NCBI GenBank assembly: GCA_964529745.1
Contig: CAZGZR010000002.1
Location: 1,682 to 65,681, forward strand
Origin: an uncultured Candidatus Bathyarchaeia archaeon
GTDB lineage: Archaea > Thermoproteota > Bathyarchaeia > TCS64
Direction of reading: 5' to 3'
Length of the DNA stretch: 64,000 nucleotides
This document shows, in pieces, positions 1 through 64,000 of this stretch. Made by a program: the position numbers and the translations under genes. Within the stretch, counting starts at the first letter, position 1. Each line of letters starts with the position of its first letter. The notes beneath the pieces were generated by a model. That model saw only the letters and a program-made list of their open reading frames with translations, had not been told where the DNA came from and searched no databases.

Positions 1-230
1 GCGAGGAGGACATCGAGCACGACGTGTTGTTGAACTGGCTGGGGCATTTTGGGTTGGAGTATCATCAGCTTCACGCGTCGGGGCATATGAGCAGGAGGGA
101 GCTGGGGGAGGCGGTGGGGTACGTGGGGCCTGGGACGGTGTACCCGGTTCACTGTGAGGAGCCTGGGTTGTTCAGGGAGTGTTATGGTTCGGTGACGCTG
201 CCCGAGATAGGTAAGGAGTACGTGGTCTAG
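1..230 (+). CDS. C-terminal fragment of a beta-CASP/MBL-fold ribonuclease (RNase J-like); gene starts upstream of the window
   Basis: Frame 3 is open from position 3 to the stop at 228-230. The motif LHASGHMSRRELGEAV resembles the HxSGHAsqeEL C-terminal motif of beta-CASP RNases. Confidence 0.5.
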   Translation, partial: EEDIEHDVLLNWLGHFGLEYHQLHASGHMSRRELGEAVGYVGPGTVYPVHCEEPGLFRECYGSVTLPEIGKEYVV

Positions 231-323
231 CCGGCTGGCGGCTCTTCCTCATAGTTGGTTACTCGCTATAAGCGTTTTTGAGGCTTGGTGTCGGGTCTGG
301 CGGCGGGTCTCGTGTTGTGTGGT

Positions 324-698
324 TTACTTGTAGCTGTGGCGATATTTTCCCAAGTCTATTATTCCGTCTGTCACGGTGACGCCTTCGTCTCTCAGCATCC
401 GTGTTTTTTCCTCGACGGCGCCCTCTGCACCTCCCCTGAAGCTGCCTATGGTTCCGTCGGATCTTATGACGCGGTGGCAGGGGATCTGGGGTCCGCAGGG
501 GTTGTTTCTCATGGTGGTGCCGACGGCTCGGCTGGCGTGGGGCGACCACCGCGGGTCTCTCCTGGCTAGCTCCTTGGCCAGGTCGCCGTAGGTGGTCACC
601 TTGCCTCTGGGGACCTCGGCCAGTACTCTGAGGATGGCCTGCTGGTAGGGGCCGAGTTTGGATAGTTTCTCTTCGTCCTGTGGGGTGATGTGGTACAT
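324..698 (-). CDS. ogt: Methylated-DNA--protein-cysteine methyltransferase (MGMT/Ogt C-terminal domain only)
   Basis: 124 aa with the PCHRV active-site motif and an HTH (TYGDLA...). It is the size of a stand-alone MGMT-C domain. Confidence 0.75.
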   Translation of the reverse strand: MYHITPQDEEKLSKLGPYQQAILRVLAEVPRGKVTTYGDLAKELARRDPRWSPHASRAVGTTMRNNPCGPQIPCHRVIRSDGTIGSFRGGAEGAVEEKTRMLRDEGVTVTDGIIDLGKYRHSYK

Positions 699-805
699 GT
701 CTGGTTGATGGGCGTTGATTCCTTTATTATTGTTATCTATTCGCCGTGGGTACGGGTGGGTGAAACTGCTCAGGTTCCGAGAGCCGAGGAACGGAAGTGG
801 TGTCT

Positions 806-1309
806 CTATTTTTTCCGATCCTCGTGGCCTCTTGGGGGCTCTCCGGTGAACACGTTGGCCCCGTGGACTGGGTTCCCGGAGAGTCTCCTGAAGGAGTTTA
901 TTTGACCAACGTGTGTCAGGGCGTCGGCTATGGGGCCGTTGATGATGTTCCAGAACGGGTGACCGTCGATGGTGATTTCGGTGAGCTCATCCGCATGCAT
1001 CTGCAGGGTCTCGTTTCTCAGGTAGAAGATCATTTCGAGGATCTGTTCCCGTATCTCATCTGCGTCCCCTGGTCTCTTGAAGACGTTGTCTGTGGCGGAT
1101 AGTATGACCCAGTTGACGAGGCCCCAGATGTGTCTGACTAGCTCCTCGATGCTCATGCAGTCCGGTCCTGGTCTGTACAGGTAGTCGGTTCGTCGCAGCC
1201 CTTCGGTGGCCCAGTAGAACCTGAACCCCAGCCCGTCCAGCAGGCGTGATAGGATTGTTCCCACGGATACTTCATCGGGGTACGCAGGAATTCTATGGTA
1301 TTTCTTCAT
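806..1309 (-). CDS. DinB/YfiT-like four-helix-bundle protein (putative metal-dependent hydrolase)
   Basis: ORF 806..1357. The likely ATG is at 1309 (MKKYHRIP). Composition and His-rich helices (HIWG, HADELT, THVGQ) resemble the DinB_2 family. Function is uncertain. Confidence 0.45.
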   Translation of the reverse strand: MKKYHRIPAYPDEVSVGTILSRLLDGLGFRFYWATEGLRRTDYLYRPGPDCMSIEELVRHIWGLVNWVILSATDNVFKRPGDADEIREQILEMIFYLRNETLQMHADELTEITIDGHPFWNIINGPIADALTHVGQINSFRRLSGNPVHGANVFTGEPPRGHEDRKK

Positions 1310-1650
1310 GAAGAATAATCTATCTCCCAGAATAAAACCCTGTTTTACTAGGTTCACTTGAAATACTGTCTTAGTGCTATTACCAAAATAGATGAAATCT
1401 CCAAAGAACTTAGCTTTTAACTTCCATTGTTCAGGTTCAAGAAACTGAAAATCATATGAGTATAACCCAGCTGGGTTGGTCCGAACCTTTATGATATAAT
1501 CCGTATTAGCCGGATTGGGTCTTACTGCTCCAATAGGGTACTACGCAAACTTGCTTAAGTATACACATCTTACAGAAGAACTACTTATTGGTTTGGCAAG
1601 TATGATTTTACTAACCTCTATATTTAAAAATAGTCTTCTTCCAATATTAT

Positions 1651-2205
1651 GTGGTTATGATATCGAATATTGAAGCAGTTATCCTTGGGCTAATTTCACA
1701 AGGAAGCAATTATGGTTACGCAATTGAGAAAGCAATTGATGTAAGCAATATTAGGGAATGGACAGAAGTTGCTTTTTCATCAATATATACTATATTAAGA
1801 AGAATGAAAAAGGATAACCTAATCACCAGTACTAGAGAGACAGTTAATGGCAGATCAAGAAACATTTATATCTTAACAGAAAAAGGGGAAGAAAAACTAA
1901 TCGAACGGCTGAGTTTCAATCTTTCAAATAAGGAAAAAGTCATCTCATCTTTTGATGTTACTATCGCAAATCTTGATAAGATTAGTAAAAATAACATAAT
2001 TGAAGGCCTCAAAAAATATGAAGACTCTATTAACCTACGAATAGAACGTTACTATGTTAGAAGAGATCAAATCGACACTAGAATAGTGGCCAAATACCCA
2101 GAAAAATTCTTTCTAAGAGCACTATGTGATAGACACGTATCCATGCTAGAAGCCGAAAAAGAGTGGCTAGCCAAATACTTAGAAGAAATAAGAGAAAAGA
2201 TGTAG
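1651..2205 (+). CDS. PadR-family transcriptional regulator (AT-rich gene)
   Basis: N-terminal winged helix with YGYAIEKAI...IYTILRRMKKDNLI...NIYILTEKGEE, typical of PadR. The gene sits in an AT-rich block 1300-2205. TATA-like tatatttaaaaata at 1618-1631. Confidence 0.7.
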   Translation: MVMISNIEAVILGLISQGSNYGYAIEKAIDVSNIREWTEVAFSSIYTILRRMKKDNLITSTRETVNGRSRNIYILTEKGEEKLIERLSFNLSNKEKVISSFDVTIANLDKISKNNIIEGLKKYEDSINLRIERYYVRRDQIDTRIVAKYPEKFFLRALCDRHVSMLEAEKEWLAKYLEEIREKM

Positions 2206-2206
2206 T

Positions 2207-3289
2207 CTACTGCGATTTACCTCTAGCAGATACGGGCCAAACTATCTCGACTTCTCCATCACGGACACCGTGATAGTGTTCATGAAGATCGATGGTCGTA
2301 TCGCAGTGGCTTGGGTATAGCTCTATTTTTTCTCCTAGTTTGAAGTTGATTTCCTTATTTTTGATGGTTAGTACGCCGTGTTCGTCACCTGCTGAGCTGT
2401 ATTCGACGCCCTCGTAACCTTTTACTATGGCTTGTCCGCTGTCAACTGAGGATTTCTTGGTTCCGCAGTCAACTATTACGCCACCTTCTATATTTGTACT
2501 CATGATAGTGGTCAGAACCGTTAGCGCTCTGTCAAACTCGGGTGCGCTTATGTGGTATTTCCAGTCCATCAGGACATAGGAGCCGGGTTGAACCTCTGTA
2601 CAGTGCATGTATTGTTGCTTGTATGTGCCTGTACCTGACCCTGATACAACGTCTATGTTTAACCCCGAGTCGATGAACGCTTCCTTGGTTTCAACTATTA
2701 ATTCGTTGCATTTTTCGATCGCTTCAAGTTTGTATTCCATGCCCTTGTACTGATCTAGAGTGTGTAAAATCCCATGATAACACTGGAACCCTAGTAGGTT
2801 CAATCCCTTCAACTTGTTAACCTGTGAAGCAAATGTTGATGCGATTTTACCAGGTTTAACTCCGCATCTGTTTTGGCCAACATTAACGTCTACAAGCACG
2901 TTTTGAGTAACATTGTTTTTCGCTGCCATCTTGGATATCGCCTCTGCGTTCTGTATATCATCGACGCATACAGTTAGCTCTGGTGCGTGTTTTCTGAGAG
3001 ACATCAGTCTCTTTATCTTGTAATCTCCGACGATCTCGTTTGTTATCAGAAGATCTGTTATCCCTGAGAGAATCAGAGTCTCTGCTTCTCCCAGTTTTTG
3101 ACAGCTTATCCCTTTCGCCCCTGATCTTATCTGTTTCCACGATATGAACGGACTTTTTGGAGTCTTATAATGGGGTCTGAAGTGTTTCCCTTTTTTGCCT
3201 CTGAAGAATGAAGCCATTGTCTCGATGTTTTTTTCCATTAGGTCTAAATCGACGATTAGCGCGGGTGTATCTATCTCTGAGATGTGCAT
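2207..3289 (-). CDS. PLP-dependent alanine-racemase-fold enzyme of the D-serine dehydratase/D-threonine aldolase (DSD1) family
   Basis: 360 aa. ALIVDLDLMEKN and FRPHYKTPK resemble the DSD1 PLP-lysine motif (RPHxKTHK). There is a C-terminal beta-domain. Confidence 0.6.
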   Translation of the reverse strand: MHISEIDTPALIVDLDLMEKNIETMASFFRGKKGKHFRPHYKTPKSPFISWKQIRSGAKGISCQKLGEAETLILSGITDLLITNEIVGDYKIKRLMSLRKHAPELTVCVDDIQNAEAISKMAAKNNVTQNVLVDVNVGQNRCGVKPGKIASTFASQVNKLKGLNLLGFQCYHGILHTLDQYKGMEYKLEAIEKCNELIVETKEAFIDSGLNIDVVSGSGTGTYKQQYMHCTEVQPGSYVLMDWKYHISAPEFDRALTVLTTIMSTNIEGGVIVDCGTKKSSVDSGQAIVKGYEGVEYSSAGDEHGVLTIKNKEINFKLGEKIELYPSHCDTTIDLHEHYHGVRDGEVEIVWPVSARGKSQ

Positions 3290-3358
3290 TTGATTTCAAA
3301 TAACAATGGAATAGTATATCAATATAATATTATCCGATGAAAATATCTTTTGTCATGT

Positions 3359-4708
3359 TTATATTAAGTCGCTATCTTTTAAAAGCCTTCTAAGAAGAAC
3401 GATATCTCCATCCGCTTGTTTACAGAGTTCACTGATCTTGGAGTAGCCGTGAACCTTCATAAGATCAGTGAGAAGGGGAATAATTGAGTTGACGTGTCTA
3501 TCGTTTTTCTTAAGGTTTACAGTGATACCGGAGATACAGAGGTCTACAAGGGTCTCAGCAGCGTTGGAAAGCATGGACATTGAATCAAGTATATTGAACA
3601 CGACAAGGCTCTCCCAGACATTAAGGTCCAACTCACCGTGATCCAACGCAGCCTCACAAGCGGCATGCTTCCCACACACCTGAAAGCATAACTGAATTAC
3701 GAACTCAGGAATCACTGGATTCACCTTTCCCGGCATAATAGAAGACCCCGGTTGAACCGGGGGAATAAAGATCTCCCCAACACCGGCTTCAGGTCCAGAA
3801 CTCAGCAAACGGATGTCTTTTGAAATCTTGATCAACCCTCTCGCCATCAAGTTGAGCGCTGAGGAGACGGCTATCATGTCATCCATGTTCTGGGCTGCGT
3901 CAAACAGGTTATCAGCTCGAACAAATTGAGGGCTTCCTGTTATGGTTCTTAGTTCTTCGATTACGAGGTTGAAGTAGTCTTCAGGCACAACATCAACGGT
4001 TCCTACAATCGTGCCACCCAGATTAACACGGTATAGTTCTGATAAAGGCGAGTTTATTCGATTGATCGCTCTTTCAACGAAACCTGCATATCCTGAAAAC
4101 AAGTTTTGATATGTAGTAACAACGGCGTCCTGAAGACAGGTTCTGCTCAGGCGTTTTTCGTGTTCATATTTATCTCCGATGAGAGACAAGGAATCAGCTA
4201 GGCGATTCAATAGAGGCTGAGTTGAATCCCATTGTTTGATTATCGCAAGGTGACAAGCAGTTGGTATCACATCGTTTGTGGACTGGTTCATGTTTACGTC
4301 ATCATTGGGCTTGAAATGGATGTAGTCTCCTTTGCGTCCACCAGTAGCCTCCTCTGCGATGTTAGCCAGAACCTCGTTGGCGTTCATGTTGCATGAGGTC
4401 CCGCCGCCTCCGTGCATCGTGTTGATGGGAAATTGACTATACATCTCGTCTTTGATAACTTTATCAACTGCGGTACAGATGGCTTCAGCCTTCCAACCTT
4501 CAAGGTGACCGGCAGCAGAATTAGCTAGTGCAGCAGCTTTCTTCACCATCAATAGGCTTCCGATGAAGACGGGGTATTCAGCTATCTGTTTCCCATTTTT
4601 TACCGGAAAGTTGTTGACGGCTCTCTGAGTCTGCGCCCCATAGTAGACATCTTCTGGTACCTGTATTTTTCCTAGTAGGTCTTCCTCTATCCTGTGTTTC
4701 AGCTTCAT
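3359..4708 (-). CDS. aspA: Aspartate ammonia-lyase (aspartase; class II fumarase/aspartase family)
   Basis: GAQTQRAVNNFPV at the N-terminus. The signature GSSIMPGKVNPVIPE is closer to the aspartase version than to the fumarase version (..NPTQCE). Confidence 0.8.
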   Translation of the reverse strand: MKLKHRIEEDLLGKIQVPEDVYYGAQTQRAVNNFPVKNGKQIAEYPVFIGSLLMVKKAAALANSAAGHLEGWKAEAICTAVDKVIKDEMYSQFPINTMHGGGGTSCNMNANEVLANIAEEATGGRKGDYIHFKPNDDVNMNQSTNDVIPTACHLAIIKQWDSTQPLLNRLADSLSLIGDKYEHEKRLSRTCLQDAVVTTYQNLFSGYAGFVERAINRINSPLSELYRVNLGGTIVGTVDVVPEDYFNLVIEELRTITGSPQFVRADNLFDAAQNMDDMIAVSSALNLMARGLIKISKDIRLLSSGPEAGVGEIFIPPVQPGSSIMPGKVNPVIPEFVIQLCFQVCGKHAACEAALDHGELDLNVWESLVVFNILDSMSMLSNAAETLVDLCISGITVNLKKNDRHVNSIIPLLTDLMKVHGYSKISELCKQADGDIVLLRRLLKDSDLI

Positions 4709-4754
4709 TTTTTTTCACCCTAGCTGAATATTGTTTGGCTTGAAGCTGGATTGG

Positions 4755-5636
4755 TCAAATATTTAATAATTTTTCAGGGTTGTCTTTCGTCATTACTTCT
4801 ATCTCTTTTTCAGTTATACCACGATCCAACATCTCCTTGATGAAAGCCATCATGGTATCAACTGGGGGAGGAAGCAGATCAGTCCCAGCATCAGTAGCCA
4901 ACACACACCTATCAGCCCCGATAGATTTGAACGCTTGAGCGATATCGTCCTTCTTTCTACTTGGATAACAATGCTCAATAATGGCCCCCATATCAGCCAT
5001 CTTGACTTGGTCCTCGACTGACCACCCAGTAGTCATGTGCTCAGCGTGGGTCACCAATATCTTCTTTACTCCACTTTTCTTAGCAGCTTCGATTAACGCG
5101 TAAATTTCTTCAAGCGATATGTGCCCAGTACCCAGAATCACGTCGAAATCAGAGATTATCCCTAGAATCTCCATGACTTCAGGCAAAATACCACGATATT
5201 CGTCTGTTATCTTGAGACCCTTCCATCCACTTCGCGGTCTCTCCATCTTTATGTCTGGTTTAAGGGTGGGCAGTCCTGGAAAACCGATCTTCTCAATATT
5301 GTGAGCGGCATGAAAGACAGGCATCCAAACTTCCTTGGCGCCCTTATTTACAGCCGCTTCCACGGCATCCGGGTTTAGACCACCTGTATAACTCCCGAGT
5401 ACAATGCTGCCGTGTGCCTCAAAATCTGGAATTACCTTTCTTACTATCTCGGCTTTCCCTGCGTTGCATCCGAGATGGTTTTTGAATAAAATTCCTTTAT
5501 ATCCATATTTTTTTGCTTGTTTTGAGATATCGTACTCGTCTCCTATTCTTTGATATAGACAGGGTCCTGAGTGTACGTGGAGGTCGATTATTCCCTGTGC
5601 GAGTTCTTTGAACCATTTTGGTTGATTATGCATCAT
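4755..5636 (-). CDS. Amidohydrolase-superfamily TIM-barrel metal-dependent hydrolase
   Basis: IDLHVHSGP HxH metal motif near the N-terminus, with later His/Asp ligands. The ORF extends to 5663 but the ATG at 5636 leaves the promoter palindromes intergenic. Confidence 0.55.
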   Translation of the reverse strand: MMHNQPKWFKELAQGIIDLHVHSGPCLYQRIGDEYDISKQAKKYGYKGILFKNHLGCNAGKAEIVRKVIPDFEAHGSIVLGSYTGGLNPDAVEAAVNKGAKEVWMPVFHAAHNIEKIGFPGLPTLKPDIKMERPRSGWKGLKITDEYRGILPEVMEILGIISDFDVILGTGHISLEEIYALIEAAKKSGVKKILVTHAEHMTTGWSVEDQVKMADMGAIIEHCYPSRKKDDIAQAFKSIGADRCVLATDAGTDLLPPPVDTMMAFIKEMLDRGITEKEIEVMTKDNPEKLLNI

Positions 5637-5648
5637 TTGGAAACATAC

Positions 5649-5673
5649 TAATATTATGAACATATAATATTAT
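5649..5673. promoter_or_regulatory. Divergent promoter region with TAATATTAT (5649-5657) and ATAATATTAT (5664-5673) between the amidohydrolase and asparaginase genes
   Basis: Palindromic motifs are positioned 13-40 bp upstream of both start codons. Confidence 0.5.
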
Positions 5674-5702
5674 CTGTTCAATATAATGTGGAGGTACAAA
5701 TA

Positions 5703-6686
5703 ATGACCAAGATCTTACTAATCACCACCGGAGGAACCATCTCAGGAGGCAAAAACCCGGAAACAGGCGGAGACATCCCCCTAGGAGGAGAAGCCCTACT
5801 CCAATTAATTCCGAATATCAAGGAAAAGTACAATGTCGAACACCTTGATTTCTGCCTGCTTCCTAGTCCCCAAATAACCCTCGAAATGGCGCTATCTTTA
5901 GCGAAGACGATAAATCAAAGATTCAAGAACGACACAGATTTATCAGGAATAGTCGTCACCCACGGCACAGATACCCTAGAAGAGACAGCGTTCCTGCTCT
6001 GGCTCACAGTCGATGATGAGAGACCGGTTGTCCTTACGGCGGCTCAGAGACCTCCCAAAGAAGACTCATCTGATGCCATTCGAAACCTCGGAAACGCCCT
6101 ACAAATAGCGGCGCAAAACAGATCAAAAGGAAAGGGCGTGATGGTGTGTCTCAACAACGAGATAAACTCGGCGAGATACGTCAGGAAAACTCATACATGG
6201 GCGCTCCAATCATTTTGCTCTGGAAGCTACGGGCTGATTGGCTACGTCGATAAAGATGACGTTATTTTCTATGAAAAACCCTTGAATCGCTTGACCCTTG
6301 AAGCAGATGCAATCGATCAGGACGTTGACTTGGTGAAAATCACCCAAGGCAACAATACACGATACTTGGAGGCCTCGATACGCGAAAAAGCATCAGGCAT
6401 CGTAATTGAGGCTTCGGGTCGTGGATTCGCGCCATCAGCTTGTCTGGACAAGCTTTACGAGGCGAGAAAAGAGGGTATCAGCGTCGTTATGGTCTCAAGA
6501 TGCTTTGAGGGAAGGGTAGACCTCAAAGACAAGCATATAGAGGTAGGAATAGTGAGTGGAGAGGATTTGGATGGTCTTAAAGCCAGAGTCTTGTTGAGTC
6601 TGTTGCTTCCTAAGACCCGAGACCCTGAGACGATTCAGAGTTATTTTGATCATCTGTCAGGCAAAAGGCCGCTGGAGTTGGTTTGA
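5703..6686 (+). CDS. L-asparaginase (type I)
   Basis: LLITTGGTISG signature (TGGTI), then VVTHGTDTLEETA. The in-frame GTG at 5688 is an alternative start. Confidence 0.8.
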   Translation: MTKILLITTGGTISGGKNPETGGDIPLGGEALLQLIPNIKEKYNVEHLDFCLLPSPQITLEMALSLAKTINQRFKNDTDLSGIVVTHGTDTLEETAFLLWLTVDDERPVVLTAAQRPPKEDSSDAIRNLGNALQIAAQNRSKGKGVMVCLNNEINSARYVRKTHTWALQSFCSGSYGLIGYVDKDDVIFYEKPLNRLTLEADAIDQDVDLVKITQGNNTRYLEASIREKASGIVIEASGRGFAPSACLDKLYEARKEGISVVMVSRCFEGRVDLKDKHIEVGIVSGEDLDGLKARVLLSLLLPKTRDPETIQSYFDHLSGKRPLELV

Positions 6687-7771
6687 TGGCGTCAGAGGTG
6701 TTTGAAAAGTATTCTCAGAGTATCAAGCTGAGTAAGGATCAAGAGGAACACGCAGCCGTACTGCATAATAATGCAATCATAGTCGATTCCTGTTCACTCT
6801 CATACACATTAGAGAGCAAATATCTTGAACAACTCAGGGAAGGCGGCGTGAAAGCAGCCATAGTTAGCGTCAACAAGGGAATAGCAGAGACGGCTCAGAA
6901 ACTCGTCGAGATAAAAGAACAGCAGGAGATAGTTGAGCTAGTAAGCAAGTTCCATAAACTAGAAGCATCTGTAAACTCGGGTAAGACAGCCGTATTCTTT
7001 GGCACGCAGAACTGTGAGGTAATCGAGAAGAACATCGATCTTCTTGAGGTATACTACAAGTTAGGATACCGTTCATTTGGTCCAACTTACTCGTTCGGTA
7101 ACCTACTGGGAGCAGGGTGCATAGAACGATACGATTATGGTTTGACGTATTTTGGTGTTGATGTCGTTGAGGAGATCAACAAGCTCAATTGTCTAGTGGA
7201 TGTCTCGCACTGTGGGGATATGGTAACAGATGAATCAATCTCCCTAGCCAAACTACCTGTAGCGACCCACGCCAACTCAAGAACTCTATCCAACTCTAAA
7301 CGTAACAAGAAAGATGGCCAAATACAGGCAATCGCTGAGAAAGATGGGGTCGTCGGTTGCGTTGCTGCCCCCAACTTCGTTGTTAAACCAGATCCCTTAG
7401 TGGCAAGAGTAAATCCTCCAATGATCAGTGATTATATCGATCACATCGATCACATATCCAACATGGTGGGCGTTGACCATGTGGGAATGGGCTTGGATTT
7501 CATAGCGAAATACCTGGACGCTGGTCTACAAGCGAACATCGCGTCAAACAAGAAAGACAAGTTTGGGATGTACCGTCAGAGAACCCTGCCTGAGCCCAGT
7601 AAACAGTTTGGCTCCTACGAGGACGCCATGACTATACCGTATGCTGTTCCCAGCGTCTTGAGGTTGATCGATGTCACTAGGGGGCTCGTTGAGCGTGGAT
7701 ACTCGGATGAGGAGTTCTTGAAGATTCTCGGCGGAAATTGGCTGAGGGTTTTCAAGAAAATCCTCGTTTAG
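6683..7771 (+). CDS. Membrane dipeptidase (peptidase family M19)
   Basis: HNNAIIVDS, DVSHCGD and HVGMGLDF motifs are typical of renal-dipeptidase-like M19 enzymes. It overlaps the asparaginase stop by 4 nt. Confidence 0.7.
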   Translation: MMASEVFEKYSQSIKLSKDQEEHAAVLHNNAIIVDSCSLSYTLESKYLEQLREGGVKAAIVSVNKGIAETAQKLVEIKEQQEIVELVSKFHKLEASVNSGKTAVFFGTQNCEVIEKNIDLLEVYYKLGYRSFGPTYSFGNLLGAGCIERYDYGLTYFGVDVVEEINKLNCLVDVSHCGDMVTDESISLAKLPVATHANSRTLSNSKRNKKDGQIQAIAEKDGVVGCVAAPNFVVKPDPLVARVNPPMISDYIDHIDHISNMVGVDHVGMGLDFIAKYLDAGLQANIASNKKDKFGMYRQRTLPEPSKQFGSYEDAMTIPYAVPSVLRLIDVTRGLVERGYSDEEFLKILGGNWLRVFKKILV

Positions 7772-7807
7772 CGATAATTCGAAGAGTCCAGACTATAATC
7801 TTATTTA

Positions 7808-7831
7808 ATAATATTTTACTGATATAATATT
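7808..7831. promoter_or_regulatory. gcvPA promoter: ATAATATT at about -27 (TATA-like) and a second copy at -11 to -4 overlapping the expected TSS
   Basis: Two copies 16 bp apart. The downstream copy ends 3 nt before the ATG at 7835. Confidence 0.45.
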
Positions 7832-7834
7832 GGT

Positions 7835-9238
7835 ATGAAGAGAGATGATTTCGTCCACCCATACATCCCAAACTCGGTACCCGAGATAAAACAGAAGATG
7901 TTGAACGAGGTGGGAGCAGCAGACGCCAATGAACTCTACAAGAAGATGATCCCAGAAAGACTTCTCCTGAAGACAGAGATGAACCTACCCGATCCATTAC
8001 CAGCGGAGTACGACCTCGCAAGACACGTCGAGAAGATATTATCAAAGAACAAGACATGCAGCCAGTATCTTAACTTCCGTGGAGCCGGTTGCTGGCAACA
8101 CTTCGTACCAGAGGTGTGCGACGTAATCATCAGCCGCTCAGAACTACTAACATCATACGCTGGTAACACCTACGCTGACGCTGGGCGACACCAGATACTA
8201 TTCGAGTTCCAAAGCCTGCTGGGGGAACTGGTAGACATGGACGTAGGATGCCTGCCTACCTATGACTGGGGATCAGCCGCTGGAAACGCCCTCAGAATGA
8301 CGACAAGAGCTACCAATAGAAACGAGGTTCTTGTCTCAAGGTCAACAAGCCCCTCTAGATTATCGATAATGAGTAACTACTGCGACTCGGTGGACGAAAA
8401 ACGACGAATACAAATTAGATTAATCGATTTCGGCGAAGACGGGACGCTTGATCTTGAAGACCTGAAAAACAAGATATCCAGCAATACAGCGGGAGTCTAC
8501 TTCGAGAACCCCTCCTTCCTTGGAACAATCGAGAAAGGATGCCATGCTATAACAGAGATAACCCACGATCAAAGAGCCATAGCTGTTGCTGGCGTCGATC
8601 CATCTTCACTGGGAATACTTGCTCCGCCAGGAGAATACGACGCTGATATCTGCTGTGGTGACGCCCAGCCACTCGGCATACACATGTACGCTGGTGGAGG
8701 CACTACAGGCTTCATCGCATCAAAAGATGATATGAGGATCGTTTCTGAGTATCCGGGGATACTCACAGGCATCTCGACAACAGATGTGCCGGGAACCTAT
8801 GGGTTTGGTTCATGTTTCTTTGATAGGACATCCTATAATGGTAGGGAGAATGCGAAGGACTGGGTTGGCACGTTGACGTCACTTTGGGCGATTGCCGGTG
8901 CAACTTATTTGTCGCTGATGGGTCCAGAGGGTATGAGGGAGCTCGGAGAAGCCATCCTGAATAAGTCTCATTACGCAGCCAAACTTTTTGGAGAAATACC
9001 TGGAGTAAACGTTCCCTATGCAAGCTTCTTCAAGGAGTTCCCTGTAAACTTCGATGGAACAGGGAGAACTGTTGCTCAGGTGAACAAGGAGCTTCTGAAA
9101 CACGAGATATTTGGAGGCGTAGACATCTCAAGAGACTTTCCTGAGTTAGGCCAAAGCGGACTTTACTGTGTAACTGAGACACATTCCAAGGAAGACCTAG
9201 ATCGATTAGTCGCTGTGCTCAGGGAGGTGCTCCAATGA
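7835..9238 (+). CDS. gcvPA: Glycine dehydrogenase (decarboxylating) subunit 1 (glycine cleavage P protein, N-terminal half)
   Basis: 467 aa. It ends with an ATGA overlap onto the next gene, a split P-protein arrangement. Confidence 0.85.
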   Translation: MKRDDFVHPYIPNSVPEIKQKMLNEVGAADANELYKKMIPERLLLKTEMNLPDPLPAEYDLARHVEKILSKNKTCSQYLNFRGAGCWQHFVPEVCDVIISRSELLTSYAGNTYADAGRHQILFEFQSLLGELVDMDVGCLPTYDWGSAAGNALRMTTRATNRNEVLVSRSTSPSRLSIMSNYCDSVDEKRRIQIRLIDFGEDGTLDLEDLKNKISSNTAGVYFENPSFLGTIEKGCHAITEITHDQRAIAVAGVDPSSLGILAPPGEYDADICCGDAQPLGIHMYAGGGTTGFIASKDDMRIVSEYPGILTGISTTDVPGTYGFGSCFFDRTSYNGRENAKDWVGTLTSLWAIAGATYLSLMGPEGMRELGEAILNKSHYAAKLFGEIPGVNVPYASFFKEFPVNFDGTGRTVAQVNKELLKHEIFGGVDISRDFPELGQSGLYCVTETHSKEDLDRLVAVLREVLQ

Positions 9239-10785
9239 AAGACGTTAAACCAAGGGGCTACCACGCGCCTATCTGGAACGAGCCCATAATACATGAGCTA
9301 GATAGTCCGGGTGAAAGAGGGGTTAAGATACCAGCAGTTGAACCAGAGATAGATAGACTAGTTCAGGACATTGAGTCACTTGTGCCTTCATCGGTTAGAA
9401 GAAGAAAGCTGACACTACCATCACTTTCACAGCCTCAGGTCATCAGACACTATCTACGACTCTCACAGCAGTGCTTGGGAATGGAGACGACGATAGACAT
9501 CAGCTCAGGGACATGCACGATGAAGTATAGCCCCAAGATAAACGAGGAACTAGCCATGAAGATAGCTGATGTTCATCCGCTTCAGGACGATGAGACCCTT
9601 CAAGGTATACTGGAGATCGTTTACAAGTTTGGGTACATATTCCTCAAAGAGATATCCGGGATGGACGCTTTCTCGTTCCAGCCAGCGGGAGGCTCTCCAG
9701 CAGCGTATAACAACTCGGCTATAATCAGAAAATACCATGAACTAAACGGGGAAAAGGAGCAGAGAAACGAGATCATAACCACGATCTTCAGTCACCCCTG
9801 TGACGCGGCTTGCCCATCAATGGCTGGATACAAGATCGTGACCATCTTCCCTGATCCTGAAACTGGTTTACCTGATACCGAGGCATTGAAAGAGGCGGTC
9901 TCTGAGCGGACCGCAGGAATGCTCATCACCAACCCCGAGGACACGGGTATCTTCAACCCTGATATCGACGAATGGACCAAGATTGTCCACGAAGTTGGGG
10001 GACTTTGTAGCTATGATCAAGCAAACGCCAACGCGATAATGGGAGTCACACGCGCCAAAGACGCTGGATTCGATTTATGCTTCTTCAACCTTCACAAGAC
10101 GTTCGGCAGCCCCCACGGGGGATATGGTCCCGGCTGTGGTGGTGTAGGAGTAGTGAAAGAGCTTGAGGAACTGCTACCAGTACCTGTAGTGGTTTACAGG
10201 GATGGAAAATATAGCCTCGACTATGATAGACCTAACAGTATTGGTAAGGTCAAGGACTTTTTCGGTAACGTGCAGGTAGTGGTCAGGGCTTATGCTTGGG
10301 CGACGTCCATGGGAGCCAGAGGATTACGAGAGGCGGCCGAGATATCCATGATCAACAACCAGTACCTCCAGAAGAAGCTGCTAGAAGTACGGGGGATTAC
10401 CAAACCATACAGCACCGAGGGCAGAGTAGACCAGGTACGCTGGAGCCTTGAAGAGATGAGAGATGAAACAGGCATAGGGATAGGAGCTTTCAACAACCGT
10501 CTCACAGACTACGGAATACCAAACATATTCACTAGCCACCACCCATGGATCGTACCAGAGCCGTTTACCCCCGAACCCTGCGAGTCTTACTCAAAGGCTG
10601 ACATCGATTACTGGGCCTCGGTAATAAAACAAGTCTCAGATGAAGCCTATAATAATCCCGAGATAGTGCGAAACGCTCCCCATAATGCGGCTGTCAAACG
10701 CATTAACGGAGATAGCTTCGATGATCCTGAGACATACGCTACAACATGGCGTGCGTTCATAAAGAAACATAAAACGAATAGTTGA
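9235..10785 (+). CDS. gcvPB: Glycine dehydrogenase (decarboxylating) subunit 2 (P protein C-terminal half, PLP-binding)
   Basis: 516 aa. PLP-lysine context FFNLHKTFGSPHGGYGPG. Confidence 0.85.
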   Translation: MKDVKPRGYHAPIWNEPIIHELDSPGERGVKIPAVEPEIDRLVQDIESLVPSSVRRRKLTLPSLSQPQVIRHYLRLSQQCLGMETTIDISSGTCTMKYSPKINEELAMKIADVHPLQDDETLQGILEIVYKFGYIFLKEISGMDAFSFQPAGGSPAAYNNSAIIRKYHELNGEKEQRNEIITTIFSHPCDAACPSMAGYKIVTIFPDPETGLPDTEALKEAVSERTAGMLITNPEDTGIFNPDIDEWTKIVHEVGGLCSYDQANANAIMGVTRAKDAGFDLCFFNLHKTFGSPHGGYGPGCGGVGVVKELEELLPVPVVVYRDGKYSLDYDRPNSIGKVKDFFGNVQVVVRAYAWATSMGARGLREAAEISMINNQYLQKKLLEVRGITKPYSTEGRVDQVRWSLEEMRDETGIGIGAFNNRLTDYGIPNIFTSHHPWIVPEPFTPEPCESYSKADIDYWASVIKQVSDEAYNNPEIVRNAPHNAAVKRINGDSFDDPETYATTWRAFIKKHKTNS

Positions 10786-10804
10786 TCTCAAGGAGTTAAT
10801 GGTT

Positions 10805-11518
10805 TTAGAGCCCAAGGTAACTTTTTCTTACGTAATCGTTATCAAGAAGCTCCGAACCCTTGCCCTCAAGAGCTATCTCGCCGTTCTCCAAGATGTAAGC
10901 CCTGTTTGATATCTCTAGGCTCTGTCTCGCGTTCTGCTCGACGAGAAGTATACTGATACCCTGCTTAACAACAGTCTGGATGATCTCAAACACATTCAAC
11001 ACAAGAAGAGGCGCTAAACCAAATGTAGGCTCATCGAGTATCAATAGCGTTGGATCGCCCATCAAACCCCTACCGATGGCAACCATCTGCTGTTGGCCAC
11101 CACTCAGATTACCTGCCAGCTCGTTCTTCTTCTCCAAGAGAACGGGATAGATTCGGTAAATCTCTTCAAGCCTTTCCTCACGGTTCGCCCTAGCTCTTTT
11201 AGAGTAGGAGCCTATCTCAAGGTTCTCCTGCACGGTCATCTGGGGGAAAAGCTGTCTACCCTCAGGGATACAGATTATTCCCTGTTCCACTATCTGATGA
11301 GTAGAGACTCCACTGATTACTTTGTCTTGGAAACGGATGCTCCCAGATGAGGGACGGTTTAACCCGATGATGGTCTTGATTAAAGTAGTCTTGCCTGCCC
11401 CATTGGAGCCTAGAAGTGAAACTACCTCACCTTTGTCTATGTGCGCATGAATATTCTTTAGGACATGGTTGTCTCCGTAGCTGAAGTTTACTCCAGTTAT
11501 CTCCAACATCGTATCCAT
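10805..11518 (-). CDS. livF: Branched-chain amino acid ABC transporter ATP-binding protein (LivF-type)
   Basis: Walker [17 protein letters not shown] signature, Walker B LLILDEP. Confidence 0.85.
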   Translation of the reverse strand: MDTMLEITGVNFSYGDNHVLKNIHAHIDKGEVVSLLGSNGAGKTTLIKTIIGLNRPSSGSIRFQDKVISGVSTHQIVEQGIICIPEGRQLFPQMTVQENLEIGSYSKRARANREERLEEIYRIYPVLLEKKNELAGNLSGGQQQMVAIGRGLMGDPTLLILDEPTFGLAPLLVLNVFEIIQTVVKQGISILLVEQNARQSLEISNRAYILENGEIALEGKGSELLDNDYVRKSYLGL

Positions 11519-11521
11519 CTG

Positions 11522-12253
11522 TCACACCTCGATCCTAGCGCCTAGGTAGGCGCTGATTACCTGTTCATTGTTAGCTATCTCTCTAGGTGTTCCTTCGGCT
11601 ATCTTCTCGCCGTGATGGATCACGATGATCTTCTCTGATATTGACATGATCGCTTTCATGATGTGCTCGATGAGGAAGATAGTGAGATCTGTCTCCTTTT
11701 GAACCTCCTTAACAAACTCCAAGAAATAAGTGACTTCTGTCGGAGTAAGCCCTGATATGATCTCGTCAAGCATCAGAAACTTTGGTTTGGTAGCCAAGGC
11801 CCTGCAGAGTTCAACCAGCTTCTTATCGATGACGTTCAAATCCCGCGTAAGCACAGACTCTTTCCCTGATAACCCGAGGCGCGAGATGTAGGTCAACGCC
11901 TCTTCCTCGATCTCTTTCAGGTTTCCCCTCTCTGGTCTACCATAGAGACCGCCAACCACGACGTTATCAAGCACCGTGAGCCTGTTAAACGACTTGACCA
12001 ACTGGAAGGTTCTACCGACCCCTTTCTTGCATATCGTGTGGGGGGAGAGCCCGGTTATTGGTTCACCATCAAAATTTATGGTGCCTTTCTCTGGCTTGTA
12101 GAACCCGTTGATCACGTTGAACAACGTGGTCTTCCCGGCACCGTTAGGACCGATCAGCCCTACTATCTCTCCTTCTTCGATAGAGAAACTGACATCGTTG
12201 ACAGCCACGAGCCCCCCGAACCTTTTCGTGACGCTCTCGCATTCAAGCATCAT
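11522..12253 (-). CDS. livG: Branched-chain amino acid ABC transporter ATP-binding protein (LivG-type)
   Basis: [15 protein letters not shown], and the longer LivG-type C-terminus. Confidence 0.85.
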
Positions 12254-13245
12254 TCTTGCTCGTCTCCTCGTTTTACTAGTCTTACTAGCAGCGAGACTAG
12301 ATGTTGATAGGTACGGGTATAGATCACCCCACCGGGAGCAAACACGCCAACCAGCACCACTATGGCGCCAACGGTCGCTAGGTGAAGGAAGGATGTAATT
12401 AACATTATGCCTCGGTCAGCAGTCTCGATAATCAGTACACCAAGTATGGCTCCCATGATCTGACCCCTACCACCGATCATCAACGCGAGGGACGGTAGTA
12501 GAGTGATATAGGCGCCGAAGAACGTTGCAGGGTTGATGTACGCCAAGTATAGTGCGTGAACTGGTCCCATCAATGAGGGAATTAGGACACTAAGAAGCAT
12601 CGCCTTCACCTTCACACTGTAAGTATCTATTCCAGTTGCTTCAGCGAGCTCCAAGTCGTCTCTGATGCTTCGCATTGCATATCCAATGGGTGACCTCGTA
12701 ACGACTTTATACAGGATAATCGACAATATCACGAAGCCAAACGCGAGATAATAAGCCACAGTGCCAGTGAACCATTTACAGGCTGGGAGAGGTATTCCTC
12801 TGCTGCCTCCTGTAAACTCGAAAAAGTTGATGATGAGTTGACTCACCAAGCTACCTATACCCAGCGTCGCTATCGAGAGATAGGCGCCGCTGAGACGCTT
12901 GAACATGATTAATGACATTATCAACGCGAAAATCATCGAGACGATAGGTCCAATGATTAATCCACTGATGAATGGGTTCAATAATGGTAGACTCCAGCCC
13001 TCCCTCCAGAAGATAACAAAGATATACGAACTTATACCAAAGAAAGTCGTCTGAGACAGGTTGAGCTCACCCATGTGCCCCAAGATCATGTCGTTTGTCA
13101 CTGCCAACGCGATGATTGTAAAGTACCTGTATAGTAGACTTATAACGTAGCTTTGATTGCTGAAAGGAAACGATGTCAGTAAGAGTAATGATACGAGATA
13201 CAGTACGTTGGACAGGGTGAGCCTATCTTTTATTGAGACATTCAT
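12250..13245 (-). CDS. livM: Branched-chain amino acid ABC transporter permease (LivM-type)
   Basis: Multi-TM permease. The ATG at 13245 (MNVSIKDRL) gives an ATGA overlap with livH. The ORF extends to 13335. Confidence 0.75.
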
Positions 13246-14135
13246 TTGTTTCCCCCAAAGATTCCTCTTGGACGGAACAGCAAGAACAGTATCAGAAACA
13301 CCATCGAGACGATAGGCGACCACATGGGAGCCCAATAATACGCCGTTATCGACTCAGCTATCCCAAGCAACATCCCAGCGATAAGAGACCCTGGCAAACT
13401 ACCCAGTCCACCGAGAATGACACAGCAGAGACTTGGCATCAACAGCCTCTCACCAGTGTAAGGGTTGACGAGAGTGATCAACACATAAAACAAGCCAGCG
13501 GTTCCAGCTATCGCGGTGGCGAGACCAAAGGTAACCAACTCCATCCGTTTGGTGTTTACACCTACTATCATGGCTCCCTCAGGGTTCTGGATCATAGCCC
13601 TCATAGCCTTGCCCGTATAGGTTCTTTTAAAGAAAAGCGACAAAACGATGGTAAGTATGCTGATGAATACCAGAACGACTGTCCTAACGCCGGAGAGAAC
13701 GATTATCTCGCTGATATGGATCGATGGAAGAGACCAAGGCACGCTTATTCCGACACCTATAGTGATGGTATACATCAAGTCTCTGATGATTAATCCAAGC
13801 CCCATGGTGATCATCATCGAAAAGACCATTCTCTCAACGACTGACCCCCTCAGTTTGATGTTCTGGATGATTACGTAGTCGTACCCTGCCCCAAGCAAGA
13901 AAAACAGGGGAATAATAACTATAAGATAGAGAAAGGGAATCGTAGGATACAGGTTATAAAGATACTCAGTGACATAGGCCCCCACCATAAGCCAGTCCCC
14001 ATGAGCCACGTTATAAACCCTACAGATACCGTAGATAAGAGACAAACCGAACGCGATCAACGCGTAGATTCCGCCAAGAAGAATTCCTCCTATGACGATC
14101 TGTAAAAAATTGGGAAGTATATTTTCCAGTGACAT
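13242..14135 (-). CDS. livH: Branched-chain amino acid ABC transporter permease (LivH-type)
   Basis: 297-aa polytopic membrane protein upstream of livM, in operon order K-H-M-G-F. Confidence 0.8.
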   Translation of the reverse strand: MSLENILPNFLQIVIGGILLGGIYALIAFGLSLIYGICRVYNVAHGDWLMVGAYVTEYLYNLYPTIPFLYLIVIIPLFFLLGAGYDYVIIQNIKLRGSVVERMVFSMMITMGLGLIIRDLMYTITIGVGISVPWSLPSIHISEIIVLSGVRTVVLVFISILTIVLSLFFKRTYTGKAMRAMIQNPEGAMIVGVNTKRMELVTFGLATAIAGTAGLFYVLITLVNPYTGERLLMPSLCCVILGGLGSLPGSLIAGMLLGIAESITAYYWAPMWSPIVSMVFLILFLLFRPRGIFGGNK

Positions 14136-14151
14136 AGATGGATCAGCTTAA

Positions 14152-15402
14152 CTATGGTGTAGGATAGATATGATTTGCAGCTTTCGCCCACGCAGGGGCA
14201 ACGACTACAGGCTTTCCGTCCACGACTTGTGTCGGATACGCATATATGGAACCCAAACCATAGCCAGACTCTAAGCTTGTTGTGTTGAAGCTACAGAACC
14301 CGCCGATCGTCAAGTACTTCTGGTGAAGTATGGTGTCTCTGATCTCGACAGGGTCTTGGTAATCGTCTACCCTTTGCAGTGCTTCTAGTAGGACCTCATA
14401 GGACATGTAGCATGAAGCTACAAACGTGTACTCAAGGGGATCAAATCCTGCACGCGTGTATACTTCTTCCCACAGCTCCGCGTTACCTAGTTCTTGACCC
14501 GGTGGAGGAGTCCACATCTCATCCATCATGTACTCACTCAAGGTTCCCAAGCCGTCGATGACTGGTTTCCCGGAAGATCCGTGACTGTAGAACTCGCGTG
14601 GTTCTACTCCAAGTTCTTTGGCTTGTTTGATGAAGGCTACCCCGAATCCTGCATCATAAACGATGTCTGGATCGACCTCCTTGATGTGTGTAATAACCGA
14701 TGTGAAGTCCGTTGTCGCAGCTGGCAGCATCTCACGATACACTATCTCAAGTCCCGCTTCCTCAGCGTATTTTTGAGCACCCATAGCCAAACCCGTGAAT
14801 AGAGTATCATCTGCGTGTACGATAGCTATAGTATTGGCTTCTCCTTCCTCTGCGAGCATCTCGAAATAGAATTTTGGCTTGTCCTGTATCGGAACCAGTG
14901 GGCAGGCTACCCACTCGTTCCCCTGAGAGTACACGAATATGTCGTTGGCACACTGGTGTACCATTGGGACACCGTATTTCTCTGCAACTGTGCTAGCTGA
15001 GATAGCTAAATAGCTTGTAACAGCGCCCATGCATGCGTCGACTTTATCAACTGTGATCAGTCTCTCGTAGTTACTGACAACGATTGTTGGGTCGCTACGG
15101 TCATCGTAAATAATGAAATCAACAGGGCATCTTTGATTATATTTCTTGATGTAGATTCCGCCTCGTTCATTTAGTATCTCTTCAAGTGTCTCTGCAACCA
15201 GACCGGATTTGCCAAACACTGGAGCGCCCCATCCTGAGAGGGGAATCGAGCATCCAATCTTAATGACTGCTGGTGGCTCTGGCTCGACCTCTACTTCAAC
15301 GATTTTCTCTACCTCGGTTGGTAAGAGGAAATGACCAGCAGCGAACCCGATTATTCCTAGTACTGCCGCTAAAGCAATCCATGTGTTTTTATTATATTCC
15401 AT
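14152..15402 (-). CDS. Liv-type periplasmic substrate-binding protein with an N-terminal membrane anchor (archaeal style)
   Basis: N-terminal TM helix followed by a type-I periplasmic-binding fold. It is the first gene of the liv operon. Confidence 0.75.
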   Translation of the reverse strand: MEYNKNTWIALAAVLGIIGFAAGHFLLPTEVEKIVEVEVEPEPPAVIKIGCSIPLSGWGAPVFGKSGLVAETLEEILNERGGIYIKKYNQRCPVDFIIYDDRSDPTIVVSNYERLITVDKVDACMGAVTSYLAISASTVAEKYGVPMVHQCANDIFVYSQGNEWVACPLVPIQDKPKFYFEMLAEEGEANTIAIVHADDTLFTGLAMGAQKYAEEAGLEIVYREMLPAATTDFTSVITHIKEVDPDIVYDAGFGVAFIKQAKELGVEPREFYSHGSSGKPVIDGLGTLSEYMMDEMWTPPPGQELGNAELWEEVYTRAGFDPLEYTFVASCYMSYEVLLEALQRVDDYQDPVEIRDTILHQKYLTIGGFCSFNTTSLESGYGLGSIYAYPTQVVDGKPVVVAPAWAKAANHIYPTP

Positions 15403-15533
15403 TGTATTTCCATTAAATTATCCAAGATTAGATCTATATAATATTTTTCAATAACAATATTGTAGCGTTATAATATTGCTTAGAAGTTCTACCAATTAAT
15501 GTTAATTTTAACCTATAAAAATTTTAAATAACC

Positions 15534-15980
15534 CTAGGTTTGACGAATGTCGTAAAGACACTCATCATCTCCTTCTAGAACCCATTTAACCCGCTCTACC
15601 TTTATGTTTTTATTATATTCAACAAACTTCCAGATATCAACATCACAGTATAGCTTACAAAAATCCTCGGAGCCTTTCTCCTTCCAGATATCCGCGAATG
15701 GGCATCCATCAACAAACCCTATCCTCGGCAAGTCCAGCACCTTGTTATAGTTCTCAAGAACTGGCTCTAACCCCATTTTTAGGACTTCGTCTCGTACTCT
15801 TCGTGATCTGTCGAGACCGAACCTTTTGACTGATTCTGAGATGAATTTCTTTCCCTCTGTCTCACCCATCACTTCTATGGCGAGGTTGGAGAAGTGGTAG
15901 AACATCAGTCCGAATAGCCTGGCCATAGCTTCTACTTGTTCCGTAGCCTCGACGTAAGTGAAGGTCTTTTCTTTATCCAT
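15534..15980 (-). CDS. Hypothetical protein (possibly ATC-hydrolase-like), co-oriented 4 nt upstream-adjacent to the nitroreductase
   Basis: 148 aa with a clean ORF in GC-rich context. There is no confident motif. Confidence 0.5.
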   Translation of the reverse strand: MDKEKTFTYVEATEQVEAMARLFGLMFYHFSNLAIEVMGETEGKKFISESVKRFGLDRSRRVRDEVLKMGLEPVLENYNKVLDLPRIGFVDGCPFADIWKEKGSEDFCKLYCDVDIWKFVEYNKNIKVERVKWVLEGDDECLYDIRQT

Positions 15981-15984
15981 GGAA

Positions 15985-16815
15985 TCACTTTGTGATTATC
16001 GCGTCAGCTACGCTCATTCTGAGGCTCTTAATCGGTGCCTCATCTGGCCAGCCAAGGATGATGTGGCAGCGGCTCACGAAGGTCTCTGGTAGGTTGAAGT
16101 GTTCCCGTACCCTTTGTCTGCTGTCATCTCCATGGGTGAGCCAGCATGCACCAAGACCCAGTGCGTGTGCCATCAGGCAGATGTGATCTGCTGCTGTCGC
16201 AGCGTCGTAGTATAGGTTCTGAGGCACCCATGTGTCGAAAGTTAGTGCCTGGTATCCTCGCATGTCTTGGCAGACGATTATCATTACACCATTTTCGAGT
16301 GGGATGTCGCTTGTAACTAGGGACCAGTCTTTTGGGTCGCGGAGGACTATGAATCGACGTGAGTCTACGTTACATCCCACGGGGGACATCAATGCTGCAT
16401 AGATCATATCGTTGATCATCCAATCAGGGACCGGTTTATCCTTGAACTGACGTATCGAACGTCTCTCATAGAGCAGTTTTTTGACAGTCTCCATCTCTGC
16501 TGTGGTGAAAGGTTCTGGTAGTTCTGTGTCGAGTTCTACTTGTTCACCTCTGTTTAGTTTCTCTGCGATCTCGATGTTTTCTATGCACCATTTTAGGTCA
16601 GGGGTGTCGATGGGTAGCCCTCGCTCTCTCCAGATGTCAAGGAGGAACTTGGGTTGTTCTCCGAAATTTTCAGGTTTATTATATTTCCCGTTAAGAATAC
16701 GGTATAGAAATACCTCTATTCTGTGATGGGTTCTCTCATGGAGAAGGGTTCTTAGTGTTCCGACATCAATTTCGAGTAGTTGTTTTTTTGTGAAGCCATG
16801 TACTTTCTCTATCAT
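15985..16815 (-). CDS. Nitroreductase-family flavoprotein
   Basis: The C-terminal 180 aa match the NAD(P)H nitroreductase fold (RRSIRQF, SRRFIVLRDPKDW, GACWLTHG). Confidence 0.7.
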   Translation of the reverse strand: MIEKVHGFTKKQLLEIDVGTLRTLLHERTHHRIEVFLYRILNGKYNKPENFGEQPKFLLDIWRERGLPIDTPDLKWCIENIEIAEKLNRGEQVELDTELPEPFTTAEMETVKKLLYERRSIRQFKDKPVPDWMINDMIYAALMSPVGCNVDSRRFIVLRDPKDWSLVTSDIPLENGVMIIVCQDMRGYQALTFDTWVPQNLYYDAATAADHICLMAHALGLGACWLTHGDDSRQRVREHFNLPETFVSRCHIILGWPDEAPIKSLRMSVADAIITK

Positions 16816-16870
16816 ATTTTTAACTCCTTTTACAAATGTGTTCTCGAAAAATATATTATATTATTAAGTT

Positions 16871-16880
16871 ATAATATTAT
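16871..16880. promoter_or_regulatory. Perfect 10-bp palindrome ATAATATTAT upstream of the nitroreductase operon; second ATAATATT at 16890-16897
   Basis: One of at least 6 intergenic occurrences of the same motif (3324-3333, 5664-5673, 7808-7815/7824-7831, 15438-15445/15470-15477, 18023-18030/18039-18046). Confidence 0.5.
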
Positions 16881-17036
16881 CGCATGCGTATAATATTCTG
16901 GTTTTATAAAAGACAGCAGAATAAATAAGGCATCAACTACATTCCACCTTATGGCGGTTTGTCGCAATATACGCATGCAAAAACCACTTTAGTGAGAATT
17001 GCTAAGGTAACTCGCATACATAGACCCCAGATGAGT

Positions 17037-18005
17037 TCATGGGTTCCTATTTTGATCCTGTGATTTATTTACAAATGTTACAGGCTGTATGGGCTTCTCA
17101 TTAACCTCAAATTTAAAGACATCAGGTCTTGCATAATGACCTACAACATCGAAGTCAAACTTTCCACGAGCAACCTCAGAAAGGTCCAGTTCAGCGTAAA
17201 GTATTCCTTCCTCACCATATAGAGGACCAGCTAAAACCTGACCTAGCGGGGATATAATACAACTACCCCCTAGGCACATCTCTTCTGGTTGAGATTCGAG
17301 ATCCTCGATGCCAACTAAATCCTTTGGATACATATCCTTTGTGACATACTGATTACAGCCTAGAACGAAACATCGTCCTTCGCATGCTATGTGACGAAGA
17401 GTAGCTTGCCATGTATCTCGTGAATCCGCTGTAGGGGCGAGATAAATCTCGACACCCTTACCATACATCGCCATCCGAGCTAGGGGCATATAATTTTCCC
17501 AACAAATTAATCCGCCTATTTTACCAATGTCAGTTGAAATTACGGAAAGAGTACTGCCGTCTCCTTCCCCCCAAATGAGTCTTTCACTCGCTGTGGGTTT
17601 CAGCTTACGGTGTTTACCCAATAGTTTTCCATCTGGACCAAAATACAAGAGAGTACAATAAAGGGTACCTTGACTATATTCACTATCCCTCTCAATAACT
17701 CCCATGGCTAAGTATACTTCTGATTCCCTTGCAGCCTCACCCAATATCTCAGTATAGGAACTGGGCACCTCGATAGAATTCGACCAGTATCTCTCCCACG
17801 TTTGTCTGCCCTGTTTAGTCCGGTTTCCAACAACGGTTCCAAAAGTCAGACCCCTTGGATACGCAGGGATAAAAGCCTCTGGGAAAAGAACCAAGTCTAC
17901 ACTGTTTGAAGACGCTTCTTTAATCAGTTTACATGCCTTCGTAATGGATTCTTCCCGTTTGAAAAGGACAGGTGCGGCTTGAACTACGCCAACTTTGCAT
18001 CTCAT
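17037..18005 (-). CDS. Carbon-nitrogen hydrolase (nitrilase/aliphatic amidase family)
   Basis: FPEAFIPAYP (Glu), a Lys further on, and GGLICWENYMP (catalytic Cys). This is the E-K-C triad of the nitrilase superfamily. Confidence 0.8.
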   Translation of the reverse strand: MRCKVGVVQAAPVLFKREESITKACKLIKEASSNSVDLVLFPEAFIPAYPRGLTFGTVVGNRTKQGRQTWERYWSNSIEVPSSYTEILGEAARESEVYLAMGVIERDSEYSQGTLYCTLLYFGPDGKLLGKHRKLKPTASERLIWGEGDGSTLSVISTDIGKIGGLICWENYMPLARMAMYGKGVEIYLAPTADSRDTWQATLRHIACEGRCFVLGCNQYVTKDMYPKDLVGIEDLESQPEEMCLGGSCIISPLGQVLAGPLYGEEGILYAELDLSEVARGKFDFDVVGHYARPDVFKFEVNEKPIQPVTFVNKSQDQNRNP

Positions 18006-18300
18006 ATCTAGCTCTCTCTAAATAATATTCTAATTAAATAATATATAACACGAGTGCTAAATTGGGCGACCTTTGTGTCAACAATAATATCATTGATTAT
18101 AGTAAAAACCGGTTATAGAAGTTGATGATTTCTTGAGGTTTTTCTTTGATTGGTTGTTCAAGATACGATGAATGTTGCTCCATTTTATTCGGATTAATTT
18201 AGCTACTAAGTATTTAGAATACACGTGAACGAGCGCGCTTCATGGAGAAAACTGTCCATCTAACGAGGTTGCATCCGTTGTGTGGGTGGGGCCACACTTT

Positions 18301-18717
18301 TTACATGTAAAAATGAGGCGAGTTTTCTTCTCTATAAATTCTAATGGATAACACGAGTGTCAGCAACGAGAATGAATACCTCAACACTGTTTGCCACCAG
18401 TTGTTTAACGGGCTGTGCAGACCAGCGTCAGCTAACTGCCCCAACGACAATACGACGAACAGAGTATTCATAACCAAGAAAACAGCCTCCAGCCCGATCA
18501 GGCCTTTGAGTCCAAACCTTTTCCCGGATACATATAGAGAGGCAAGGCTTCCCATCAACGCGTATATCAACAAGACGGTTAAAGCGCTTTCAGAGTCATT
18601 GAATCGGTATTGGTCCATTCCGACGATGTATCCTCCGAAGAGTAGACGGAAAAACAGCGTAATGACCAAGGCTTTTTCGTTATTTGTGAGAATCATAGTA
18701 ATCAGCCTAGGCTCCAT
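18301..18717 (-). CDS. Small integral membrane protein (4 predicted TM helices)
   Basis: 138 aa with hydrophobic segments. It overlaps the end of the upstream oxidoreductase gene by 11 nt. This is a weak call. Confidence 0.35.
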
Positions 18718-19642
18718 GGAGGCTTGTCGGTTGAGACACGTTGACGATCACGTTTCCCTTTTTGTGCCCTTTCTCGACGTACCGGTGGGCCTCGACGATC
18801 TCCTCCAACGTGTAGCGCCTGTCTATGACTGTCTTCAGCTTCCCCTCCTCGATGAGCCCCTTGAGGAACACCAGGTCTTCGCGCTTGGGTTCGGGGCCCG
18901 TCGTCCTTATGTATCTCCCGTTCGGGGCGAGTATCTTCTCGCATCTCTGTTTCGAGCTCTTGCTGACCGCGTCGAAGACGAGGTCGTATTGTTTATCGGA
19001 TTTCGTGAAGTCCTCTTCGGTGTAGTCGATGACGTGATCCGCGCCGAGAGACCTCACCAACTCGAGGTTCGCCGTGCTGCAGACCCCTGTCACCTCGGCT
19101 CCGAAGTACTTGGCTATCTGGACCCCATATGTTCCCAGGGCCCCGGAGGCGCCGTTGATGAGCACCCTGTCGCCGCTCTTGATCCTCCCCGTGTCTCTGA
19201 GGAACACCAGCGCCGCGCATCCGCTGGCCGGGACCGGCGCAGCCTCCTCGAAGGTCATGTTTCCGGGTTTCAACGCGACGACTCCGTCTTCCGGCAGGCA
19301 CACGTACTCGGCGTGGGCCCCGAAGCGTAGCCCCATGGAGGCAAAGACTTCATCGCCTTCGCTGAACCTTGCCACGTTTTTACCCTTGGATTCTACCGTG
19401 CCCGCCAGCTCCATCCCCAGTACCTTCCTCCTGGGGCCTGTGACGCCTATGAAGAGCCGCCCCATGATTCTTTCAAGCAGCGAGCCGGGGATCGATAGGC
19501 CTCGCATCCGGGTGTCTCCACGGTGCAGCGTGGTGGCGATTGTCTTGACCAGTATCTCGTCGTCTCTCGGCGTGGGTTTTGGTATTTCTCGGATTTGGAG
19601 GACCTCTGGTGGTCCATATTCCTCGTAAACAGCCGCCTTCAT
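18707..19642 (-). CDS. Zinc-binding alcohol dehydrogenase/NADPH:quinone oxidoreductase (MDR superfamily)
   Basis: GDEVFA..., [25 protein letters not shown] Rossmann motif, 311 aa. Confidence 0.8.
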
Positions 19643-19744
19643 CGAGCCCCGTCTCTCCGGGCTATCTGGGTTAACCCTGCTTAATTTGATTTGGATCGGG
19701 TGGCTCGCTAAACTTCTTTATCGTGCGACTCAAATAATTCTGGC

Positions 19745-20164
19745 ATGTCTGAGACAGACGAGATCTTCACGGTGGTGCGGAAGTACTGGAAGATCCTGGT
19801 AAAATGGGTTCTGCGGCTGCACGATTACCCTGAGATCACCGTCGATGAGTTGTATACTCGGTTTAACTCGGGTGATCCGCCCCTGATGATTGACATCCGA
19901 TCCATCGATGACTACATGGGTGACGGATACTCAGCGTATGGACACATCCCTGGCGCGGTGTCGATCCCTATGCTGGAGCTGGAGACCAGGCTGGGGGAGC
20001 TCGAGGAATACATGGAGAAAGAGATAGTGACGATGTGCCCTGGGGGCGGGTTATCGCTGGCGGCGGTTGACGTCATGATGGAAGCGGGTTTCAACGACGT
20101 TAAGAGCCTCAAGGGTGGTACCGATGCGTGGCACAGGAGAGGATACCCCACCACGTCTGGCTAG
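19745..20164 (+). CDS. Rhodanese-domain sulfurtransferase (paralog 1)
   Basis: Single rhodanese domain with active-site loop TMCPGGGLS and the pattern DIRS..DYMGDGYSAYGHIPGA. Confidence 0.75.
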   Translation: MSETDEIFTVVRKYWKILVKWVLRLHDYPEITVDELYTRFNSGDPPLMIDIRSIDDYMGDGYSAYGHIPGAVSIPMLELETRLGELEEYMEKEIVTMCPGGGLSLAAVDVMMEAGFNDVKSLKGGTDAWHRRGYPTTSG

Positions 20165-20212
20165 ACGTCAACCTTTTATTGGCCAGTTAGCTTGGTTGGG
20201 TGGTGTCCGGGG

Positions 20213-20626
20213 ATGAACTGGGTTCTACGATCCATGCTCAAGTACAATAGAAAGACGCTGCAGATACTATGGCACGCTTTCGCACAGGAGAACTCCCAGT
20301 GGGCCGAGATCACCGTTGACGAGTTAGCGGAACGCCTGGAATCAGACCCCCCGGCACTGTTGATCGACGTACGATCCGGCGAGGACTTCAACGGGGGCTA
20401 TGGCCACCTCCCAGGCGCGAGGCTGATACCCATGCTGGAGCTGGAGTCAAGACTGGACGAGCTTGAGGAGTATAGGGAGAAGGAGGTCGTCACGATGTGC
20501 CCAGGCGGAGGACTATCCCTGGTAGCTGTTGACATCATGAACGAGGCCGGGTTCAAGGATGTGAAGAGCCTCACGGGTGGCACTGACATGTGGCACCAGA
20601 AAGGCTATCCAACCACGTTGGAGTGA
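20213..20626 (+). CDS. Rhodanese-domain sulfurtransferase (paralog 2, tandem duplicate)
   Basis: About 65-70% identical to the preceding gene over the domain (TMCPGGGLSLVAVDIMNEAGFKDVKSLTGGTD). An ATG at 20213 precedes the TTG/GTG-extended ORF start at 20192. Confidence 0.75.
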   Translation: MNWVLRSMLKYNRKTLQILWHAFAQENSQWAEITVDELAERLESDPPALLIDVRSGEDFNGGYGHLPGARLIPMLELESRLDELEEYREKEVVTMCPGGGLSLVAVDIMNEAGFKDVKSLTGGTDMWHQKGYPTTLE

Positions 20627-20628
20627 CT

Positions 20629-20877
20629 TTATTTCTGTCTCTTTATCAGGAACCGGAACCTCTCAGGGCCAAGTTCCTCAAATGAAAGGAGTTCCTGTTT
20701 GGTGGTTTTCGCCCAGATGGGGATGTCTCTCTTGCTGCCAGGGTCGGTGGTGAGTATTTCGAGCACCTGACCGATCCTGATCTTCTTGATGGCTTGCATC
20801 GACTTGGTGATGGGCATCGGGCAGTATAGCCCCCTCGCGTCAACGGTCTTGTCTACCTTAGTCATTCTTCCATACAT
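20629..20877 (-). CDS. TusA/SirA-like sulfur carrier protein
   Basis: CPMP motif (LYCPMPITK), about 80 aa. Confidence 0.7.
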   Translation of the reverse strand: MYGRMTKVDKTVDARGLYCPMPITKSMQAIKKIRIGQVLEILTTDPGSKRDIPIWAKTTKQELLSFEELGPERFRFLIKRQK

Positions 20878-20890
20878 ATTGGCTCTCCCA

Positions 20891-21586
20891 TTATTGCTCG
20901 TTGGCGTCGATTGCAGATTGGTTGAAGCCTTTGATGATCAACCACAACGCGAAGACCATTTCACCGATACCACCGGGAGCATTCAGCAGCAGGTACGTCG
21001 TTGAGCGTGACTCAAACCCGAAGATCAGTAGGAACGCCGAGGCCAGGAACAGGACGGCTCCAATTAGGCTCCATCCAGATAGCCATCGGGGTATCAGCTC
21101 TGATCTGTATAGCATATAGTAGAACATGATGGAGCCTAGGCTGAAGGCGAACTGTGCGAAGATGCTCTGCGCAGACCGTAAGGATAACACCAGCAAGCTC
21201 AGCTGAGTAAGAATCGCGTCTGATGATCCAGCTACCGCATACTCCTTGCTCAACGATAACAGCGCCAGCAGGCAGATCGTGCCAACGGTGAACATGATGC
21301 CCTCAACGAGCCTTCCAGCTACGTAGCCTAGAGCCATGCTCTGGTTCATCTTTCTCAAGATCGGGTACATGCAGATGGGTATCGATGCAACGGCTACTGC
21401 CATGGTGAACTCCAGCAGCGCCCCTATCCGTGCATTGGTCTCATCTGATGCCAGAATCCATACGTTGTCTATGCTCTCCGGCCCAAATATCGCCGGCACA
21501 AAGGCTACGCTCAGAAGGGGTGCCGCCGTCGCTATTAGAAATAGTGCTCCGACGATTCTCGCGGTGTTTCTTGGATTCATTTTCAT
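20891..21586 (-). CDS. Polytopic membrane protein of unknown function (DUF4386-like)
   Basis: 231 aa with 6-7 hydrophobic helices. Confidence 0.5.
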   Translation of the reverse strand: MKMNPRNTARIVGALFLIATAAPLLSVAFVPAIFGPESIDNVWILASDETNARIGALLEFTMAVAVASIPICMYPILRKMNQSMALGYVAGRLVEGIMFTVGTICLLALLSLSKEYAVAGSSDAILTQLSLLVLSLRSAQSIFAQFAFSLGSIMFYYMLYRSELIPRWLSGWSLIGAVLFLASAFLLIFGFESRSTTYLLLNAPGGIGEMVFALWLIIKGFNQSAIDANEQ

Positions 21587-21779
21587 CCTCTTCCTAATTC
21601 AGGGAGTGTTGGAAGACGGTTTGTAATTAACATTTGTTCCCACCTTTAGGCGAGCTTAAACTCTACCGAGCAATGTCACGATGAGGGTGCGTCATCTCGG
21701 GGTTGAAGTTTTACACCCTTAAACAAAAGCCATGAGCCGAACCCATCGGCTCAGAATAGAGGATAAAAGGGGATCAGAA

Positions 21780-22166
21780 TCACTCCTTCAGAGGCACATC
21801 ATATGTATACCTTCTAGTGTCGGCGTTCAACCCGTAGATGAAGACGAATTTCTCCTCTCCATCGTTCACGATCTTGTGTTTAGCCGCGACCGGTATATAG
21901 ATGGCAGTACCCGGGGTCGCGTCTATCACTTCCTCATCAACGGTAACCTTTGCATTACCCTCGAGAACATAGTAGAACTCGGCGTCGTCTTGGTGATGGT
22001 GCAAGTCGAGTACCTTACCTGGATCGAGGCTTCCTAACCCTATACAAAGATCGTTGGATCCCGTCTCTCTCCAGATCAGGCGCTTGTAGTTGAGCCAGTC
22101 CCTTGGGTCGTCGTTTCTCCGCCACGGGACGTCTTCTAATCTGACGGCCCTCTTCAATTTACTCAT
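21780..22166 (-). CDS. Cupin-domain protein
   Basis: GxHxHxxxxExxY-like pattern LDLHHHQDDAEFYYVLEG ... PGTAIYIPVAAKHKI. Confidence 0.65.
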   Translation of the reverse strand: MSKLKRAVRLEDVPWRRNDDPRDWLNYKRLIWRETGSNDLCIGLGSLDPGKVLDLHHHQDDAEFYYVLEGNAKVTVDEEVIDATPGTAIYIPVAAKHKIVNDGEEKFVFIYGLNADTRRYTYDVPLKE

Positions 22167-22358
22167 TGGGGTCCCTCACTCTCGAGCAAACTTTCTCTAG
22201 ATTTAATTTTTTCGTCGTACAAGGAAATTAGTAAAAAACAAGATACTGATCGATGATTGTTGGGGATGACACCGAGAAAACGAGATCTATCCTAATCTGA
22301 CTCGATGGTTTTATCCTCGCTTCACTGGGTCCAGGATCATGTGCAGATAAAATAAATT

Positions 22359-24317
22359 TTAGATATCCATGGCAGAGAAATAGCCCATGTGAATCGCCTC
22401 CATGGCCGTCGCCGGCTGTAGACAGTCTCCAATCACGATGAAATCCGGTGCGCAGCTGCGCAGGGACTCGACCGTCTCTGTTCTCGGCTTCAGCCCCACC
22501 GCCAATAATATCGTGTCCGCCTCGTAGAACCTTTCTTCTCCTTCCATATTCACTGCAGACACGCCTCCCTCCGTCACTCGTGTGCACTTTACGCGTGTCT
22601 CCAGCCTGACGCTTTTCTCAAGCTCCCTCATCAGCCCCAGCCAGTGCAGGTAAGGCGCATCCGCCGCCGCCTTCTCAAGCATCTCCAGGATGGTCACATC
22701 CTTGCCTAGGTGAGCGAGATGTAATCCTTCCTCACAACCCACCAAGCCGCCTCCGATGACTACCACCCTCTCACCTACGGCGTCTTCATCGTACATGCTT
22801 GCTGCGACGACCACGTTTCTGTTCTTTACCCCGGGCATGTCGGGAATTATTGGCTCGGCTCCCACCGCTGCGATTAATACGTCGGGGGAAACCTCTCCAA
22901 CAACCTCGGGCGTGACTTCCGTGTCCATCATCAATCTAATCGGTCGTTCCTGCACTCGCCGGATGAGCACTTCAGTGAGCTTCCTCGTATCCTCCTTGAA
23001 GTATTCACGTTCAGCGTACACCAGCGTCCCGCCGAGCCGGTTCCTTTTTTCGCATAGGATCACCTCGTGTCCCCGGTCAGCGGCGGTGATGGCCGCCTGC
23101 ATCCCGCCCGGTCCGCCTCCCACCACCATCACCTTCTTCCTTCCGCCGCTTGGTTGGACAAACCGGCTCTCGTACTCCCTGCCTATGATGGGGTTAACGA
23201 CACACCTGACGACGCCCCTCGGATGCTTCACGTATGGGGTGAAGTTCTGGCTGATGCAGTAGTTACAGCGGATGCACGGCGTGATGTCCTCCTCGTTTCC
23301 TTTTCTCGCCTTCTCCGGCAGGTAGGGGTCCGCCAAGAGCGCTCTGCCGAGGGTTATCATGTCCGCCTTCCCGGTCTCAAGGATCTCCTCCATGTGTGCG
23401 GGGTCGTTCAACGCCCCAACCGTGTTCACCGGGGTCTCCACGGCCTTCTTGATCGCCTCGGCGAGATACACGTTGCAGCCCCGGGGGAGAAACATGCTGG
23501 GGAACATCCTGAGGCCGGCGGCTCGATCATGGAACGTCGCCGCGGATACGTGAATCAGATCGACCTTGCCATCCAGTACTTTCGCGAGTTCAACTGTCTC
23601 CTCTAGCCTCATCCCACCCTCCGTGAACTCGTCGCCGCTCAGGCGTATCTCGATGGGGAAGTCTGGTCCACATTTTTCCCGTATGTCTTCGATGATCATC
23701 GACGCTATGCGTGCCCTGTTCTCGATGCTTCCCCCGTAGCGGTCCTCCCTGTGGTTGTGCAGCGGGGAGAACCACTGTGAAAGGAGCCAGCCGTGGCCCC
23801 CGTGGATCATGCACATCTGCACGCCGCCCAGCTTGGCCATCTCGGCCGCGTCTCCGAAGGCGTTCACCACCTGTTGGATCTCTGGTTCTCCCATCTCGAT
23901 GATCTGTTTGCCGTAGAACGAGGTCCCCGCGCTTGGGCCATACACCGCCCCGTCTGGTCGCTGTGTCCTTGACCGGATTCCTGCGTGCAGTAACTCGATT
24001 GAGGGAATCGCTCCATGTCTCTTGATCGCGTCCGTGGTGTTAATGAGAGAAGGCAGGATTCCCGGGTCGTCCAGCGGGGTCACCTTTCCGTGGGATGTTC
24101 CCCTCGAATCCACCATGCTTTCCCCTAGGGTGACGATGGCTACCCCGCCTTTCGCCCGGAGCTCGTAGTACGCTGTGCCTTCGGGGGTGATGTATCCCTC
24201 TGGTGTGCCGTGAACCCCCATGGGCGCTGATTCAATACGATTCCTTAACGTATAGGGCCCTAGTTTCATCGGGCTGAAGAGTTTTGGAAAACGATTCATA
24301 GTATTCCCTCTGTACAA
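22359..24317 (-). CDS. NADH:flavin oxidoreductase (Old Yellow Enzyme TIM barrel) fused to a C-terminal FAD/NAD(P)-binding domain (2,4-dienoyl-CoA reductase/NADH oxidase-like)
   Basis: OYE N-terminus (MCMIHGGHGWLLSQWFSP, Cys cluster CIRCNYC for a 4Fe-4S). Two GxGxxG motifs (VVGGGPGG, VIGGGLVG). Confidence 0.8.
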   Translation of the reverse strand: MYRGNTMNRFPKLFSPMKLGPYTLRNRIESAPMGVHGTPEGYITPEGTAYYELRAKGGVAIVTLGESMVDSRGTSHGKVTPLDDPGILPSLINTTDAIKRHGAIPSIELLHAGIRSRTQRPDGAVYGPSAGTSFYGKQIIEMGEPEIQQVVNAFGDAAEMAKLGGVQMCMIHGGHGWLLSQWFSPLHNHREDRYGGSIENRARIASMIIEDIREKCGPDFPIEIRLSGDEFTEGGMRLEETVELAKVLDGKVDLIHVSAATFHDRAAGLRMFPSMFLPRGCNVYLAEAIKKAVETPVNTVGALNDPAHMEEILETGKADMITLGRALLADPYLPEKARKGNEEDITPCIRCNYCISQNFTPYVKHPRGVVRCVVNPIIGREYESRFVQPSGGRKKVMVVGGGPGGMQAAITAADRGHEVILCEKRNRLGGTLVYAEREYFKEDTRKLTEVLIRRVQERPIRLMMDTEVTPEVVGEVSPDVLIAAVGAEPIIPDMPGVKNRNVVVAASMYDEDAVGERVVVIGGGLVGCEEGLHLAHLGKDVTILEMLEKAAADAPYLHWLGLMRELEKSVRLETRVKCTRVTEGGVSAVNMEGEERFYEADTILLAVGLKPRTETVESLRSCAPDFIVIGDCLQPATAMEAIHMGYFSAMDI

Positions 24318-24441
24318 TAACCTATAGGCAAAGAATCCTCATTTAAAATAGTCATCACAACGAAAATTTGTGCTCCTATCACTTTGTTTAGTTGCGTTTG
24401 CAATATGAGAGCAGGGTTCCTGCCTTAAACGATCCCCGTTC

Positions 24442-25344
24442 TCAGCTGGGGTCGTCTATCCTCCAGTGTATCTCTGACCTGAGGAGATGATATTCGTCGG
24501 TTCGACGCCTGAGCGCTCCGAGGGTTTTTCCCTCGCCTCTGATGCCCTCCCACTTACCGGTGCCTCCGATGAACTTGTACAACCCATGGCCCCTCGCGTA
24601 CCACCATACGTGGACGAGCCAAGCCATGTCGCCGTCCGGGTCCACGTCTTCGAGGAGCATCACATCGGAGAGCCTCTTGTCACCGCTCCACACCGTTACC
24701 CCCTTGTCGTAGCTTGCCGCGTAGCCGCGTGGATTTTGGAGGTTTACCTCTGTGGTGCTTTCCCCTATTAACACACCCAGTTGCGTGTTGATGATGAGCC
24801 TCAAGCCGCTGGCTAGTTCCTTGATGTTCTCGGTGACGTGGGCGCCGTGGAAGCTGAGGCTTGTCGCGTGGTTGGTGTATGGGCCCTTCGGTGGGAACGC
24901 TGGGACGGTTAAATCGTTCTTCTCATCGAGTTCCCACTTCATCTGGTAGCTTGGCATCGTGTGGTCATCGGCGCGATCCGTCACTCCTGTGATGGTGGCC
25001 TCGCCGGCGATTCCCTTCCACTTCCCTGTGCCGACTATGAAGTGATAGCTGGTTTTTCCCGGGCTTGGCTCCCATAGTATGCTCCAGGTCACGTCGCCGT
25101 CTGGGTCTATCGTTTCGCAGAAAGCCACCTGTCGAATGAACTTGCCCTCGTCATCAGCGAGTATGCTTCCATGCGCGTAGTACGTTGCCTTGTTCCAAGG
25201 GCTGTCCGCATTGTCGCTTATGATGACTCCATTTCTATGGTTGTCGATGAGTACTACGCCAGGCTTCACAACCTTCCTATTCCTCTCCACGGTAGGACCT
25301 AAGAATATGTATCCAGAGTCTTCTCCCCCTCTTTTTTCACCCAT
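24442..25344 (-). CDS. Hypothetical protein with two tandem ~110-aa homologous domains
   Basis: Internal repeat DPDGDVTWSILWEPSPGKTSYHFIVGTGKWKGIAGE vs DPDGDMAWLVHVWWYARGHGLYKFIGGTGKWEGIRGE. The start is chosen at MGEKRGG, since the ORF's N-terminal extension runs into the divergent promoter. Confidence 0.5.
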   Translation of the reverse strand: MGEKRGGEDSGYIFLGPTVERNRKVVKPGVVLIDNHRNGVIISDNADSPWNKATYYAHGSILADDEGKFIRQVAFCETIDPDGDVTWSILWEPSPGKTSYHFIVGTGKWKGIAGEATITGVTDRADDHTMPSYQMKWELDEKNDLTVPAFPPKGPYTNHATSLSFHGAHVTENIKELASGLRLIINTQLGVLIGESTTEVNLQNPRGYAASYDKGVTVWSGDKRLSDVMLLEDVDPDGDMAWLVHVWWYARGHGLYKFIGGTGKWEGIRGEGKTLGALRRRTDEYHLLRSEIHWRIDDPS

Positions 25345-25464
25345 ATTGTGTCGTTGTCCAATTCTGCTGTTGACTAGAAAATGTTTTCGCCATAAAAGCG
25401 CGTTAATATTAAAATACACAGGCTGCTCTGTGAATAGGAGCCAGAAAGGGCTCAGGATGATTGA

Positions 25465-26451
25465 ATGAAGGTCATCGATGTCCACAACCACGTGAACCCG
25501 CGTCCATTCCTACAGGCGATACACGACAACAGAGACTGGCTTGAGTTCACATCCAGTAATGGGGAGCTTGAGAACCCCCGCAACAGCTGGACCCTCGAGG
25601 AGCGGATCGCGGACATGGATCGCCTCGGTGTAGACATGCAGCTATTAACGATCTACGGTGACTTCAACCAATACGACCGGGACCTTGAACACTCAGAGAA
25701 CGTCGCCAGGCAGTGCAACGACGAGATAGCCTCCATGGTCGACGACTACCCTGACCGATTCATGGGCCTGGGGATCACCCCGATGCAGGACGCCGCGGCA
25801 TCAGTGGAGGAGCTGGAGCGGGCGGTTAACGACTTGGGGCTGAGAGGAGTCACCATCAAGGACCATGTCAACGGCCATACACTGGATGAGCCCATGTTCT
25901 ACCCCTTCTGGGAGGCGGCTGAGAGGCTTGGCGCCGTCGTCGAGATCCATCAGGGCGACACGGTCGTGGCTCATCGCATCACCCGCTACTTCCTGGAGAA
26001 CACCGTAGGGAACCTCGTGGAGCGCACCCTCACATACGGTGCCTTGGTGCAGGGCGGAGTTCTGGATCGCTTCCCCAAGCTGAGGATCTGCCTGCTACAC
26101 GGAGGCGGCTACGTGGCTTTCGGGATAGCCCGTATGGACAAGGGATGGGAGGCGGCGAGGCTGGATTACATGGCTGAGTACTCCGCCGGCGAGGACGCCG
26201 ATCAGGGGATATCCAAGCCTCCCAGCAGCTACCTGGGCTCCTTCTACTATGACTGCGCCACCTTCAGCGAGCAGACCCTGCGTTTCCTGGTAGACACCGT
26301 CGGGTTAGACAGGGTCGTGTTCGGGACCGATTACCCTTGCCCGATGGAGATAGTTGATGCCGTGAACTGGGTGAACGGCTTGGAGAGCTTGACAGAGAAC
26401 GAGAAAGAGGCCATCTTATCAAGGAACCCAGCCCATATGCTGAGCCTGTGA
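25465..26451 (+). CDS. Amidohydrolase-2 family metal-dependent hydrolase/decarboxylase (ACMSD-like)
   Basis: IDVHNHVNP HxH at the N-terminus, HGGG later, and a C-terminal VVFGTDYP (Asp ligand). Confidence 0.75.
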   Translation: MKVIDVHNHVNPRPFLQAIHDNRDWLEFTSSNGELENPRNSWTLEERIADMDRLGVDMQLLTIYGDFNQYDRDLEHSENVARQCNDEIASMVDDYPDRFMGLGITPMQDAAASVEELERAVNDLGLRGVTIKDHVNGHTLDEPMFYPFWEAAERLGAVVEIHQGDTVVAHRITRYFLENTVGNLVERTLTYGALVQGGVLDRFPKLRICLLHGGGYVAFGIARMDKGWEAARLDYMAEYSAGEDADQGISKPPSSYLGSFYYDCATFSEQTLRFLVDTVGLDRVVFGTDYPCPMEIVDAVNWVNGLESLTENEKEAILSRNPAHMLSL

Positions 26452-26606
26452 TCAACGGTTCTCTGTCTGATCCTTGATATTGATTCTCTGGTTATCAAGA
26501 AATCGTAGATTATGAAAAGATCAATGTATTGAAGGAATGATTCAAGACTTTGAGTTTAAATACAAATTATGAGTTCGGAGTGGGGTTCGAACCCCACCCT
26601 CATTGG

Positions 26607-27929
26607 TTATCTTTTCCGCTGTGCGATAAAGATGACGGTGCATATCAACCCAAGAACCAGTGCCACAGATGGGAACCCTGGGATCCCACCATCGTCCTCT
26701 GATTCAGGCTCTTCCTCGACAACCGGACTCGTCTCCTCCACAGGTTCCTGAGCCTCAATGGGGGGCCCAAGACGATAAACTTGGACCCTACCCGTCTGAT
26801 CAACCTCGTCGATGTCCGCCCAAGGCTCACCCACCACAATATTATCGCCGTCGATGGCAACATCAAACCCAAACGCGGCCCGCGGGCAAGGCTCAGGCGC
26901 CGTAAGGTTCTGTAGAAGGCTCCCGTCAACGTCGAACACATACGCCTTTCCCTCGTACATAAACGGATTGACGTCGGCATCCCACTCCCCCACCACCACC
27001 CTGTCCCCGTCGATGGCCACGCTGTCACCGAATACCCCACTTAACTTTGGTTTCGGCGACTGCAGAGTATGTAGATGCTCCCCATCGGTGTTAAAAATAT
27101 ACGCTCTTCCTGCCCTAGAGACGCCGTCCACAGTTGCATAGCTCTCACCTATGACGATAAGGTCTCCTGAGGTGTCTATCGATGTACCGAACATTGCTTG
27201 GTCCTCTGGCTCAGGGGCCTGCAGGGTCATTAGGTGGTCGCCACTTTGATTGTACGCGTATACGCTGCCTGGGCTTAGGGGATTAGTTTCCTTGCCGCAT
27301 TCGCCGAGAAGTATTAGGGTTTCAGTGACCTCTATTATTCGCCCGAATCTTGCCCCCACCTTTGGTGTGGGCGCGTGTAGCGTCGTCATGTATTCTCCTT
27401 CGTTGTCGAACATGTGGGCTATGCCTTCACTCGTGTCCTCATAGATCACAGTTATGTCCTCATTGATGCCTGCGGTGCCAAAGTTTCCTCCTTGCCGTGG
27501 CTCTGGTGATTGTAGGGTCATCCGGTATGTCCCATCTGTGGTAAACACGTGCGCCTTACCCGCATCCCGTAAACCATCAACATCAGCTAACTTTTCTTTT
27601 ATGATGATGATGTCGCCGAATAGATCGAGTCTCCAACCAAAGTTGTAGACGTTTCCCGGGTCGGGTGACTGCAGTGCTGAGATCAGGGTCCCGTCAACAT
27701 CGTATATGTATACTTTCCCTGCGTCTAGAAAGTCGTCAACGTCGGCGTAAGGTTCGCTGACTAATATTATGTTACCACTTATTTTCACCTGGTAGCCATA
27801 CCATGCACCCTTCTCGGGGTTCGGCGACTCTAGAGTCAAGACATGGGTGTATTCTTCGTCTGCTGCATATATACCAAGTATCTGTGCTAGGATGACTGTT
27901 AAAACCAATAGAATTTTTATTTTCACCAT
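26607..27929 (-). CDS. Secreted FG-GAP-repeat beta-propeller protein with C-terminal PGF-CTERM archaeosortase sorting signal
   Basis: Signal peptide. About 8 repeats of the form LQSPxP..FG.S..I.GD.I.VGE.....G.aYvF. A Pro/Glu-rich linker is followed by GIPGFPSVALVLGLICTVIFIAQRKR. Confidence 0.7.
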   Translation of the reverse strand: MVKIKILLVLTVILAQILGIYAADEEYTHVLTLESPNPEKGAWYGYQVKISGNIILVSEPYADVDDFLDAGKVYIYDVDGTLISALQSPDPGNVYNFGWRLDLFGDIIIIKEKLADVDGLRDAGKAHVFTTDGTYRMTLQSPEPRQGGNFGTAGINEDITVIYEDTSEGIAHMFDNEGEYMTTLHAPTPKVGARFGRIIEVTETLILLGECGKETNPLSPGSVYAYNQSGDHLMTLQAPEPEDQAMFGTSIDTSGDLIVIGESYATVDGVSRAGRAYIFNTDGEHLHTLQSPKPKLSGVFGDSVAIDGDRVVVGEWDADVNPFMYEGKAYVFDVDGSLLQNLTAPEPCPRAAFGFDVAIDGDNIVVGEPWADIDEVDQTGRVQVYRLGPPIEAQEPVEETSPVVEEEPESEDDGGIPGFPSVALVLGLICTVIFIAQRKR

Positions 27930-28256
27930 GTTTCTCTCCTCGTTTTCTCAATCGCCATTAATTGTAACTATGTTCATATGTTAACCATCGCTGACCGTTA
28001 GCAATAGAACTTGGTTCTAATTAGCTGTATTAGATATTTAATGGTTTACAGTGAGTGAAAGAGGCCTAATCGATGATGTTATCCTCACACCGAATGGAGT
28101 ATAGCCGCTAACAGGGGGGACCAGTAACCCAGTCATTTCCATGCCTCTAAGAAGTAAACAAGCCCCAAAACAGACTGTTTTTCCATGAATCATATACCAA
28201 AGTGTAATCCACCGAATCAATATGCGCTGTTTATCTGTCAATGATACAAGAATATT

Positions 28257-28272
28257 GGTGCGGGAGTGGGGT
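28257..28272. repeat. att-like partial copy C of tRNA-Leu 3' end (ggtgcgggagtggggt), with an atttacaggtaaa arm-like motif 10 bp downstream (28283-28295)
   Basis: 15/16 identity to 31934-31949 of the tRNA-Leu gene. Confidence 0.45.
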
Positions 28273-28413
28273 GCCCACACCGATTTACAGGTAAATTGTT
28301 GCATGCGCGTAGAAGTTAAACCACGCGCGCCCAGCAAAGAGATCAATGTCGAATGCTCAAGGTTGATACATGTTTGACCATTAGATTCCGTCGAGCATAT
28401 TTTGTATGTAGAT

Positions 28414-29247
28414 TCAGATTTGGGAGGGACCCTGCATGATGACGTCCTTAATTTTCTCATAGCCTCCAGTCCAGTCACTGACTAACTCCAACCACCAATT
28501 AACCCCCGCATCTTGAAAATCCCGAATGGCCCCTTCTTTATCATCGCCTTTAGCAGCATCGAAACTTATCTTCACGATGTCATATGGATGACGTAAACCA
28601 TGCTTTTCCATGTACTCAACCATATTCCGATAATCATCAGGCGTTAACTGATTCCTATAGTCTTCACTTAGTGGAACCACTCCATCCAGATTGGCTGCCC
28701 TTCTAAAGGGTCCTTTCTTTGGCCAGGTACCGGCGCCCCATACCTTTATACTAGGTTTCTGGACGGGTCTCGGACGGAATCTTACTTTATCGATCGTGTA
28801 ATATTTGCCTGCGTAGCTGAAGTCCTCTCCACTCCATAAGCCATATAGAATCTCAAGGTGTTCGTCAGCCATCTCCGCCATTACTCTAGGGCTTGTCTCT
28901 TCATTCATCAAGGATAATTCGCTGGGACCTCCTAGTCCTACTCCGAGTATTAAGCGTCCTTCTGAGAGTATGTCTAGGGTCGCTGTCTCTCTGGCCAGTT
29001 TCCACGGTCTTCTTCTCGTTAACGGGGTCACCGTGGTACCGATATGGATCTTTTCGGTGTTCTCGGCTACACTGGTTAAGGCGATGAAGGGATCAACGGT
29101 GTCTGGGAAACCTTCCGTGTTAACGATATGGTCCCATAGAAAGAACCCATCCCATCCGGATTTCTCGGCTTCTGATGCTAACTTAGTTACATGTTTGGGG
29201 CTTCCAAACGTGTTACCAAAATTTGGCGCATATAATCCAAACTTCAT
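28414..29247 (-). CDS. LLM-class (luciferase-like) flavin/F420-dependent oxidoreductase
   Basis: TIM-barrel LLM motifs (GTTVTPLTRRRPWKLARETATLDILSEGRLILGVGLGG). Confidence 0.75.
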   Translation of the reverse strand: MKFGLYAPNFGNTFGSPKHVTKLASEAEKSGWDGFFLWDHIVNTEGFPDTVDPFIALTSVAENTEKIHIGTTVTPLTRRRPWKLARETATLDILSEGRLILGVGLGGPSELSLMNEETSPRVMAEMADEHLEILYGLWSGEDFSYAGKYYTIDKVRFRPRPVQKPSIKVWGAGTWPKKGPFRRAANLDGVVPLSEDYRNQLTPDDYRNMVEYMEKHGLRHPYDIVKISFDAAKGDDKEGAIRDFQDAGVNWWLELVSDWTGGYEKIKDVIMQGPSQI

Positions 29248-29360
29248 TGTTCGATTCCATAGGACTATTAGAATTGATGCGTTTAGATTTTATCAAGTCA
29301 TTAATTACTGTCATCGAGCCTTTTTTCTTATGACAACCTCTGATAATTTACAGGTAAAAC

Positions 29361-29376
29361 GGTGCGGGGGTGGGGT
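29361..29376. repeat. att-like partial copy B of tRNA-Leu 3' end (ggtgcgggggtggggt), preceded by atttacaggtaaa (29346-29358)
   Basis: 16/17 identity to the tRNA-Leu 3' acceptor/T-stem. Confidence 0.5.
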
Positions 29377-29651
29377 CTAATCCAAATAAAAAATCGTTAT
29401 CCCCCGAATCTTTCTTTCTTTTTTTCATTTCATGCATCTAGGGCGGACTTCTTGCCTGCGATATGTCTCAAAGAAATGTTGAGTGGACTAATGGGTTACT
29501 GAGGTACACGTTAAAAGTCTTTCAGGTTAAAGAGTTCAAGGCTCGTCCTAAGACGATACTCCAGCATTCGCTGGGTAATAAACGGATAATTAATTTTATA
29601 GATAGTTCATTTTAAAGGAAAGAGTTATAATAAATAATTGATTTTTATAAA

Positions 29652-29930
29652 TTAAATTATGTTTAATAAATCTTGGTAAGCATTATGACAGGTATCTCTC
29701 ATTGTAGAGTTTATCTGAAAATCTCCATATCTTGCCCAACGACTGATGTAAAAAGAGCATAAATAATCTTGAGCATAATTTTTCAAATGTCTTGAAACAA
29801 GTTTATTACGAATTTCATGATTTTTTGGGTGAATTGGTGTAGGAAGCCCCGCAAAAAATTTATCGACACAGTGTAAGGCGCCATAAAATAAAATTGTAGA
29901 TTCCCAATCAAGAAATTTACGAGAATTCAT
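29652..29930 (-). CDS. Small AT-rich protein with a HEPN-like Rx6H motif (candidate RNase/toxin)
   Basis: 92 aa. EIRNKLVSRH fits R[N]x4-6H. It is the last gene of a co-oriented AT-rich 3-gene cassette. Confidence 0.4.
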   Translation of the reverse strand: MNSRKFLDWESTILFYGALHCVDKFFAGLPTPIHPKNHEIRNKLVSRHLKNYAQDYLCSFYISRWARYGDFQINSTMRDTCHNAYQDLLNII

Positions 29931-29997
29931 ATCTAATACATTATAAGCATCATAATTTGATTTTAGAAGAGAGTCATGTTCCTGTTGAGTTGGTATA

Positions 29998-30561
29998 TTA
30001 TTTCCTCCTTAAAAATAAAGGACTCCACTCCGATGATATTGAAAATGTTGAATTAGTTGGTTTAAGTGAAAAATCAAATAAAATATCTTCATATCTATTT
30101 TCTAATTCAATTTGAATATTTACAATTTCTTTTAAAGTATTTGATATGTTTTCAGGGTTAAATATGGTTAAAAAAGATACACCATCAGCATTTAATTTAC
30201 AATAAATTATTTGAACTGCTTCTATTCTTGAGGCTTTTTCTTTGTAATATATAATTGATTCATCTTTTTTTGATTCTTTTTTCCATAATAATCCCTTAAT
30301 TTCTTTTAATTCAATTAACATTGTATCGTATTTTGATTCCAATTCATTTATCTTTTTATCATATTGTGTTAATTTTTCTCCATTTGATATTTGAGGAACT
30401 TTTTTTGAAGTTGACAATAATTGAACTATTTGGTCAATAAAAAACAAAGTACGAGGTTCAGGTTCTTGGATTAAAAAATCAAGTATATCACTTTGAGATA
30501 ATCGTCTTTCAGAACGAAAATATTTTAAAACATCTTCAAGGTTCTCTTCACGTGAACTCAT
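29998..30561 (-). CDS. Hypothetical protein (AT-rich cassette gene 2; predicted coiled-coil)
   Basis: 187 aa, Lys/Glu-rich heptad-like segments (KKINELESKYDTMLIELKEIKGLLWKKESKK). Confidence 0.5.
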   Translation of the reverse strand: MSSREENLEDVLKYFRSERRLSQSDILDFLIQEPEPRTLFFIDQIVQLLSTSKKVPQISNGEKLTQYDKKINELESKYDTMLIELKEIKGLLWKKESKKDESIIYYKEKASRIEAVQIIYCKLNADGVSFLTIFNPENISNTLKEIVNIQIELENRYEDILFDFSLKPTNSTFSISSEWSPLFLRRK

Positions 30562-30562
30562 A

Positions 30563-31225
30563 TTATCCCCTTACTTTTAATGAGATATCATTTACTTCAG
30601 ACAAAGTTTGTTCTAATAATTGATCAATATCTATTGGCCCATCTAAGGAAAAATCTGTTTCATAATTAATCCTAAGTTCACCATCTTTTTCATTTGAATT
30701 ATATCTAGTAATTAATGAATCTTCATTTTTTTCAAGAGAAATACCTGAAAGATTATAACCCATATCAAATATACCAGGGCATTTATCTTTAGCAATATTA
30801 GTATATCTCAACTTAGAATTCGTGGATATTCGTAAAGTAAGTGATAAAATAATTTTATTATATGGAGTATTTGTTAACTCACTACCTAAACCCATAAGAT
30901 AGTTTGCATCAATACTAATAGAATTGTAATCGATTTTAGTAAAATCAGTTTTTTCAGTTTTTATAAATGGCGGTACATATGTACCAATGCGAATTGCTAT
31001 TGAATTGACATTAAAGTCGTATGAAACATTATTTCCTGAAATGGAATATCTTGGAACAATATCAAAAATTTCCATTATAGAATCACGCCTTTGATCAGGC
31101 GCTTTAATTTGAATTTTGGATATTGGCATTTCATCAATAATTCTTTTTACATAATTAGGTTCATGTTCTCTGAATTTTATTTTGATTTCAAAAATCTCAA
31201 CGTCGTTCTTTGAAAAGAGTGACAT
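30563..31225 (-). CDS. Hypothetical protein (AT-rich cassette gene 1)
   Basis: 220 aa. The stop is 1 nt from the start of the next gene. No recognisable motif. Confidence 0.5.
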   Translation of the reverse strand: MSLFSKNDVEIFEIKIKFREHEPNYVKRIIDEMPISKIQIKAPDQRRDSIMEIFDIVPRYSISGNNVSYDFNVNSIAIRIGTYVPPFIKTEKTDFTKIDYNSISIDANYLMGLGSELTNTPYNKIILSLTLRISTNSKLRYTNIAKDKCPGIFDMGYNLSGISLEKNEDSLITRYNSNEKDGELRINYETDFSLDGPIDIDQLLEQTLSEVNDISLKVRG

Positions 31226-31342
31226 TTTCGAAATATTTAGTAAGTTAATGAAAATATAAGTTTGATGGATACCATTTATTTATAACGACAACAAGGAGAA
31301 GATAAATAGTTAAAGGATTCAAGATATCCATTTTCAAGCAAA

Positions 31343-31792
31343 ATGAAATTTCTACCTAAAGAAGGAACCCTTCAACTGGTAATCGCGGGAATACCAAATA
31401 AATACAAGCCATTCTGTAAACTACTGCTTGAAGCTGGCCTGACCTCTCTTGAGGCTTGGCAACTGAAATGGAGCAGCATCAACTTCAAGACAGGACACTT
31501 CAACGTGACACCGACAAAAAAACCGTAATCCTCGGACACTACAGCTATCACAGAGCCTTTTCACATGATACAGCTTCAGAGAAGGCTTCAGAAAACACAG
31601 GATAAAGCTAGCAGAGGAGCTAGGCAAACCGGTGATACTGAAATACAGTCTCAAGACTTTCAGGACATTCTGTGTCACAAGCTGCATCTACAAGTTCAAC
31701 GACCCGTTCGATAAAGCTATGGCAGAAACCGAAATAACGGTGGGTGGTGCCTGTGATGCGGGGGTGGGGTTCGAACTCTCCTACTTGAAGTG
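31343..31792 (+). pseudogene. Tyrosine-integrase pseudogene (frameshifted C-terminal catalytic region) abutting att copy A
   Basis: Frame 2 encodes LTSLEAWQLKWSSINFKTGHFNV (box I-like) and stops after an A7 run at about 31519. Another frame continues ...LKTFRTFCVTSCIYKF... (degenerate box II) to 31792. Confidence 0.5.
31756..31775. repeat. att-like partial copy A of tRNA-Leu 3' end (tgcgggggtggggttcgaac)
   Basis: 19/20 identity to 31935-31955. It lies about 160 bp from the intact tRNA. Confidence 0.55.
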
Positions 31793-31931
31793 ATACCACC
31801 ACACTCTCTTTTTATCAATGTTTTTTCTCTCCATCCATGGTTGGGTAACCACTTCACCTGCCTAAAGTAACAAATCATTTATACGATACTCCATAAAAAA
31901 AACGAAAAGTTACCGCCCACCGTTACCAGCA

Positions 31932-32017
31932 TGGTGCGGGGGGTGGGGTTCGAACCCACGGAGGACTAGTCCATCAGGTCCTAAGCCTGACCCCTTTGGC
32001 CACTCGGGAACCCCCGC
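31932..32017 (-). tRNA. tRNA-Leu (anticodon TAG), class II with long variable arm, CCA encoded
   Basis: The minus strand reads GCGGGGG-TT-CCCG..GGG-T-CAGGC/TCAGG-CTTAGGA-CCTGA-long variable arm-GTGGG-TTCGAAC-CCCAC-CCCCCGC-A-CCA. Acceptor, anticodon and T stems all pair. Confidence 0.8.
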
Positions 32018-32061
32018 ACACGCCAATACATCCACGGCAACCAGATTAAAACATTACCCGG

Positions 32062-33378
32062 CTACACCAGATGAAACCCAGTCTGCCTCCCATCCACCAC
32101 CCGGCACCCATCCACCGTGAAAACCACGTCCTGCTCCAGCGCACACCTGAACGACTCCCCGCCCCACTCCGGCAGCGGCCCCTCCACCGACAGCTCCATC
32201 GTGAACGCGTAGTTGTACTCCAACGCCACGTCGCCCCGCCCCTCGTTCCGCTCCTGCTCCCAAGGCAAACCAATCAAAGGCCCCGGCTCATGCAACAGGT
32301 GCCCCAAGCCGTGGCTGTACACCCTCGGGCTGGGAATCCCCCTCCCCCGGGCGTCCTCCAGGATGCGGGCCAACAGCTCGTTCCCAGTCAGCCCCCTCTC
32401 GAACCCCGCCATATAACAGTCCTGCAGCCTGTTTCCCTCGGCCATGAGCCACCGGGCGCCCTCCGGGGCGTCCGTCTCCCCGGGCCTCAGCACGTAGCAC
32501 CACTCCTGATGGTCCGTTATGAGGCCCAGGTACTCTATCCCCACGTCGCACCGTACGAAGTCGCCGGGCCTGATCACGTCGTCGTCCTCGCCGTGCAGCT
32601 CCCGGGCCTCCGGGCCACGCACAACCGTGAAGAACGGGTTGAAAGCCACCTGTAGCCCCAGGTCGGCGCACCTCTGCCAGTAGTGCCACACCAGATCAGG
32701 GACGGTCGTCACCCCCGGCACTATCGCCTCGTCGCTGTAGCACTCCGCTATCAGCGCGTGGGCCACCCCCACCACGTGCTCGTACAGCGTCACCTCCATG
32801 TCGGTCAGCGTCGCCAGCCACCGGGTCGCGCACTCCTCGGCCGAGACCAGCCGGTCCACGTACATCCCCGGCAGCGCCTCCACCAGCTGCTTGTACAGGT
32901 TGTGGGTGAGCCCCCCGGCCGCCCACTGCACCGAGCCGACGTTGATCCCTATCCGCTCCGGGTCCCGTTCCTCCACGATGCCCCCGAGGAGCGTCCACTG
33001 CTCACCGTGGTGGCTCCGCCCCGGCCACGGCGTCTCGTACAGGCCCTTCGTGTCCGTGAAAGACAGGTTTATGCGCTCCACCCCCCGCTCTGGTCCCCTG
33101 TCGTAGAAGACCAGCATCTGGAGTATGGGGCACCACGTCTCCATGGGTATCATGGTCTCGTAGACGGGGTCCAGGTCGTCCTCCTGGCAGACGATGAGCC
33201 ACATGTCCAGGCCCGCCTCCCTCATGGCGACGTGGAGCACCGTGTCGAGCCTCTCGGCGAGCACTCGGTCCATCATATGGGACCGCTCACGCATGGACAA
33301 TACCCTGGGGAACCCGTCTGATGCATTTCCAGCCATGAGAGGAAAACCGTCATCCACAAACAATAGCTTAACGGTCAC
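32062..33378 (-). CDS. M24-family metallopeptidase (Xaa-Pro aminopeptidase/prolidase-like) with N-terminal creatinase-like domain
   Basis: SHGLGHLLHEPGP (HGxGHxxHE), with Asp/Glu ligands upstream. Confidence 0.8.
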   Translation of the reverse strand: MTVKLLFVDDGFPLMAGNASDGFPRVLSMRERSHMMDRVLAERLDTVLHVAMREAGLDMWLIVCQEDDLDPVYETMIPMETWCPILQMLVFYDRGPERGVERINLSFTDTKGLYETPWPGRSHHGEQWTLLGGIVEERDPERIGINVGSVQWAAGGLTHNLYKQLVEALPGMYVDRLVSAEECATRWLATLTDMEVTLYEHVVGVAHALIAECYSDEAIVPGVTTVPDLVWHYWQRCADLGLQVAFNPFFTVVRGPEARELHGEDDDVIRPGDFVRCDVGIEYLGLITDHQEWCYVLRPGETDAPEGARWLMAEGNRLQDCYMAGFERGLTGNELLARILEDARGRGIPSPRVYSHGLGHLLHEPGPLIGLPWEQERNEGRGDVALEYNYAFTMELSVEGPLPEWGGESFRCALEQDVVFTVDGCRVVDGRQTGFHLV

Positions 33379-33392
33379 AGCAGACGGGCGAG

Positions 33393-33788
33393 CTACGGTC
33401 CCTCCGTCTCCCTGGGCTCGGCTCTCTCCCTCAGCTTCTCCTCGATCACAGCCAGCAACTCGTTCATGTCCACAGGCTTCAACAGGAGGGAATCCACGCC
33501 GAGGCCCTCCAACGCGTTCCCCGGGTAACGGAAGCCAGTGAGCATGACCTTCACGGCCCCGGGGCTCAGCTCGCTCACACGTCTCGACAGCTCCAAACCG
33601 GAGGCGTCGGGCAGCCTGTAATCGAAGACCACGACGTTGTACGCGTGTTCACCGAGCTTCGCCTCGGCCTCCCGTCCGCTGGCCGCCGAGTCCAGCACGT
33701 AGCCCTTCCTCTCGAGGAAGAGGGTGAACGTTCTGACGATGTCCTTCTCGTCGTCCACTAGAAGAACCCGGCGCCCAGCCTCGTCCAT
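33393..33788 (-). CDS. Stand-alone CheY-like response regulator receiver protein
   Basis: VLLVDDEKDI...DYRLPDASGLEL...VKVMLTGF. The ATG at 33788 is preferred over the extended ORF. Confidence 0.7.
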   Translation of the reverse strand: MDEAGRRVLLVDDEKDIVRTFTLFLERKGYVLDSAASGREAEAKLGEHAYNVVVFDYRLPDASGLELSRRVSELSPGAVKVMLTGFRYPGNALEGLGVDSLLLKPVDMNELLAVIEEKLRERAEPRETEGP

Positions 33789-33912
33789 GCTTCTACTCCC
33801 CGAGTTTATACCTGTATTGAAAACGAAATCATTTATATCTTGTTCAGGGTCACCCCTGTTCTCCTCGCGGCACCTACACATTTATTATCCACGTGTAAGC
33901 CCTGAACCGCGT

Positions 33913-35118
33913 ATGAGCGAGCTGGACGAGGAGCCCCTGCAGACGACGCCGGCGCTGATGGCGACGGGGTTCACCATGATGTTCAGCGACAGCCTCAACA
34001 ACAGGTTCAACAACCTCCTCGTAGCAGCGGCGGGCGCCACCGTCAACCAGATGGGCTTCCTCCAGGGCGCCAAGAGCCTCAGCGGCAACATACTCCAGCT
34101 CGTCTTCGGCAGGCTCGTGGACAGGTACGGCAAGAAACGATTCATAGCCGCGGGCCGCCTCCTCAACGCCGGCGCCATAGCCGCGCTGCTGGTTTTCGAC
34201 GCCCCCATGACGCTCATATGGCTGGTGATACTGAGCAGCTTCTTCTACAGCATGACGGCGCCGTCATGGAACAGCCTCCTAGGGGACTACACCACCGACC
34301 GCACCAGAGGCGTCACCATAGGGCTCATCAACAGCGTCAGCCAGATGGGCAGCTTCATAGCCATGATAATAGCCTTCGCCCTGAGCATAACCGAGCCGGG
34401 CGAGACCACGCAGGAGAGCTTCGCCATGGTCCTCGCTTTGGCGGCTGCCACCAGCCTCCTAGGCGGCGTCCTCATGCTCTTCACGGAGGAGAAACCCCCT
34501 AGGGGAGCCAGCAAGAGGCTGGAGCTCAACAGGCTCTTGAACGATCCTAGGCTCACCCGCTACCTGGCGCTCAACTTCGTGTACGGCGTGGGCATGAGCT
34601 TCGCGTGGCCCCTCTTCCCCATGGTCATCACCCACAGGCTCCGCATGAAGGTGTGGCAGATAAGCACCCTCAGCATCGCCGGCAGCCTCATGAGCACCCT
34701 CACCCAGAGGAGGCTGGGCGCCTTCATGGACAGGATCGGCAGGAAGCCCATCATAGTCATGAGCCGAGTCTCCATGGCCGTGGCCCCCGTCGCCTACGCC
34801 CTATCCACCCAGTGGTGGCACGTGGCGCTGGCCGAGCTGTTCCTCGGCATCGGCATGGCGGCGTGGATGAGCAGCGAGTCCACCTACGTCATAGACCTGG
34901 CGCCGGGGGACCTCAGGGCCACGTACCTCGCAAGCAGCACCACGGCGTTCGGCGTCGCCTGCTTCCTAGGAAGCAACGTGAGCGGCTACGTCATCGACGC
35001 CTACCTCGGCGGCCTGGAGGGGCTGAGCGCCGGCCTCTACTTCTCCGCGGCACTAAGGCTGGTGTTCGGGCTGGCCTACCTCACCGCCCATGAGTCCGTG
35101 AGGCGGGGGCAAGAGTAA
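33913..35118 (+). CDS. MFS-family transporter
   Basis: 12 predicted TM helices, with a GRLVDRYGKKR MFS loop motif. The ATG at 33913 is chosen; the ORF's 5' extension overlaps the divergent regulator. Confidence 0.75.
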   Translation: MSELDEEPLQTTPALMATGFTMMFSDSLNNRFNNLLVAAAGATVNQMGFLQGAKSLSGNILQLVFGRLVDRYGKKRFIAAGRLLNAGAIAALLVFDAPMTLIWLVILSSFFYSMTAPSWNSLLGDYTTDRTRGVTIGLINSVSQMGSFIAMIIAFALSITEPGETTQESFAMVLALAAATSLLGGVLMLFTEEKPPRGASKRLELNRLLNDPRLTRYLALNFVYGVGMSFAWPLFPMVITHRLRMKVWQISTLSIAGSLMSTLTQRRLGAFMDRIGRKPIIVMSRVSMAVAPVAYALSTQWWHVALAELFLGIGMAAWMSSESTYVIDLAPGDLRATYLASSTTAFGVACFLGSNVSGYVIDAYLGGLEGLSAGLYFSAALRLVFGLAYLTAHESVRRGQE

Positions 35119-35153
35119 AAAACCGAGCTGCCTATTCCGTTAACGGTGAAAGA

Positions 35154-35789
35154 ATGGAGATTAAATGGCTTGGACACGCCTCGTTCAAGATAAAGACAGG
35201 CGGCAAGACCATCTACATCGACCCCTACGAGGGAGAGTACGACGAGAAGGCCGACCTGGTGCTGTGCACCCACCACCACGACGACCACTGCAAACCCGAC
35301 AAGATAAGGAGGGTGATGGGCGACGACACCGTGATAGTGGCCACCCCGGAGTGCGGCAGGAAGCTAGGCTTGCCCGTGAAGACCCTGAAGCCGGGGGAGT
35401 CGGCCAGATTCGGCGACATCACCGTGGAGGCCGTGGAGGCGTACAACTACAAACGGTTCAGGAGCCCCGGCCAGCCGTTCCACCCCAAGGGCGTAGGCGT
35501 GGGCTACCTCGTGAAGGCCGAGGGCAAGACCGTCTACCACGCGGGAGACACCGACTTCATAGACGAGATGAAGAACCTCAAGGACATAGACGTGATGCTC
35601 GTGCCTAGCGGCGGCACCTACACCATGGACAACCCGGAGGCCGCCGAGGCCACCATCGCGGTCAACCCCAAGATTGCGGTGCCCATGCACATCTGGGACA
35701 CCGACCCCACAGGGTACAAGAAGAAGGTCGAGGCCGGGAGCAGCACGAAGGTCCATATCATGAAGCCGGGGGAGACCCTGAAGATCTAA
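35154..35789 (+). CDS. MBL-fold metallo-hydrolase
   Basis: LCTHHHDDHC (HxHxDH) motif, 211 aa. Confidence 0.8.
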   Translation: MEIKWLGHASFKIKTGGKTIYIDPYEGEYDEKADLVLCTHHHDDHCKPDKIRRVMGDDTVIVATPECGRKLGLPVKTLKPGESARFGDITVEAVEAYNYKRFRSPGQPFHPKGVGVGYLVKAEGKTVYHAGDTDFIDEMKNLKDIDVMLVPSGGTYTMDNPEAAEATIAVNPKIAVPMHIWDTDPTGYKKKVEAGSSTKVHIMKPGETLKI

Positions 35790-35856
35790 CCCCTTTTTTA
35801 AGAGTAAACATCTCTCTCAGGCGGGCGTCCCTGAACCCACCATTTAGATGATCCGT

Positions 35857-36396
35857 TTAACCGATTCCCATGGAGACGTGTTCCTCGAAGACACGGCGCC
35901 TCACGACCCTGTAGGCGGGGTAGTAGGCTTCACGGTACTCGGACGAGTGGTGTCGCGGCGCCGGCTCCCCAGCCTTGAGCTCCTCGTCGTACCTGCGGAT
36001 GGCCTCCCTGTCCAGCCCCAGGTGCTCCTCCTCCGCGAGCTCCTTGAAAAGCCCCCACAGCGCCATGAACTCCCCGGGGTCGCCCTTCACGGCAGAGGAC
36101 TCCTTCATGGCCTCGAAGAGCTGCTCAAGGCTGCCGCCACATCTCAAGTATGGCCTGAGGTTCACCCTCACCGTCTCCCCGTCCACCGAAACAGGCTCAA
36201 CCAGGGGCTCCCACGGATGATCCCGCAGGTCGATCCTTCCCGCCTCCTCCAGCAGCCTCCCATAGGCGTCCTCCCCCATTATGTGGCCCACCCCGAAGAC
36301 ACCCTGATAAAGGAGCTTGTAAACGTCCTTGACGCGCATCCTAGGCCGCGTCTCAAGGTGCTTGAGCAGGAACTCTCTGAAATCTTCCCTACCCAT
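35857..36396 (-). CDS. Hypothetical protein
   Basis: 179 aa, clean ORF, 22 nt downstream of the Fe-S protein gene on the same strand. Confidence 0.45.
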   Translation of the reverse strand: MGREDFREFLLKHLETRPRMRVKDVYKLLYQGVFGVGHIMGEDAYGRLLEEAGRIDLRDHPWEPLVEPVSVDGETVRVNLRPYLRCGGSLEQLFEAMKESSAVKGDPGEFMALWGLFKELAEEEHLGLDREAIRRYDEELKAGEPAPRHHSSEYREAYYPAYRVVRRRVFEEHVSMGIG

Positions 36397-36418
36397 TCTA
36401 TCAACTCAGTTATGCATT

Positions 36419-37093
36419 TCAGCGCCGCTGAGCCCTTGGCACCAGCTTTATCGAGTCTGTGGGGCACGTGGACACGCATAATCCGCACCCGAAGCAGTTG
36501 GAGGCGTCGTAGACCAGCTCATGGTCATTCATATTTCTTGCGTTGAAGACGCATCGGTCTACACATACGCCGCAGTGGTTGCAGCTCCCCGCGTCGTCCT
36601 CCGCGACGTAGCTGGAAGTGAGCACCTGCGTAGATATGCCGAATCGCAGCAGGCCGCCCAGCGTGTGGCAGCAGCAGGGGCAGCAGCTACAGATAACCGT
36701 CGGCCGGGCGTCGCCCTTCATGGTGTAAGCCATGTGTACCAGCCCAGCCTCGTGGCTCGCCTCAAGCGCCTCAATGGCCTCCTCTAGGCTCACCTCCTGT
36801 GGGTGGTACTCCTCAAACAAGACTGACTCCTCGGCGGCCTCGTCTATGCTCAGACAGACCCTGGTGGGGGAGCTGCAGTTACCGTACTCGGTCCTGCAGC
36901 CGCAGTCCTGTAGGACTATCCTCTCTGCGCCTCCCAGTAATTCCCTCATCTCGCCTAGATCGTATACCCTGTGCTCGGCCTCGACCATGACGTTCACGGG
37001 GACTGTGACGGCTCTCTCCAAGTCCTCCGCTAGCTCCCTCAGCCTGTCCTCCGTGTAGTCGTTGGGGTACCTCCGCCCCATCGTCAACGGCAT
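36419..37093 (-). CDS. Cys-rich iron-sulfur protein: C-terminal 2x[4Fe-4S] ferredoxin domain plus an unusual CSCCPCCCH cluster
   Basis: CNHCGVCVDRC and CFGCGLCVSTCP ferredoxin motifs. Upstream are CGC, CSSPTRVC and ICSCCPCCCHTLGG. Confidence 0.6.
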   Translation of the reverse strand: MPLTMGRRYPNDYTEDRLRELAEDLERAVTVPVNVMVEAEHRVYDLGEMRELLGGAERIVLQDCGCRTEYGNCSSPTRVCLSIDEAAEESVLFEEYHPQEVSLEEAIEALEASHEAGLVHMAYTMKGDARPTVICSCCPCCCHTLGGLLRFGISTQVLTSSYVAEDDAGSCNHCGVCVDRCVFNARNMNDHELVYDASNCFGCGLCVSTCPTDSIKLVPRAQRR

Positions 37094-37300
37094 ACAGGGA
37101 CATCACCCGTGGACTGATTTAAGGCTTATAACGGGTTAGCTTGGAACTGGCGCCTTCAATAAAACATAAATAAACAAGAGACATTCATCAGGTATATCCT
37201 CATGAGTGAGAAGAGAGGGCGACTTGGTGATAACAGACATAACCGATTTTTCCCTCATAGACTCGCCGTGACGAATACGCATCAGGAGACGGAAACAGAA

Positions 37301-38035
37301 ATGTCCGAATATGAACAGGCGCGGGTTTCGACGGGAGTATCAGGGCTCGACGACATGCTTGGCGGAGGTTTGCCGGAGGAAGACATCTTACTGGTCAGTG
37401 GAGGCCCGGGCACGGGTAAGACCATAATGTCGCTCCAGTACATCAACCAGGCGGTGGACAGAGGCGAGCCATGCGTCTACATATCCTTCGAGGAGTCGAT
37501 GAAGAAGAAGATCGAGTACGCCAAGGGCTTCGGCTGGGACCTCCAGGGGGCCATAGACGACGACATGCTGGACGTCCTCGACATATACATGATCCCCCAG
37601 TCCCAGGGCTTCGTAGACCTCTACGAGCGCGTGCGGGGGAAGCTCCAGTTCACGTTGGAGAAGGAGATCGAGAACCTGGTGAAGAGGATCGACGCCAAAC
37701 ACGTGCTGGTGGACCCGTTGACGAGCATACTGGTCCACGAGCACAGGTCAGACAAGAAGAGATACATAATAGGCCAGCTTTTCGACCAGATACGGCAGCT
37801 GGGATGCTCCGCGGTGATAGTTAACGAAGGGCTGCCCAAGGACAACGATTTCTACATGGAGCACTTCCTTGCCGACGCCGTGATCCTACTCCAGAAGGAG
37901 GTAATCGACTTCAAGCTCATCAAGACCTTGATAATAGACAAGGTTCGAGGCATAAACTTCGACGAACAGCCCCGAAGATACATAATCACAAACCGCGGGA
38001 TGCAGGTGTTCAACGCGGAACCGGTTACGTTGTGA
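37301..38035 (+). CDS. KaiC-like single-domain RecA-superfamily ATPase
   Basis: GVSGLDDMLGGGLPEEDILLVSGGPGTGKT Walker A, YISFEES (the KaiC ISxEE motif), Walker B HVLVDPLT. Start at ATG 37301. Confidence 0.75.
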   Translation: MSEYEQARVSTGVSGLDDMLGGGLPEEDILLVSGGPGTGKTIMSLQYINQAVDRGEPCVYISFEESMKKKIEYAKGFGWDLQGAIDDDMLDVLDIYMIPQSQGFVDLYERVRGKLQFTLEKEIENLVKRIDAKHVLVDPLTSILVHEHRSDKKRYIIGQLFDQIRQLGCSAVIVNEGLPKDNDFYMEHFLADAVILLQKEVIDFKLIKTLIIDKVRGINFDEQPRRYIITNRGMQVFNAEPVTL

Positions 38036-38045
38036 GTGTGAAGCC

Positions 38046-39476
38046 ATGGCTCAGTTTGTTATCCGCGCCGCGAAGCCACTGATAAAGTGGTATGCCCTCG
38101 GCTTCCTGGATGAGAGGAACGTGAGCGCCAGGGAAGAGGCTCTCATAAAGAAGAAAATCAAGAGGGTGGCCAGGTCCGGCTTAGGGAAGAAGCTTGAGGT
38201 GGAGCAGAGCACCAGGATAGAAGACATTCCTTTAACAGGCTACGACTACTACCTGCCCTTCTTCAGGAACCCACGTGAAGGCGACTTCATTTACCCGTTA
38301 GACGACTATGTCCGCTCTCAGACAAGCGGAACCATGGGAAAGCCCAAGATATTCTTAAACCCGAAGACGGGGGTCATGGAGAACCTGAAGAGATCGGTCA
38401 TAAGCCTCATGTTCATCTGCACCCATGACGGCACAAGGCCGCTTCTAGAGATGGGGGACACCATATACGCGAACCTTCCCGGCGGGGCTTTCATAGGGGG
38501 CCAGATAACCTCAAACATGAGGGGCAGCCAGTCCTCGTTCATCAAGATGGTTCCCGAGGACGCCGACAACATGACCTTCAAGAAGAAGGTTGACTACTTC
38601 GTGGAGAACCATGAAAAAATAGACATGGCTTACATGACCGTAACAACTTTCCTAGACGAGATATGCCCCCAGGTAGACGAGGAGATATACCTCAAGGGGT
38701 TCCTGACACAGGATATCTCAGCTGGGCCCTTGAAGGAAAAGATGAAGGCGAAGAGCGGACACTACCCCAAGACTGTTTTCGGATCTACGGAGACGTTCCT
38801 CTCGGGGCTTCCGTCGGTGGAGTACCCCGGCTCGTTCTTCTTCGACTGGAGGGTGGTGTACCACGAGTTCATCCCAGAAGACCAGACAGTCGATCCGAAC
38901 ATCGTAACCTTAGCCGAACCCCCTGAGACCATCGGCATGATGGACGTAGAGCCGGGTAAAAGGTACCAGCTTGTGGTGACCCCCATCTACAGCGATCTCA
39001 CCAGATACGTGATGCCGGACATATTCGAGTGCGTCTCCAAGGGGGACAACCTGTTGGGCTCCAACATCCCGGTCTTCAAGTATTATTCGAGGGCGGACAG
39101 GCTGCTGGTTCTCCACAACTTCACGCGGATAAACGAGGAGGAGATGGTCTCCATCCTCAACGACGCCGAAATCCCGTTCGTCGACTTCACGGCCAGGAGA
39201 GAGCTTCACGAGTCACGTGAGTTTCTGTCGCTCTACATCGAGCTGTCGGAGACGATGAGCGAGGACGAGGTGCTTGACAGGGTGAACAGAAGGCTCATCG
39301 AGTTTGACAAAGACTGGAGAGACCTGAGCGACTTCATGAACTACACGCCTCTGAAGGTCACGTTTCTCCCCAAAGACACCTTCAAGAAGTACCTTCACGG
39401 CAAGGAAGGAATGGCCCGCATCCAGAGGATCGGCATGCGCGAGGAAAGGTTCAACGAGCTGTTGAGCCATACATAA
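38046..39476 (+). CDS. GH3-family (auxin-responsive GH3-like) adenylate-forming acyl-acid amido synthetase homolog
   Basis: SQTSGTMGKPK matches GH3 motif I (SSGTSxGxxK). Length 476 aa and the C-terminal domain fit the ANL/GH3 fold. Confidence 0.65.
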   Translation: MAQFVIRAAKPLIKWYALGFLDERNVSAREEALIKKKIKRVARSGLGKKLEVEQSTRIEDIPLTGYDYYLPFFRNPREGDFIYPLDDYVRSQTSGTMGKPKIFLNPKTGVMENLKRSVISLMFICTHDGTRPLLEMGDTIYANLPGGAFIGGQITSNMRGSQSSFIKMVPEDADNMTFKKKVDYFVENHEKIDMAYMTVTTFLDEICPQVDEEIYLKGFLTQDISAGPLKEKMKAKSGHYPKTVFGSTETFLSGLPSVEYPGSFFFDWRVVYHEFIPEDQTVDPNIVTLAEPPETIGMMDVEPGKRYQLVVTPIYSDLTRYVMPDIFECVSKGDNLLGSNIPVFKYYSRADRLLVLHNFTRINEEEMVSILNDAEIPFVDFTARRELHESREFLSLYIELSETMSEDEVLDRVNRRLIEFDKDWRDLSDFMNYTPLKVTFLPKDTFKKYLHGKEGMARIQRIGMREERFNELLSHT

Positions 39477-39481
39477 ACCGT

Positions 39482-40642
39482 TTAGACGGAGACCACGCTG
39501 TCGGCCAGGTCCTCAAACTTTATTATCTCGGACGCGTCCTCGTGGCTCCTAGGGTCGTAGAAACAGGTGAACAGCACCTGGCTGGATTTAATGACGGGGT
39601 TCTTAGACGTGATGAAGGAGTAGACCCTCCTCCACCCGTGGGCGTGGATCAGGTGTGAAAGCGTGTAGAGAATGATCTCACACGGGATCCTCCTCTCGTT
39701 GCTATAGCTAATGACGTCGGAGAACAGTATGTCTATCTGATTCGGGTCGTCGTTGATCGACGTTATCCTATCTTCGAAGGTCTTGAGGAGGGATCGATTA
39801 CCGGGCAAAACCCTGACCAAGTACAGCTCATCTGAGACGTCGCTGTTGTATATGTCGTCGGCCGTGATTAGATCGTACATCGTGATGAGTAGAGTTCGTA
39901 TACCTTTCTTCGAGTTGTTGAGGAGCCTGTCTTTGATCCATTGGATGTCTTTCCCCTTTCCAGTGTTTGACTGGTTAACCATAGTAAACTTACCCCCAAC
40001 GTGGTTGACGTATTCCTCGGGGACCCCGCCTATCAAGAACGTGCGAAGGTCGTCTGCGAAGAAGGAGAACCTCGGCTGAGTCATCCCCAGGTATATGACG
40101 GTTTTAGCCATGATCGACGTCAAGTCTGTGAAACCAGGGTCCACGAACCCTGTGATGAACCCGAGATTTACGAAGAAGAGGTTCAGCCAGCCGGCGATCT
40201 GTAGTTTAACATCCATGCCGTACCTCCAGTTAATCACCATCAAGCTTAACACCATGAAGAGGTAGGGCGCCAGCGCCACGATCATCATGATGGGCACCCA
40301 TTCTCTGCCCAATATGAACTGGATCAACGGGAGCAAGGCTATGATTAGAGAGGAGGCGAGGAAGGCCTTGGGCCTGTTAACGAGTTCGCCTATGCCCGCC
40401 ACCATCATCGCGAAGCCCAGCATCAGCAACAGGAACGCGATTATCCCGAGGGAGCTGATGCCCAGCTCCGTCGGCGTGAGCATCCTGATGATTATGTTGA
40501 CTCCGTATAACGCGTATCCGGCGCCCCAATAGAGGTAGAAGCGTCTATTCGTCTTCCTGAAGATGGAGAGGAGGAGAGACGCGATGGCTATGGTGACGAC
40601 CCCATTAAACAACCGAAACAAGAAGTCTAATGGGAATATCAT
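39482..40642 (-). CDS. Membrane protein (about 7 TM helices) with C-terminal cytoplasmic DUF835-like (degenerate KaiC/RecA-like) domain
   Basis: The N-terminal 210 aa are hydrophobic. The C-terminal 170 aa resemble the archaeal DUF835 arrangement. Convergent with the KaiC-like/GH3 pair. Confidence 0.5.
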   Translation of the reverse strand: MIFPLDFLFRLFNGVVTIAIASLLLSIFRKTNRRFYLYWGAGYALYGVNIIIRMLTPTELGISSLGIIAFLLLMLGFAMMVAGIGELVNRPKAFLASSLIIALLPLIQFILGREWVPIMMIVALAPYLFMVLSLMVINWRYGMDVKLQIAGWLNLFFVNLGFITGFVDPGFTDLTSIMAKTVIYLGMTQPRFSFFADDLRTFLIGGVPEEYVNHVGGKFTMVNQSNTGKGKDIQWIKDRLLNNSKKGIRTLLITMYDLITADDIYNSDVSDELYLVRVLPGNRSLLKTFEDRITSINDDPNQIDILFSDVISYSNERRIPCEIILYTLSHLIHAHGWRRVYSFITSKNPVIKSSQVLFTCFYDPRSHEDASEIIKFEDLADSVVSV

Positions 40643-40781
40643 CTGTCTACTTCCTAAAAGGTACTATTTGAGAGCTAAGAGGATAAATATTATTCTATGA
40701 ATAGAAAATGTTACAATTTAAATTATAATTATATCCAGCAGTGAGCCAGAGTGTAACTAAATGGTTCAGTGTTTCATTTTG

Positions 40782-41006
40782 TCACATGGTTTTCTTGGTA
40801 ATGAAGACGGTGCCGTCCTTGGTGGCCACCCACCTCAACACGTCTCCGTCGCCCAGCTCGAGGAACTTGAACACGCATGACGGGATGGTCGTCCTCCTCC
40901 TATACCCCCTCACGGTTATGTGGGTCTCCTCCATGCAGACTATGTCGTCTACTTCAATATCAGACATGGGATAATCTACATATACAGTATGTATATAGTT
41001 TGCCAT
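40782..41006 (-). CDS. AbrB/SpoVT-family small DNA-binding protein
   Basis: TVRGYRRRTTIPSCVFKFLELGDGDVLRWVATKDGTVFITKK matches the swapped-hairpin AbrB motif. Alternative ATG at 40967. Confidence 0.5.
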   Translation of the reverse strand: MANYIHTVYVDYPMSDIEVDDIVCMEETHITVRGYRRRTTIPSCVFKFLELGDGDVLRWVATKDGTVFITKKTM

Positions 41007-41099
41007 CAGCCGGCGGCCGGAGACACCAAACCACCGCAGGCGCAGCGTCGTTCCCCTACCTTTTTAATACTCTACCGCAATCACTGGTGGTAAGAGGAG

Positions 41100-42560
41100 T
41101 TGAAGATGACTGAGAAAGACCCCTCTGAGAGGAAGGAGCTGATCCCCAAGGAGAGCTTCAGCGAGTGGTACGACAACGTGCTCCTCGAAGCCAAGATAGC
41201 CGACGACAGGTACCCCGTCAAGGGGTTCACCGTCTACACGGGCTGGGGGTTCAGCGTGGCGAAACGCATCATAGCGATGCTGGAGGAAGGACTCGAAGAG
41301 AACGGCAACGAGCCGATGCAGTTTCCAGTCGTCATACCGGAGGACAGCTTCCAGAAGGAGGAGGACCACATCGAGGGGTTCGCCGGCGAGGTCTTCTGGA
41401 TCACCCACGCCGGCGAGAACGTGCTGGACCGCCGCCTCATATTGAGGCCGACGAGCGAGACGGCCATCTACCCCATGTTCAGGCTGTGGATAAGGAGCCA
41501 CCAGGACCTGCCGCTGAAGATGCATCAGACATGCAACGTCTACAGATACGAGACCAAGGCAACGCGACCCCTGTACCGTGGACGCGAGTTCCTGTGGAAC
41601 GAGGGCCACACAGCCCACGTGGACTATAGCGACGCCGAGGCCGAGGTCAGGAAGGCCGCAGACATCTATAGGAGCGTCTACGACAGGCTAGGACTCAGCT
41701 ACATCACCCTGAAGCGTCCCGACTTCGACAAGTTCGCGGGGGCCGACTACAGCATCGCTTTCGACACGTGGAACCCCGACGGCAAGGTCAACCAGATAGG
41801 CACCGTGCACCAGCTGGGCCACAATTTCGCGAAGGCCTTCGAGCTAACCTACGAGGACGAGGACGGGGAGCAGGCGTACGCTACGACGACGTGCTACGGC
41901 ATGGGGTTCGGCCGCACCCTGGCGGCGGTTATAGCCCACCACGGCGACGACCACGGCCTCGTGCTGCCCCCCAGCGTTGCCCCCAAGCAGATCGTGGTGA
42001 TACCCATACTGTTCAAGGGGAAGGAGGAGCAGGCCAACAGCTACGCTAGGGAGCTGTACGAGAGGCTCACAGAGGCGGGCGTCAGGGCGGTGCTGGACGA
42101 CGACTCCAGGTTCAACCCGGGGGACAAGTACTACAGGTGGGAGATGTACGGCGTCCCCTTGCGACTTGAGGTGGGGCCCAGGGAGGCCCGGGACAGGAAG
42201 GCCACCCTGGTGCGTAGGGACACGTTCGAGAAGACCGTCGTGGACGAGGCCGATCTAATCAATAGAGTGCATGAGCTGTTCGACACCATATTCAGGAACC
42301 TCAGGGACAGGGACCTGGCCAAGCTGGAGAGCCTCATAGTGGACGCCTACGACATGGACCAGCTCATGGTCTACATGGAGGCGCGGATGATCGTCAGGGT
42401 CAACTGGTGCGGCGACCCGGACTGCGCGTTCAACATCAAGGACACTGTGTCCGGCGAGGTCCGGGGGACCAGGTGGGACACGGAGGAGGAGCCAACGGGC
42501 GGCTGCATCATGTGCGGCGACCCGGCCAAGTACGTGGCCTACGTTAGCAGGACTTACTAG
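41100..42560 (+). CDS. proS: Proline--tRNA ligase (archaeal/eukaryotic-type class II ProRS)
   Basis: Motif 2 (YRYETKATRPLYRGREFLWNEGHTAH), motif 3, and a C-terminal Zn-binding domain ending ...VSRTY. Confidence 0.9.
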   Translation: MKMTEKDPSERKELIPKESFSEWYDNVLLEAKIADDRYPVKGFTVYTGWGFSVAKRIIAMLEEGLEENGNEPMQFPVVIPEDSFQKEEDHIEGFAGEVFWITHAGENVLDRRLILRPTSETAIYPMFRLWIRSHQDLPLKMHQTCNVYRYETKATRPLYRGREFLWNEGHTAHVDYSDAEAEVRKAADIYRSVYDRLGLSYITLKRPDFDKFAGADYSIAFDTWNPDGKVNQIGTVHQLGHNFAKAFELTYEDEDGEQAYATTTCYGMGFGRTLAAVIAHHGDDHGLVLPPSVAPKQIVVIPILFKGKEEQANSYARELYERLTEAGVRAVLDDDSRFNPGDKYYRWEMYGVPLRLEVGPREARDRKATLVRRDTFEKTVVDEADLINRVHELFDTIFRNLRDRDLAKLESLIVDAYDMDQLMVYMEARMIVRVNWCGDPDCAFNIKDTVSGEVRGTRWDTEEEPTGGCIMCGDPAKYVAYVSRTY

Positions 42561-43462
42561 ACCCTTATCTTCATGCCGTCGAACGCGTTCTCTTGGCTGG
42601 CGGCCTCCATCGTTTTCTTTTGGGGTTTCTTCGGGTCTAGCACGGGGTTAGTGTGGTTGAAGTGGGTGTAGATCACTCTCCCGATATCTATGTCGGGCAG
42701 CGTCTCAACTGCCTCCATCTGGGGGACGTGGCCCAGCTGGCGGCTGGTCACGGGGATGTCGCTTACCCTCTGCAGCTCGTCGTCCCACCAGAAGGTGGCA
42801 TCCACGAGGAACACGTCGCATCCCTCGATACGCGAGAGAACCGCTTCGTCCAGCAGCCCTATGTCCGGGGCGTAGACGAGTCTCCCGTCGCCGCTGCTGA
42901 TCTCGTAGGCGTAGGTGCTGCTGGGGTACCTTCTGCCGTTGGGGAGCACCTGGGTGTGGCTCACCTCGAAGCCCCTGATCTCCAAGCCGCCCAGCCGGGT
43001 CACGGTCTCACCCACGCCAAGCTTCACCGGCTTGACGTAGTCCCGGGCCAATCGGCCCAGCTCACCGAAGTAGTTGGGAGCTTCCTCGGAGCCGAACAGG
43101 AAGTCTATGAGGTCCGGCGACCCGTAGAGGGGCAGCTCGAAGCTCTTGCCTGTGCAGAACTCGGCGACGCCCACCGTGTGGTCGGCGTGGCCGTGGGTGA
43201 GGAACACGGAGTCCAGCCGGGACTCTCTGTGGGTTTCTCCCGCCTTGTCGGGCCGCGGCGTCAGGCCGTGGGTCTCCAGTTGGGTCTTCAAGTCGTGGCC
43301 AGCGTCCACCAGGACGTACCTGTCCCCGTCGAGGGTGACTGCTATCGAGGACCTTGTCCTCCTAATGGTGGGGTCTCTTCGAGCGGCCGTGCAGTTGGGG
43401 CACGCGCAGTCCCACTCGGGGACTCCCCCTATGGAGGCCGTGCCCAGCACCGTGATCTCCAT
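42557..43462 (-). CDS. MBL-fold metallo-hydrolase (PhnP/RNase Z-like)
   Basis: LTHGHADHTVG motif with CxxC near the N-terminus. The ATG at 43462 (MEITVLG) is preferred. Confidence 0.7.
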   Translation of the reverse strand: MEITVLGTASIGGVPEWDCACPNCTAARRDPTIRRTRSSIAVTLDGDRYVLVDAGHDLKTQLETHGLTPRPDKAGETHRESRLDSVFLTHGHADHTVGVAEFCTGKSFELPLYGSPDLIDFLFGSEEAPNYFGELGRLARDYVKPVKLGVGETVTRLGGLEIRGFEVSHTQVLPNGRRYPSSTYAYEISSGDGRLVYAPDIGLLDEAVLSRIEGCDVFLVDATFWWDDELQRVSDIPVTSRQLGHVPQMEAVETLPDIDIGRVIYTHFNHTNPVLDPKKPQKKTMEAASQENAFDGMKIRV

Positions 43463-43546
43463 GCCCTGAATACGAAGGCAGATGGTTTTAAGGGGTGCGG
43501 GTGGGCCGTGCCACCCTTTTTCAGTGAGGGCGGCGAACCCCATGTG

Positions 43547-44086
43547 ATGGAGGACGTCTACCGGCCCCGGGAGGACTCGTATCTCCTAGCTAGGCATGTG
43601 CAAGAGTTCGTCAGGGGGGAGGTGTTGGACATGGGTACAGGCTCAGGCATACAGGCCGTCGAGGCGGCCGAGAAGCCCGATGTGTCCCGGGTCGTCGCCG
43701 TGGACGTGAATCCCGTCGCCGTCGAATCGGCGAAAAGGCTCGCGGAGAGCAGGGGCGTGGCGGGCAAGATGATGTTCGTAGCCTCGGACCTCTTCGAGAA
43801 TGTCGAGGGCACGTATGACTGGATAGTCTTCAACCCGCCTTATCTCCCCGGCGAGTGTGGAGCCGACGATGCGTCGTGGGCTGGCGGCGAGACCGGCGGC
43901 GAGACTATAAGACGGTTCCTCCGCGAAGCCCAAGGCCACCTGAAGAAAAGTGGCTCCATACTCATGGTCTACAGCAGCCACACGGGCCTAACCGAGGCCG
44001 ATTTCGGTGGGTACAAGGTGGAGAAACTAGGCGAGATGCGTCTATTCTTTGAGACTCTTTCCTGTGTGGCGCTTACCCCATCTTAA
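43547..44086 (+). CDS. HemK/PrmC-like class I SAM-dependent methyltransferase (NPPY motif)
   Basis: DMGTGSGIQAV (motif I) and IVFNPPYLP (NPPY). Only the last 179 aa of the long 42653..44086 ORF are coding. Confidence 0.75.
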   Translation: MEDVYRPREDSYLLARHVQEFVRGEVLDMGTGSGIQAVEAAEKPDVSRVVAVDVNPVAVESAKRLAESRGVAGKMMFVASDLFENVEGTYDWIVFNPPYLPGECGADDASWAGGETGGETIRRFLREAQGHLKKSGSILMVYSSHTGLTEADFGGYKVEKLGEMRLFFETLSCVALTPS

Positions 44087-44396
44087 GGCCCATGCCGAAG
44101 CCCACTATGAAGCTGGCAGCGAAGGGAAGGTTGGCTATTATCGCCCGCAGCACACCCTCGGCGGCCACGGCTGAGCCCAGCGCGTTGGCACCCCACTCCT
44201 CCAATGCCCCGTAGTTGACGTCGATTATCCCCTGGTAAGCCAGATACTCTAGGCCGAGAAAGAAGAGGCCGATGATCACCGCCACCACCTTGGCCACCTT
44301 CTTCACGGCGTAGCCCACGCAGAGCCCCCCTATGCCGCCGACGCCGAGCTGGGCGACGAGGGGCGTCAATATGCTCGGTGTTTCGCTCATGGGCAA
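44073..44396 (-). CDS. Small membrane protein (FUN14-like)
   Basis: 107 aa, two or three Gly-rich TM segments. Confidence 0.4.
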   Translation of the reverse strand: MPMSETPSILTPLVAQLGVGGIGGLCVGYAVKKVAKVVAVIIGLFFLGLEYLAYQGIIDVNYGALEEWGANALGSAVAAEGVLRAIIANLPFAASFIVGFGMGLKMG

Positions 44397-44432
44397 TCAT
44401 ATGGTATGCCTGGTTATAAAACTGGTATGTTG

Positions 44433-45377
44433 TCAGGGGACTATGTGGGTGCCTGTGCCGCCGTCGAGGGCGCCGGCGGCCTTGTCCAGGCTCGTTATTA
44501 TGGCCCTTTCGCCGCCTCTCTCGACGAAGCCCATTGCCGCCTCGACTTTGGGGCCCATGCTGCCGGCCTTGAAGTGGCCTTCGCCCAGGTACTTCTTGGC
44601 CTCGGCTACGGTCATCTTATCTATGGGGACCTCGTGGGCTGTTCCGAAGTTCAGGAGGGCGTGCTCCACGTCTGTGAGTATGAGGAACATGTCGGCGTCC
44701 AGCTCCTCGGCCAGCTTGGCGCCGGCGCGGTCCTTGTCTATCACGGCGTCTACCCCCTCCAGCTTGCCTTCGCCGTTCCTGATTACGGGGATGCCGCCGC
44801 CCCCGGAGGCGATGACTATAGTGCCGCTCTCCACCAGCCTCTTTATGACGCTGGCCTCGGCTATCCCTAGTGGTATGGGGGAGGGAACCACTCTGCGCCA
44901 CGTCTTATCGCCTGTCGGCCTCACCTGCTTCACTATCCACCCGTTCTCGGCGCCGAGCCGCTTGGCGGTCTCCTCGTCGTAGTAGGGGCCCACTGGCTTG
45001 GTGGGGTCCTGGAAGTCTGGGTCGTCACGGCTCACGACCACCTGGGTCACAACCGTCACCACCTCCTTCCCGTCTTGGACCAGCAGGTTGTCCAGGCATT
45101 GCTGCATCATGTACCCTATCTGGCCCTGGGTCATGGCGCCCAGCACCACAAGGGGCTGCTCGGGCACCATGTGGGCGCCCTGCTCCTGCTGGATCGCCAG
45201 GTTGCCCACCTGGGGGCCGTTGCCGTGGGTTATGGCTATTTCGTAGCCGTTGCGCGCTATGGCTGCTATCTGGACGGCGGCGGTCTCGACGTTCCTCATC
45301 TGCTCCTCGAACGTCCCCCTCTCGTGGGGCTGCTTGATGGCGTTGCCGCCTAGAGCGATCATGACCTTCTTACCCAA
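44433..45377 (-). CDS. arcC: Carbamate kinase
   Basis: MGKKVMIALGGNAI...ITHGNGPQVG; 314 aa AAK-fold. Confidence 0.85.
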   Translation of the reverse strand: MGKKVMIALGGNAIKQPHERGTFEEQMRNVETAAVQIAAIARNGYEIAITHGNGPQVGNLAIQQEQGAHMVPEQPLVVLGAMTQGQIGYMMQQCLDNLLVQDGKEVVTVVTQVVVSRDDPDFQDPTKPVGPYYDEETAKRLGAENGWIVKQVRPTGDKTWRRVVPSPIPLGIAEASVIKRLVESGTIVIASGGGGIPVIRNGEGKLEGVDAVIDKDRAGAKLAEELDADMFLILTDVEHALLNFGTAHEVPIDKMTVAEAKKYLGEGHFKAGSMGPKVEAAMGFVERGGERAIITSLDKAAGALDGGTGTHIVP

Positions 45378-45513
45378 AACGGTTAACCTCAGTGAAGGGT
45401 TAAACAGGGCGCGTTACTTCTTAAAACAGTTATCCCCTCTGGAACATTTTCACGCGTTTTTGTGTCAAAAAGGCTCAGTCCATGTTAAATCATCGTAGAA
45501 CGAAGTATCATCG

Positions 45514-46983
45514 GTGTACCTATTGGGAAAGGTTTTCCCCGACGGGTTCCTCTGGGGCACAGCCATCTCGTCGTTCCAGGCGGAGATGGGGGCGGGCGAG
45601 CCGAGCGACGGCACCGACTGGTGGGCGTGGGTCCACGACGAGACCAACGCCTCCGTAGGGAGGGTGAGCGGGGACACGCCCCTCGACGGCCCGGGGTTCT
45701 GGGAGTGTTACGACGACTACCTCAGGCTAGCCAGCGAAGACCTCGGGAACAACTCGATAAGGCTGGCGGTTGACTGGGGCAGGGTGTTCCCTGATTCCAC
45801 CGAGTCAGTCGAGGCGGATGTGAAGAGGGACCGGTGGGGCAACGTATGGAAAGTGGATCTGGAGGACGACGACGTGGATGCCCTAGATCGGCTGGCCGAC
45901 GGCGACGCCATGAAAAGGTATAGGGAGATACTGGAGAGCGTTCACGGCCATGGGTTGACGCCCATGCTCACCCTCTACCACTGGCCCATACCCCTGTGGC
46001 TCCACGACCCCATAGCCTGTCGAGACGACATGGACTCCACAGACAAACGGGGGTGGATAAGCCAGAACACCATAGTCGAGTTCGCGAAGCTCACAGCGTA
46101 CCTACCCCACAATCTAGGGGACTTGGTAGACCTATACTGCACAGTGAACGAGCCCCGGATAATCAGCGAGCACGGCTACCTCACCAGGCGAGGCGAGTTC
46201 CCTCCGGGCCTCAACGACCCCTCCCTTTTCCTCGCCTGCCTAAAAAACACGTGCATAGCCCACGGCATCGCCTACGAGCAGGTAAAGCGCTGGGACAGGC
46301 GAAAAGCGTTTCCCTTGGGGCCTTCGACGGTTGGGCTTGTGGCTGTTCTCCAGCACTACGAGCCAGCCGACCCGGGTAACCCAGACGACGTGTGGATGAG
46401 CCGGTACATCGACTACGCGTTCAACGAGTGGAACCTCAACGCCGTGTTCCACGGCGACTACGACATGAACATGAACCAGGTGGTGGAGCCATGGGAGCAG
46501 CTACCCCATCAGGTCAAAGGATGCGACTACTTGGGCGTAAACTACTACGCCAGGTGGAGGGTAAGGCACAGGAATACGGGGTTAAACCCGCTCCTGGACT
46601 ACGAGTTCGCGCCGTGCAGCGGCGACTGCTCCGACTACGGCTGGGACATACACCCAGAGGGGCTTCGAAACTTGCTCAGGTGGGCGTACAGGAGGTACAG
46701 GCGCCCCATCTACGTAACGGAGAACGGTGTAGCCGACAAGGAGGATACGATGCGGACTAGGTACCTCAGAAGCCACTTGGAGGAGCTATACAAGGCCATA
46801 TCCATCGACTGTGTCCCGGTCAGGGGCTACTACTACTGGACGCTGATGGACAACTTTGAGTGGAGCGACGGGTACAAGATCAGGTTCGGCCTCTACAGCG
46901 TGGACAGGGAGACCAAGAAACATAATCCAACCAAGGCGGTGCAGGCTTACCGGGAGATCGCGGAGAGGAACAGCCTGCCGTGA
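45514..46983 (+). CDS. Glycoside hydrolase family 1 beta-glycosidase (beta-glucosidase/galactosidase)
   Basis: LTLYHWPIPLWLHD, TVNEP (acid/base Glu), YVTENG (nucleophile Glu), 489 aa. Confidence 0.85.
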   Translation: MYLLGKVFPDGFLWGTAISSFQAEMGAGEPSDGTDWWAWVHDETNASVGRVSGDTPLDGPGFWECYDDYLRLASEDLGNNSIRLAVDWGRVFPDSTESVEADVKRDRWGNVWKVDLEDDDVDALDRLADGDAMKRYREILESVHGHGLTPMLTLYHWPIPLWLHDPIACRDDMDSTDKRGWISQNTIVEFAKLTAYLPHNLGDLVDLYCTVNEPRIISEHGYLTRRGEFPPGLNDPSLFLACLKNTCIAHGIAYEQVKRWDRRKAFPLGPSTVGLVAVLQHYEPADPGNPDDVWMSRYIDYAFNEWNLNAVFHGDYDMNMNQVVEPWEQLPHQVKGCDYLGVNYYARWRVRHRNTGLNPLLDYEFAPCSGDCSDYGWDIHPEGLRNLLRWAYRRYRRPIYVTENGVADKEDTMRTRYLRSHLEELYKAISIDCVPVRGYYYWTLMDNFEWSDGYKIRFGLYSVDRETKKHNPTKAVQAYREIAERNSLP

Positions 46984-47057
46984 GCCAATGGGCAGTCTAG
47001 GAAAGGATAATATAGGGGGGCTCGTATACACTCAGAGCCCCCAGGGGAAGAGTGAAA

Positions 47058-47222
47058 ATGTCGCTGAGAGACCCAGTGAAGATCGAGATCGCGAGAGAGC
47101 ACCGCGTCAAGAAGTCGGTGTGCAGGAACTGCGGAGCCACCAACCCGCCCAACGCCACCAAGTGCCGCAAGTGCCACAGCAAGAACCTCCGCCCCAAGAG
47201 GACCAAAGGCAAGGGCAGGTAG
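47058..47222 (+). CDS. rpl40e: 50S ribosomal protein L40e
   Basis: 54-aa ORF below the ORF-track cutoff: [54 protein letters not shown], a C4 zinc ribbon. GGTGA-like SD upstream. Terminator-like hairpin at 47015-47041. Confidence 0.8.
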
Positions 47223-47223
47223 C

Positions 47224-47679
47224 CTACTCGACTAGGTCGAAGCTGACCTCAAGCAGCTGCTTACTGTTTCTGTAACGAGCCTTGGAGATGGCCAGCACTC
47301 CTATGGCGCCGGTCGAGGGTGTGTGCTCCTTGTTGCACGCGTTGACGTTCCAGCCGGGGAGATGGAATATCTGCAGCTCGGTTATGTGCTCGGGGAGTGG
47401 GAAGAGGTCGTATATGAGGTCGCTCCAGCGCGCCTCGGCGTCGGGCCTGCTCATCACATGGACCTCGACCGGCTGATCCTCCCTGATCTTCAGGTTTGCC
47501 AGCCGTTCTATCTCGCTGACCTCGTCGTCCGTGGGCTTGCGGTTGAACTGGACGGTTATCCTGCCGTGGTTTCCGTTCGCTGAGACCCCGGCTGTCCACT
47601 TGGCGTCGTCGCCCAGCACCTTCACTATGGCGCCCTTGACCACGTGCAGCGCGGTGTGTGTCCTCGTCTCAACGCTCAT
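47224..47679 (-). CDS. alaX: AlaX-S-type alanyl-tRNA editing protein
   Basis: HTALHVV (HxxxH) and CNKEH (CxxxH) zinc motifs of the AlaRS editing domain, 151 aa. Confidence 0.75.
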   Translation of the reverse strand: MSVETRTHTALHVVKGAIVKVLGDDAKWTAGVSANGNHGRITVQFNRKPTDDEVSEIERLANLKIREDQPVEVHVMSRPDAEARWSDLIYDLFPLPEHITELQIFHLPGWNVNACNKEHTPSTGAIGVLAISKARYRNSKQLLEVSFDLVE

Positions 47680-47745
47680 GGGGGGAATATTTGGGGCGAC
47701 CGCTCATAAAACATGTGGGCCGCTGGCGCAGCCCGGACAGGTCTG

Positions 47746-49473
47746 TCACCATCCGAGGGCGTAGGGCTCGCCCGTTCTGGGCGACGCGCCGCCGAACATG
47801 ACCCCGAGGTCGGGGCAGATTCTTATGGCAAGGCATCTACCGTGGCTCCACGGCGGGCTGACCACTATCCTGTGGCCCTTCTCCTCCAGCCCCTTGACTA
47901 CGTCGCCGGGTATCCTAGGCTCGACGGCGACCTCCCCCGGCTTCACTGTGTGGGGCCAGAAGCTGGCTGGGAAGTGGTTCGTGTGCACCGTGGGCGCGTC
48001 CAGTGCCTTCTGGACGTTCATCCCGAACTCGAGGTGGTTGAGGAAAAACTGGAGGGTCCACTGGTCCTGCCTGTCCCCGCCGGGAGTGCCGAACGCCATG
48101 TACTGCCGCCCGTCCCTCAACGCGAGGCTCGGCGTCAACGTGGTGCTCGGCTTCTTACCCGGCTCCAGGCACTCGACGTGGCCCGGGTCCAGGTGGAAGA
48201 ACTGTCCCCTGGTCCCCAGAGGGAAGCCAAGGCCCGGCACCAGCGGGCTTGCCCTTATCCAGCCGCCGCTGGGCGTGGCCGCCAGCATGTTGCCGTCCCG
48301 GTCCACGGCGTCCAGGTGCACGGTGTCGCCCTCGAAACCAGACCTCTCGCTCCTCTCCTCCAGCTCTATGGGCTCGACGCCGCCTGGCCTGAACAGCATG
48401 GATGCCTTATCAGGGTCCACCAGCTTGCGGCGCTTCGCGGCGTACTCCTTGGACAGCAGCATCCCGAGGGGCACGACCACGTAGTCGGGGTCCGCGTAGT
48501 ACTGCTCCCTGTCGGCGAAAGCCAGCTTGGCGCACTCGATCCACGTGTGAAGGTACTCAACGGTGTTGTGGCCCATGTCTCTGAGGTCGTAGCCTTCGAG
48601 GAGGTTGAGCTGCTGGAGAAACACGGGGCCCTGGCACCAGGGGCCGCACTTGTAGACGTCGATGCCTCTGTAGTTGACGGTGACGGGCTCCTCGAAGCGG
48701 GCATGGTAGCGCTGGAAGTCCTCCAACGTTATGAGGCCGTGGTTCTCCTTGCCGTACACGTCTCTGCACCTGAAGCTCTGGGTGAACTCCACGATGGCCC
48801 GGGCTATGGGGCCGTCGTAGAAGTGTTTCCGTGCGGCGTCGATGCCCGCCGACCTGGAGCCGGCCCTGGACTCTATCTCCGCGACCTCCTTGAACGTGCT
48901 GTACCAGCCGGGGTTCCGCAGCAGCTGGCCGATCCTCGGAACCTCGCCGCCAGGGAGGTAGGTCTCGGCCGACGCCGGCCACTCCGAAAGGAACCTGTCT
49001 TTGGCCCTCTCAAGAAAGGCCTTCAGCGTGGGGTAGACGGGGAAGCCTTCCCTGGCGATGCGCAGCGCGGGCTCCATGACCCGCCCCAGCGTGAATGTGC
49101 CGTACTCCTCCAGCGTCATGAGCCAAGCGTCGAAGGCGCCCGGCACCACGGCCGGGGTGAACCCGTCCTCAGGGATCATGGGGTACCCCTGCTCGAGGAA
49201 CCAGTCTATGGTGGCGTCCATGGGCGCCGGCCCCTGACCGTTCACGGCGACCACCTTCTCCTCGTCGGCCCAGTAGAGCAGTATGGGGACCTCACCCGCC
49301 GGCCCCACGAGTTGGGGCTTCAGAAGCGTGAGGCAGAACCACATGGTGGCCCCAGCATCCACGACGTTGCCCCCGTCCTGAAGCGCCTTGAGCCCGGCCA
49401 CGGACGCAAGGTAGTGGGTGCTGGTGACCATTCCGTTGGCCCCCATGACCACGGGCCTGGTAGTGAATGACAT
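47746..49473 (-). CDS. ggt: Gamma-glutamyltransferase
   Basis: 575 aa. Autoprocessing/nucleophile region GDTVHLDAVDRDGNMLAATPSGG. Confidence 0.85.
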   Translation of the reverse strand: MSFTTRPVVMGANGMVTSTHYLASVAGLKALQDGGNVVDAGATMWFCLTLLKPQLVGPAGEVPILLYWADEEKVVAVNGQGPAPMDATIDWFLEQGYPMIPEDGFTPAVVPGAFDAWLMTLEEYGTFTLGRVMEPALRIAREGFPVYPTLKAFLERAKDRFLSEWPASAETYLPGGEVPRIGQLLRNPGWYSTFKEVAEIESRAGSRSAGIDAARKHFYDGPIARAIVEFTQSFRCRDVYGKENHGLITLEDFQRYHARFEEPVTVNYRGIDVYKCGPWCQGPVFLQQLNLLEGYDLRDMGHNTVEYLHTWIECAKLAFADREQYYADPDYVVVPLGMLLSKEYAAKRRKLVDPDKASMLFRPGGVEPIELEERSERSGFEGDTVHLDAVDRDGNMLAATPSGGWIRASPLVPGLGFPLGTRGQFFHLDPGHVECLEPGKKPSTTLTPSLALRDGRQYMAFGTPGGDRQDQWTLQFFLNHLEFGMNVQKALDAPTVHTNHFPASFWPHTVKPGEVAVEPRIPGDVVKGLEEKGHRIVVSPPWSHGRCLAIRICPDLGVMFGGASPRTGEPYALGW

Positions 49474-49551
49474 GGTTAATGGTTGCCACAGCGGATATTA
49501 GAAGCTTCCATGAATCCGAAAAAAGCCTGAAGGAGTGAGGCTAGAAAAGGG

Positions 49552-51408
49552 TCAGCGTCTCAGCGGCTCCAGGGCCGCGTCCACGTTCGGGAGCCCCAGC
49601 TTGTTCAGCTCCTCCGACGTGGGTATGCCCTTCTCGTCCCACCCCATCTCCGCGTAGGCCACCTTTCTCTGCTCCATGAGCTCAGCCCTGTTGGGCGCGA
49701 GCCCCTCGTAGGGCCCGCTTGGGAGAGGCTCATACCACCGCTCGGGGTTGTCGTCGTCCTCTAGGGGGTCCCAGTGTACGTCGGGGCCCCCCAGCAGTAG
49801 GGCGGCCCTCTGGATCTGGATTATCCGCCTGCCGTTGACGTTCATCCAGTCCTCCTGGGTCATCTCCCAGCCCGTCACGGCCTTCATGTATCTCCAGACG
49901 AGGTCGGGAGCCGACCTAGGCATCCCCATTGAGCAGATGACCATGGTGTCCCCCAAGACGCTCCTAGCCTCGCTCAGGGGCGGCCTCGGTATCGAGGTGT
50001 GGTCTCCCCCCTGAACAGAGAGGGCGTACCCCAGGTATGGGAAGTGTTTCCCGGTCCTTATGCCGTGGGCCCCGACCTCGATGCCCTTGAACTGGACGGC
50101 GTACTTCATCACGTCCACACCCTTCATATCCGAGATGACCTTGGCGGCCCTGTACGTGCCCTCAGCCAATACATCCCCTATGGCACGCCTCTCTGCGATG
50201 AGCCTGGCCAGCTCACCCATGGCCTCGGCGTCCCCCCAAACCGGCTTTATCCTGTCGAAGTCCTCCTCGGTGAGTATCCCCCTCTGGTACAGCTCGGCGG
50301 CGAACCCCATGGTGTTGGCGCTGTTGATGCCGCTGAGGCCCAGATCGTCTACTACGGTCGCGACGTGGATCACGCCGTCGGTGTCGAATATCCCCAGGTT
50401 GGTCCCGCAGTACGCCTCAAGCTCGTAGTCTGGGTTGTCGGTTATGTCGCCCTTGAAGGGGCCGGTCTTCACCACGGCCAGCTTCATGCACGCCCTGGTG
50501 CAGCCGTAATCGCTCCAGCACCGCTTCACCCAGTTCCTGGTCTCGAAGTTGATCACGCCTATGCTCTTCTCGTCGTGCCACTCGTCCTGCCAGTTCCTAA
50601 CGGGCTCGGCCGATCTGTCTGCTCCTGTGGAGTAGCCTGAGGCTCCTGTCCCCCAGAGGTTTCTCTGAGGATTGGCGAACCCCGCCTCCTTGGTCGCCTC
50701 CCAGAGCTCCTGCATCATCTCGGGGTGGGCTACGGCTGGCTGGGGGCCCGTGCCCTTGGCGGCTATGGCCTTCAGGTTCTTAGAGCCCATGACCGCCCCG
50801 TATCCGCCGTAACCGCAGGCGTGGGACCACTTCTGCATTATGGCCGTGTTCCTCACCAGGTTCTCCCCGGCCGGGCCGATGTATAAGATGCCGGGCTCCT
50901 TCCAGAGCCCGTACTCCGGCCTCCGCTCCTTGAGGAGGGCCCTCACCTCGTCGTTCAGGGCCATCACCGTCTCCTTCCCTTCGAGCCCCCAGAGCCCTGA
51001 GGCGTCCCTCACCTCTACCTGCCCGTCCGTCACGAGTATGTAGACGGGGGCCTCGGATCTCCCCTTCACGATGAGGCCGTCGTAGCCGGTGCACTTCAGC
51101 TCCATGGCGAACTCGCCGCCCGCGGTGGAGCCCACGATGCCGTTGGAGAGCGGGGACTTCCCGGAGACGCATATCCTGGCGCCCGTGATGTAGCCCGTCA
51201 GGGGCCCGGTGAGCACCGTCATGATGTTCTCGGAGCCGAGGGGGTCCACCTCCGCCCACCTGCTCCCGAGCCTGTCCCAGAGTATCCTCGTCGCCAGGCC
51301 CCGGCCCCCCACGTATTTCCTGAGGGTCTCCTCGTCGGGGTAATAGTCGGTGGCATCGCCGGTGGCGAGGTCGATCTCGGCGATCCTGCCGTTGTACCCG
51401 GGGATCAC
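49552..51408 (-). CDS. Tungsten-containing aldehyde:ferredoxin oxidoreductase family protein
   Basis: 618 aa AOR N- and C-terminal domains. Confidence 0.85.
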   Translation of the reverse strand: MIPGYNGRIAEIDLATGDATDYYPDEETLRKYVGGRGLATRILWDRLGSRWAEVDPLGSENIMTVLTGPLTGYITGARICVSGKSPLSNGIVGSTAGGEFAMELKCTGYDGLIVKGRSEAPVYILVTDGQVEVRDASGLWGLEGKETVMALNDEVRALLKERRPEYGLWKEPGILYIGPAGENLVRNTAIMQKWSHACGYGGYGAVMGSKNLKAIAAKGTGPQPAVAHPEMMQELWEATKEAGFANPQRNLWGTGASGYSTGADRSAEPVRNWQDEWHDEKSIGVINFETRNWVKRCWSDYGCTRACMKLAVVKTGPFKGDITDNPDYELEAYCGTNLGIFDTDGVIHVATVVDDLGLSGINSANTMGFAAELYQRGILTEEDFDRIKPVWGDAEAMGELARLIAERRAIGDVLAEGTYRAAKVISDMKGVDVMKYAVQFKGIEVGAHGIRTGKHFPYLGYALSVQGGDHTSIPRPPLSEARSVLGDTMVICSMGMPRSAPDLVWRYMKAVTGWEMTQEDWMNVNGRRIIQIQRAALLLGGPDVHWDPLEDDDNPERWYEPLPSGPYEGLAPNRAELMEQRKVAYAEMGWDEKGIPTSEELNKLGLPNVDAALEPLRR

Positions 51409-51944
51409 TTGTATAGCTCCTCCCCTTTCTCGCCGTAGAGGTTGACCACCAGGTTTCTGGTGATGTCCTCGGGCTTTATAGCGTACAGGTCATAGTTCTT
51501 TGACGATGTCCTTGTCCCCACGGAGAGGGCTCCGTAACCCGCCTCGACGCACACCTTGGCGCACTCGGGGTCGCCGCCGCAGAGGTCGCATATGACGACG
51601 CGGCCCCCCTCGGGGTGGAGGTGGGGCACCTCGCCGGGGCACGCCTGGATGCAGGCGCCGCAGGTGACGCATTTCTCATCGTCCACGATGACGGCCCCCG
51701 TATCGTCGTCCACCGAGAGGGCGTCCACGGGGCAGCTCGATACGCAGGGGTAGTCGCTGCACTGGGTGCACAGGTGGGGGGCCTCGGCTCCGGGTACCAG
51801 CATGAACACGCGTACCCTGGACGCCTCCGGCCACACACGGCCCTCGTGTTTCATGCTGCAGGCGATCTCGCAGAGCCTGCATCCGCTGCACTTCATGTAG
51901 TCTCTGATCACCCACGGCTTCATTACCGGCACGGGTCTACTCAA
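51405..51944 (-). CDS. 4Fe-4S (poly)ferredoxin, AOR-associated electron-transfer subunit
   Basis: Four CxxCxxCxxxCP-like clusters. 4-nt overlap with the AOR gene. Confidence 0.7.
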   Translation of the reverse strand: MSRPVPVMKPWVIRDYMKCSGCRLCEIACSMKHEGRVWPEASRVRVFMLVPGAEAPHLCTQCSDYPCVSSCPVDALSVDDDTGAVIVDDEKCVTCGACIQACPGEVPHLHPEGGRVVICDLCGGDPECAKVCVEAGYGALSVGTRTSSKNYDLYAIKPEDITRNLVVNLYGEKGEELYK

Positions 51945-52064
51945 TATGATTCACAAGGGCTTTCGGAATCTTCATACAATAAATGGTTTTCGAGTGGATA
52001 GGTTTGTATCGCTGCCAGAAAAACAGTTATCCTGTGCGATCCATTTGGGGTGGGTGACTGAGCG

Positions 52065-52301
52065 TTGATAAGTGTTCGTGTCCGGCTGTACGGCGAGCTG
52101 AGGGAGCGTCTCGACGCGGCGGGCCCCGATGGGACGTTGAGCCTGCCGGAGGGATCGACGCTTGAGACGCTCAACGAGAGCCTGGGGATACCCATCGAGG
52201 ACGTGGTGGTGACGCTGGTCAACGGTGTCGCCGTTAGCCGGGGCGCCGTTCTCCGGGATGGGGATCGGGTTGACGTGTTTCCTCCTCTGGCAGGTGGATG
52301 A
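52065..52301 (+). CDS. MoaD/ThiS-family sulfur-carrier protein
   Basis: 78 aa ending in GG (..FPPLAGG). Divergent from the AOR operon. Confidence 0.65.
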   Translation: MISVRVRLYGELRERLDAAGPDGTLSLPEGSTLETLNESLGIPIEDVVVTLVNGVAVSRGAVLRDGDRVDVFPPLAGG

Positions 52302-52803
52302 ACGCGCAGCCTCCTACTCTGGGGATGCTCGTCGCCGTGGCGTGGTTCAGGTGTGCTCGCGGAGTTTGGTTTCCTATAAATGCGAAGTGCCCGAATGTTC
52401 TCGCCTGGAGATGCAGTTTCTCTCTGAGCCAAAGCCCAGCGAGTACTTGGAAGCCCATCTCTTCGGCTCCGCGGTTCCTCGGCCTTTCGCTTCTTTGGCC
52501 GTGGGTCCGCTCCCATTCGGGCAAAGGGTATATGTACACGGAATATATATTTCGGTTCCGTTTCACGGCGAAGGTAACGGGTACGGGTGTTTTATAAGGC
52601 CAGCCCCCGTTTTTTAACTCGCGCCTGTTAAGAACGTCGCATCTCGTTGAGGCAACCGTATTTTGATCTCACCCTGTTAATATCCAGCCTCTGCCACGCC
52701 TGTTTTTAATTCATGTGTCAAACCGTCCCCTCCACCGGGTGAGAGTTATCGCATGCGTCCACGTAGCTACTCTTAAAAACCGGGAAATGTTAATTGGGTG
52801 CGC

Positions 52804-52881
52804 GGGCCCGTAGCTCAGCACGGATAGAGCACAGCCCTCCTAAGGCTGGGGTCGAGGGTTCGAATCCCCCCGGGCCCGCCA
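52804..52881 (+). tRNA. tRNA-Arg (anticodon CCT), CCA encoded
   Basis: GGGCCCG-TA-GCTC-AGCACGGATA-GAGC-A-CAGCC-CTCCTAA-GGCTG-GGGTC-GAGGG-TTCGAAT-CCCCC-CGGGCCC-G-CCA. Acceptor and anticodon stems are perfect. Confidence 0.8.
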
Positions 52882-52882
52882 C
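52856..52882 (+). repeat. attL (within the tRNA-Arg 3' end)
   Basis: Exact 27-nt match to 57477-57503. Confidence 0.85.
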
Positions 52883-52898
52883 GAACCCCCCTGGGACA

Positions 52899-54047
52899 TT
52901 ATTTGAGTTTACGATACAGATGCAGGTCATCGAACTCATCGACCTTGTTGAAACCTGCTTCTAGTAGAGATATGGCCTCTTCATGCGTCTTGGCTACCTT
53001 CACGGTGAAATTGTTTTCATCGTGGAACATGGCTTCCGATAGCTGTATGTATTTCAGAGTATGGTTTATCGTCTTGTGACCTAGGAACTGCTGAACATAC
53101 ACGATATCTTTTGTTTGATGATAGAGCATTGTGGCCTTCCAGTGTCGGAACGTATGGAATGTTATTTTCTTTATCCTGTTGTTCTGGAGTTTGTACGCTG
53201 CGCGTTTTCTAGCACGTAAAACGTTCCTGTTTAGCGTCTTCTTTGTCTTTGCGTACAGCTTGTTTGTACCATGTTTTCTCTTGGCTTCGAGAAGCATGTT
53301 GATACATCGGTGAGTTATCTTCGTTATTCGTGGGTTGCTTCCTTTTTCTGGACTAATCCGAATCGTGTTAGACTCCAGATCAATGTCATCCCATGTACCA
53401 TCAAGAGCTTCGCCTTTCCTCAAAGCCGTCTCTTTGGCCAATTGAAGAATAGCTGCTTCCTCTATGTTACAATTCGCAATCAGATTATCAATTTCTGATT
53501 CAGTTGGGATAAATGGAAAAGTTTGTTTCTCTGTGAACTTTGGTTTTTCCCATTCCATTCCCATCATTGACAGAAAATCTGTGTATGTGTCGCATGCTCT
53601 GTTCTTGCTCTTCCCAACCCATTTCTGCTCAGCTATCTTTAACTTCACTGATTCAGGGTCAAGAAGAATTGCTCCTCTTTTCGCTAGTACCTTTATGTGT
53701 CGATGTCTGCGTTCAATTGTTGGCTCTGCGAGTCCACGTTTTTTCATGTGAAATATGAACTCTAGAAGCAGTTTTTCCGTGTCTGAGATATTCCCCGTAG
53801 CTCCTACTTTAGTTGTAGCTACGATCAAGTTTTTCGACTCCTTAGAGATGTCGCCTACTTGACAACCAATACTCTGATTCTGGGCTGATATATTTTCTGC
53901 GATGAACTTTCTACCACAGATATTACAGCTTCGACGCTGATAGATCTTATCTTTCCTCGTTATTTTTCCTTCTTTATGGTTTTCAGTACTTCCACATCTA
54001 GGACTAACTAATCTTGCGCTTTCACCTCCTTCAACCTCTTTCAACAT
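52899..54047 (-). CDS. Tyrosine recombinase/integrase (intact, pNOB8-type arrangement next to att), N-terminal Zn-finger-like region
   Basis: Box I (ALRKGEALDGTWDDIDL), box II (HTFRHWKATML), catalytic Tyr (HTLKYIQL). CGS...CNICGRKF at the N-terminus. Confidence 0.85.
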   Translation of the reverse strand: MLKEVEGGESARLVSPRCGSTENHKEGKITRKDKIYQRRSCNICGRKFIAENISAQNQSIGCQVGDISKESKNLIVATTKVGATGNISDTEKLLLEFIFHMKKRGLAEPTIERRHRHIKVLAKRGAILLDPESVKLKIAEQKWVGKSKNRACDTYTDFLSMMGMEWEKPKFTEKQTFPFIPTESEIDNLIANCNIEEAAILQLAKETALRKGEALDGTWDDIDLESNTIRISPEKGSNPRITKITHRCINMLLEAKRKHGTNKLYAKTKKTLNRNVLRARKRAAYKLQNNRIKKITFHTFRHWKATMLYHQTKDIVYVQQFLGHKTINHTLKYIQLSEAMFHDENNFTVKVAKTHEEAISLLEAGFNKVDEFDDLHLYRKLK

Positions 54048-54058
54048 TTTAAAAACTT

Positions 54059-54544
54059 TTAATCAGGTAATGTTTCGGATATGGCCTGAACGATCCTTTT
54101 AGCCAGCTCCAGCTCTTTCGAAAGTCTTTCCCTGTAAGTAGCCACATTAGATAGTTCCTCAATAAAATTAGTCAGTATCTTATCAGGTGGAAATAGGCTA
54201 GTTGGATCATACCGGGATAGATCAGTATCTTCTTCATCTGTCCATGTATTGTAGATAAGCCCAGAAGGAAGATAGTATGTTTCCATTGTGGCTAGAATGT
54301 TATCAGCTATGATACTTGTTTCTTCGATTTTCACTTTGAAGTTGTGTTTCTTCATTAGGGGAAGCATGGTTTTTAGAAGCTCGGAGTATTGTTTTCTCAG
54401 TGTTTCGTCGTCTGCTTCATTGGGTTCGAAGGTGTATCCTATGAGGACGTTTTCTGTGATTTCGGATAGGTTTAACCCCATCTCTTTGGCTTTTTGAACC
54501 GCTTCTTTATTTACACTCAGGTTCAACCTCTGTTTCTCAGACAT
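54059..54544 (-). CDS. Ribbon-helix-helix (CopG/Arc-like) N-terminal domain protein with C-terminal extension
   Basis: MSEKQRLNLSVNKEAVQKAKEMGLNLSEITENVL is a typical RHH beta-alpha-alpha. Confidence 0.5.
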   Translation of the reverse strand: MSEKQRLNLSVNKEAVQKAKEMGLNLSEITENVLIGYTFEPNEADDETLRKQYSELLKTMLPLMKKHNFKVKIEETSIIADNILATMETYYLPSGLIYNTWTDEEDTDLSRYDPTSLFPPDKILTNFIEELSNVATYRERLSKELELAKRIVQAISETLPD

Positions 54545-54633
54545 ATCATTCTATACGCATACCAATACGTATATAAATTGTGCGTATATTAATGCGCATA
54601 ATCACTCAATTAACCCCTTTTTTATATTTTTAC

Positions 54634-54757
54634 GCCGTATATTAATGCCGTTTCCTATTGCCGTATGTTAATGCCGTTTCCTATTGCCGTATATTAATGC
54701 CGTTTCCTGATGCCGTATATTAATGCCGTTTCCTGATGCCGCATATTAATGCCGTTT
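54634..54757. repeat. 4.7 tandem copies of a 26-bp iteron (gccgtatattaatgccgtttcctatt), putative replication origin/Rep binding array
   Basis: Seen directly in the sequence. Copies differ at 1-2 positions. There are no spacers, so it is not CRISPR. Confidence 0.8.
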
Positions 54758-55113
54758 TTTTATATAAACTGATTTTGAAAAAATGACTTACGTATCAAAA
54801 AATGTGAACATAAAAGATATAAATAAGATAAATACAATATTAAATGAGAAGCGCTTTCTCCACAGAAGGATAAAATAGGTTTTAGCCCCCACGCCAGGGG
54901 GAGAAACCTAGGTCTTTCCGCCCCTTCTGTGTATTATTCAATTATATATTAATTTTTATATAAATTCATCATTCGATTTTACTTTTATTAAGATACTGTC
55001 TATGTATATTGTGCATGTATTTTTTTCTCATTAACAAGTTTGAATTAGTCATATTATTATCAAGTCGTGGCGGGTTGGCGCTTCGCGCCTTCCCCGCCAA
55101 TCCATTAGAGATT

Positions 55114-55986
55114 TCATTCAACAGTATGTTTCAACAATATTGCCCAAGGAGATACTCCATACTGAATAATTTCAATATTGGCTATAAATGTAGCACCTAT
55201 TTCCTTTTTATCTGGATTGGTATTTCTTCTTGAAAAATTCAAATATGATGTTTTTACTAAATCTTCATTTGCTTTTCCTAATACATGTATTTCAAAATAT
55301 GAAAATACATTAATATCCCTCTCCTCTATCATCGTCTTTATTTCATCATCATATATTAGATTCAGTATTCTTTCATTATGGTCAGTACTATATATAAATT
55401 CACTATCATGCTCATCAATAAATAATATAAATCTGCCATTTATTGTATTTTCCTTTTTATTATCAAATTTCCACTGTCTTAAATATGATGCATTGAAATC
55501 AACATCTAAATGTTCTTCTTTTAATGGTGCCACCTTAGATAATTCTTTTATTGTATATGCCTTTGCAGAATAAAAATACATTCTTGATCCATCCCAACAT
55601 TTTATTCCTCTTTCGAGATATTCATTTATTTCGCTTGGATTTTTTAAGGAATTTGATATCAACATACCCGAATTAATGTTTTGTAATAAATAATCTGATT
55701 CATGTGCTCTTGCTTCAGCGATATCATCTAATAAATCTGTAATATCTGAACCTGTAAAATTACCTCTTTTAATACTAAGCGCAATATTACCATCAGGGGA
55801 AAAAATAGGTTTTTTTAAAACACATTTATATTTTAATGATGGAGGTTCCCCAATAAAATTAATTATTTTATCAATGCTTGGTTGGATAACATTTTCCCTA
55901 ATCACCTGATAACCTAATAATTCTAAAAGTTTTTTAATTTGATATTCTGCTGTTGAACCAATCATTGGTGCCAGGTGACCTGACAA
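55114..55986 (-). CDS. Hypothetical protein (AT-rich cargo; possible nuclease-like)
   Basis: 290 aa with no confident motif. A possible D..(D/Q)xK patch is HLDVDFNASYLRQWK. Confidence 0.45.
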   Translation of the reverse strand: MSGHLAPMIGSTAEYQIKKLLELLGYQVIRENVIQPSIDKIINFIGEPPSLKYKCVLKKPIFSPDGNIALSIKRGNFTGSDITDLLDDIAEARAHESDYLLQNINSGMLISNSLKNPSEINEYLERGIKCWDGSRMYFYSAKAYTIKELSKVAPLKEEHLDVDFNASYLRQWKFDNKKENTINGRFILFIDEHDSEFIYSTDHNERILNLIYDDEIKTMIEERDINVFSYFEIHVLGKANEDLVKTSYLNFSRRNTNPDKKEIGATFIANIEIIQYGVSPWAILLKHTVE

Positions 55987-55991
55987 ATTTG

Positions 55992-56447
55992 TTATCCCTC
56001 ATCGGGAATTCTAATGTAATGATATCTTCCTTCCCTTTCTATTCTCCTCAATACTCCTCTTTGGACTAGTCTTCTCAGATAAACACCAATAGCACCAGCT
56101 GAATCAGGAACAGCATTTATTTCAAGTGCTCTAGCTACTTCTGCCGAAGATCTTGGAGTTCTACCCCAATCTGTATCGAATAAAGATTGAATATTGGATA
56201 TTGTACTCCTTTGAACTCTAATAACTGGAACCTCAGATGTCGGAGCTTCTAAGATTTCTTCTTCAGTAGGTGTTTCAATATCAACCCTTTCGCCTTCTCC
56301 TAAAATTTCATTTACTTCATCTATGAATTCCTTAATCTGTTCAAGATTCGTTCTTAAAAATTCAAGGCTACCTGTTACAGATAATTCGTAAGTGTTACCT
56401 TTTATTTTAAAATGAAATTCCTGAGATTCGTCTTCTGTCATTCCCAT
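55992..56447 (-). CDS. Hypothetical protein with C-terminal winged-helix DNA-binding domain
   Basis: C-terminus AEVARALEINAVPDSAGAIGVYLRRLVQRGVLRRIEREGRYHYIRIP resembles a wHTH. Confidence 0.5.
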   Translation of the reverse strand: MGMTEDESQEFHFKIKGNTYELSVTGSLEFLRTNLEQIKEFIDEVNEILGEGERVDIETPTEEEILEAPTSEVPVIRVQRSTISNIQSLFDTDWGRTPRSSAEVARALEINAVPDSAGAIGVYLRRLVQRGVLRRIEREGRYHYIRIPDEG

Positions 56448-56452
56448 ATTTA

Positions 56453-57397
56453 CTATAAAGCTTTATAGAATGTAAAATATTCGGATGAATGGATTTTCCA
56501 AAAATCGTTATAAGATAACTCAACACTCCAAGAGACATATTTTCCGTTAATATCAGCCCAGAACCCGACAAGATACCACTTGTATATCGAGTTACCTTCA
56601 AGATCCACCTGACCACGAGGACTATCATCCTTCTCCTCAACAAGAAACAACCCAAAACCCTTCGAAACAGAAAAAGCCCGCTTACGGAAAATCCACATCA
56701 AAGCAAGAGATAAGACCATATTACGATTCCGCTTCTCAGTCAACAACGCATTATTCACCTTAGTAACATACTTCAACACATAACCCACACCAGCACCAAG
56801 ACTGTACAACCCGAACACGTCACTAAAGCCCCACTTCCAATAACTCGTGAGTAACGCCTTCTCCTTGATCCTCCACTTCCCATTATAGAAGAAAGTCTCA
56901 AACTCAGTTTCACGAAAAAGAGCTATACAATGAATATGCGGATAACCATCACGCTGAGCCTCCCACACACGAATAAGATCAAATTTACCATACCTCCTCT
57001 GTATACCTGATCTTGTCCTGTTGAATAATTTCCCAATCTCTTCCCAAGCCTGATCGAGACTCATCTTCCTCCTAAATGTGAAAGTAATGAACAATGCTCT
57101 CGTTTTCTGTATCTTGTTCCGATCCTTAGGATTGAAGAACTCGATATTCGGTAAATTCAATAAATGTTTTAACCGCTTACCTAGTTTCCAAGCATAAACA
57201 TCGTTACCACGTTTCGCGGCCTTAACCGCCTTGTACTCTTTCTCATAAGTGTGTATATTCTCTTTTCTGAATATCAAATACTCAACATATTTTGACCACT
57301 CGATGAAATACTCGATTATCTGATCCAAATCCGGATTCGAATGTCCAAGTAATGATTTATACCACCCAAGTCTGGGTTTAGGTTTTTTAAATGACAT
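56453..57397 (-). CDS. HUH-superfamily rolling-circle replication initiator (phiX174 gpA-like, two-Tyr motif III)
   Basis: Motif I FITFTF, motif II HIHCIALF (HUH), motif III GVGYVLKYVTK (YxxKYxxK as in the phiX174 A protein). Confidence 0.75.
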   Translation of the reverse strand: MSFKKPKPRLGWYKSLLGHSNPDLDQIIEYFIEWSKYVEYLIFRKENIHTYEKEYKAVKAAKRGNDVYAWKLGKRLKHLLNLPNIEFFNPKDRNKIQKTRALFITFTFRRKMSLDQAWEEIGKLFNRTRSGIQRRYGKFDLIRVWEAQRDGYPHIHCIALFRETEFETFFYNGKWRIKEKALLTSYWKWGFSDVFGLYSLGAGVGYVLKYVTKVNNALLTEKRNRNMVLSLALMWIFRKRAFSVSKGFGLFLVEEKDDSPRGQVDLEGNSIYKWYLVGFWADINGKYVSWSVELSYNDFWKIHSSEYFTFYKAL

Positions 57398-57476
57398 AAA
57401 ACAGGCATTGAGCCTGTCCTAGATTGTGGATGAAAAAAAGAAGGAAAGTACACGGTGAATATCTCCATGTCGGGAA

Positions 57477-57503
57477 GGGTTCGAATCCCCCCGGGCCCGC
57501 CAC
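57477..57503 (+). repeat. attR (duplicated tRNA-Arg 3' end)
   Basis: Exact 27-nt copy of 52856-52882. The upstream gtcg also matches. Confidence 0.85.
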
Positions 57504-57734
57504 CTTGACAAGCGAATACCTTGTCTTTTTTACCTTCTTTGACTGGGACCGGCGAGAATTGAACTTACGAATAAACGCACGCTTAGCGAGTGTGATTTGT
57601 GCTTGAAATCCGTGTGGGGTCCCACCCCACGCACCATGTTTTGGTAACAGTGGGCAGTAACTTTAGGCCTTTTTTTCGTATCTATTTTTTAATGGTATGG
57701 TCTTGGGGGAGATAGTAATATCATCCTTTATGTA

Positions 57735-57760
57735 GGGTCCGAATCCCCCGTGCCCGCCAC
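57735..57760 (+). repeat. Decayed third copy of the tRNA-Arg att core (gggtccgaatcccccgtgcccgccac; 3 differences)
   Basis: Compared directly with attL/attR. Confidence 0.4.
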
Positions 57761-57820
57761 ACATAGACCTGTGCGTGGGAGGAAGCAGGTTAATGGATAC
57801 GCTCAGGATGCGTGCTCACA

Positions 57821-59680
57821 CTACTTGTTGTTCCATGCATCCCAAGCCTGTCTCTCATGATCTTCTTCACTGATCAGTCCCATCGAGTTAAACGGTTCAA
57901 AGATGTCTGGATCATACATAAAACTCCAAATCGCTACTTCCACGTCCAATTCTTTCGTCAGATCGAAGAACCTCTCTATGAATTCAGCCTGCTCTGTTTC
58001 GCTGCTCTCCCAACCCTCTGGCGAGTCTGAACAGTGCCAACCCATCTCGGTAAACGCGACTGGTTTCGAGACATGTGACATTATTTCGGTATAGTGATCG
58101 GGCGGGATGTCTGTTACTTCTCGATAGAAGAGACCTGGATACGTTGTGAAAGCTACAACGTCAAGCTTGAAGCGGTCGATCATTTCCCAGTGGGGTTCGT
58201 TTTCTTTGATCTCCCACATGTCCAAGCCCTTCATGGTCTCAAGCTGAAACACCGTGAATACCTTGGTGTTTGGAGAAACCTCCTTGATCGCATCATAAAC
58301 CTGGTTGTAGAACGGTACGAACTCCTCGAAGGCCTCCGGGTTTTTCTCGGCGAAAATGTTTGTCTCGACGCCGATCCCGAGATAAGCTGGCTTATATTCT
58401 CCTACAAAATCTAGCGTTGAATCTAGGTATTCTTGTTTATAATCCTCTAAAGGCCTGAATAAGGCACCTGTTTCTTGAATGTAGTGTCCCACTTCAATGA
58501 TTGGGGTATAGTGATATTGCCGTGATAGCTCTGTAAAGGTTTTAGGGGCCCCACCCTCAGATACCTCGATCCAGTCTCCGGCCCATAGTAACATGTCCTG
58601 GGTTTCCCCAACCTTTTCTAGAAAATCAGTGAAATCTTCTGGTTCGAAACTTTTTGGAGAAACACTCACCCCCTTTAACGGCTTCTGCTTTTTGTATGCA
58701 ACATAGATGTCTGCCTCGAGCATGTTTCCTTCGTCGTCATAGAAATGGTGTGTAAAGTAGACGTTACCTTGATTGTCCAGTGATGGTTCTCCAGCCAGGG
58801 TCTTTATCATCAACTCTGGTTCCGTCCATTCGCCATCGACTCGTTTCGACCGGTAGAGATTGGATGCGCCTTCGAGCCTGGTGAACCACATCTCAGATCC
58901 ATCGGGGGAGACCCAAGGCCAGCCTTCACTGTACTCAGAGTTTATTACGCTGATGCTGGATGGTTCTCCCCATTCTCCATCCTCCATCTTTGACACCCAT
59001 ATATCGTATCCGCCTTTTCCTGGTCTAGCCGAGTGGAAATACAATTCATCGCCTACGATGTGAAGCTCACCCACTTCATACGATGAGTTAAAGTCAGAGA
59101 GAAGCCAGTTTGTCCACTCCCCATCGGCATAATCTGCAGTAAACCAATGCAAATCCGTGTACCCTTCCCGTACAGAACAGAACCACATCTTGTCCCCGTC
59201 TATGAACTCGCATCCGTCGAGAACAGGGGTGCCCGGTTCACAGAGCCATACTCTTTCTGGAGTACTCCATTGACCATCCTGCAGCTTCGACACATATATC
59301 CCGGTCACCAGGTCAACCGCTTGAGCATGAACATCCATGAGATTGTCAGGGGTAAACCAAAAGTACAGGGTATCCCCACCGGGCAACATATACGCGGAGT
59401 CTTCCGCTCCTCTGGTGTTTATCGGGTATGGAAGTGGTTCTGGCTGGTGGTATTCGGGTGATATGGTTATCGGTGGATGCGGGTCTGTTTCAGGAGTTAT
59501 TTTAACCATAACGTCTGGGATCTTGCTTTCCCTTGAGGGAACGATGATTTCTTCTTTTTCCTCCGATGTCCCTTGAGCGTCATCATCTCCTGTATCTTCA
59601 TCTGGTACACGTTTTACTGAGATGAAGCCAACTAACATTATGACTGCGATGACTACAACTAAGAGGAGGTTCTTCCGCAT
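57821..59680 (-). CDS. Secreted/membrane-anchored fusion: TolB-like (PD40) beta-propeller repeats + C-terminal GH5-like (beta-mannanase/cellulase-like) TIM-barrel glycoside hydrolase
   Basis: N-terminal signal/anchor MRKNLLLVVVIAVIMLVGF. PD40-like repeats (GDTLYFWFTPDN, GDKMWFCSVREG, GDELYFHSARPGKGGYDIWVS, DGSEMWFTRLEG). C-terminal VAFTEMGW motif and several conserved Trp/Glu. Confidence 0.55.
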   Translation of the reverse strand: MRKNLLLVVVIAVIMLVGFISVKRVPDEDTGDDDAQGTSEEKEEIIVPSRESKIPDVMVKITPETDPHPPITISPEYHQPEPLPYPINTRGAEDSAYMLPGGDTLYFWFTPDNLMDVHAQAVDLVTGIYVSKLQDGQWSTPERVWLCEPGTPVLDGCEFIDGDKMWFCSVREGYTDLHWFTADYADGEWTNWLLSDFNSSYEVGELHIVGDELYFHSARPGKGGYDIWVSKMEDGEWGEPSSISVINSEYSEGWPWVSPDGSEMWFTRLEGASNLYRSKRVDGEWTEPELMIKTLAGEPSLDNQGNVYFTHHFYDDEGNMLEADIYVAYKKQKPLKGVSVSPKSFEPEDFTDFLEKVGETQDMLLWAGDWIEVSEGGAPKTFTELSRQYHYTPIIEVGHYIQETGALFRPLEDYKQEYLDSTLDFVGEYKPAYLGIGVETNIFAEKNPEAFEEFVPFYNQVYDAIKEVSPNTKVFTVFQLETMKGLDMWEIKENEPHWEMIDRFKLDVVAFTTYPGLFYREVTDIPPDHYTEIMSHVSKPVAFTEMGWHCSDSPEGWESSETEQAEFIERFFDLTKELDVEVAIWSFMYDPDIFEPFNSMGLISEEDHERQAWDAWNNK

Positions 59681-59923
59681 AATGGTTCAAAATATACTGG
59701 ACATGAAAATATTGAGGAACAGTAATCCATTTCATTCTAGTACAAGCAATCTAATCACACACAAATCAACCCGTTGTTTTTATGTGCGCGGACAAATCTT
59801 AGCGCTACAAGTTTGGTGTGTACACGTTTCATAGTCTAATTGTTTGTCTCCACCAGCCAGCAGCTACTTTTTCCGTCATTTGACGGTATAAATCTTAATT
59901 CATGTTGGATTTTAATGCTACAC

Positions 59924-60937
59924 ATGGGCGTAGACATCCCATGTGAGCAAGAGTTCAAGGATTTACTGTCAAGTAGAGGAGAATCAGAGGAAGCCATGTG
60001 TGATGCTTTGAGCCACGTTTCCGAGTACCTCGCCTTCCTTGAATTAAACGGCGTCAGAATCGATGGTGCAAGCGTTGACGACGTGAAAAACTACGTCAAG
60101 GGCTTGATGCTGAGTGGGCAGAACACCTATGGGAGGATGTTAGCCTTATGCATGTACATCAACATACTCGGGTACCTAGACCAGTACCTATATCTGGCGG
60201 AGCTGGTAGGAGGCGCACCCCTATACCAGTCATACCGTGAAAGGACGAGGGAGATCGCGGGAGAGGAGGCAGCCAGTAAGGTGTTTGACTCCATGAACCT
60301 GCCGCCGATCGGTACATCCGCTGAGGGTTTCCCGGAGTACACGCGGACGATGATGAACCGAATGAGTGCAGAGCTGGACGAGGAGCAGCGCATCAAGGTT
60401 CTCGCAGGCAACCACCATAAACGGCCACCACGATCATTCGATGCGAAGAAGCTTCTCTACGAGGACTCAGAGAATCTTGATGATTTTCTGAGGAGAGACC
60501 ATGAAAGCGTGGTAGAGCTTCTTGAGGAGCATATGAGGGATGGCCGCCTCTGGTATAGGAAGAAGGTTAGCCAAGAGTTCATCGACTATATCAAGGCGGA
60601 TCAGGAGAGGTTGTCGGCTCGCAGGGAAGGAGACACTCTGTACATCAAACAGATACCATACGAGTTCGATGAATACCTCAGCGAGACCGATCCGGTGAAG
60701 AAACGGTACCATTTCTGCCACTGTCACCTGGCACGAAGAAGCATCATCGAAGGCGAACCTGTTCCAAGCGAGTTCTGTCACTGCAGCGGAGGCTACCTGA
60801 AACAGCCCTATGAACATATTTTAGGCGAGGAGCTCGAAGTTAGGGTTCTCAAATCAGCGATGGGCGGCGATGATGAATGCAGGTTCGCCGTGAAGCTACC
60901 ATCAGACTGGGAAAAGAACACAAATGATGGCTACTAG
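59924..60937 (+). CDS. Hypothetical protein with C-terminal Cys/His-rich metal-binding motif
   Basis: RYHFCHCHLARRS...EFCHCSGGY...DECRF. The start is uncertain: ATGs at 59915 and 59924, and the ORF begins at 59840. Confidence 0.45.
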   Translation: MGVDIPCEQEFKDLLSSRGESEEAMCDALSHVSEYLAFLELNGVRIDGASVDDVKNYVKGLMLSGQNTYGRMLALCMYINILGYLDQYLYLAELVGGAPLYQSYRERTREIAGEEAASKVFDSMNLPPIGTSAEGFPEYTRTMMNRMSAELDEEQRIKVLAGNHHKRPPRSFDAKKLLYEDSENLDDFLRRDHESVVELLEEHMRDGRLWYRKKVSQEFIDYIKADQERLSARREGDTLYIKQIPYEFDEYLSETDPVKKRYHFCHCHLARRSIIEGEPVPSEFCHCSGGYLKQPYEHILGEELEVRVLKSAMGGDDECRFAVKLPSDWEKNTNDGY

Positions 60938-61263
60938 AGTATCTTCTGTACTCTACCGACTTTTTCATCAGTGTGCTTTACCTTGATGCCTAGTTTAATG
61001 TTGCTGCGTACCCTTTCCGTCCTGCCTCATATTGATACACCGGAGACACCTAGTACCTCACCTAGCATAGCTAACCTAAAGGCCGGACGTAACCCGTCGA
61101 TGCACCCGTAAGAACCATAGAGAAAAAGCGCTCCAAACGAGGATACCACGAGGTTCGGTTATAATGGTGTTGTATATAGTCTAGTCGTTTACATGGTCGG
61201 TTCGTGTACGTAGGGATAAAATTTAATCCACGAACCATGCTAAAAAAGGGTGAAGGATCCGCC

Positions 61264-62439
61264 ATGGAGATAGGTAGAGACATAGAGAAGGTGAGAGCCG
61301 AGTTCCCCGTCCTCAAGACTAAGGCCTACATGAACAGCGCCGCCCACGGCCCCACGCTGATGCGTGTACACGACGCCACGGAGGAGTGGTGGAGACACAG
61401 GATCAACGAGGAGCGGGTCGAGCCCCCCGACGCGGCCTCCGAGGCCGCCAAGATGCTGAACGTGGGCACGGACGAGATATGCTTGGTGAACAGGGTCAGC
61501 CAGGCCCTCAACACCGTGGCCTCCATGATGAAGCCCGAGAGAGGGCAGAACATAGTCGTCACCGACCTGGGCTACCAGAGCAACGTCTACGTCTGGATGC
61601 CCTATAGTATGCAAGGCGTCGAGATCAGGCGCATAAGGCACAGGGACGGCGTCATCGACGTAGATGACTTCGAGAAGGCTATAGACGACGAGACCCGCGC
61701 CGTGTGCATAAGCGAGATCGAGTGGACCAGTGGCGTCAGGTACCCCATGAGGGAGATAAGCGATATAGCCCACGGCCACGGCGCCTACGTGGTTAACGAC
61801 GCCTACCAGGCGGTGGGCGCCGTTGACATAGACGTCAGCTCCGAGGACGTGGACTTTTTCACCTTCGGCAGCGAGAAGTGGCTCTGCTGCCCAGCCATGA
61901 CAGGCGTACTCTACGTTAAGCGTAGCCTCCAAGACGAGTTCGAGCCCACCTACATGAACTACGGCAACGTCGAGGAGGCGTTCAGGGACGGCGCCCCATG
62001 GGAGAAGCCGGGCCACGACAACATAGAGTCCTACAGCGGGGCGCTCTACCCCGACGCACGGAAATACGGCCGAGGCTGCGTCAGCGAGGAGCACACGTGG
62101 GGCTTCCACGCCTGCCTCAGCTACTTCAACCAGCTGGGCACCAAGAACATCCAGAGGAGGACCGCCAGACTCAGCCAACACCTCATAGAGGGGCTGCTGG
62201 AGCAGCCGGTCAAGGTGAACACCCCATTGGAGCCCGGTGAAAGAGGCGGGCTGGTGACCTACAACACGGGGAGCTTCGAGAAGAACCAGAAGATATACGA
62301 CGAACTCAGGAAGAACGACGTGATAGTCGCCCACAGGTACGCGGCTGGCGTCGGCGGCATCAGGGTCTCGTGCCACTTCTTCAACACCGAGGAAGAGGTG
62401 GACCGGCTACTGGATATACAGGATAAAATCCTCAGGTGA
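61264..62439 (+). CDS. Class V aminotransferase (cysteine desulfurase/isopenicillin-N-epimerase-like PLP enzyme)
   Basis: The fold-type I class V pattern includes FFTFGSEKWLCCPAMTG (PLP Lys). ATG at 61264. Confidence 0.75.
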   Translation: MEIGRDIEKVRAEFPVLKTKAYMNSAAHGPTLMRVHDATEEWWRHRINEERVEPPDAASEAAKMLNVGTDEICLVNRVSQALNTVASMMKPERGQNIVVTDLGYQSNVYVWMPYSMQGVEIRRIRHRDGVIDVDDFEKAIDDETRAVCISEIEWTSGVRYPMREISDIAHGHGAYVVNDAYQAVGAVDIDVSSEDVDFFTFGSEKWLCCPAMTGVLYVKRSLQDEFEPTYMNYGNVEEAFRDGAPWEKPGHDNIESYSGALYPDARKYGRGCVSEEHTWGFHACLSYFNQLGTKNIQRRTARLSQHLIEGLLEQPVKVNTPLEPGERGGLVTYNTGSFEKNQKIYDELRKNDVIVAHRYAAGVGGIRVSCHFFNTEEEVDRLLDIQDKILR

Positions 62440-62546
62440 ATCCAGCCCCCTTCATGAATCCCTGATATATAGCATAAAGCATGGGTAAATCCTCGGTATC
62501 ATGCTTACTCAATCATTATAAAACCGGCTGCCTACGAGTAGAGACG

Positions 62547-64000
62547 ATGCCTAGACACGGCCCCATTCTGCTAGCGTTAGGTTTAGCGGTGTTTTTGACC
62601 CTTGTATGCGGCTCGCCGGTCGCACACGGTGCTGAAGCCGATATAACGGTGATCCAGTGCTACGTCTCGGACGAGCGGGTCGATGTGGGGCAGGAGGTCA
62701 CGGTGGGTTTCAGGCTGGTGTGGACCGACACGGGGGTGCCCCTCGACCATGGAAGCGTATACATCGTCGGGGACAGCCAGAGCAAGTCAGGGTGGATGAA
62801 CGGGTGGGTCATATTCACCGACACCTGCGATGATCCCTACATCAAGGAGTGGGAAGTAGCCTATGTGAACTATTACGGCGTGCCTAAGACCGTGCAGATG
62901 GAGAAGGACCCCCCGAGATGTGTATTCGATAGGGTGGATATCACCCTGATACCCGAGTACGAGAGGACCGACGTCGGCGAGGAGCCCAACATTATATTCT
63001 ACGCCATATACGCGTCCAACTACGAGACCTTCAACGGCACCATCCGTCTCAACTACACTGACAGCTTGGACCACATAGGCAGGAGAGGAGTGACGGTGGA
63101 CTTCATCGAAGACCCGTATTACGGCATACACAGCTTCGCGTCCAACACCGTCAAGATCACGTGGGACAAGGTGCAGGTGGACCTTTACAGCCCCAGGAAA
63201 CGGTACAACCCGGGACAACAAGCAACCATCGAGTGCCTCGCCTACTACGAGTCCGACACCAAGCCGTTCCTCGGGAAGATCACGCTCAACGACACCCTGG
63301 TCCAGGACGATGTGGGCCGCCACAGGTACACCGTGGAGTCCATAATGGACTGGAACAACGGGATAACCTTGTTCACGACCGAGACCATAGACGTCATCTT
63401 CGACAAGGTGCTGGTCGAGGTGGGGGTGGAGGACACCAGGATAGGCGTCGGCGAGAAGGCGGATATCAGGTACGATGCACGATACGCCTACGACGACTCA
63501 CCTTTCTCGGGCAACGTGTCCTTCACGGCGGCCAGGAAGGACTTCGTGGGTAAGGAGGATGTAACGGTCTGGCGGATAGTGGACAGGCTATGGTTCCTGG
63601 ACACCTTCGAGGCCAACTCCGTCGAGGTCGTGTGGGACAGGGTCAAGGTTGACATCGAGGCCCCGGACACAAGGGTGGACGTCGGAGAGGAGGTGACGGT
63701 GGGGTACAGCGCCTGCTACGAGTACGACGGCACGCCTCTCGCCGAGGGGGAGGTGACGCTCAACGCGGAGTCGATAAGGAGGGAGGACGTGGGCAACTAC
63801 ACGTTCACCGTAGCGGAGGCGCATGGAGGGCTATACGACATAGGCGCCGTGGACGCCGACGAGTTGACCGTGGTGTGGGACCGGGTGGAGTTCACGCCCA
63901 GGGAGCCCATCACACGCATCCTGGAGGCGCGCCAAGTGAAGCCCGTAATGGTAGGGGTCTACGCCTACGACGGCACGCCCTTCAAGGGAAGCTACGAGCT
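62547..64000 (+). CDS. Secreted protein with tandem ~95-aa repeat modules (partial; continues beyond the window end)
   Basis: Signal peptide MPRHGPILLALGLAVFLTLVCG. Repeats of the form TVVWDRVKVDIEAPDTRVDVGEEVTVGYSACYEYDGTPL.EGEVTLN. No stop occurs before 64000, which is why it is absent from the ORF track. Confidence 0.6.
   Translation, partial: MPRHGPILLALGLAVFLTLVCGSPVAHGAEADITVIQCYVSDERVDVGQEVTVGFRLVWTDTGVPLDHGSVYIVGDSQSKSGWMNGWVIFTDTCDDPYIKEWEVAYVNYYGVPKTVQMEKDPPRCVFDRVDITLIPEYERTDVGEEPNIIFYAIYASNYETFNGTIRLNYTDSLDHIGRRGVTVDFIEDPYYGIHSFASNTVKITWDKVQVDLYSPRKRYNPGQQATIECLAYYESDTKPFLGKITLNDTLVQDDVGRHRYTVESIMDWNNGITLFTTETIDVIFDKVLVEVGVEDTRIGVGEKADIRYDARYAYDDSPFSGNVSFTAARKDFVGKEDVTVWRIVDRLWFLDTFEANSVEVVWDRVKVDIEAPDTRVDVGEEVTVGYSACYEYDGTPLAEGEVTLNAESIRREDVGNYTFTVAEAHGGLYDIGAVDADELTVVWDRVEFTPREPITRILEARQVKPVMVGVYAYDGTPFKGSYE

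Follow-up and report, generated by a model that had tools for sequence, protein, structure and literature searches.

The 64-kb window (the whole stretch of DNA that was analysed) carries, directly behind a tRNA-Arg gene, a compact AT-rich block that encodes both an integrase and an HUH endonuclease, which raises the question of what kind of element has settled there and how it is copied. In our reading, to which we assign a probability of about 80%, positions 52883-57475 represent an integrative rolling-circle plasmid, i.e., a "cryptic integrated element", in a probable Bathyarchaeia chromosome. The flanking AOR has named relatives of 56-69% identity in Bathyarchaeota or Thermoproteota MAGs, and the syntenic locus L027 encodes ribosomal protein L40e. 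The insertion site comprises the following features.

52804-52881, plus strand: intact tRNA-Arg(CCT) gene, the integration target (ARAGORN; Rfam RF00005, 61.9 bits).
52855-52882: attL core, an exact 28-nt direct repeat identical to the tRNA 3' end.
57476-57503: attR core, the second exact 28-nt copy, with a flank unlike that of attL.
57504-57760: stub of an older insertion (229 nt) followed by a degenerate third att, missing from the empty site in locus L032.

An earlier note on this DNA had described an intact tRNA-Arg(CCT) gene followed by an AT-richer block, and ARAGORN, Rfam and the GC profile (0.62-0.67 upstream versus 0.26-0.43 within the block) agree with that description. The exact tRNA-end repeats that it reported are also present, although they are 28 nt long, one base more than the 27 bp given. 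The core reads AGGGTTCGAATCCCCCCGGGCCCGCCAC, its attL copy provides the 3' end of the tRNA, and the exact repetition of a 28-mer within 7.5 kb rules out chance. Locus L032 offers a clean empty site, in which tRNA-Arg(CCT) is fused directly to the downstream flank; both flanks are 94-95% identical to those in the window, and the stretch common to the two alignments is precisely the 28-nt att core. Since a relative with flanks only ca. 5% diverged is free of the element, the insertion must be recent, and the strong GC contrast likewise implies little amelioration. The repeats are not an ordinary duplicated tRNA fragment that relatives possess without the cargo, the outcome that the note had named as fatal to its proposal: tRNA-Arg(CCT) is single-copy in L027, L032 and L033, and no duplicated fragment occurs in the related genomes.

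Compared with the empty site, the inserted DNA reaches 57760 and includes the stub; the L032 tRNA joins sequence equivalent to window position 57761 onward. The third att copy (57733-57760) is degenerate (71% identity ungapped; 25/28 with one 1-nt indel), and the stub carries a tRNA-Pro-like 3'-half fragment (57544-57582), 34/37 identical to the tRNA-Pro of L036. Scars consisting of an integrase 3' end follow the same tRNA-Arg in L027 and L033. The stub with its degenerate att would be what survives of an earlier insertion at the same tRNA site.

The element consists of five co-oriented ORFs, all on the minus strand, and a short spacer in front of rep.

52899-54047, minus strand: XerA-like tyrosine integrase, 382 aa (PF00589, 5.6e-22), an intact ORF.
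54059-54544, minus strand: RHH protein, 161 aa, with an N-terminal ribbon-helix-helix (PF07362, CcdA).
55114-55986, minus strand: p290, a cargo protein of 290 aa with an N-terminal PD-(D/E)xK nuclease fold.
55992-56447, minus strand: p151, 151 aa, starting 5 nt past the Rep stop codon, with weak matches only.
56453-57397, minus strand: Rep, 314 aa, a two-tyrosine HUH endonuclease and rolling-circle initiator (PF23343, above cutoff).
57398-57475, minus strand: att-rep spacer, 78 nt, with the heptamer TTTTTCA (57431-57437) and a local hairpin.

None of the five ORFs is truncated and the catalytic motifs are intact; the element is real and intact, a plasmid-like replicon of 4.6 kb with its own integrase. 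The integrase is, as previously noted, uninterrupted and next to attL: its ORF stops 17 nt from the att core, and in alignments with the XerA structures 5hxy and 4a8e the catalytic R, HxxR, H and Y are in place. It matches PHROG integrase families (6e-27) and scores 95.5 bits against NCBIfam XerA_Arch, under the 220-bit cutoff; the N-terminal extension is Cys-rich and zinc-ribbon-like. Homologues with 40-55% identity adjoin Reps of the same family in L036, L052, L073 and L074. The PD-(D/E)xK-fold protein p290 would fill a variable cargo slot, and it may have an accessory, defence-like or excision control role; the protein is 283 aa long if the start of the source annotation is used. A C-terminal winged helix-turn-helix is probable in p151, which has weak Pfam matches to GvpO (0.0067), Penicillinase_R (0.062) and LexA_DNA_bind (0.15) and a similarly weak one to PHROG 31115, "replication initiation protein" (0.072).

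The three HUH motifs previously read from Rep (FITFTF, HIHCIALF and YVLKYVTK) are borne out by 40 relatives, in which H154 and H156 are invariant and Y206, K209 and Y210 are invariant or at least 90% conserved. In the profile search that had been proposed as a test, Rep passes the curated HUH-Rep Pfam profile PF23343, and its confident structural model shows the HUH fold with a two-tyrosine Helitron nuclease as top match. The suggested phiX174 gpA arrangement holds for the two-tyrosine motif but does not extend to membership of Phage_GPA (12.1 bits versus a cutoff of 31.4; 8.5% hhalign probability with phiX174 protein A). Membership of Rep_1 was also rejected (no Pfam match at E <= 1; 5.4% hhalign probability with the pC194 Rep), and RepSA is matched with E = 0.15. 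Among the relatives additional matches to Rep_1 (7/40), Phage_GPA (7/40) and RepSA (2/40) occur, those to Rep_1 and RepSA being weak. Rep belongs to PF23343, a neighbouring family with the same two-tyrosine motif and with origins of the CTTG/ATA type. Neither PLSDB (tblastn) nor the phage collection contains a BLAST-level relative and, consequently, no characterised replicon anchors its function. Upstream of rep, the att-rep spacer keeps its length and layout though the att cores differ, with a hairpin (ACAGGC-TCAAT-GCCTGT) just before the rep ATG. RNAalifold found no consensus structure for the spacer; TTTTTCA shows no variation across 17 distinct sequences and may be rep's own promoter.

Where such a Rep would act can be approached from the non-coding part of the element, which holds four features.

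55038-55067, minus strand: dso nick box, CGACTTG/ATAATAATATGACTAATTCAAAC, 30 nt, on the Rep-sense strand and conserved in the family.
55069-55098, minus strand: GC hairpin, GGCGGG-GAA-GGCGC-GAA-GCGCC-AA-CCCGCC, directly 5' of the nick box.
54880-54940, minus strand: a further GC-rich hairpin region within AT-rich spacer DNA (ssDNA fold).
54583-54763: iteron region, five tandem 26-bp units and a lone half-site.

The 63-nt block of GC hairpin plus box is the sole non-coding sequence conserved among relatives with different cargo, and it is likely that the two together (55038-55098, Rep-sense strand) form the origin. The box, an exact match to the family consensus, occurs once in the window (0.00 expected), and across the 115 loci it is matched 35 times, in 34 of them and always on the Rep-sense strand. 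It is identical to the phiX174 origin (verified in NC_001422) at 20/30 positions; with the origin of pC194 it has CTTGATAATAA in common (PMC7072734), and CTTG/ATA with the origins of pGT5 and pTN1, which nick at GGGTTTATCTTG/ATA inside rep (PMC9569500). On the basis of this resemblance, Rep is predicted to cleave between G at 55061 and A at 55060. About eleven distant members of the family have the box within the rep ORF, as in phiX174 gene A, whereas it is intergenic in the window element. The GC hairpin starts 16 nt past the p290 stop codon and appears in both the MFE and the centroid ssDNA folds; jointly with the box it is 86-95% conserved in the clade of the window element. In L081 a different G/C palindrome replaces it, and more distant clades lack it. 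Since this absence is accompanied by almost no informative covariation, the hairpin may be just the end of the rep operon; it is either that or part of the dso. Folded as ssDNA, 54764-55112 (minus strand) gives z = -3.07, and the stem at 54880-54940, which persists in the centroid, is a weak candidate for a single-strand origin; its sequence is unconserved in the relatives, among which no convincing conserved single-strand origin was found.

These data also bear on the very improbable alternative that the HUH protein is a rolling-circle transposase or transfer relaxase (IS91-, Helitron- or mobilisation-like) instead of a replication initiator. It is true that pC194/pUB110-type Reps can also serve as relaxases (reviewed in PMC5714925), but the ends of the window element are tRNA-derived att repeats beside a tyrosine integrase and not Rep-recognised termini, while the box that Rep would recognise is single and internal. 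Furthermore, Rep contains no helicase domain, its relatives are autonomous small circles with hardly any genes besides rep, and the insertions are confined to tRNA 3' ends, no box-bounded Rep-to-origin copies being found at non-tRNA sites among the 115 loci.

The iterons, listed earlier as part of the replicon, are present (TRF 54634-54757: period 26, 4.8 copies, 94% matches, score 206), but they lie outside the conserved replication module. Each 26-bp unit consists of two 13-bp half-sites, CGTATRTTAATGC and GCCGTTTCCTRWT, which occur 6 and 4 times, versus 0.10 and 0.23 expected by chance; an isolated A-type half-site lies at 54583-54595. The iterons are unlikely to be the replication origin: the array is peculiar to this element, nothing similar being present in the relatives L036, L073 and L008, and the hairpin and box are conserved instead. 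The array sits within the RHH-Int promoter region, ca. 40-220 nt ahead of where the RHH gene starts, and with the RHH gene upstream of the integrase gene at a gap of 11 nt the two probably form one operon. The iterons are probably an operator or partition-like site of this module, bound by the RHH protein, and would govern integrase expression or maintenance rather than act as the Rep origin. The RHH protein matches CcdA over residues 4-36 only (2e-7, 31.7 bits, cutoff 22.4), a gene for a CcdB-like partner is absent, and no homologue was found in any other locus of the set.

The element does not stand alone. Its layout (attR-Rep-cargo-origin-Int-tRNA) recurs at tRNA-Pro(GGG) in L036 and at tRNA-Arg(GCG) in L073 and L074, of which L073 is minimal with Rep, one variable cargo gene and Int. 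Distant relatives of Rep (only 36-45% identity) also occur on 1.8-5 kb contigs whose ends overlap in the manner of circular assemblies, encoding Rep and small proteins only, some of them RHH-like. The family includes the complete 3.3-kb plasmid pClcol213, and relatives of Rep are found in Bathyarchaeia MAGs, in line with the proposed host; we found no description of this widespread family.

It could be argued that the element is the provirus of a small virus (pleolipovirus-like or another ssDNA virus), with Rep copying the viral genome and one unassigned protein being structural. Such Reps are typical of Microviridae and Inoviridae, Microviridae initiators lead the structural matches of Rep among the viral models of BFVD, followed by phage ORF2/G2P Reps, and one family member resides on a virus-like circular contig of 8.6 kb from Thermoplasmata (L018) that also encodes a 752-aa secreted protein, an ATPase and small membrane proteins. 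In addition, temperate archaeal pleolipoviruses integrate in the chromosome and replicate by rolling circle (PMC13107129). However, the five ORFs are explained as integrase, RHH, PD-(D/E)xK, wHTH and Rep, leaving no capsid or membrane protein, the element measures merely 4.6 kb, its minimal relatives consist of Rep, one variable cargo and Int or of Rep and a small RHH-like protein, and no relative of Rep was detected among 2.9 million IMG/VR viral contigs or in the phage collection. A provirus is, therefore, improbable.

Slightly less improbable, but still unlikely, is a formerly mobile element that is now chromosomally fixed and has lost excision and replication. Only the integrated form has been recovered: no circular or attP-junction form of the window element was found, and the sole other contig carrying it (L001) also has it integrated. 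The locus is, moreover, full of old insertions (the 57504-57760 stub with its att; the scars in L027 and L033), and integrase-less cassettes exist elsewhere in the lineage. Decay is hard to reconcile with perfect 28-nt repeats, five full-length ORFs with intact catalytic motifs, an origin box identical to the family consensus, and an insertion that is recent and little ameliorated. We infer that the integrative plasmid can still excise and replicate at present.

Among characterised replicons, phiX174 is similar in that the motif III tyrosines of protein A are three residues apart (YVAKYVNK versus YVLKYVTK here), its box starts C-ACTTG/ATA and the nicked strand is the Rep-sense strand. It differs in the size of protein A (513 aa versus 314 aa for Rep), and the window element has no capsid genes, an intergenic origin and integration by a tyrosine recombinase. 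The pC194/pUB110-type (Rep_1, PF01446) and pGT5/pTN1 (Rep75/Rep74) replicons are likewise small plasmids whose HUH Rep nicks CTTG/ATA, but we know of no integrase or tRNA-gene integration in them. The same two functions, a rolling-circle HUH Rep and a tRNA-targeting integrase, are combined in the pSAM2-type elements of actinomycetes, which carry RepSA, integrate at tRNA 3' ends by a tyrosine integrase and replicate after excision. These are bacterial, larger and conjugative, with transfer genes that the window element does not have.

For Archaea, Krupovic et al. (2019; PMC6563490) described cryptic integrated elements as small, with a tyrosine integrase, RHH/wHTH regulators and few genes; of the surveyed thaumarchaeal elements, NitAQ6f-E2 alone has a rolling-circle initiator. 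That initiator is of the SNJ1 type, unlike the PF23343 Rep of the probable bathyarchaeon. The temperate pleolipovirus SNJ2 (PMC13107129) also replicates by rolling circle and is, like the window element, an archaeal replicon found integrated, with integrase at one end, rep at the other and a conserved hairpin downstream of the rep operon; in both the genes are co-oriented, so that excision would join Int-attP-rep. However, its Rep-Arvir is a DUF7845 protein related to Rep_trans, not HUH, and SNJ2 is a virus with structural genes. The earlier judgement that the arrangement is unusual for archaeal integrative elements is fair, but NitAQ6f-E2 and SNJ2 are precedents.

Taken as an integrative plasmid, the element would have entered when its XerA-like integrase recombined the 28-nt core of attP and the tRNA-Arg(CCT) 3' end of the same sequence, its own att copy completing the tRNA at attL and the displaced copy staying at attR. 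The excised circle would read ...RHH-Int-attP-Rep-p151-p290-origin-iterons. Rep would nick the Rep-sense strand at CGACTTG/ATA (55061/55060), beside the GC hairpin, and remain joined to the 5' end, leaving the 3'-OH to be extended by host enzymes. Its second tyrosine would then close the displaced strand, as in phiX174 protein A and in the pC194- and pGT5-type Reps, which act on the same core sequence. Binding of the RHH protein to the iterons in the RHH-integrase promoter would control integrase expression or maintenance. The family to which the element belongs is widespread, and both its parts and its mode of working are known.

The earlier note described a tRNA-Arg gene followed by an AT-richer block that is bounded by repeats of the tRNA 3' end, and this was borne out by ARAGORN, Rfam, a repeat search and the GC profile, with 0.62-0.67 upstream as against 0.26-0.43 within the bounded block. 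The repeats are indeed exact copies of the tRNA 3' end, but the length of 27 bp given for them has to be revised: the last 27 nt of the tRNA-Arg gene plus one next base (52855-52882) recur exactly at 57476-57503 and the repeat, the att core, is therefore 28 nt long. The element between the two copies is filled by five ORFs, all on the minus strand, and the features of the region are as follows.

52804-52881, plus strand: tRNA-Arg(CCT), found by ARAGORN, with which Rfam agrees
52855-52882: attL, beside the integrase gene
52899-54047, minus strand: integrase, 382 aa
54059-54544, minus strand: RHH protein (RHH161), 161 aa
55114-55986, minus strand: p290, 290 aa
55992-56447, minus strand: p151, 151 aa
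56453-57397, minus strand: Rep, 314 aa
57476-57503: attR, beside rep
57733-57760: degenerate third att copy, 25/28 identical to the core, with one indel

The predicted attP junction reads ...CCATGTCGGGA + 28-nt core + GAACCCCCCTGGGACATT... and the predicted attB junction ...GCTGGGGTCG + 28-nt core + CTTGACAAGCG..., while the contig from the source sample that carries the same element (L001) holds the integrated form only.

Looked up by exact sequence, the 179-aa and 619-aa proteins of the flanks gave no match, and related genomes were instead fetched via proteins that share 90% clusters with flanking host genes (P0128, P0130, P0178). On either flank, locus L032 (JGI 3300057013) matches the window at 94-95% identity. 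Window positions 51467-52882 align to L032 4128-2711 and positions 57734-59751 to L032 2738-717, the two L032 alignments overlap by exactly the 28-nt core, and the L032 tRNA is intact. This locus is the empty site of the element, and the direct repeats that flank the element, together with an unoccupied site in a close relative, identify it as site-specifically integrated. The possibility that the 27-bp repeats are an ordinary duplicated tRNA fragment, which would occur without the cargo, was weighed as well; the related genomes show no such thing.

What the window has gained relative to the empty site is the stretch 52883-57760, which comprises the element of 4.6 kb with its perfect attR and, behind it, a stub of 229 nt that ends in the degenerate att copy. 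Such a pattern is typical of a tRNA gene that was used for integration twice in succession, the older element having since been almost wholly deleted. The insertion is recent. On inspection of its sequence, the stub (57504-57732) bears no resemblance to the spacer upstream of rep, and it therefore derives from a different kind of element. Within it, positions 57544-57582 match the 3' half of the tRNA-Pro(GGG) gene of the related locus L036 with 34/37 identity, and this fragment is probably the att relic of yet another element. Two further relatives, L027/L028 (92%) and L033 (80%), have a single tRNA-Arg followed by ca. 40-60 nt resembling the 3' end of the integrase gene (HLYRxLK) and, behind that, different cargo. 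The remnant and the cargo rule them out as empty sites. The integrase-like stretches (L027 8440-8525; L033 ca. 8423-8470; translation ...HLYRGLK) are scars that earlier related insertions left behind. The tRNA-Arg(CCT) gene is an integration hotspot. Further downstream, 57821-61250 holds a 619-aa and a 365-aa ORF at a GC content of 0.45-0.50 and belongs to a variable region, in which L027 instead carries genes for an MFS transporter, a GNAT and two unknown products and L033 none of these genes; core synteny is back near 61254-61279.

The integrase passes PF00589 (78.8 bits vs. a cutoff of 27.1). Aligned to XerA 5hxy, it has TALRKGE, HTFRH, LGH, and KYIQ at the catalytic positions, and the catalytic R, HxxR, H, and Y are all in place in comparison with archaeal XerA structures. 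It falls, however, below the cutoff of NCBIfam NF040815, the equivalog model of the archaeal chromosome dimer resolvase XerA (95.5 vs. 220 bits), possesses an additional N-terminal Cys-rich domain and is located at the end of a mobile element. The intact, pNOB8-like arrangement proposed previously, which is that of a type II archaeal integrative element, holds: the ORF is complete at 382 aa and its stop codon (52899-52901) lies 17 nt outside the end of the att core at 52882. An SSV-type (type I) element is excluded, because the integrase is unsplit and no integrase fragment is present at attR.

The HUH motifs reported for the Rep could be confirmed, with HIH at residues 154-156 and YVLKYVTK as the Y-x3-Y motif III; H154, H156, and K209 are invariant in 40 relatives and Y206 and Y210 are kept in at least 90%. 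The protein scores 53.8 bits on PF23343 (REP_ORF2-G2P; cutoff 27.8; E = 2.5e-14), a profile passed by all 40 relatives; Rep_1 is also matched by 7/40 (best E = 1.2e-7), Phage_GPA by 7/40 (weakly) and RepSA by 2/40 of the same set. In total 284 homologues were found, nearly all metagenomic. The AlphaFold model is confident (pLDDT 89.1) and its predicted fold is that of an HUH nuclease, with Microviridae initiators and ORF2/G2P Reps as the closest viral models. A phiX174 gpA-type arrangement had been suggested, and this stands as far as the two-tyrosine motif III is concerned but does not extend to membership of the family: the Rep reaches only 12.1 bits on Phage_GPA (PF05840; cutoff 31.4), and hhalign against phiX174 protein A returns a probability of 8.5%, with motif III aligned. 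Likewise, Rep_1 (PF01446; pC194/pUB110) gives nothing at E ≤ 1, and hhalign against the pC194 Rep returns 5.4%, with the right motifs aligned. The weak profile matches and the aligned motifs together indicate a two-tyrosine HUH initiator akin to the phiX174 and pC194 families and a member of neither. It is not a Rep-Arvir protein either, as it has no DUF7845 Pfam match and an HUH fold. A PDB sequence search with the Rep yielded no match, and no relatives were found in IMG/VR contigs, PLSDB plasmids or the phage collection.

When the element was compared by BLAST with the first Rep-bearing loci, only one non-coding stretch outside rep proved to be conserved, 63 nt long and 86-94% identical. It is conserved while the other genes differ, a pattern that held after 80 further loci. 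It contains the following features.

55098-55069, minus (Rep-sense) strand: GC hairpin, followed by the box
55067-55038, minus (Rep-sense) strand: box CGACTTGATAATAATATGACTAATTCAAAC, part of the conserved 63-nt block

Expressed as the degenerate pattern GACTTGATA-N4-7-KGMMTAAYTMAAAC, the box matches once in the 64-kb window (0.00 expected), and its 35 matches elsewhere, spread over 34 of 115 loci, are all on the Rep-sense strand. The phiX174 record has CAACTTG|ATATTAATAACACTATAGACCAC, with the origin annotated at 4306, and the box is identical to the phiX174 origin at 20/30 positions, the best match that either strand of the element offers. The pC194 origin includes CTTGATAATAA (PMC7072734), and in pGT5 and pTN1, two plasmids of archaea, the cut falls at GGGTTTATCTTG/ATA within rep (PMC9569500). 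From the likeness of the box to these sites a nick is predicted between G55061 and A55060 on the minus strand. Conserved and strand-specific in 34 loci, the box is a strong in silico candidate for the double-strand origin of rolling-circle replication.

In ca. 11 distant family members (Rep identity ca. 30-48%), the box lies within the rep ORF (L085, L086, L087, L088, L089, L091, L068, L080, L016, L018, and L015), where it is written as CGACTTGATA...TCAAAC. In most of these it occurs ca. 770-800 nt from the start of rep, directly past a conserved FRKRAFSVS motif, at a position that corresponds to a low-confidence linker in the model of the window's Rep; L085, L086, and L091 are circular contigs. 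These distant members thus parallel phiX174 gene A and pGT5, in which the origin is inside rep, whereas the box is intergenic in the window's clade, and also in L067, L073, and L074. The hairpin is confined to the window's clade; L081 has another G/C palindrome instead, and in L044 the hairpin is 318 nt away from the box. It may belong to the origin or else mark where the rep-p151-p290 operon ends. Near 54880-54940 a second hairpin lies in a region structured as ssDNA (z = -3.07); it is unconserved in relatives and, from its predicted folding, a weak candidate for a single-strand origin.

The iterons were previously counted among the parts of the replicon; as its Rep origin they are rejected. 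The array (4.8 copies of a 26-bp unit, 94% matching) consists of alternating 13-bp half-sites, six of A-type and four of B-type, with one A-type half-site apart at 54583-54595, closer to the RHH start codon. An iteron-controlled theta replicon, with the array as the Rep origin, would call for its presence alongside related Reps; no such array was found in relatives with 45-74% identical Reps, and the block that is conserved is the 63-nt one. The array is next to the RHH-Int operon rather than to rep, and no RHH161 homologue was detected in the other fetched loci. The array therefore belongs to the RHH-Int module, and its likeliest role is that of an operator or a partition-like site of RHH161. 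In this protein only an N-terminal RHH was recognized (residues 4-36), through the CcdA model; a CcdA/CcdB toxin-antitoxin pair is rejected because only the RHH part is matched, the downstream gene is the integrase and there is no CcdB-like ORF. The p151 protein is probably a wHTH protein, as weak hits suggest, and p290 has a nuclease fold. PADLOC found no defence-system match for p290, p151, RHH161 and the two downstream ORFs, and Pfam and PHROGs revealed no virion-protein matches in the element. A provirus would be expected to carry capsid or virion genes; the nuclease fold of p290 and the absence of the Rep from IMG/VR contigs also speak against one.

Among the related loci one layout recurs, with attR, ca. 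80 nt, Rep, cargo, origin, (regulator), Int, and tRNA in this order. The target is tRNA-Pro(GGG) in L036 (flanking repeat of 23 nt, 22/23 identical) and tRNA-Arg(GCG) in L073, to which L074 is similar (29 nt, 27/29 identical), and the integrases of these elements are 40-46% identical to that of the window. The cargo gene varies from element to element. In L036 the slot between Rep and origin (5347-6222) is occupied by an AbiTii abortive-infection protein (PF18864, 2e-7), suggesting that these small elements may carry defence genes; the same slot is taken in the window by p290 (PD-(D/E)xK fold). L008 and L009 are syntenic with the window at 32-39 kb and have, at the orthologous tRNA-Leu (L008 6962-13510; the same in L009), three tandem cassettes carrying Rep (3.5 kb), VapBC (1.1 kb), and a DEAD-helicase (1.8 kb), bounded by three exact copies and one 85% copy of the tRNA-Leu 3' end. 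The copies on either side of the Rep cassette are exact. No recognizable integrase was found in these cassettes. In the window, tRNA-Leu(TAG) (31932-32017, minus strand) borders a low-GC island (0.26-0.40 at 29-32 kb) with degenerate copies of the tRNA-Leu 3' end at 31761-31778, 28263-28280, and 26577-26594 and a short ORF (31343-31528) that looks like an integrase fragment; 26577-32017 appears to be a second integration hotspot with decayed elements. Another large acquired region may be represented by positions 1001-19000 (ca. 18 kb), with a GC content of ca. 0.40-0.50 vs. 0.60-0.66 in the 32-52 kb core.

A tRNA-Leu core is also present upstream of rep in L002-L007, and the rep ATG is 78-80 nt from the att core whichever core this is. 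Within this spacer the heptamer TTTTTCA is invariant in the window (57431-57437, minus strand) and 16 other distinct relatives, ca. 31-37 nt upstream of the rep ATG, and constant across att cores and integrase types. It may act as a promoter element, as a binding site for a protein or, once the element is circular, as the terminator of the integrase operon. Right beside the rep ATG, the window, L008, L002, L036, and L073 show a hairpin, but this is not a conserved feature, as RNAalifold gave no consensus pairs on 17 distinct sequences and only TTTTTCA is invariant.

More distant Reps (36-45% identity) occur on contigs of 1.8-5 kb with terminal overlaps of 55-127 nt, which indicates that these contigs are circular; apart from the Rep, they encode only one or two small proteins, of which some are RHH-like. 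A Rep with 26% identity is carried by pClcol213, a complete plasmid of 3.3 kb. L018, a circular 8679-nt contig from a Thermoplasmata MAG (terminal overlap 121 nt), encodes a Rep of the family together with a secreted protein of 752 aa, a P-loop ATPase and a number of small membrane proteins; it looks virus-like and may be a virus using this Rep family. L085 (5002 nt, terminal overlap 79 nt, a 4.9-kb circle) has two rep genes of ca. 390 aa, each with an intragenic box (1419-1448 and 4073-4102). Either two variants were assembled together here, or the contig is a plasmid that is dimer-like or has two replicons.

The host, from which the source NCBI contig spans 67 kb, is probably a bathyarchaeon. 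Relatives of the AOR in the flank, at 56-69% identity, belong without exception, where named, to MAGs of ‘Candidatus Bathyarchaeota’ or Thermoproteota, a gene for ribosomal protein L40e is present in the syntenic locus L027, and among named genomes Bathyarchaeia MAGs hold the closest Rep relatives. Matches obtained by tblastx against named MAG contigs were mostly to the Rep gene and uninformative in this respect.

The interpretation given in the earlier note is correct in its essentials. The element is an integrative rolling-circle plasmid or cryptic integrated element, whose current excision, nicking and replication we infer. Bacterial elements of the pSAM2 type pair an HUH Rep with an integrase that targets tRNA genes. 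From archaea, reports of integrated elements with rolling-circle initiators are rare, e.g., one thaumarchaeal cryptic integrated element with an SNJ1-type Rep (PMC6563490). The temperate pleolipovirus SNJ2 has a non-HUH Rep-Arvir protein (DUF7845, related to Rep_trans), and its rep operon is formed only after excision (PMC13107129). Our literature search, from which subscription journals were absent so that novelty is unproven, revealed no description of the Bathyarchaeia-associated Rep family. To the earlier reading the analysis adds an empty site that is defined, an improved assignment of the origin and evidence that the family is sizeable and modular.

We estimate the chance at roughly one in four that the element is one configuration of an undescribed modular system of Bathyarchaeia and neighbouring archaea. 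In such a system, a conserved module of Rep, spacer and CTTG|ATA origin would join interchangeable integrase/att modules, with tRNA-Arg(CCT), tRNA-Arg(GCG), and tRNA-Pro(GGG) as the att targets seen, and the origin would have shifted between intragenic (phiX174-, pGT5-like) and intergenic positions within one Rep family. The tRNA-Leu Rep/VapBC/helicase cassettes, being without integrase, would need to be moved in trans. Because rep always starts ca. 78-80 nt from the att core and the genes all point the same way, rep would, once the element is excised, lie across attP immediately behind the integrase operon, and replication could thus be coupled to excision, as in the unrelated SNJ2 Rep-Arvir system.

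The element introduces no new mechanism. The Rep family carries the range of two-tyrosine initiators of the phiX174/pC194 type, and of their CTTG|ATA origins, on to elements integrated in uncultivated archaea, from which integrated rolling-circle replicons have seldom been reported. We know of no genetic system for Bathyarchaeia, and a self-contained element of 4.6 kb that has a defined integrase with an att site of 28 nt, and a Rep with a compact candidate origin, would be a natural basis for integrative or shuttle vectors; closely related occupied and empty sites are also at hand. The family as a whole, with intragenic and intergenic origins, with and without integrase and with several tRNA targets, forms a comparative series for the study of module exchange.

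Follow-up and report, generated by a model that had tools for sequence, protein, structure and literature searches.

An uncatalogued gene pair encoding a remote Mrr homologue and a winged-helix protein on an integrated plasmid of Bathyarchaeia

Defence and addiction systems of archaea are far less charted than those of bacteria. Among the described systems that combine a nuclease with a DNA-binding domain, DpnI, HhiV4I and their relatives carry a winged helix fused to a PD-(D/E)xK nuclease, mostly occur without a methyltransferase and have been proposed to act in type IV restriction (PMC11037411). Mrr (EcoKMrr; catalytic domain Mrr_cat, PF04471) is a modification-dependent type IV enzyme with a winged-helix DNA binder and no adjoining methyltransferase. 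Migration of active-site residues has been described for the PD-XXK-E and PD-EXX-K variants of this nuclease superfamily, exemplified by Cfr10I/NgoMIV and COG4636, respectively (PMC551604). HerA proteins partner nucleases in both repair and defence (PMC12977600, PMC11291478). Finally, the cryptic integrated elements (CIEs) of Thaumarchaeota are small tRNA-integrated elements that encode a tyrosine integrase and winged-helix proteins besides a replication gene and hypothetical cargo, and one of them has a rolling-circle Rep (PMC6563490).

The gene pair presented here, ORF151 and ORF290, shares with DpnI and HhiV4I the combination of a winged helix with a PD-(D/E)xK-type domain; however, these are encoded by two genes and known from sequence, whereas DpnI and HhiV4I are single polypeptides with a 6mA-reading winged helix. 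The pair also resembles AbiE (AbiEi and AbiEii) and type II toxin-antitoxin systems in its bicistronic layout, with the winged-helix gene first and a gene for an effector of ~ 290 aa second, in its mobile carriers and in the weak matches of the ORF151 family winged helix to AbiEi_4. Unlike AbiEii, which is a nucleotidyltransferase, ORF290 has a predicted restriction-endonuclease fold, and no AbiEii or PADLOC match was found.

The gene pair and its carrier element

The window, that is, the whole analysed stretch of 64,000 nucleotides from an uncultured Candidatus Bathyarchaeia archaeon, contains an integrated archaeal plasmid of 4.6 kb with an exact 28-nt direct repeat at both ends. The left copy, attL (52855-52882, plus strand), corresponds to the 3' end of a tRNA-Arg(CCT) gene (52804-52881), and attR (57476-57503, plus strand) copies it exactly over 28 nt; the only Rfam matches were the two tRNAs. 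Within the element, beside attL, lies an undamaged gene for a XerA-like tyrosine integrase (52899-54047, minus strand), which matches Phage_integrase of Pfam at 5.6e-22 and XerA_Arch of NCBIfam at 3.9e-27, the latter under that model's cutoff. ORF161 (54059-54544, minus strand), located 11 nt upstream of the integrase gene, encodes a protein with a CcdA-like ribbon-helix-helix N-terminus (PF07362, residues 4-36, 2e-7, 31.7 bits against a cutoff of 22.4). The replication initiator Rep, of the rolling-circle (HUH) type, is encoded at 56453-57397 on the minus strand (PF23343, REP_ORF2-G2P, 2.5e-14, 53.8 bits against a cutoff of 27.8), and no close relatives of it were detected among sequenced plasmids or phages, including those of INPHARED. 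The att repeat, the integrase and Rep bear out the integrated element proposed in the first-pass annotation. It is of the same kind as the Thaumarchaeota CIEs, although the ORF151-ORF290 pair is not described in that work (PMC6563490). A Logan contig (L018) considered as a free circular form was rejected, as it represents the same integrated copy.

Both genes of the pair lie on the minus strand: ORF151 (55992-56447; 151 aa, ATG start) and ORF290 (55114-55986; 290 aa, TTG start). The first-pass annotation had placed two co-oriented reading frames at precisely these positions with a gap of 6 nt between them; the frames are as described, and the measured spacer is 5 nt (55987-55991). Rep and ORF151 are also 5 nt apart, and such uniform spacing indicates a single operon with Rep first and the pair last. 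In the window, the pair is therefore not a free-standing two-gene unit but part of a Rep-ORF151-ORF290 operon. The TTG start is favored by a GAGGG motif 8-12 nt upstream and by the conservation of residues 2-8 (SGHLAPM) in homologues, while the NCBI annotation begins ORF290 at Met8 and gives a protein of 283 aa. Both are real genes and not chance open reading frames. For ORF290, eight close homologues (E 1e-72 to 1e-185) were identified and, in a search of 1.84 billion representatives, a family of 49 clusters at the 50% identity level; 29 homologues were found for ORF151.

The pair is of separate compositional origin from the rest of the element. Its GC content is 36% and 28%, compared with 39-41% for Rep, the integrase and ORF161 and ~ 62% for the host flank, and its GC3 in the window is 19% and 16%, compared with 41-44% for the same three element genes. 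A GC3 range of 13-20% for the pair stands against 42-44% for Rep and the integrase. Thus, the AT content of the pair, previously regarded as element-like, is in fact much higher than that of its carrier, and it is foreign to every host seen. Downstream of ORF290, a 569-nt intergenic region contains an iteron array (54634-54757, no strand applicable) at a distance of 357 nt from the gene, in which a 26-nt unit composed of two alternating 13-mers is repeated 4.8 times (94% matches, score 206). A GC-rich nested hairpin (55069-55098, minus strand; -23.7 kcal/mol, z -3.2, equaled in stability by 0 of 200 shuffles) lies 14 nt beyond the ORF290 stop codon and may represent the end of the operon or an origin element.

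Domains of ORF290 and ORF151

These genes raise a key question: what kind of protein does ORF290 encode? As anticipated from its sequence at first reading, it belongs to no family catalogued in Pfam, NCBIfam, PHROGs or PADLOC, and profile searches of the PDB sequences returned nothing related, whether the query alignment had 8 or 38 members. The window protein itself does not match Mrr_cat at E<=1. Among 38 relatives, seven sub-threshold matches to the PD-(D/E)xK clan of Pfam were observed (Mrr_cat 3, NA-iREase1 2, UPF0102 1 and NucS_C 1), with the three to Mrr_cat reaching a best E of 5.8e-4 and, in one case, 18.2 bits, below the gathering threshold of 21 bits.

The AF2 model of ORF290 (pLDDT 86.9) has an N-terminal domain (residues 1-150; 55537-55986, minus strand) with the topology α-β-β-β-α-β-α-β-α. 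When the N-domain of the ORF290 family was compared with 11 Mrr catalytic domains using hhalign, a probability of 92.2% (E 5.7e-7) was obtained over 101 columns; the controls against Mrr gave at most 1.4% for 60 column shuffles, 0.1% for the reversed profile and 0.2% for the C-terminal domain, and with clade A alone the probability was just 39%. By this comparison, the N-domain of ORF290 is remotely homologous to the catalytic domain of the Mrr restriction endonuclease. In the model, the α-β-β-β-α-β core of the PD-(D/E)xK superfamily is predicted at H7-23, E26-30, E40-44, E67-73, H79-93 and E104-111, with D39 and K73 at the places expected of the superfamily, namely the start of strand 2 for the Asp and strand 3 for the Lys. 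Foldseek searches of BFVD linked ORF290 to phage models named 'restriction endonuclease' or Mrr-domain with probabilities of 0.96-1.00 and E values of only 0.01-0.06, and matches in the PDB were weak (EcoO109I, probability 0.80; 1y88, probability 0.57), none of them reaching E<=1e-3 for the whole model. Acetyl-CoA carboxylase and hexokinase, the top PDB matches, are meaningless (rmsd 13-22 A), and a match to Avs3 was dropped as evidence for a nuclease domain because it recurs with the C-terminal domain alone.

In the register with Mrr provided by hhalign, the putative active site consists of E14 in helix 1 (FE in Mrr), D39 at strand 2 (GID), S71-I-K73 in strand 3 (QxK) and D81 where helix 2 starts (RPE). 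The earlier guess of a PD-(D/E)xK nuclease therefore holds for the N-terminal half of ORF290, on the evidence of the AF2 model, hhalign, Foldseek and the Pfam-clan matches, and the C-terminal half remains unmatched. The D...QxK patch on which that guess had leaned is replaced by the residues above, as the only QxK strings, Q17-I-K19 and Q171-W-K173, both fall outside β-strand 3. All 15 representatives of the clade-A clusters have E14, D39, S71-x-K73 and D81.

Beyond the core, the site register and the aligned columns, ORF290 shares with Mrr a non-acidic residue before the Lys; this residue is Ser in the window protein and Gln in 11/11 Mrr sequences. It differs from Mrr in the sub-threshold Pfam scores (up to ~ 20 bits among relatives), in 25 residues inserted between strands 2 and 3, in an additional 140-residue C-domain whose fold matches no solved structure and in having the winged helix on a second protein, which has an N-domain of its own. 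In clade A, a non-acidic residue at the (D/E) position, combined with the conserved carboxylate D81 in the next helix, also recalls Cfr10I/NgoMIV and COG4636. In the sister clade, E is regained at position 71, and where K73 is lost, K occurs at position 81 in 6/8 cases, a pattern that looks like the residue migration reported for those variants, although the families are unrelated to ORF290 and the likeness of D81/K81 is one of sequence position (PMC551604). In the wider family, the residues of the classical site are variable, with K73 retained in 25/38 members; by contrast, W131, K142, E157, F189 and H234, all outside this site, are near-invariant, and the conserved function may therefore be centered elsewhere. 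As the matches to NA-iREase1 recall, restriction-endonuclease folds can also be inactive. With these qualifications, ORF290 is a putative nuclease.

The C-terminal domain (residues 151-290; 55117-55536, minus strand), which includes the near-invariant E157, F189 and H234, is modeled with confidence (pLDDT 91.9) in the topology β-β-β-α-β-α-β-β-α. Searched alone against the PDB with Foldseek, it yielded no structural match (best E 0.018, TM <=0.37), and an internal duplication finds no support in the hhalign comparison of the N- and C-domains (probability 0.1%). It would be only a guess to regard its β-β-β-α-β-α stretch as RNase-H-like or as a second restriction-endonuclease-like fold; its role is probably oligomerisation, partner binding or control.

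ORF151 is composed of an N-terminal domain of ~ 45 aa that belongs to no family, an acidic, Pro-rich linker (~ residues 50-78) and a C-terminal winged helix-turn-helix (~ residues 85-148), all encoded on the minus strand. The winged helix, already suspected from the sequence, is supported by profile matches of the family: 24/28 members match Penicillinase_R (best 1.2e-6), 11/28 weakly match AbiEi_4, and others match LexA, HTH_20 or MarR_2. The window protein itself stays under the Pfam cutoffs for such profiles, and the C-terminal block is invariant in the family alignment. Matches of relatives to DacZ_A span the linker and the winged helix, outside the N-domain, and are uninformative. No specific similarity was found between this winged helix and that of the Mrr N-terminus (Mrr_N), and a strict 'split Mrr' reading is thus unsupported.

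Linkage and genomic neighbourhoods

Another important question is whether the two genes belong together outside the window. In 12 of 12 distinct contexts, the winged-helix gene lies immediately upstream of the nuclease-like gene on the same strand, with a spacing of -11 to +72 nt overall, narrowing to -11 to +18 nt when only the ten intact contexts are counted; four contexts have 4-nt overlaps. Rep accompanies the pair in just two of the 12 contexts and an integrase in the window only, which is the outcome of the check for such neighbours suggested at first reading; in the other ten contexts, the pair occurs with neither, as befits the cargo status originally ascribed to it. In L003, it occupies a 1.6-kb AT-rich islet by itself, beside tRNA-Val. 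The iteron pattern of the window was absent from the other loci. No relatives of the pair were found on IMG/VR viral contigs or PLSDB plasmids.

The surroundings of the pair include genes of conflict systems and their relatives. SIR2-like, PDC-S64-like, AbiEi_2 and MT-A70+DpnI genes adjoin it in loci L014-16, ParE pairs adjoin it in L006 and L008, and an EVE-domain gene follows it in L002. Decayed copies, as expected of dispensable conflict genes, were observed in L010/11 and L017/22. The window itself contains no methyltransferase next to the pair, in keeping with a type IV-like enzyme that stands alone (compare PMC11037411). The defence search first proposed for the element returned no known system from PADLOC-DB v2: its five proteins had no matches, and 38 family representatives gave a single weak match, to NsnC.

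Proposed function and its alternatives

Judging from sequence, the most likely reading overall is a nuclease-based conflict cassette, either restriction-like or toxin-antitoxin-like. Within it, we assign a probability of roughly 0.45 to a mobile cassette in which ORF290 is a DNA endonuclease and ORF151 its partner, with restriction-like exclusion of, or defence against, incoming DNA as the likeliest role. A self-contained two-gene unit would spread horizontally, and the rolling-circle plasmid would carry it as cargo. ORF290 would be the effector, with an N-domain descended from the Mrr catalytic domain and a putatively complete Mrr-style site. ORF151, produced from the same transcript by the preceding gene, whose stop codon often overlaps the start codon of the nuclease gene, would bind DNA through its winged helix and may direct the nuclease, control it or repress the operon. 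The pairing of a regulator with an effector, suggested at first reading, is likewise putative. The benefit of exclusion or defence would go to both the element and its host.

The pair could instead be an addiction module, which we consider unlikely, in which ORF290 is a nuclease toxin and ORF151 a labile antitoxin that also represses its own operon, binding the operator through the winged helix and neutralising the toxin through the N-domain and acidic linker; plasmid-free cells would be killed, and chromosomal copies would persist as a selfish pair. The order of a small DNA-binding protein followed by an effector, together with 4-nt gene overlaps in four contexts, speaks for this possibility, as do the weak AbiEi antitoxin matches of the ORF151 relatives and the ParE toxin-antitoxin pairs adjoining the pair in L006 and L008. 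Moreover, in the L003 islet the pair has outlived the rest of an element, and in L010/11 the effector is cut to 116 aa while the winged-helix gene is kept, the expected order of decay; in L017/22, however, the damage affects both genes. ORF290, with 290 aa and two domains, is large compared with typical type II toxins, and no recognised toxin domain (AbiEii nucleotidyltransferase, ParE or PIN) was found in it with Pfam, NCBIfam or PADLOC, nor did the pair match any toxin-antitoxin family. Autoregulation also fits awkwardly with the window pair, which lacks a separate promoter region and shares the transcript of Rep, and searches upstream of stand-alone pairs for a shared operator palindrome gave inconsistent results.

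The neighborhood of NurA-HerA in four of the 12 contexts (L006, L010, L012 and L023, the last with the arrangement changed and the adjacency kept) could point to DNA repair instead. The pair would then be a cellular accessory of repair or recombination, a structure- or damage-directed nuclease with a DNA-binding partner working with NurA-HerA end resection, and the plasmid would have acquired it secondarily; this we regard as distinctly unlikely. A distant ORF151 paralogue of 133-136 aa also adjoins the pair at these loci, and HerA is a known partner of nucleases (PMC12977600, PMC11291478). Three of the four contexts, however, come from closely related genomes (neighbour protein 88% identical) and thus represent few independent events, and the window element and seven other contexts have no NurA-HerA. 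Extreme rarity of the family and decayed copies are unlike a housekeeping repair role, and the composition is foreign to every host seen. A PD-(D/E)xK-type gene beside HerA also recalls DUF4297-HerA and Sir2-HerA (PMC11291478, PMC11472057); in the present loci, by contrast, HerA comes with NurA, the combination known from archaeal end resection, the PADLOC HerA models match it only partially, and the window has no HerA.

Non-catalytic plasmid maintenance or regulation, with ORF290 as an inactivated fold for DNA binding or assembly that controls copy number, resolution or segregation together with ORF151, for example through the 26-nt iterons, would account for co-transcription with Rep, the nearby iterons, Ser at position 71 in place of the second acidic/Gln residue and the weak NA-iREase1 matches, but it is very improbable given the ten contexts with no Rep, integrase or iterons, the strict retention of E14, D39, K73 and D81 in clade A, a composition unlike that of the replication and integration genes, the lack of an NTPase motif or partition-family match in ORF290 and, in Pfam, NCBIfam and PHROGs, of any NTPase, ParB or PlrA domain in either protein. 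A result placing both proteins in ordinary partition or PlrA-like roles and lacking an enzymatic domain, named at the outset as contrary to a nuclease, was looked for and did not occur.

Returning to the exclusion or defence cassette, a bolder form of it can be envisaged, in which the pair founds a so far uncatalogued two-component system of archaeal immunity or exclusion. An Mrr-derived nuclease would be governed through the new C-domain, to which this reading assigns the only invariant residues of the family (W131, K142, E157, F189 and H234), and would have a dedicated winged-helix partner; in Bathyarchaeia, the system would join NurA-HerA to degrade foreign DNA, as an archaeal counterpart of the bacterial nuclease-HerA defence complexes. 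This proposal is speculative and rather doubtful.

The ORF151-ORF290 cassette is represented in none of Pfam, NCBIfam, PHROGs and PADLOC, yet it can be linked to the Mrr lineage; its distinctive features are the putative Ser-x-Lys site with a downstream Asp and a confidently folded domain with no structural neighbour. The family would be new even if the pair served as a toxin-antitoxin module or in repair, with a narrower significance in that case. An active cassette would extend the type IV-like restriction repertoire by an architecture split over two genes, offer a compact test case for the plasticity of PD-(D/E)xK active sites and serve to mark mobile islets in genomes of the Bathyarchaeia type. 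Small integrated plasmids probably form a reservoir of archaeal defence and addiction systems.

Architecture of the integrated element

ORF151, the gene for a 151-aa winged-helix protein (55992-56447, minus strand), and ORF290, the gene for a 290-aa protein (55114-55986, minus strand), are carried by a 4.6-kb plasmid-like element inserted at tRNA-Arg(CCT) (52804-52881). The 28 nt at the 3' end of this tRNA gene (52855-52882) are repeated exactly at 57476-57503, and the GC content between the repeats is 36.7% versus ~ 62% in the left flank. The element contains five genes, every one on the minus strand: an HUH rolling-circle Rep (56453-57397; PF23343, 2.5e-14), ORF151, ORF290, ORF161 (54059-54544), whose 161-aa product is CcdA-like at its N-terminus (2e-7), and a tyrosine integrase (52899-54047; Phage_integrase, 5.6e-22). 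It is similar to the small cryptic integrated elements of Thaumarchaeota (PMC6563490), and no close relative of its Rep was found in PLSDB or INPHARED. The first-pass annotation had described a two-gene pair; both genes are indeed present and co-oriented, but only 5 nt lie between Rep and ORF151, and again between ORF151 and ORF290, so that the three genes make up an operon with the pair at its distal end.

The 569-nt intergenic region between ORF161 and ORF290 contains an array of 4.8 copies of a 26-nt iteron (54634-54757; alternating 13-mers GCCGTATATTAAT and GCCGTTTCCTAAT, 94% matches), which is absent from the related loci and may serve as a replication origin or as an array of protein-binding sites. 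The same region harbors a nested GC-rich hairpin without a T-run (55069-55098; -23.7 kcal/mol, z -3.2), located 14 nt past the ORF290 stop, which could represent the operon end or an element of the rolling-circle origin. Residues 4-36 of ORF161 exceed the Pfam threshold for the CcdA antitoxin (31.7 vs 22.4 bits); a partner resembling CcdB is absent. Because only 11 nt separate its gene from the integrase gene downstream, ORF161 may function in excision or regulation.

A degenerate third copy of the tRNA-Arg 3' end (71%) at 57733-57760, 257 nt past the right-hand repeat, probably remains from a previous integration event at this tRNA gene. A second AT-rich islet of the window (29383-31938, GC 26-40%) adjoins tRNA-Leu (31932-32017, minus strand) and is bounded by copies of its 3' end (31939-31955, identical to 31760-31776, and a 76% copy at 29366-29382). 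Its three minus-strand ORFs (92, 187 and 220 aa) belong to no Pfam family and an integrase is missing; the islet resembles an integrated element that has decayed. The mixed composition of the contig extends beyond these two small islets, with long stretches of 40-49% GC beside stretches of 52-66% GC (1001-19000 vs 32001-52000), and could reflect large islands or an assembly chimera.

Domain organization of the two proteins

The TTG start of ORF290 is backed by an upstream GAGGG motif and by the conservation of residues 2-8. Its family is very small, with eight close homologues (45-100% identity) among 5.8 billion clustered proteins and 49 clusters when 1.84 billion representatives were scanned exhaustively with HMMER; ORF151 has 29 homologues. 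Where a source is named, it is a Bathyarchaeia or 'Nitrososphaerota' MAG. The 290-aa protein had been annotated as lacking a recognizable family, and it matched no model in Pfam, NCBIfam, PHROG or PADLOC.

The AlphaFold2 model of ORF290 (8-sequence alignment; pLDDT 86.9, pTM 0.85) has two domains. The topology of the N-domain (residues 1-150), a1-b1-b2-b3-a2-b4-a3-b5-a4, is that of the PD-(D/E)xK core. Its placement near the type IV restriction endonuclease Mrr rests on four lines of evidence from profiles and models. Seven sub-threshold matches were obtained with 38 family representatives: Mrr_cat, the Pfam catalytic domain family of Mrr (3), NA-iREase1 (2), UPF0102 (1) and NucS_C (1). Foldseek against BFVD returned a series of models of phage proteins ('restriction endonuclease' or Mrr-domain) with probabilities of 0.96-1.00 and E-values of only 0.01-0.06 (~ 150 aligned columns, rmsd 4.5-5.5 A), and matches in the PDB were weak (EcoO109I, probability 0.80; AF1548/1y88, 0.57). 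When hhalign compared the family N-domain with an alignment of Mrr from E. coli K-12 and ten Mrr-type catalytic domains encoded on plasmids, the probability was 92.2% (E 5.7e-7, score 43.9, 101 columns), while 60 column-shuffled profiles scored at most 17.4 (1.4%), the reversed profile reached 0.1% and the C-domain 0.2%. Clade A alone, the clade containing the window protein (15 representatives), gave 39% (E 3e-4) in an unchanged register. The core topology, hhalign and BFVD bear out the earlier suggestion of a PD-(D/E)xK fold, and the N-domain is a remote Mrr_cat homologue inside this superfamily, scoring below the curated Pfam threshold for Mrr_cat membership.

In the Mrr register, E14 corresponds to the Glu of 'FE', D39 to the Asp of 'GGID', S71-I-K73 to 'Q-A-K' and D81 to the 'RPE' Glu, a position held by Glu or Asp in 7/11 Mrr sequences; E14, D39, S71, K73 and D81 occur in all 15 clade-A representatives. 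Position 71 is Glu in the sister clade (21/38 overall), where eight of the members have neither Lys nor Arg at 73, with Lys at 81 in six of the eight. Such shifts of a carboxylate or lysine between strand 3 and a neighbouring helix are documented for Cfr10I/NgoMIV-type 'PD-XXK-E' and COG4636-type 'PD-EXX-K' sites (PMC551604). We read the residue pattern as a putative working site under conservation, with the caution that the events are few and follow clades. Several long forms of the family have degenerate classical site residues (N/L at 71, R/Q at 73), and a 486-aa variant with an extra ~ 180-aa C-terminal region, from a TARA Oceans contig (L019 1884-3344), has no winged-helix gene upstream.

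ORF290 differs from Mrr in four respects: Ser-x-Lys replaces Gln-x-Lys, 25 residues are inserted between strands 2 and 3, the C-terminal domain is novel, and the DNA-binding module is encoded by a separate gene, ORF151. Modelled separately (pLDDT 91.9), the C-domain (residues 151-290) had no Foldseek neighbour in the PDB (best E 0.018, TM <= 0.37), and its profile resembled neither that of the N-domain nor that of Mrr. The only near-invariant residues of the family are located at the domain boundary and in the C-domain (W131 and K142, 38/38; E157 and F189, 37/38; H234, 34/38), and it is chiefly for this reason that a purely 'classical' nuclease reading calls for caution.

The conserved part of ORF151 is its C-terminal 70-80 residues, and the C-terminal winged helix ascribed to it earlier is confirmed at the family level: 24 of 28 members match Penicillinase_R (BlaI/MecI-type winged helix, best 1.2e-6) and 11/28 match AbiEi_4, the window protein by itself remaining under the Pfam cutoffs. 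Neither the first 45 residues nor the acidic, Pro-rich linker can be placed in a family; matches to DacZ_A were rejected, as they span only the linker and winged helix.

The pair as a mobile cassette

Local HMMs were built, and all fetched loci were scanned. An ORF151 homologue lies directly upstream on the same strand in all 12 distinct contexts with a clade-A ORF290 homologue, at a spacing of -11 to +72 nt, or of -11 to +18 nt when only the ten intact contexts are counted. The two genes overlap by 4 nt in four contexts. Rep accompanies the pair in only two contexts (the window and L001/2), and the integrase in the window only. At L003-5, the pair is the sole occupant of a 1.6-kb AT-rich islet adjoining tRNA-Val(GAC). 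Elsewhere its neighbours are SIR2-like, PDC-S64-like, AbiEi_2, PIN and MT-A70+DpnI genes (L014-16) or ParE pairs (L006, L008), and an extra HTH_24 gene precedes it in overlapping register in L002 and L020. In the sister element at tRNA-Arg(CCT) (L001/L002), an EVE-domain gene (L002 2547-3044; 26.8 bits, cutoff 23) lies directly 3' of the pair; EVE/PUA-like domains are readers of modified bases often tied to type IV restriction. NurA-HerA and a distant ORF151 paralogue adjoin the pair in L006, L010, L012 and L023, the last in a different orientation. This 133-136-aa paralogue, a small N-domain plus winged helix (L006 5625-6026, L010 about 5450-5851, L012 5500-5904, L023 4577-4987), is recognised by the ORF151 profile with E-values of 1e-4 to 1e-6 and always lies between the pair and the NurA-HerA operon, orientation differences notwithstanding. 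Decayed copies (L010/11, L017/22) comprise a 116-aa stump and a frameshift with a truncated partner.

GC3 in the window is 16% and 19% for the pair versus 44% for Rep, 42% for the integrase and 41% for ORF161, and L002 and L003 show the same contrast. The composition of the pair is unlike that of its carriers; therefore, it is a cassette of separate history that the plasmid has picked up.

Possible function

The likeliest reading of the pair is a nuclease-based conflict cassette, in which ORF290 would cut DNA via an Mrr-type site, ORF151, translationally coupled to it, would bind DNA and control or direct it, and the element would gain exclusion or defence. Winged helix plus nuclease is an established type IV architecture (PMC11037411). 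A restriction-like version is favoured because of the Mrr ancestry, the absence of a methyltransferase next to the pair and the defence-type neighbours, and we assign it a probability of about 0.45. A toxin-antitoxin or addiction module would agree with the gene order, the persistence of the pair alone and the earlier decay of the effector, yet it seems unlikely given the effector size, the lack of an operator common to the pair loci and co-transcription with Rep in the window. A NurA-HerA-linked repair role, suggested by four contexts, is somewhat more doubtful, as three of these are close relatives and it fits poorly with the rarity, decay and foreign composition of the pair. A non-catalytic maintenance role, for which Ser71 and the proximity of the iterons might speak, is improbable, since the pair is independent of Rep and iterons and the site residues are strictly retained.

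The pair is absent from all defence catalogues searched. Its fold class and predicted role are of a familiar type; the family itself is uncatalogued, structurally part-novel and clearly mobile.
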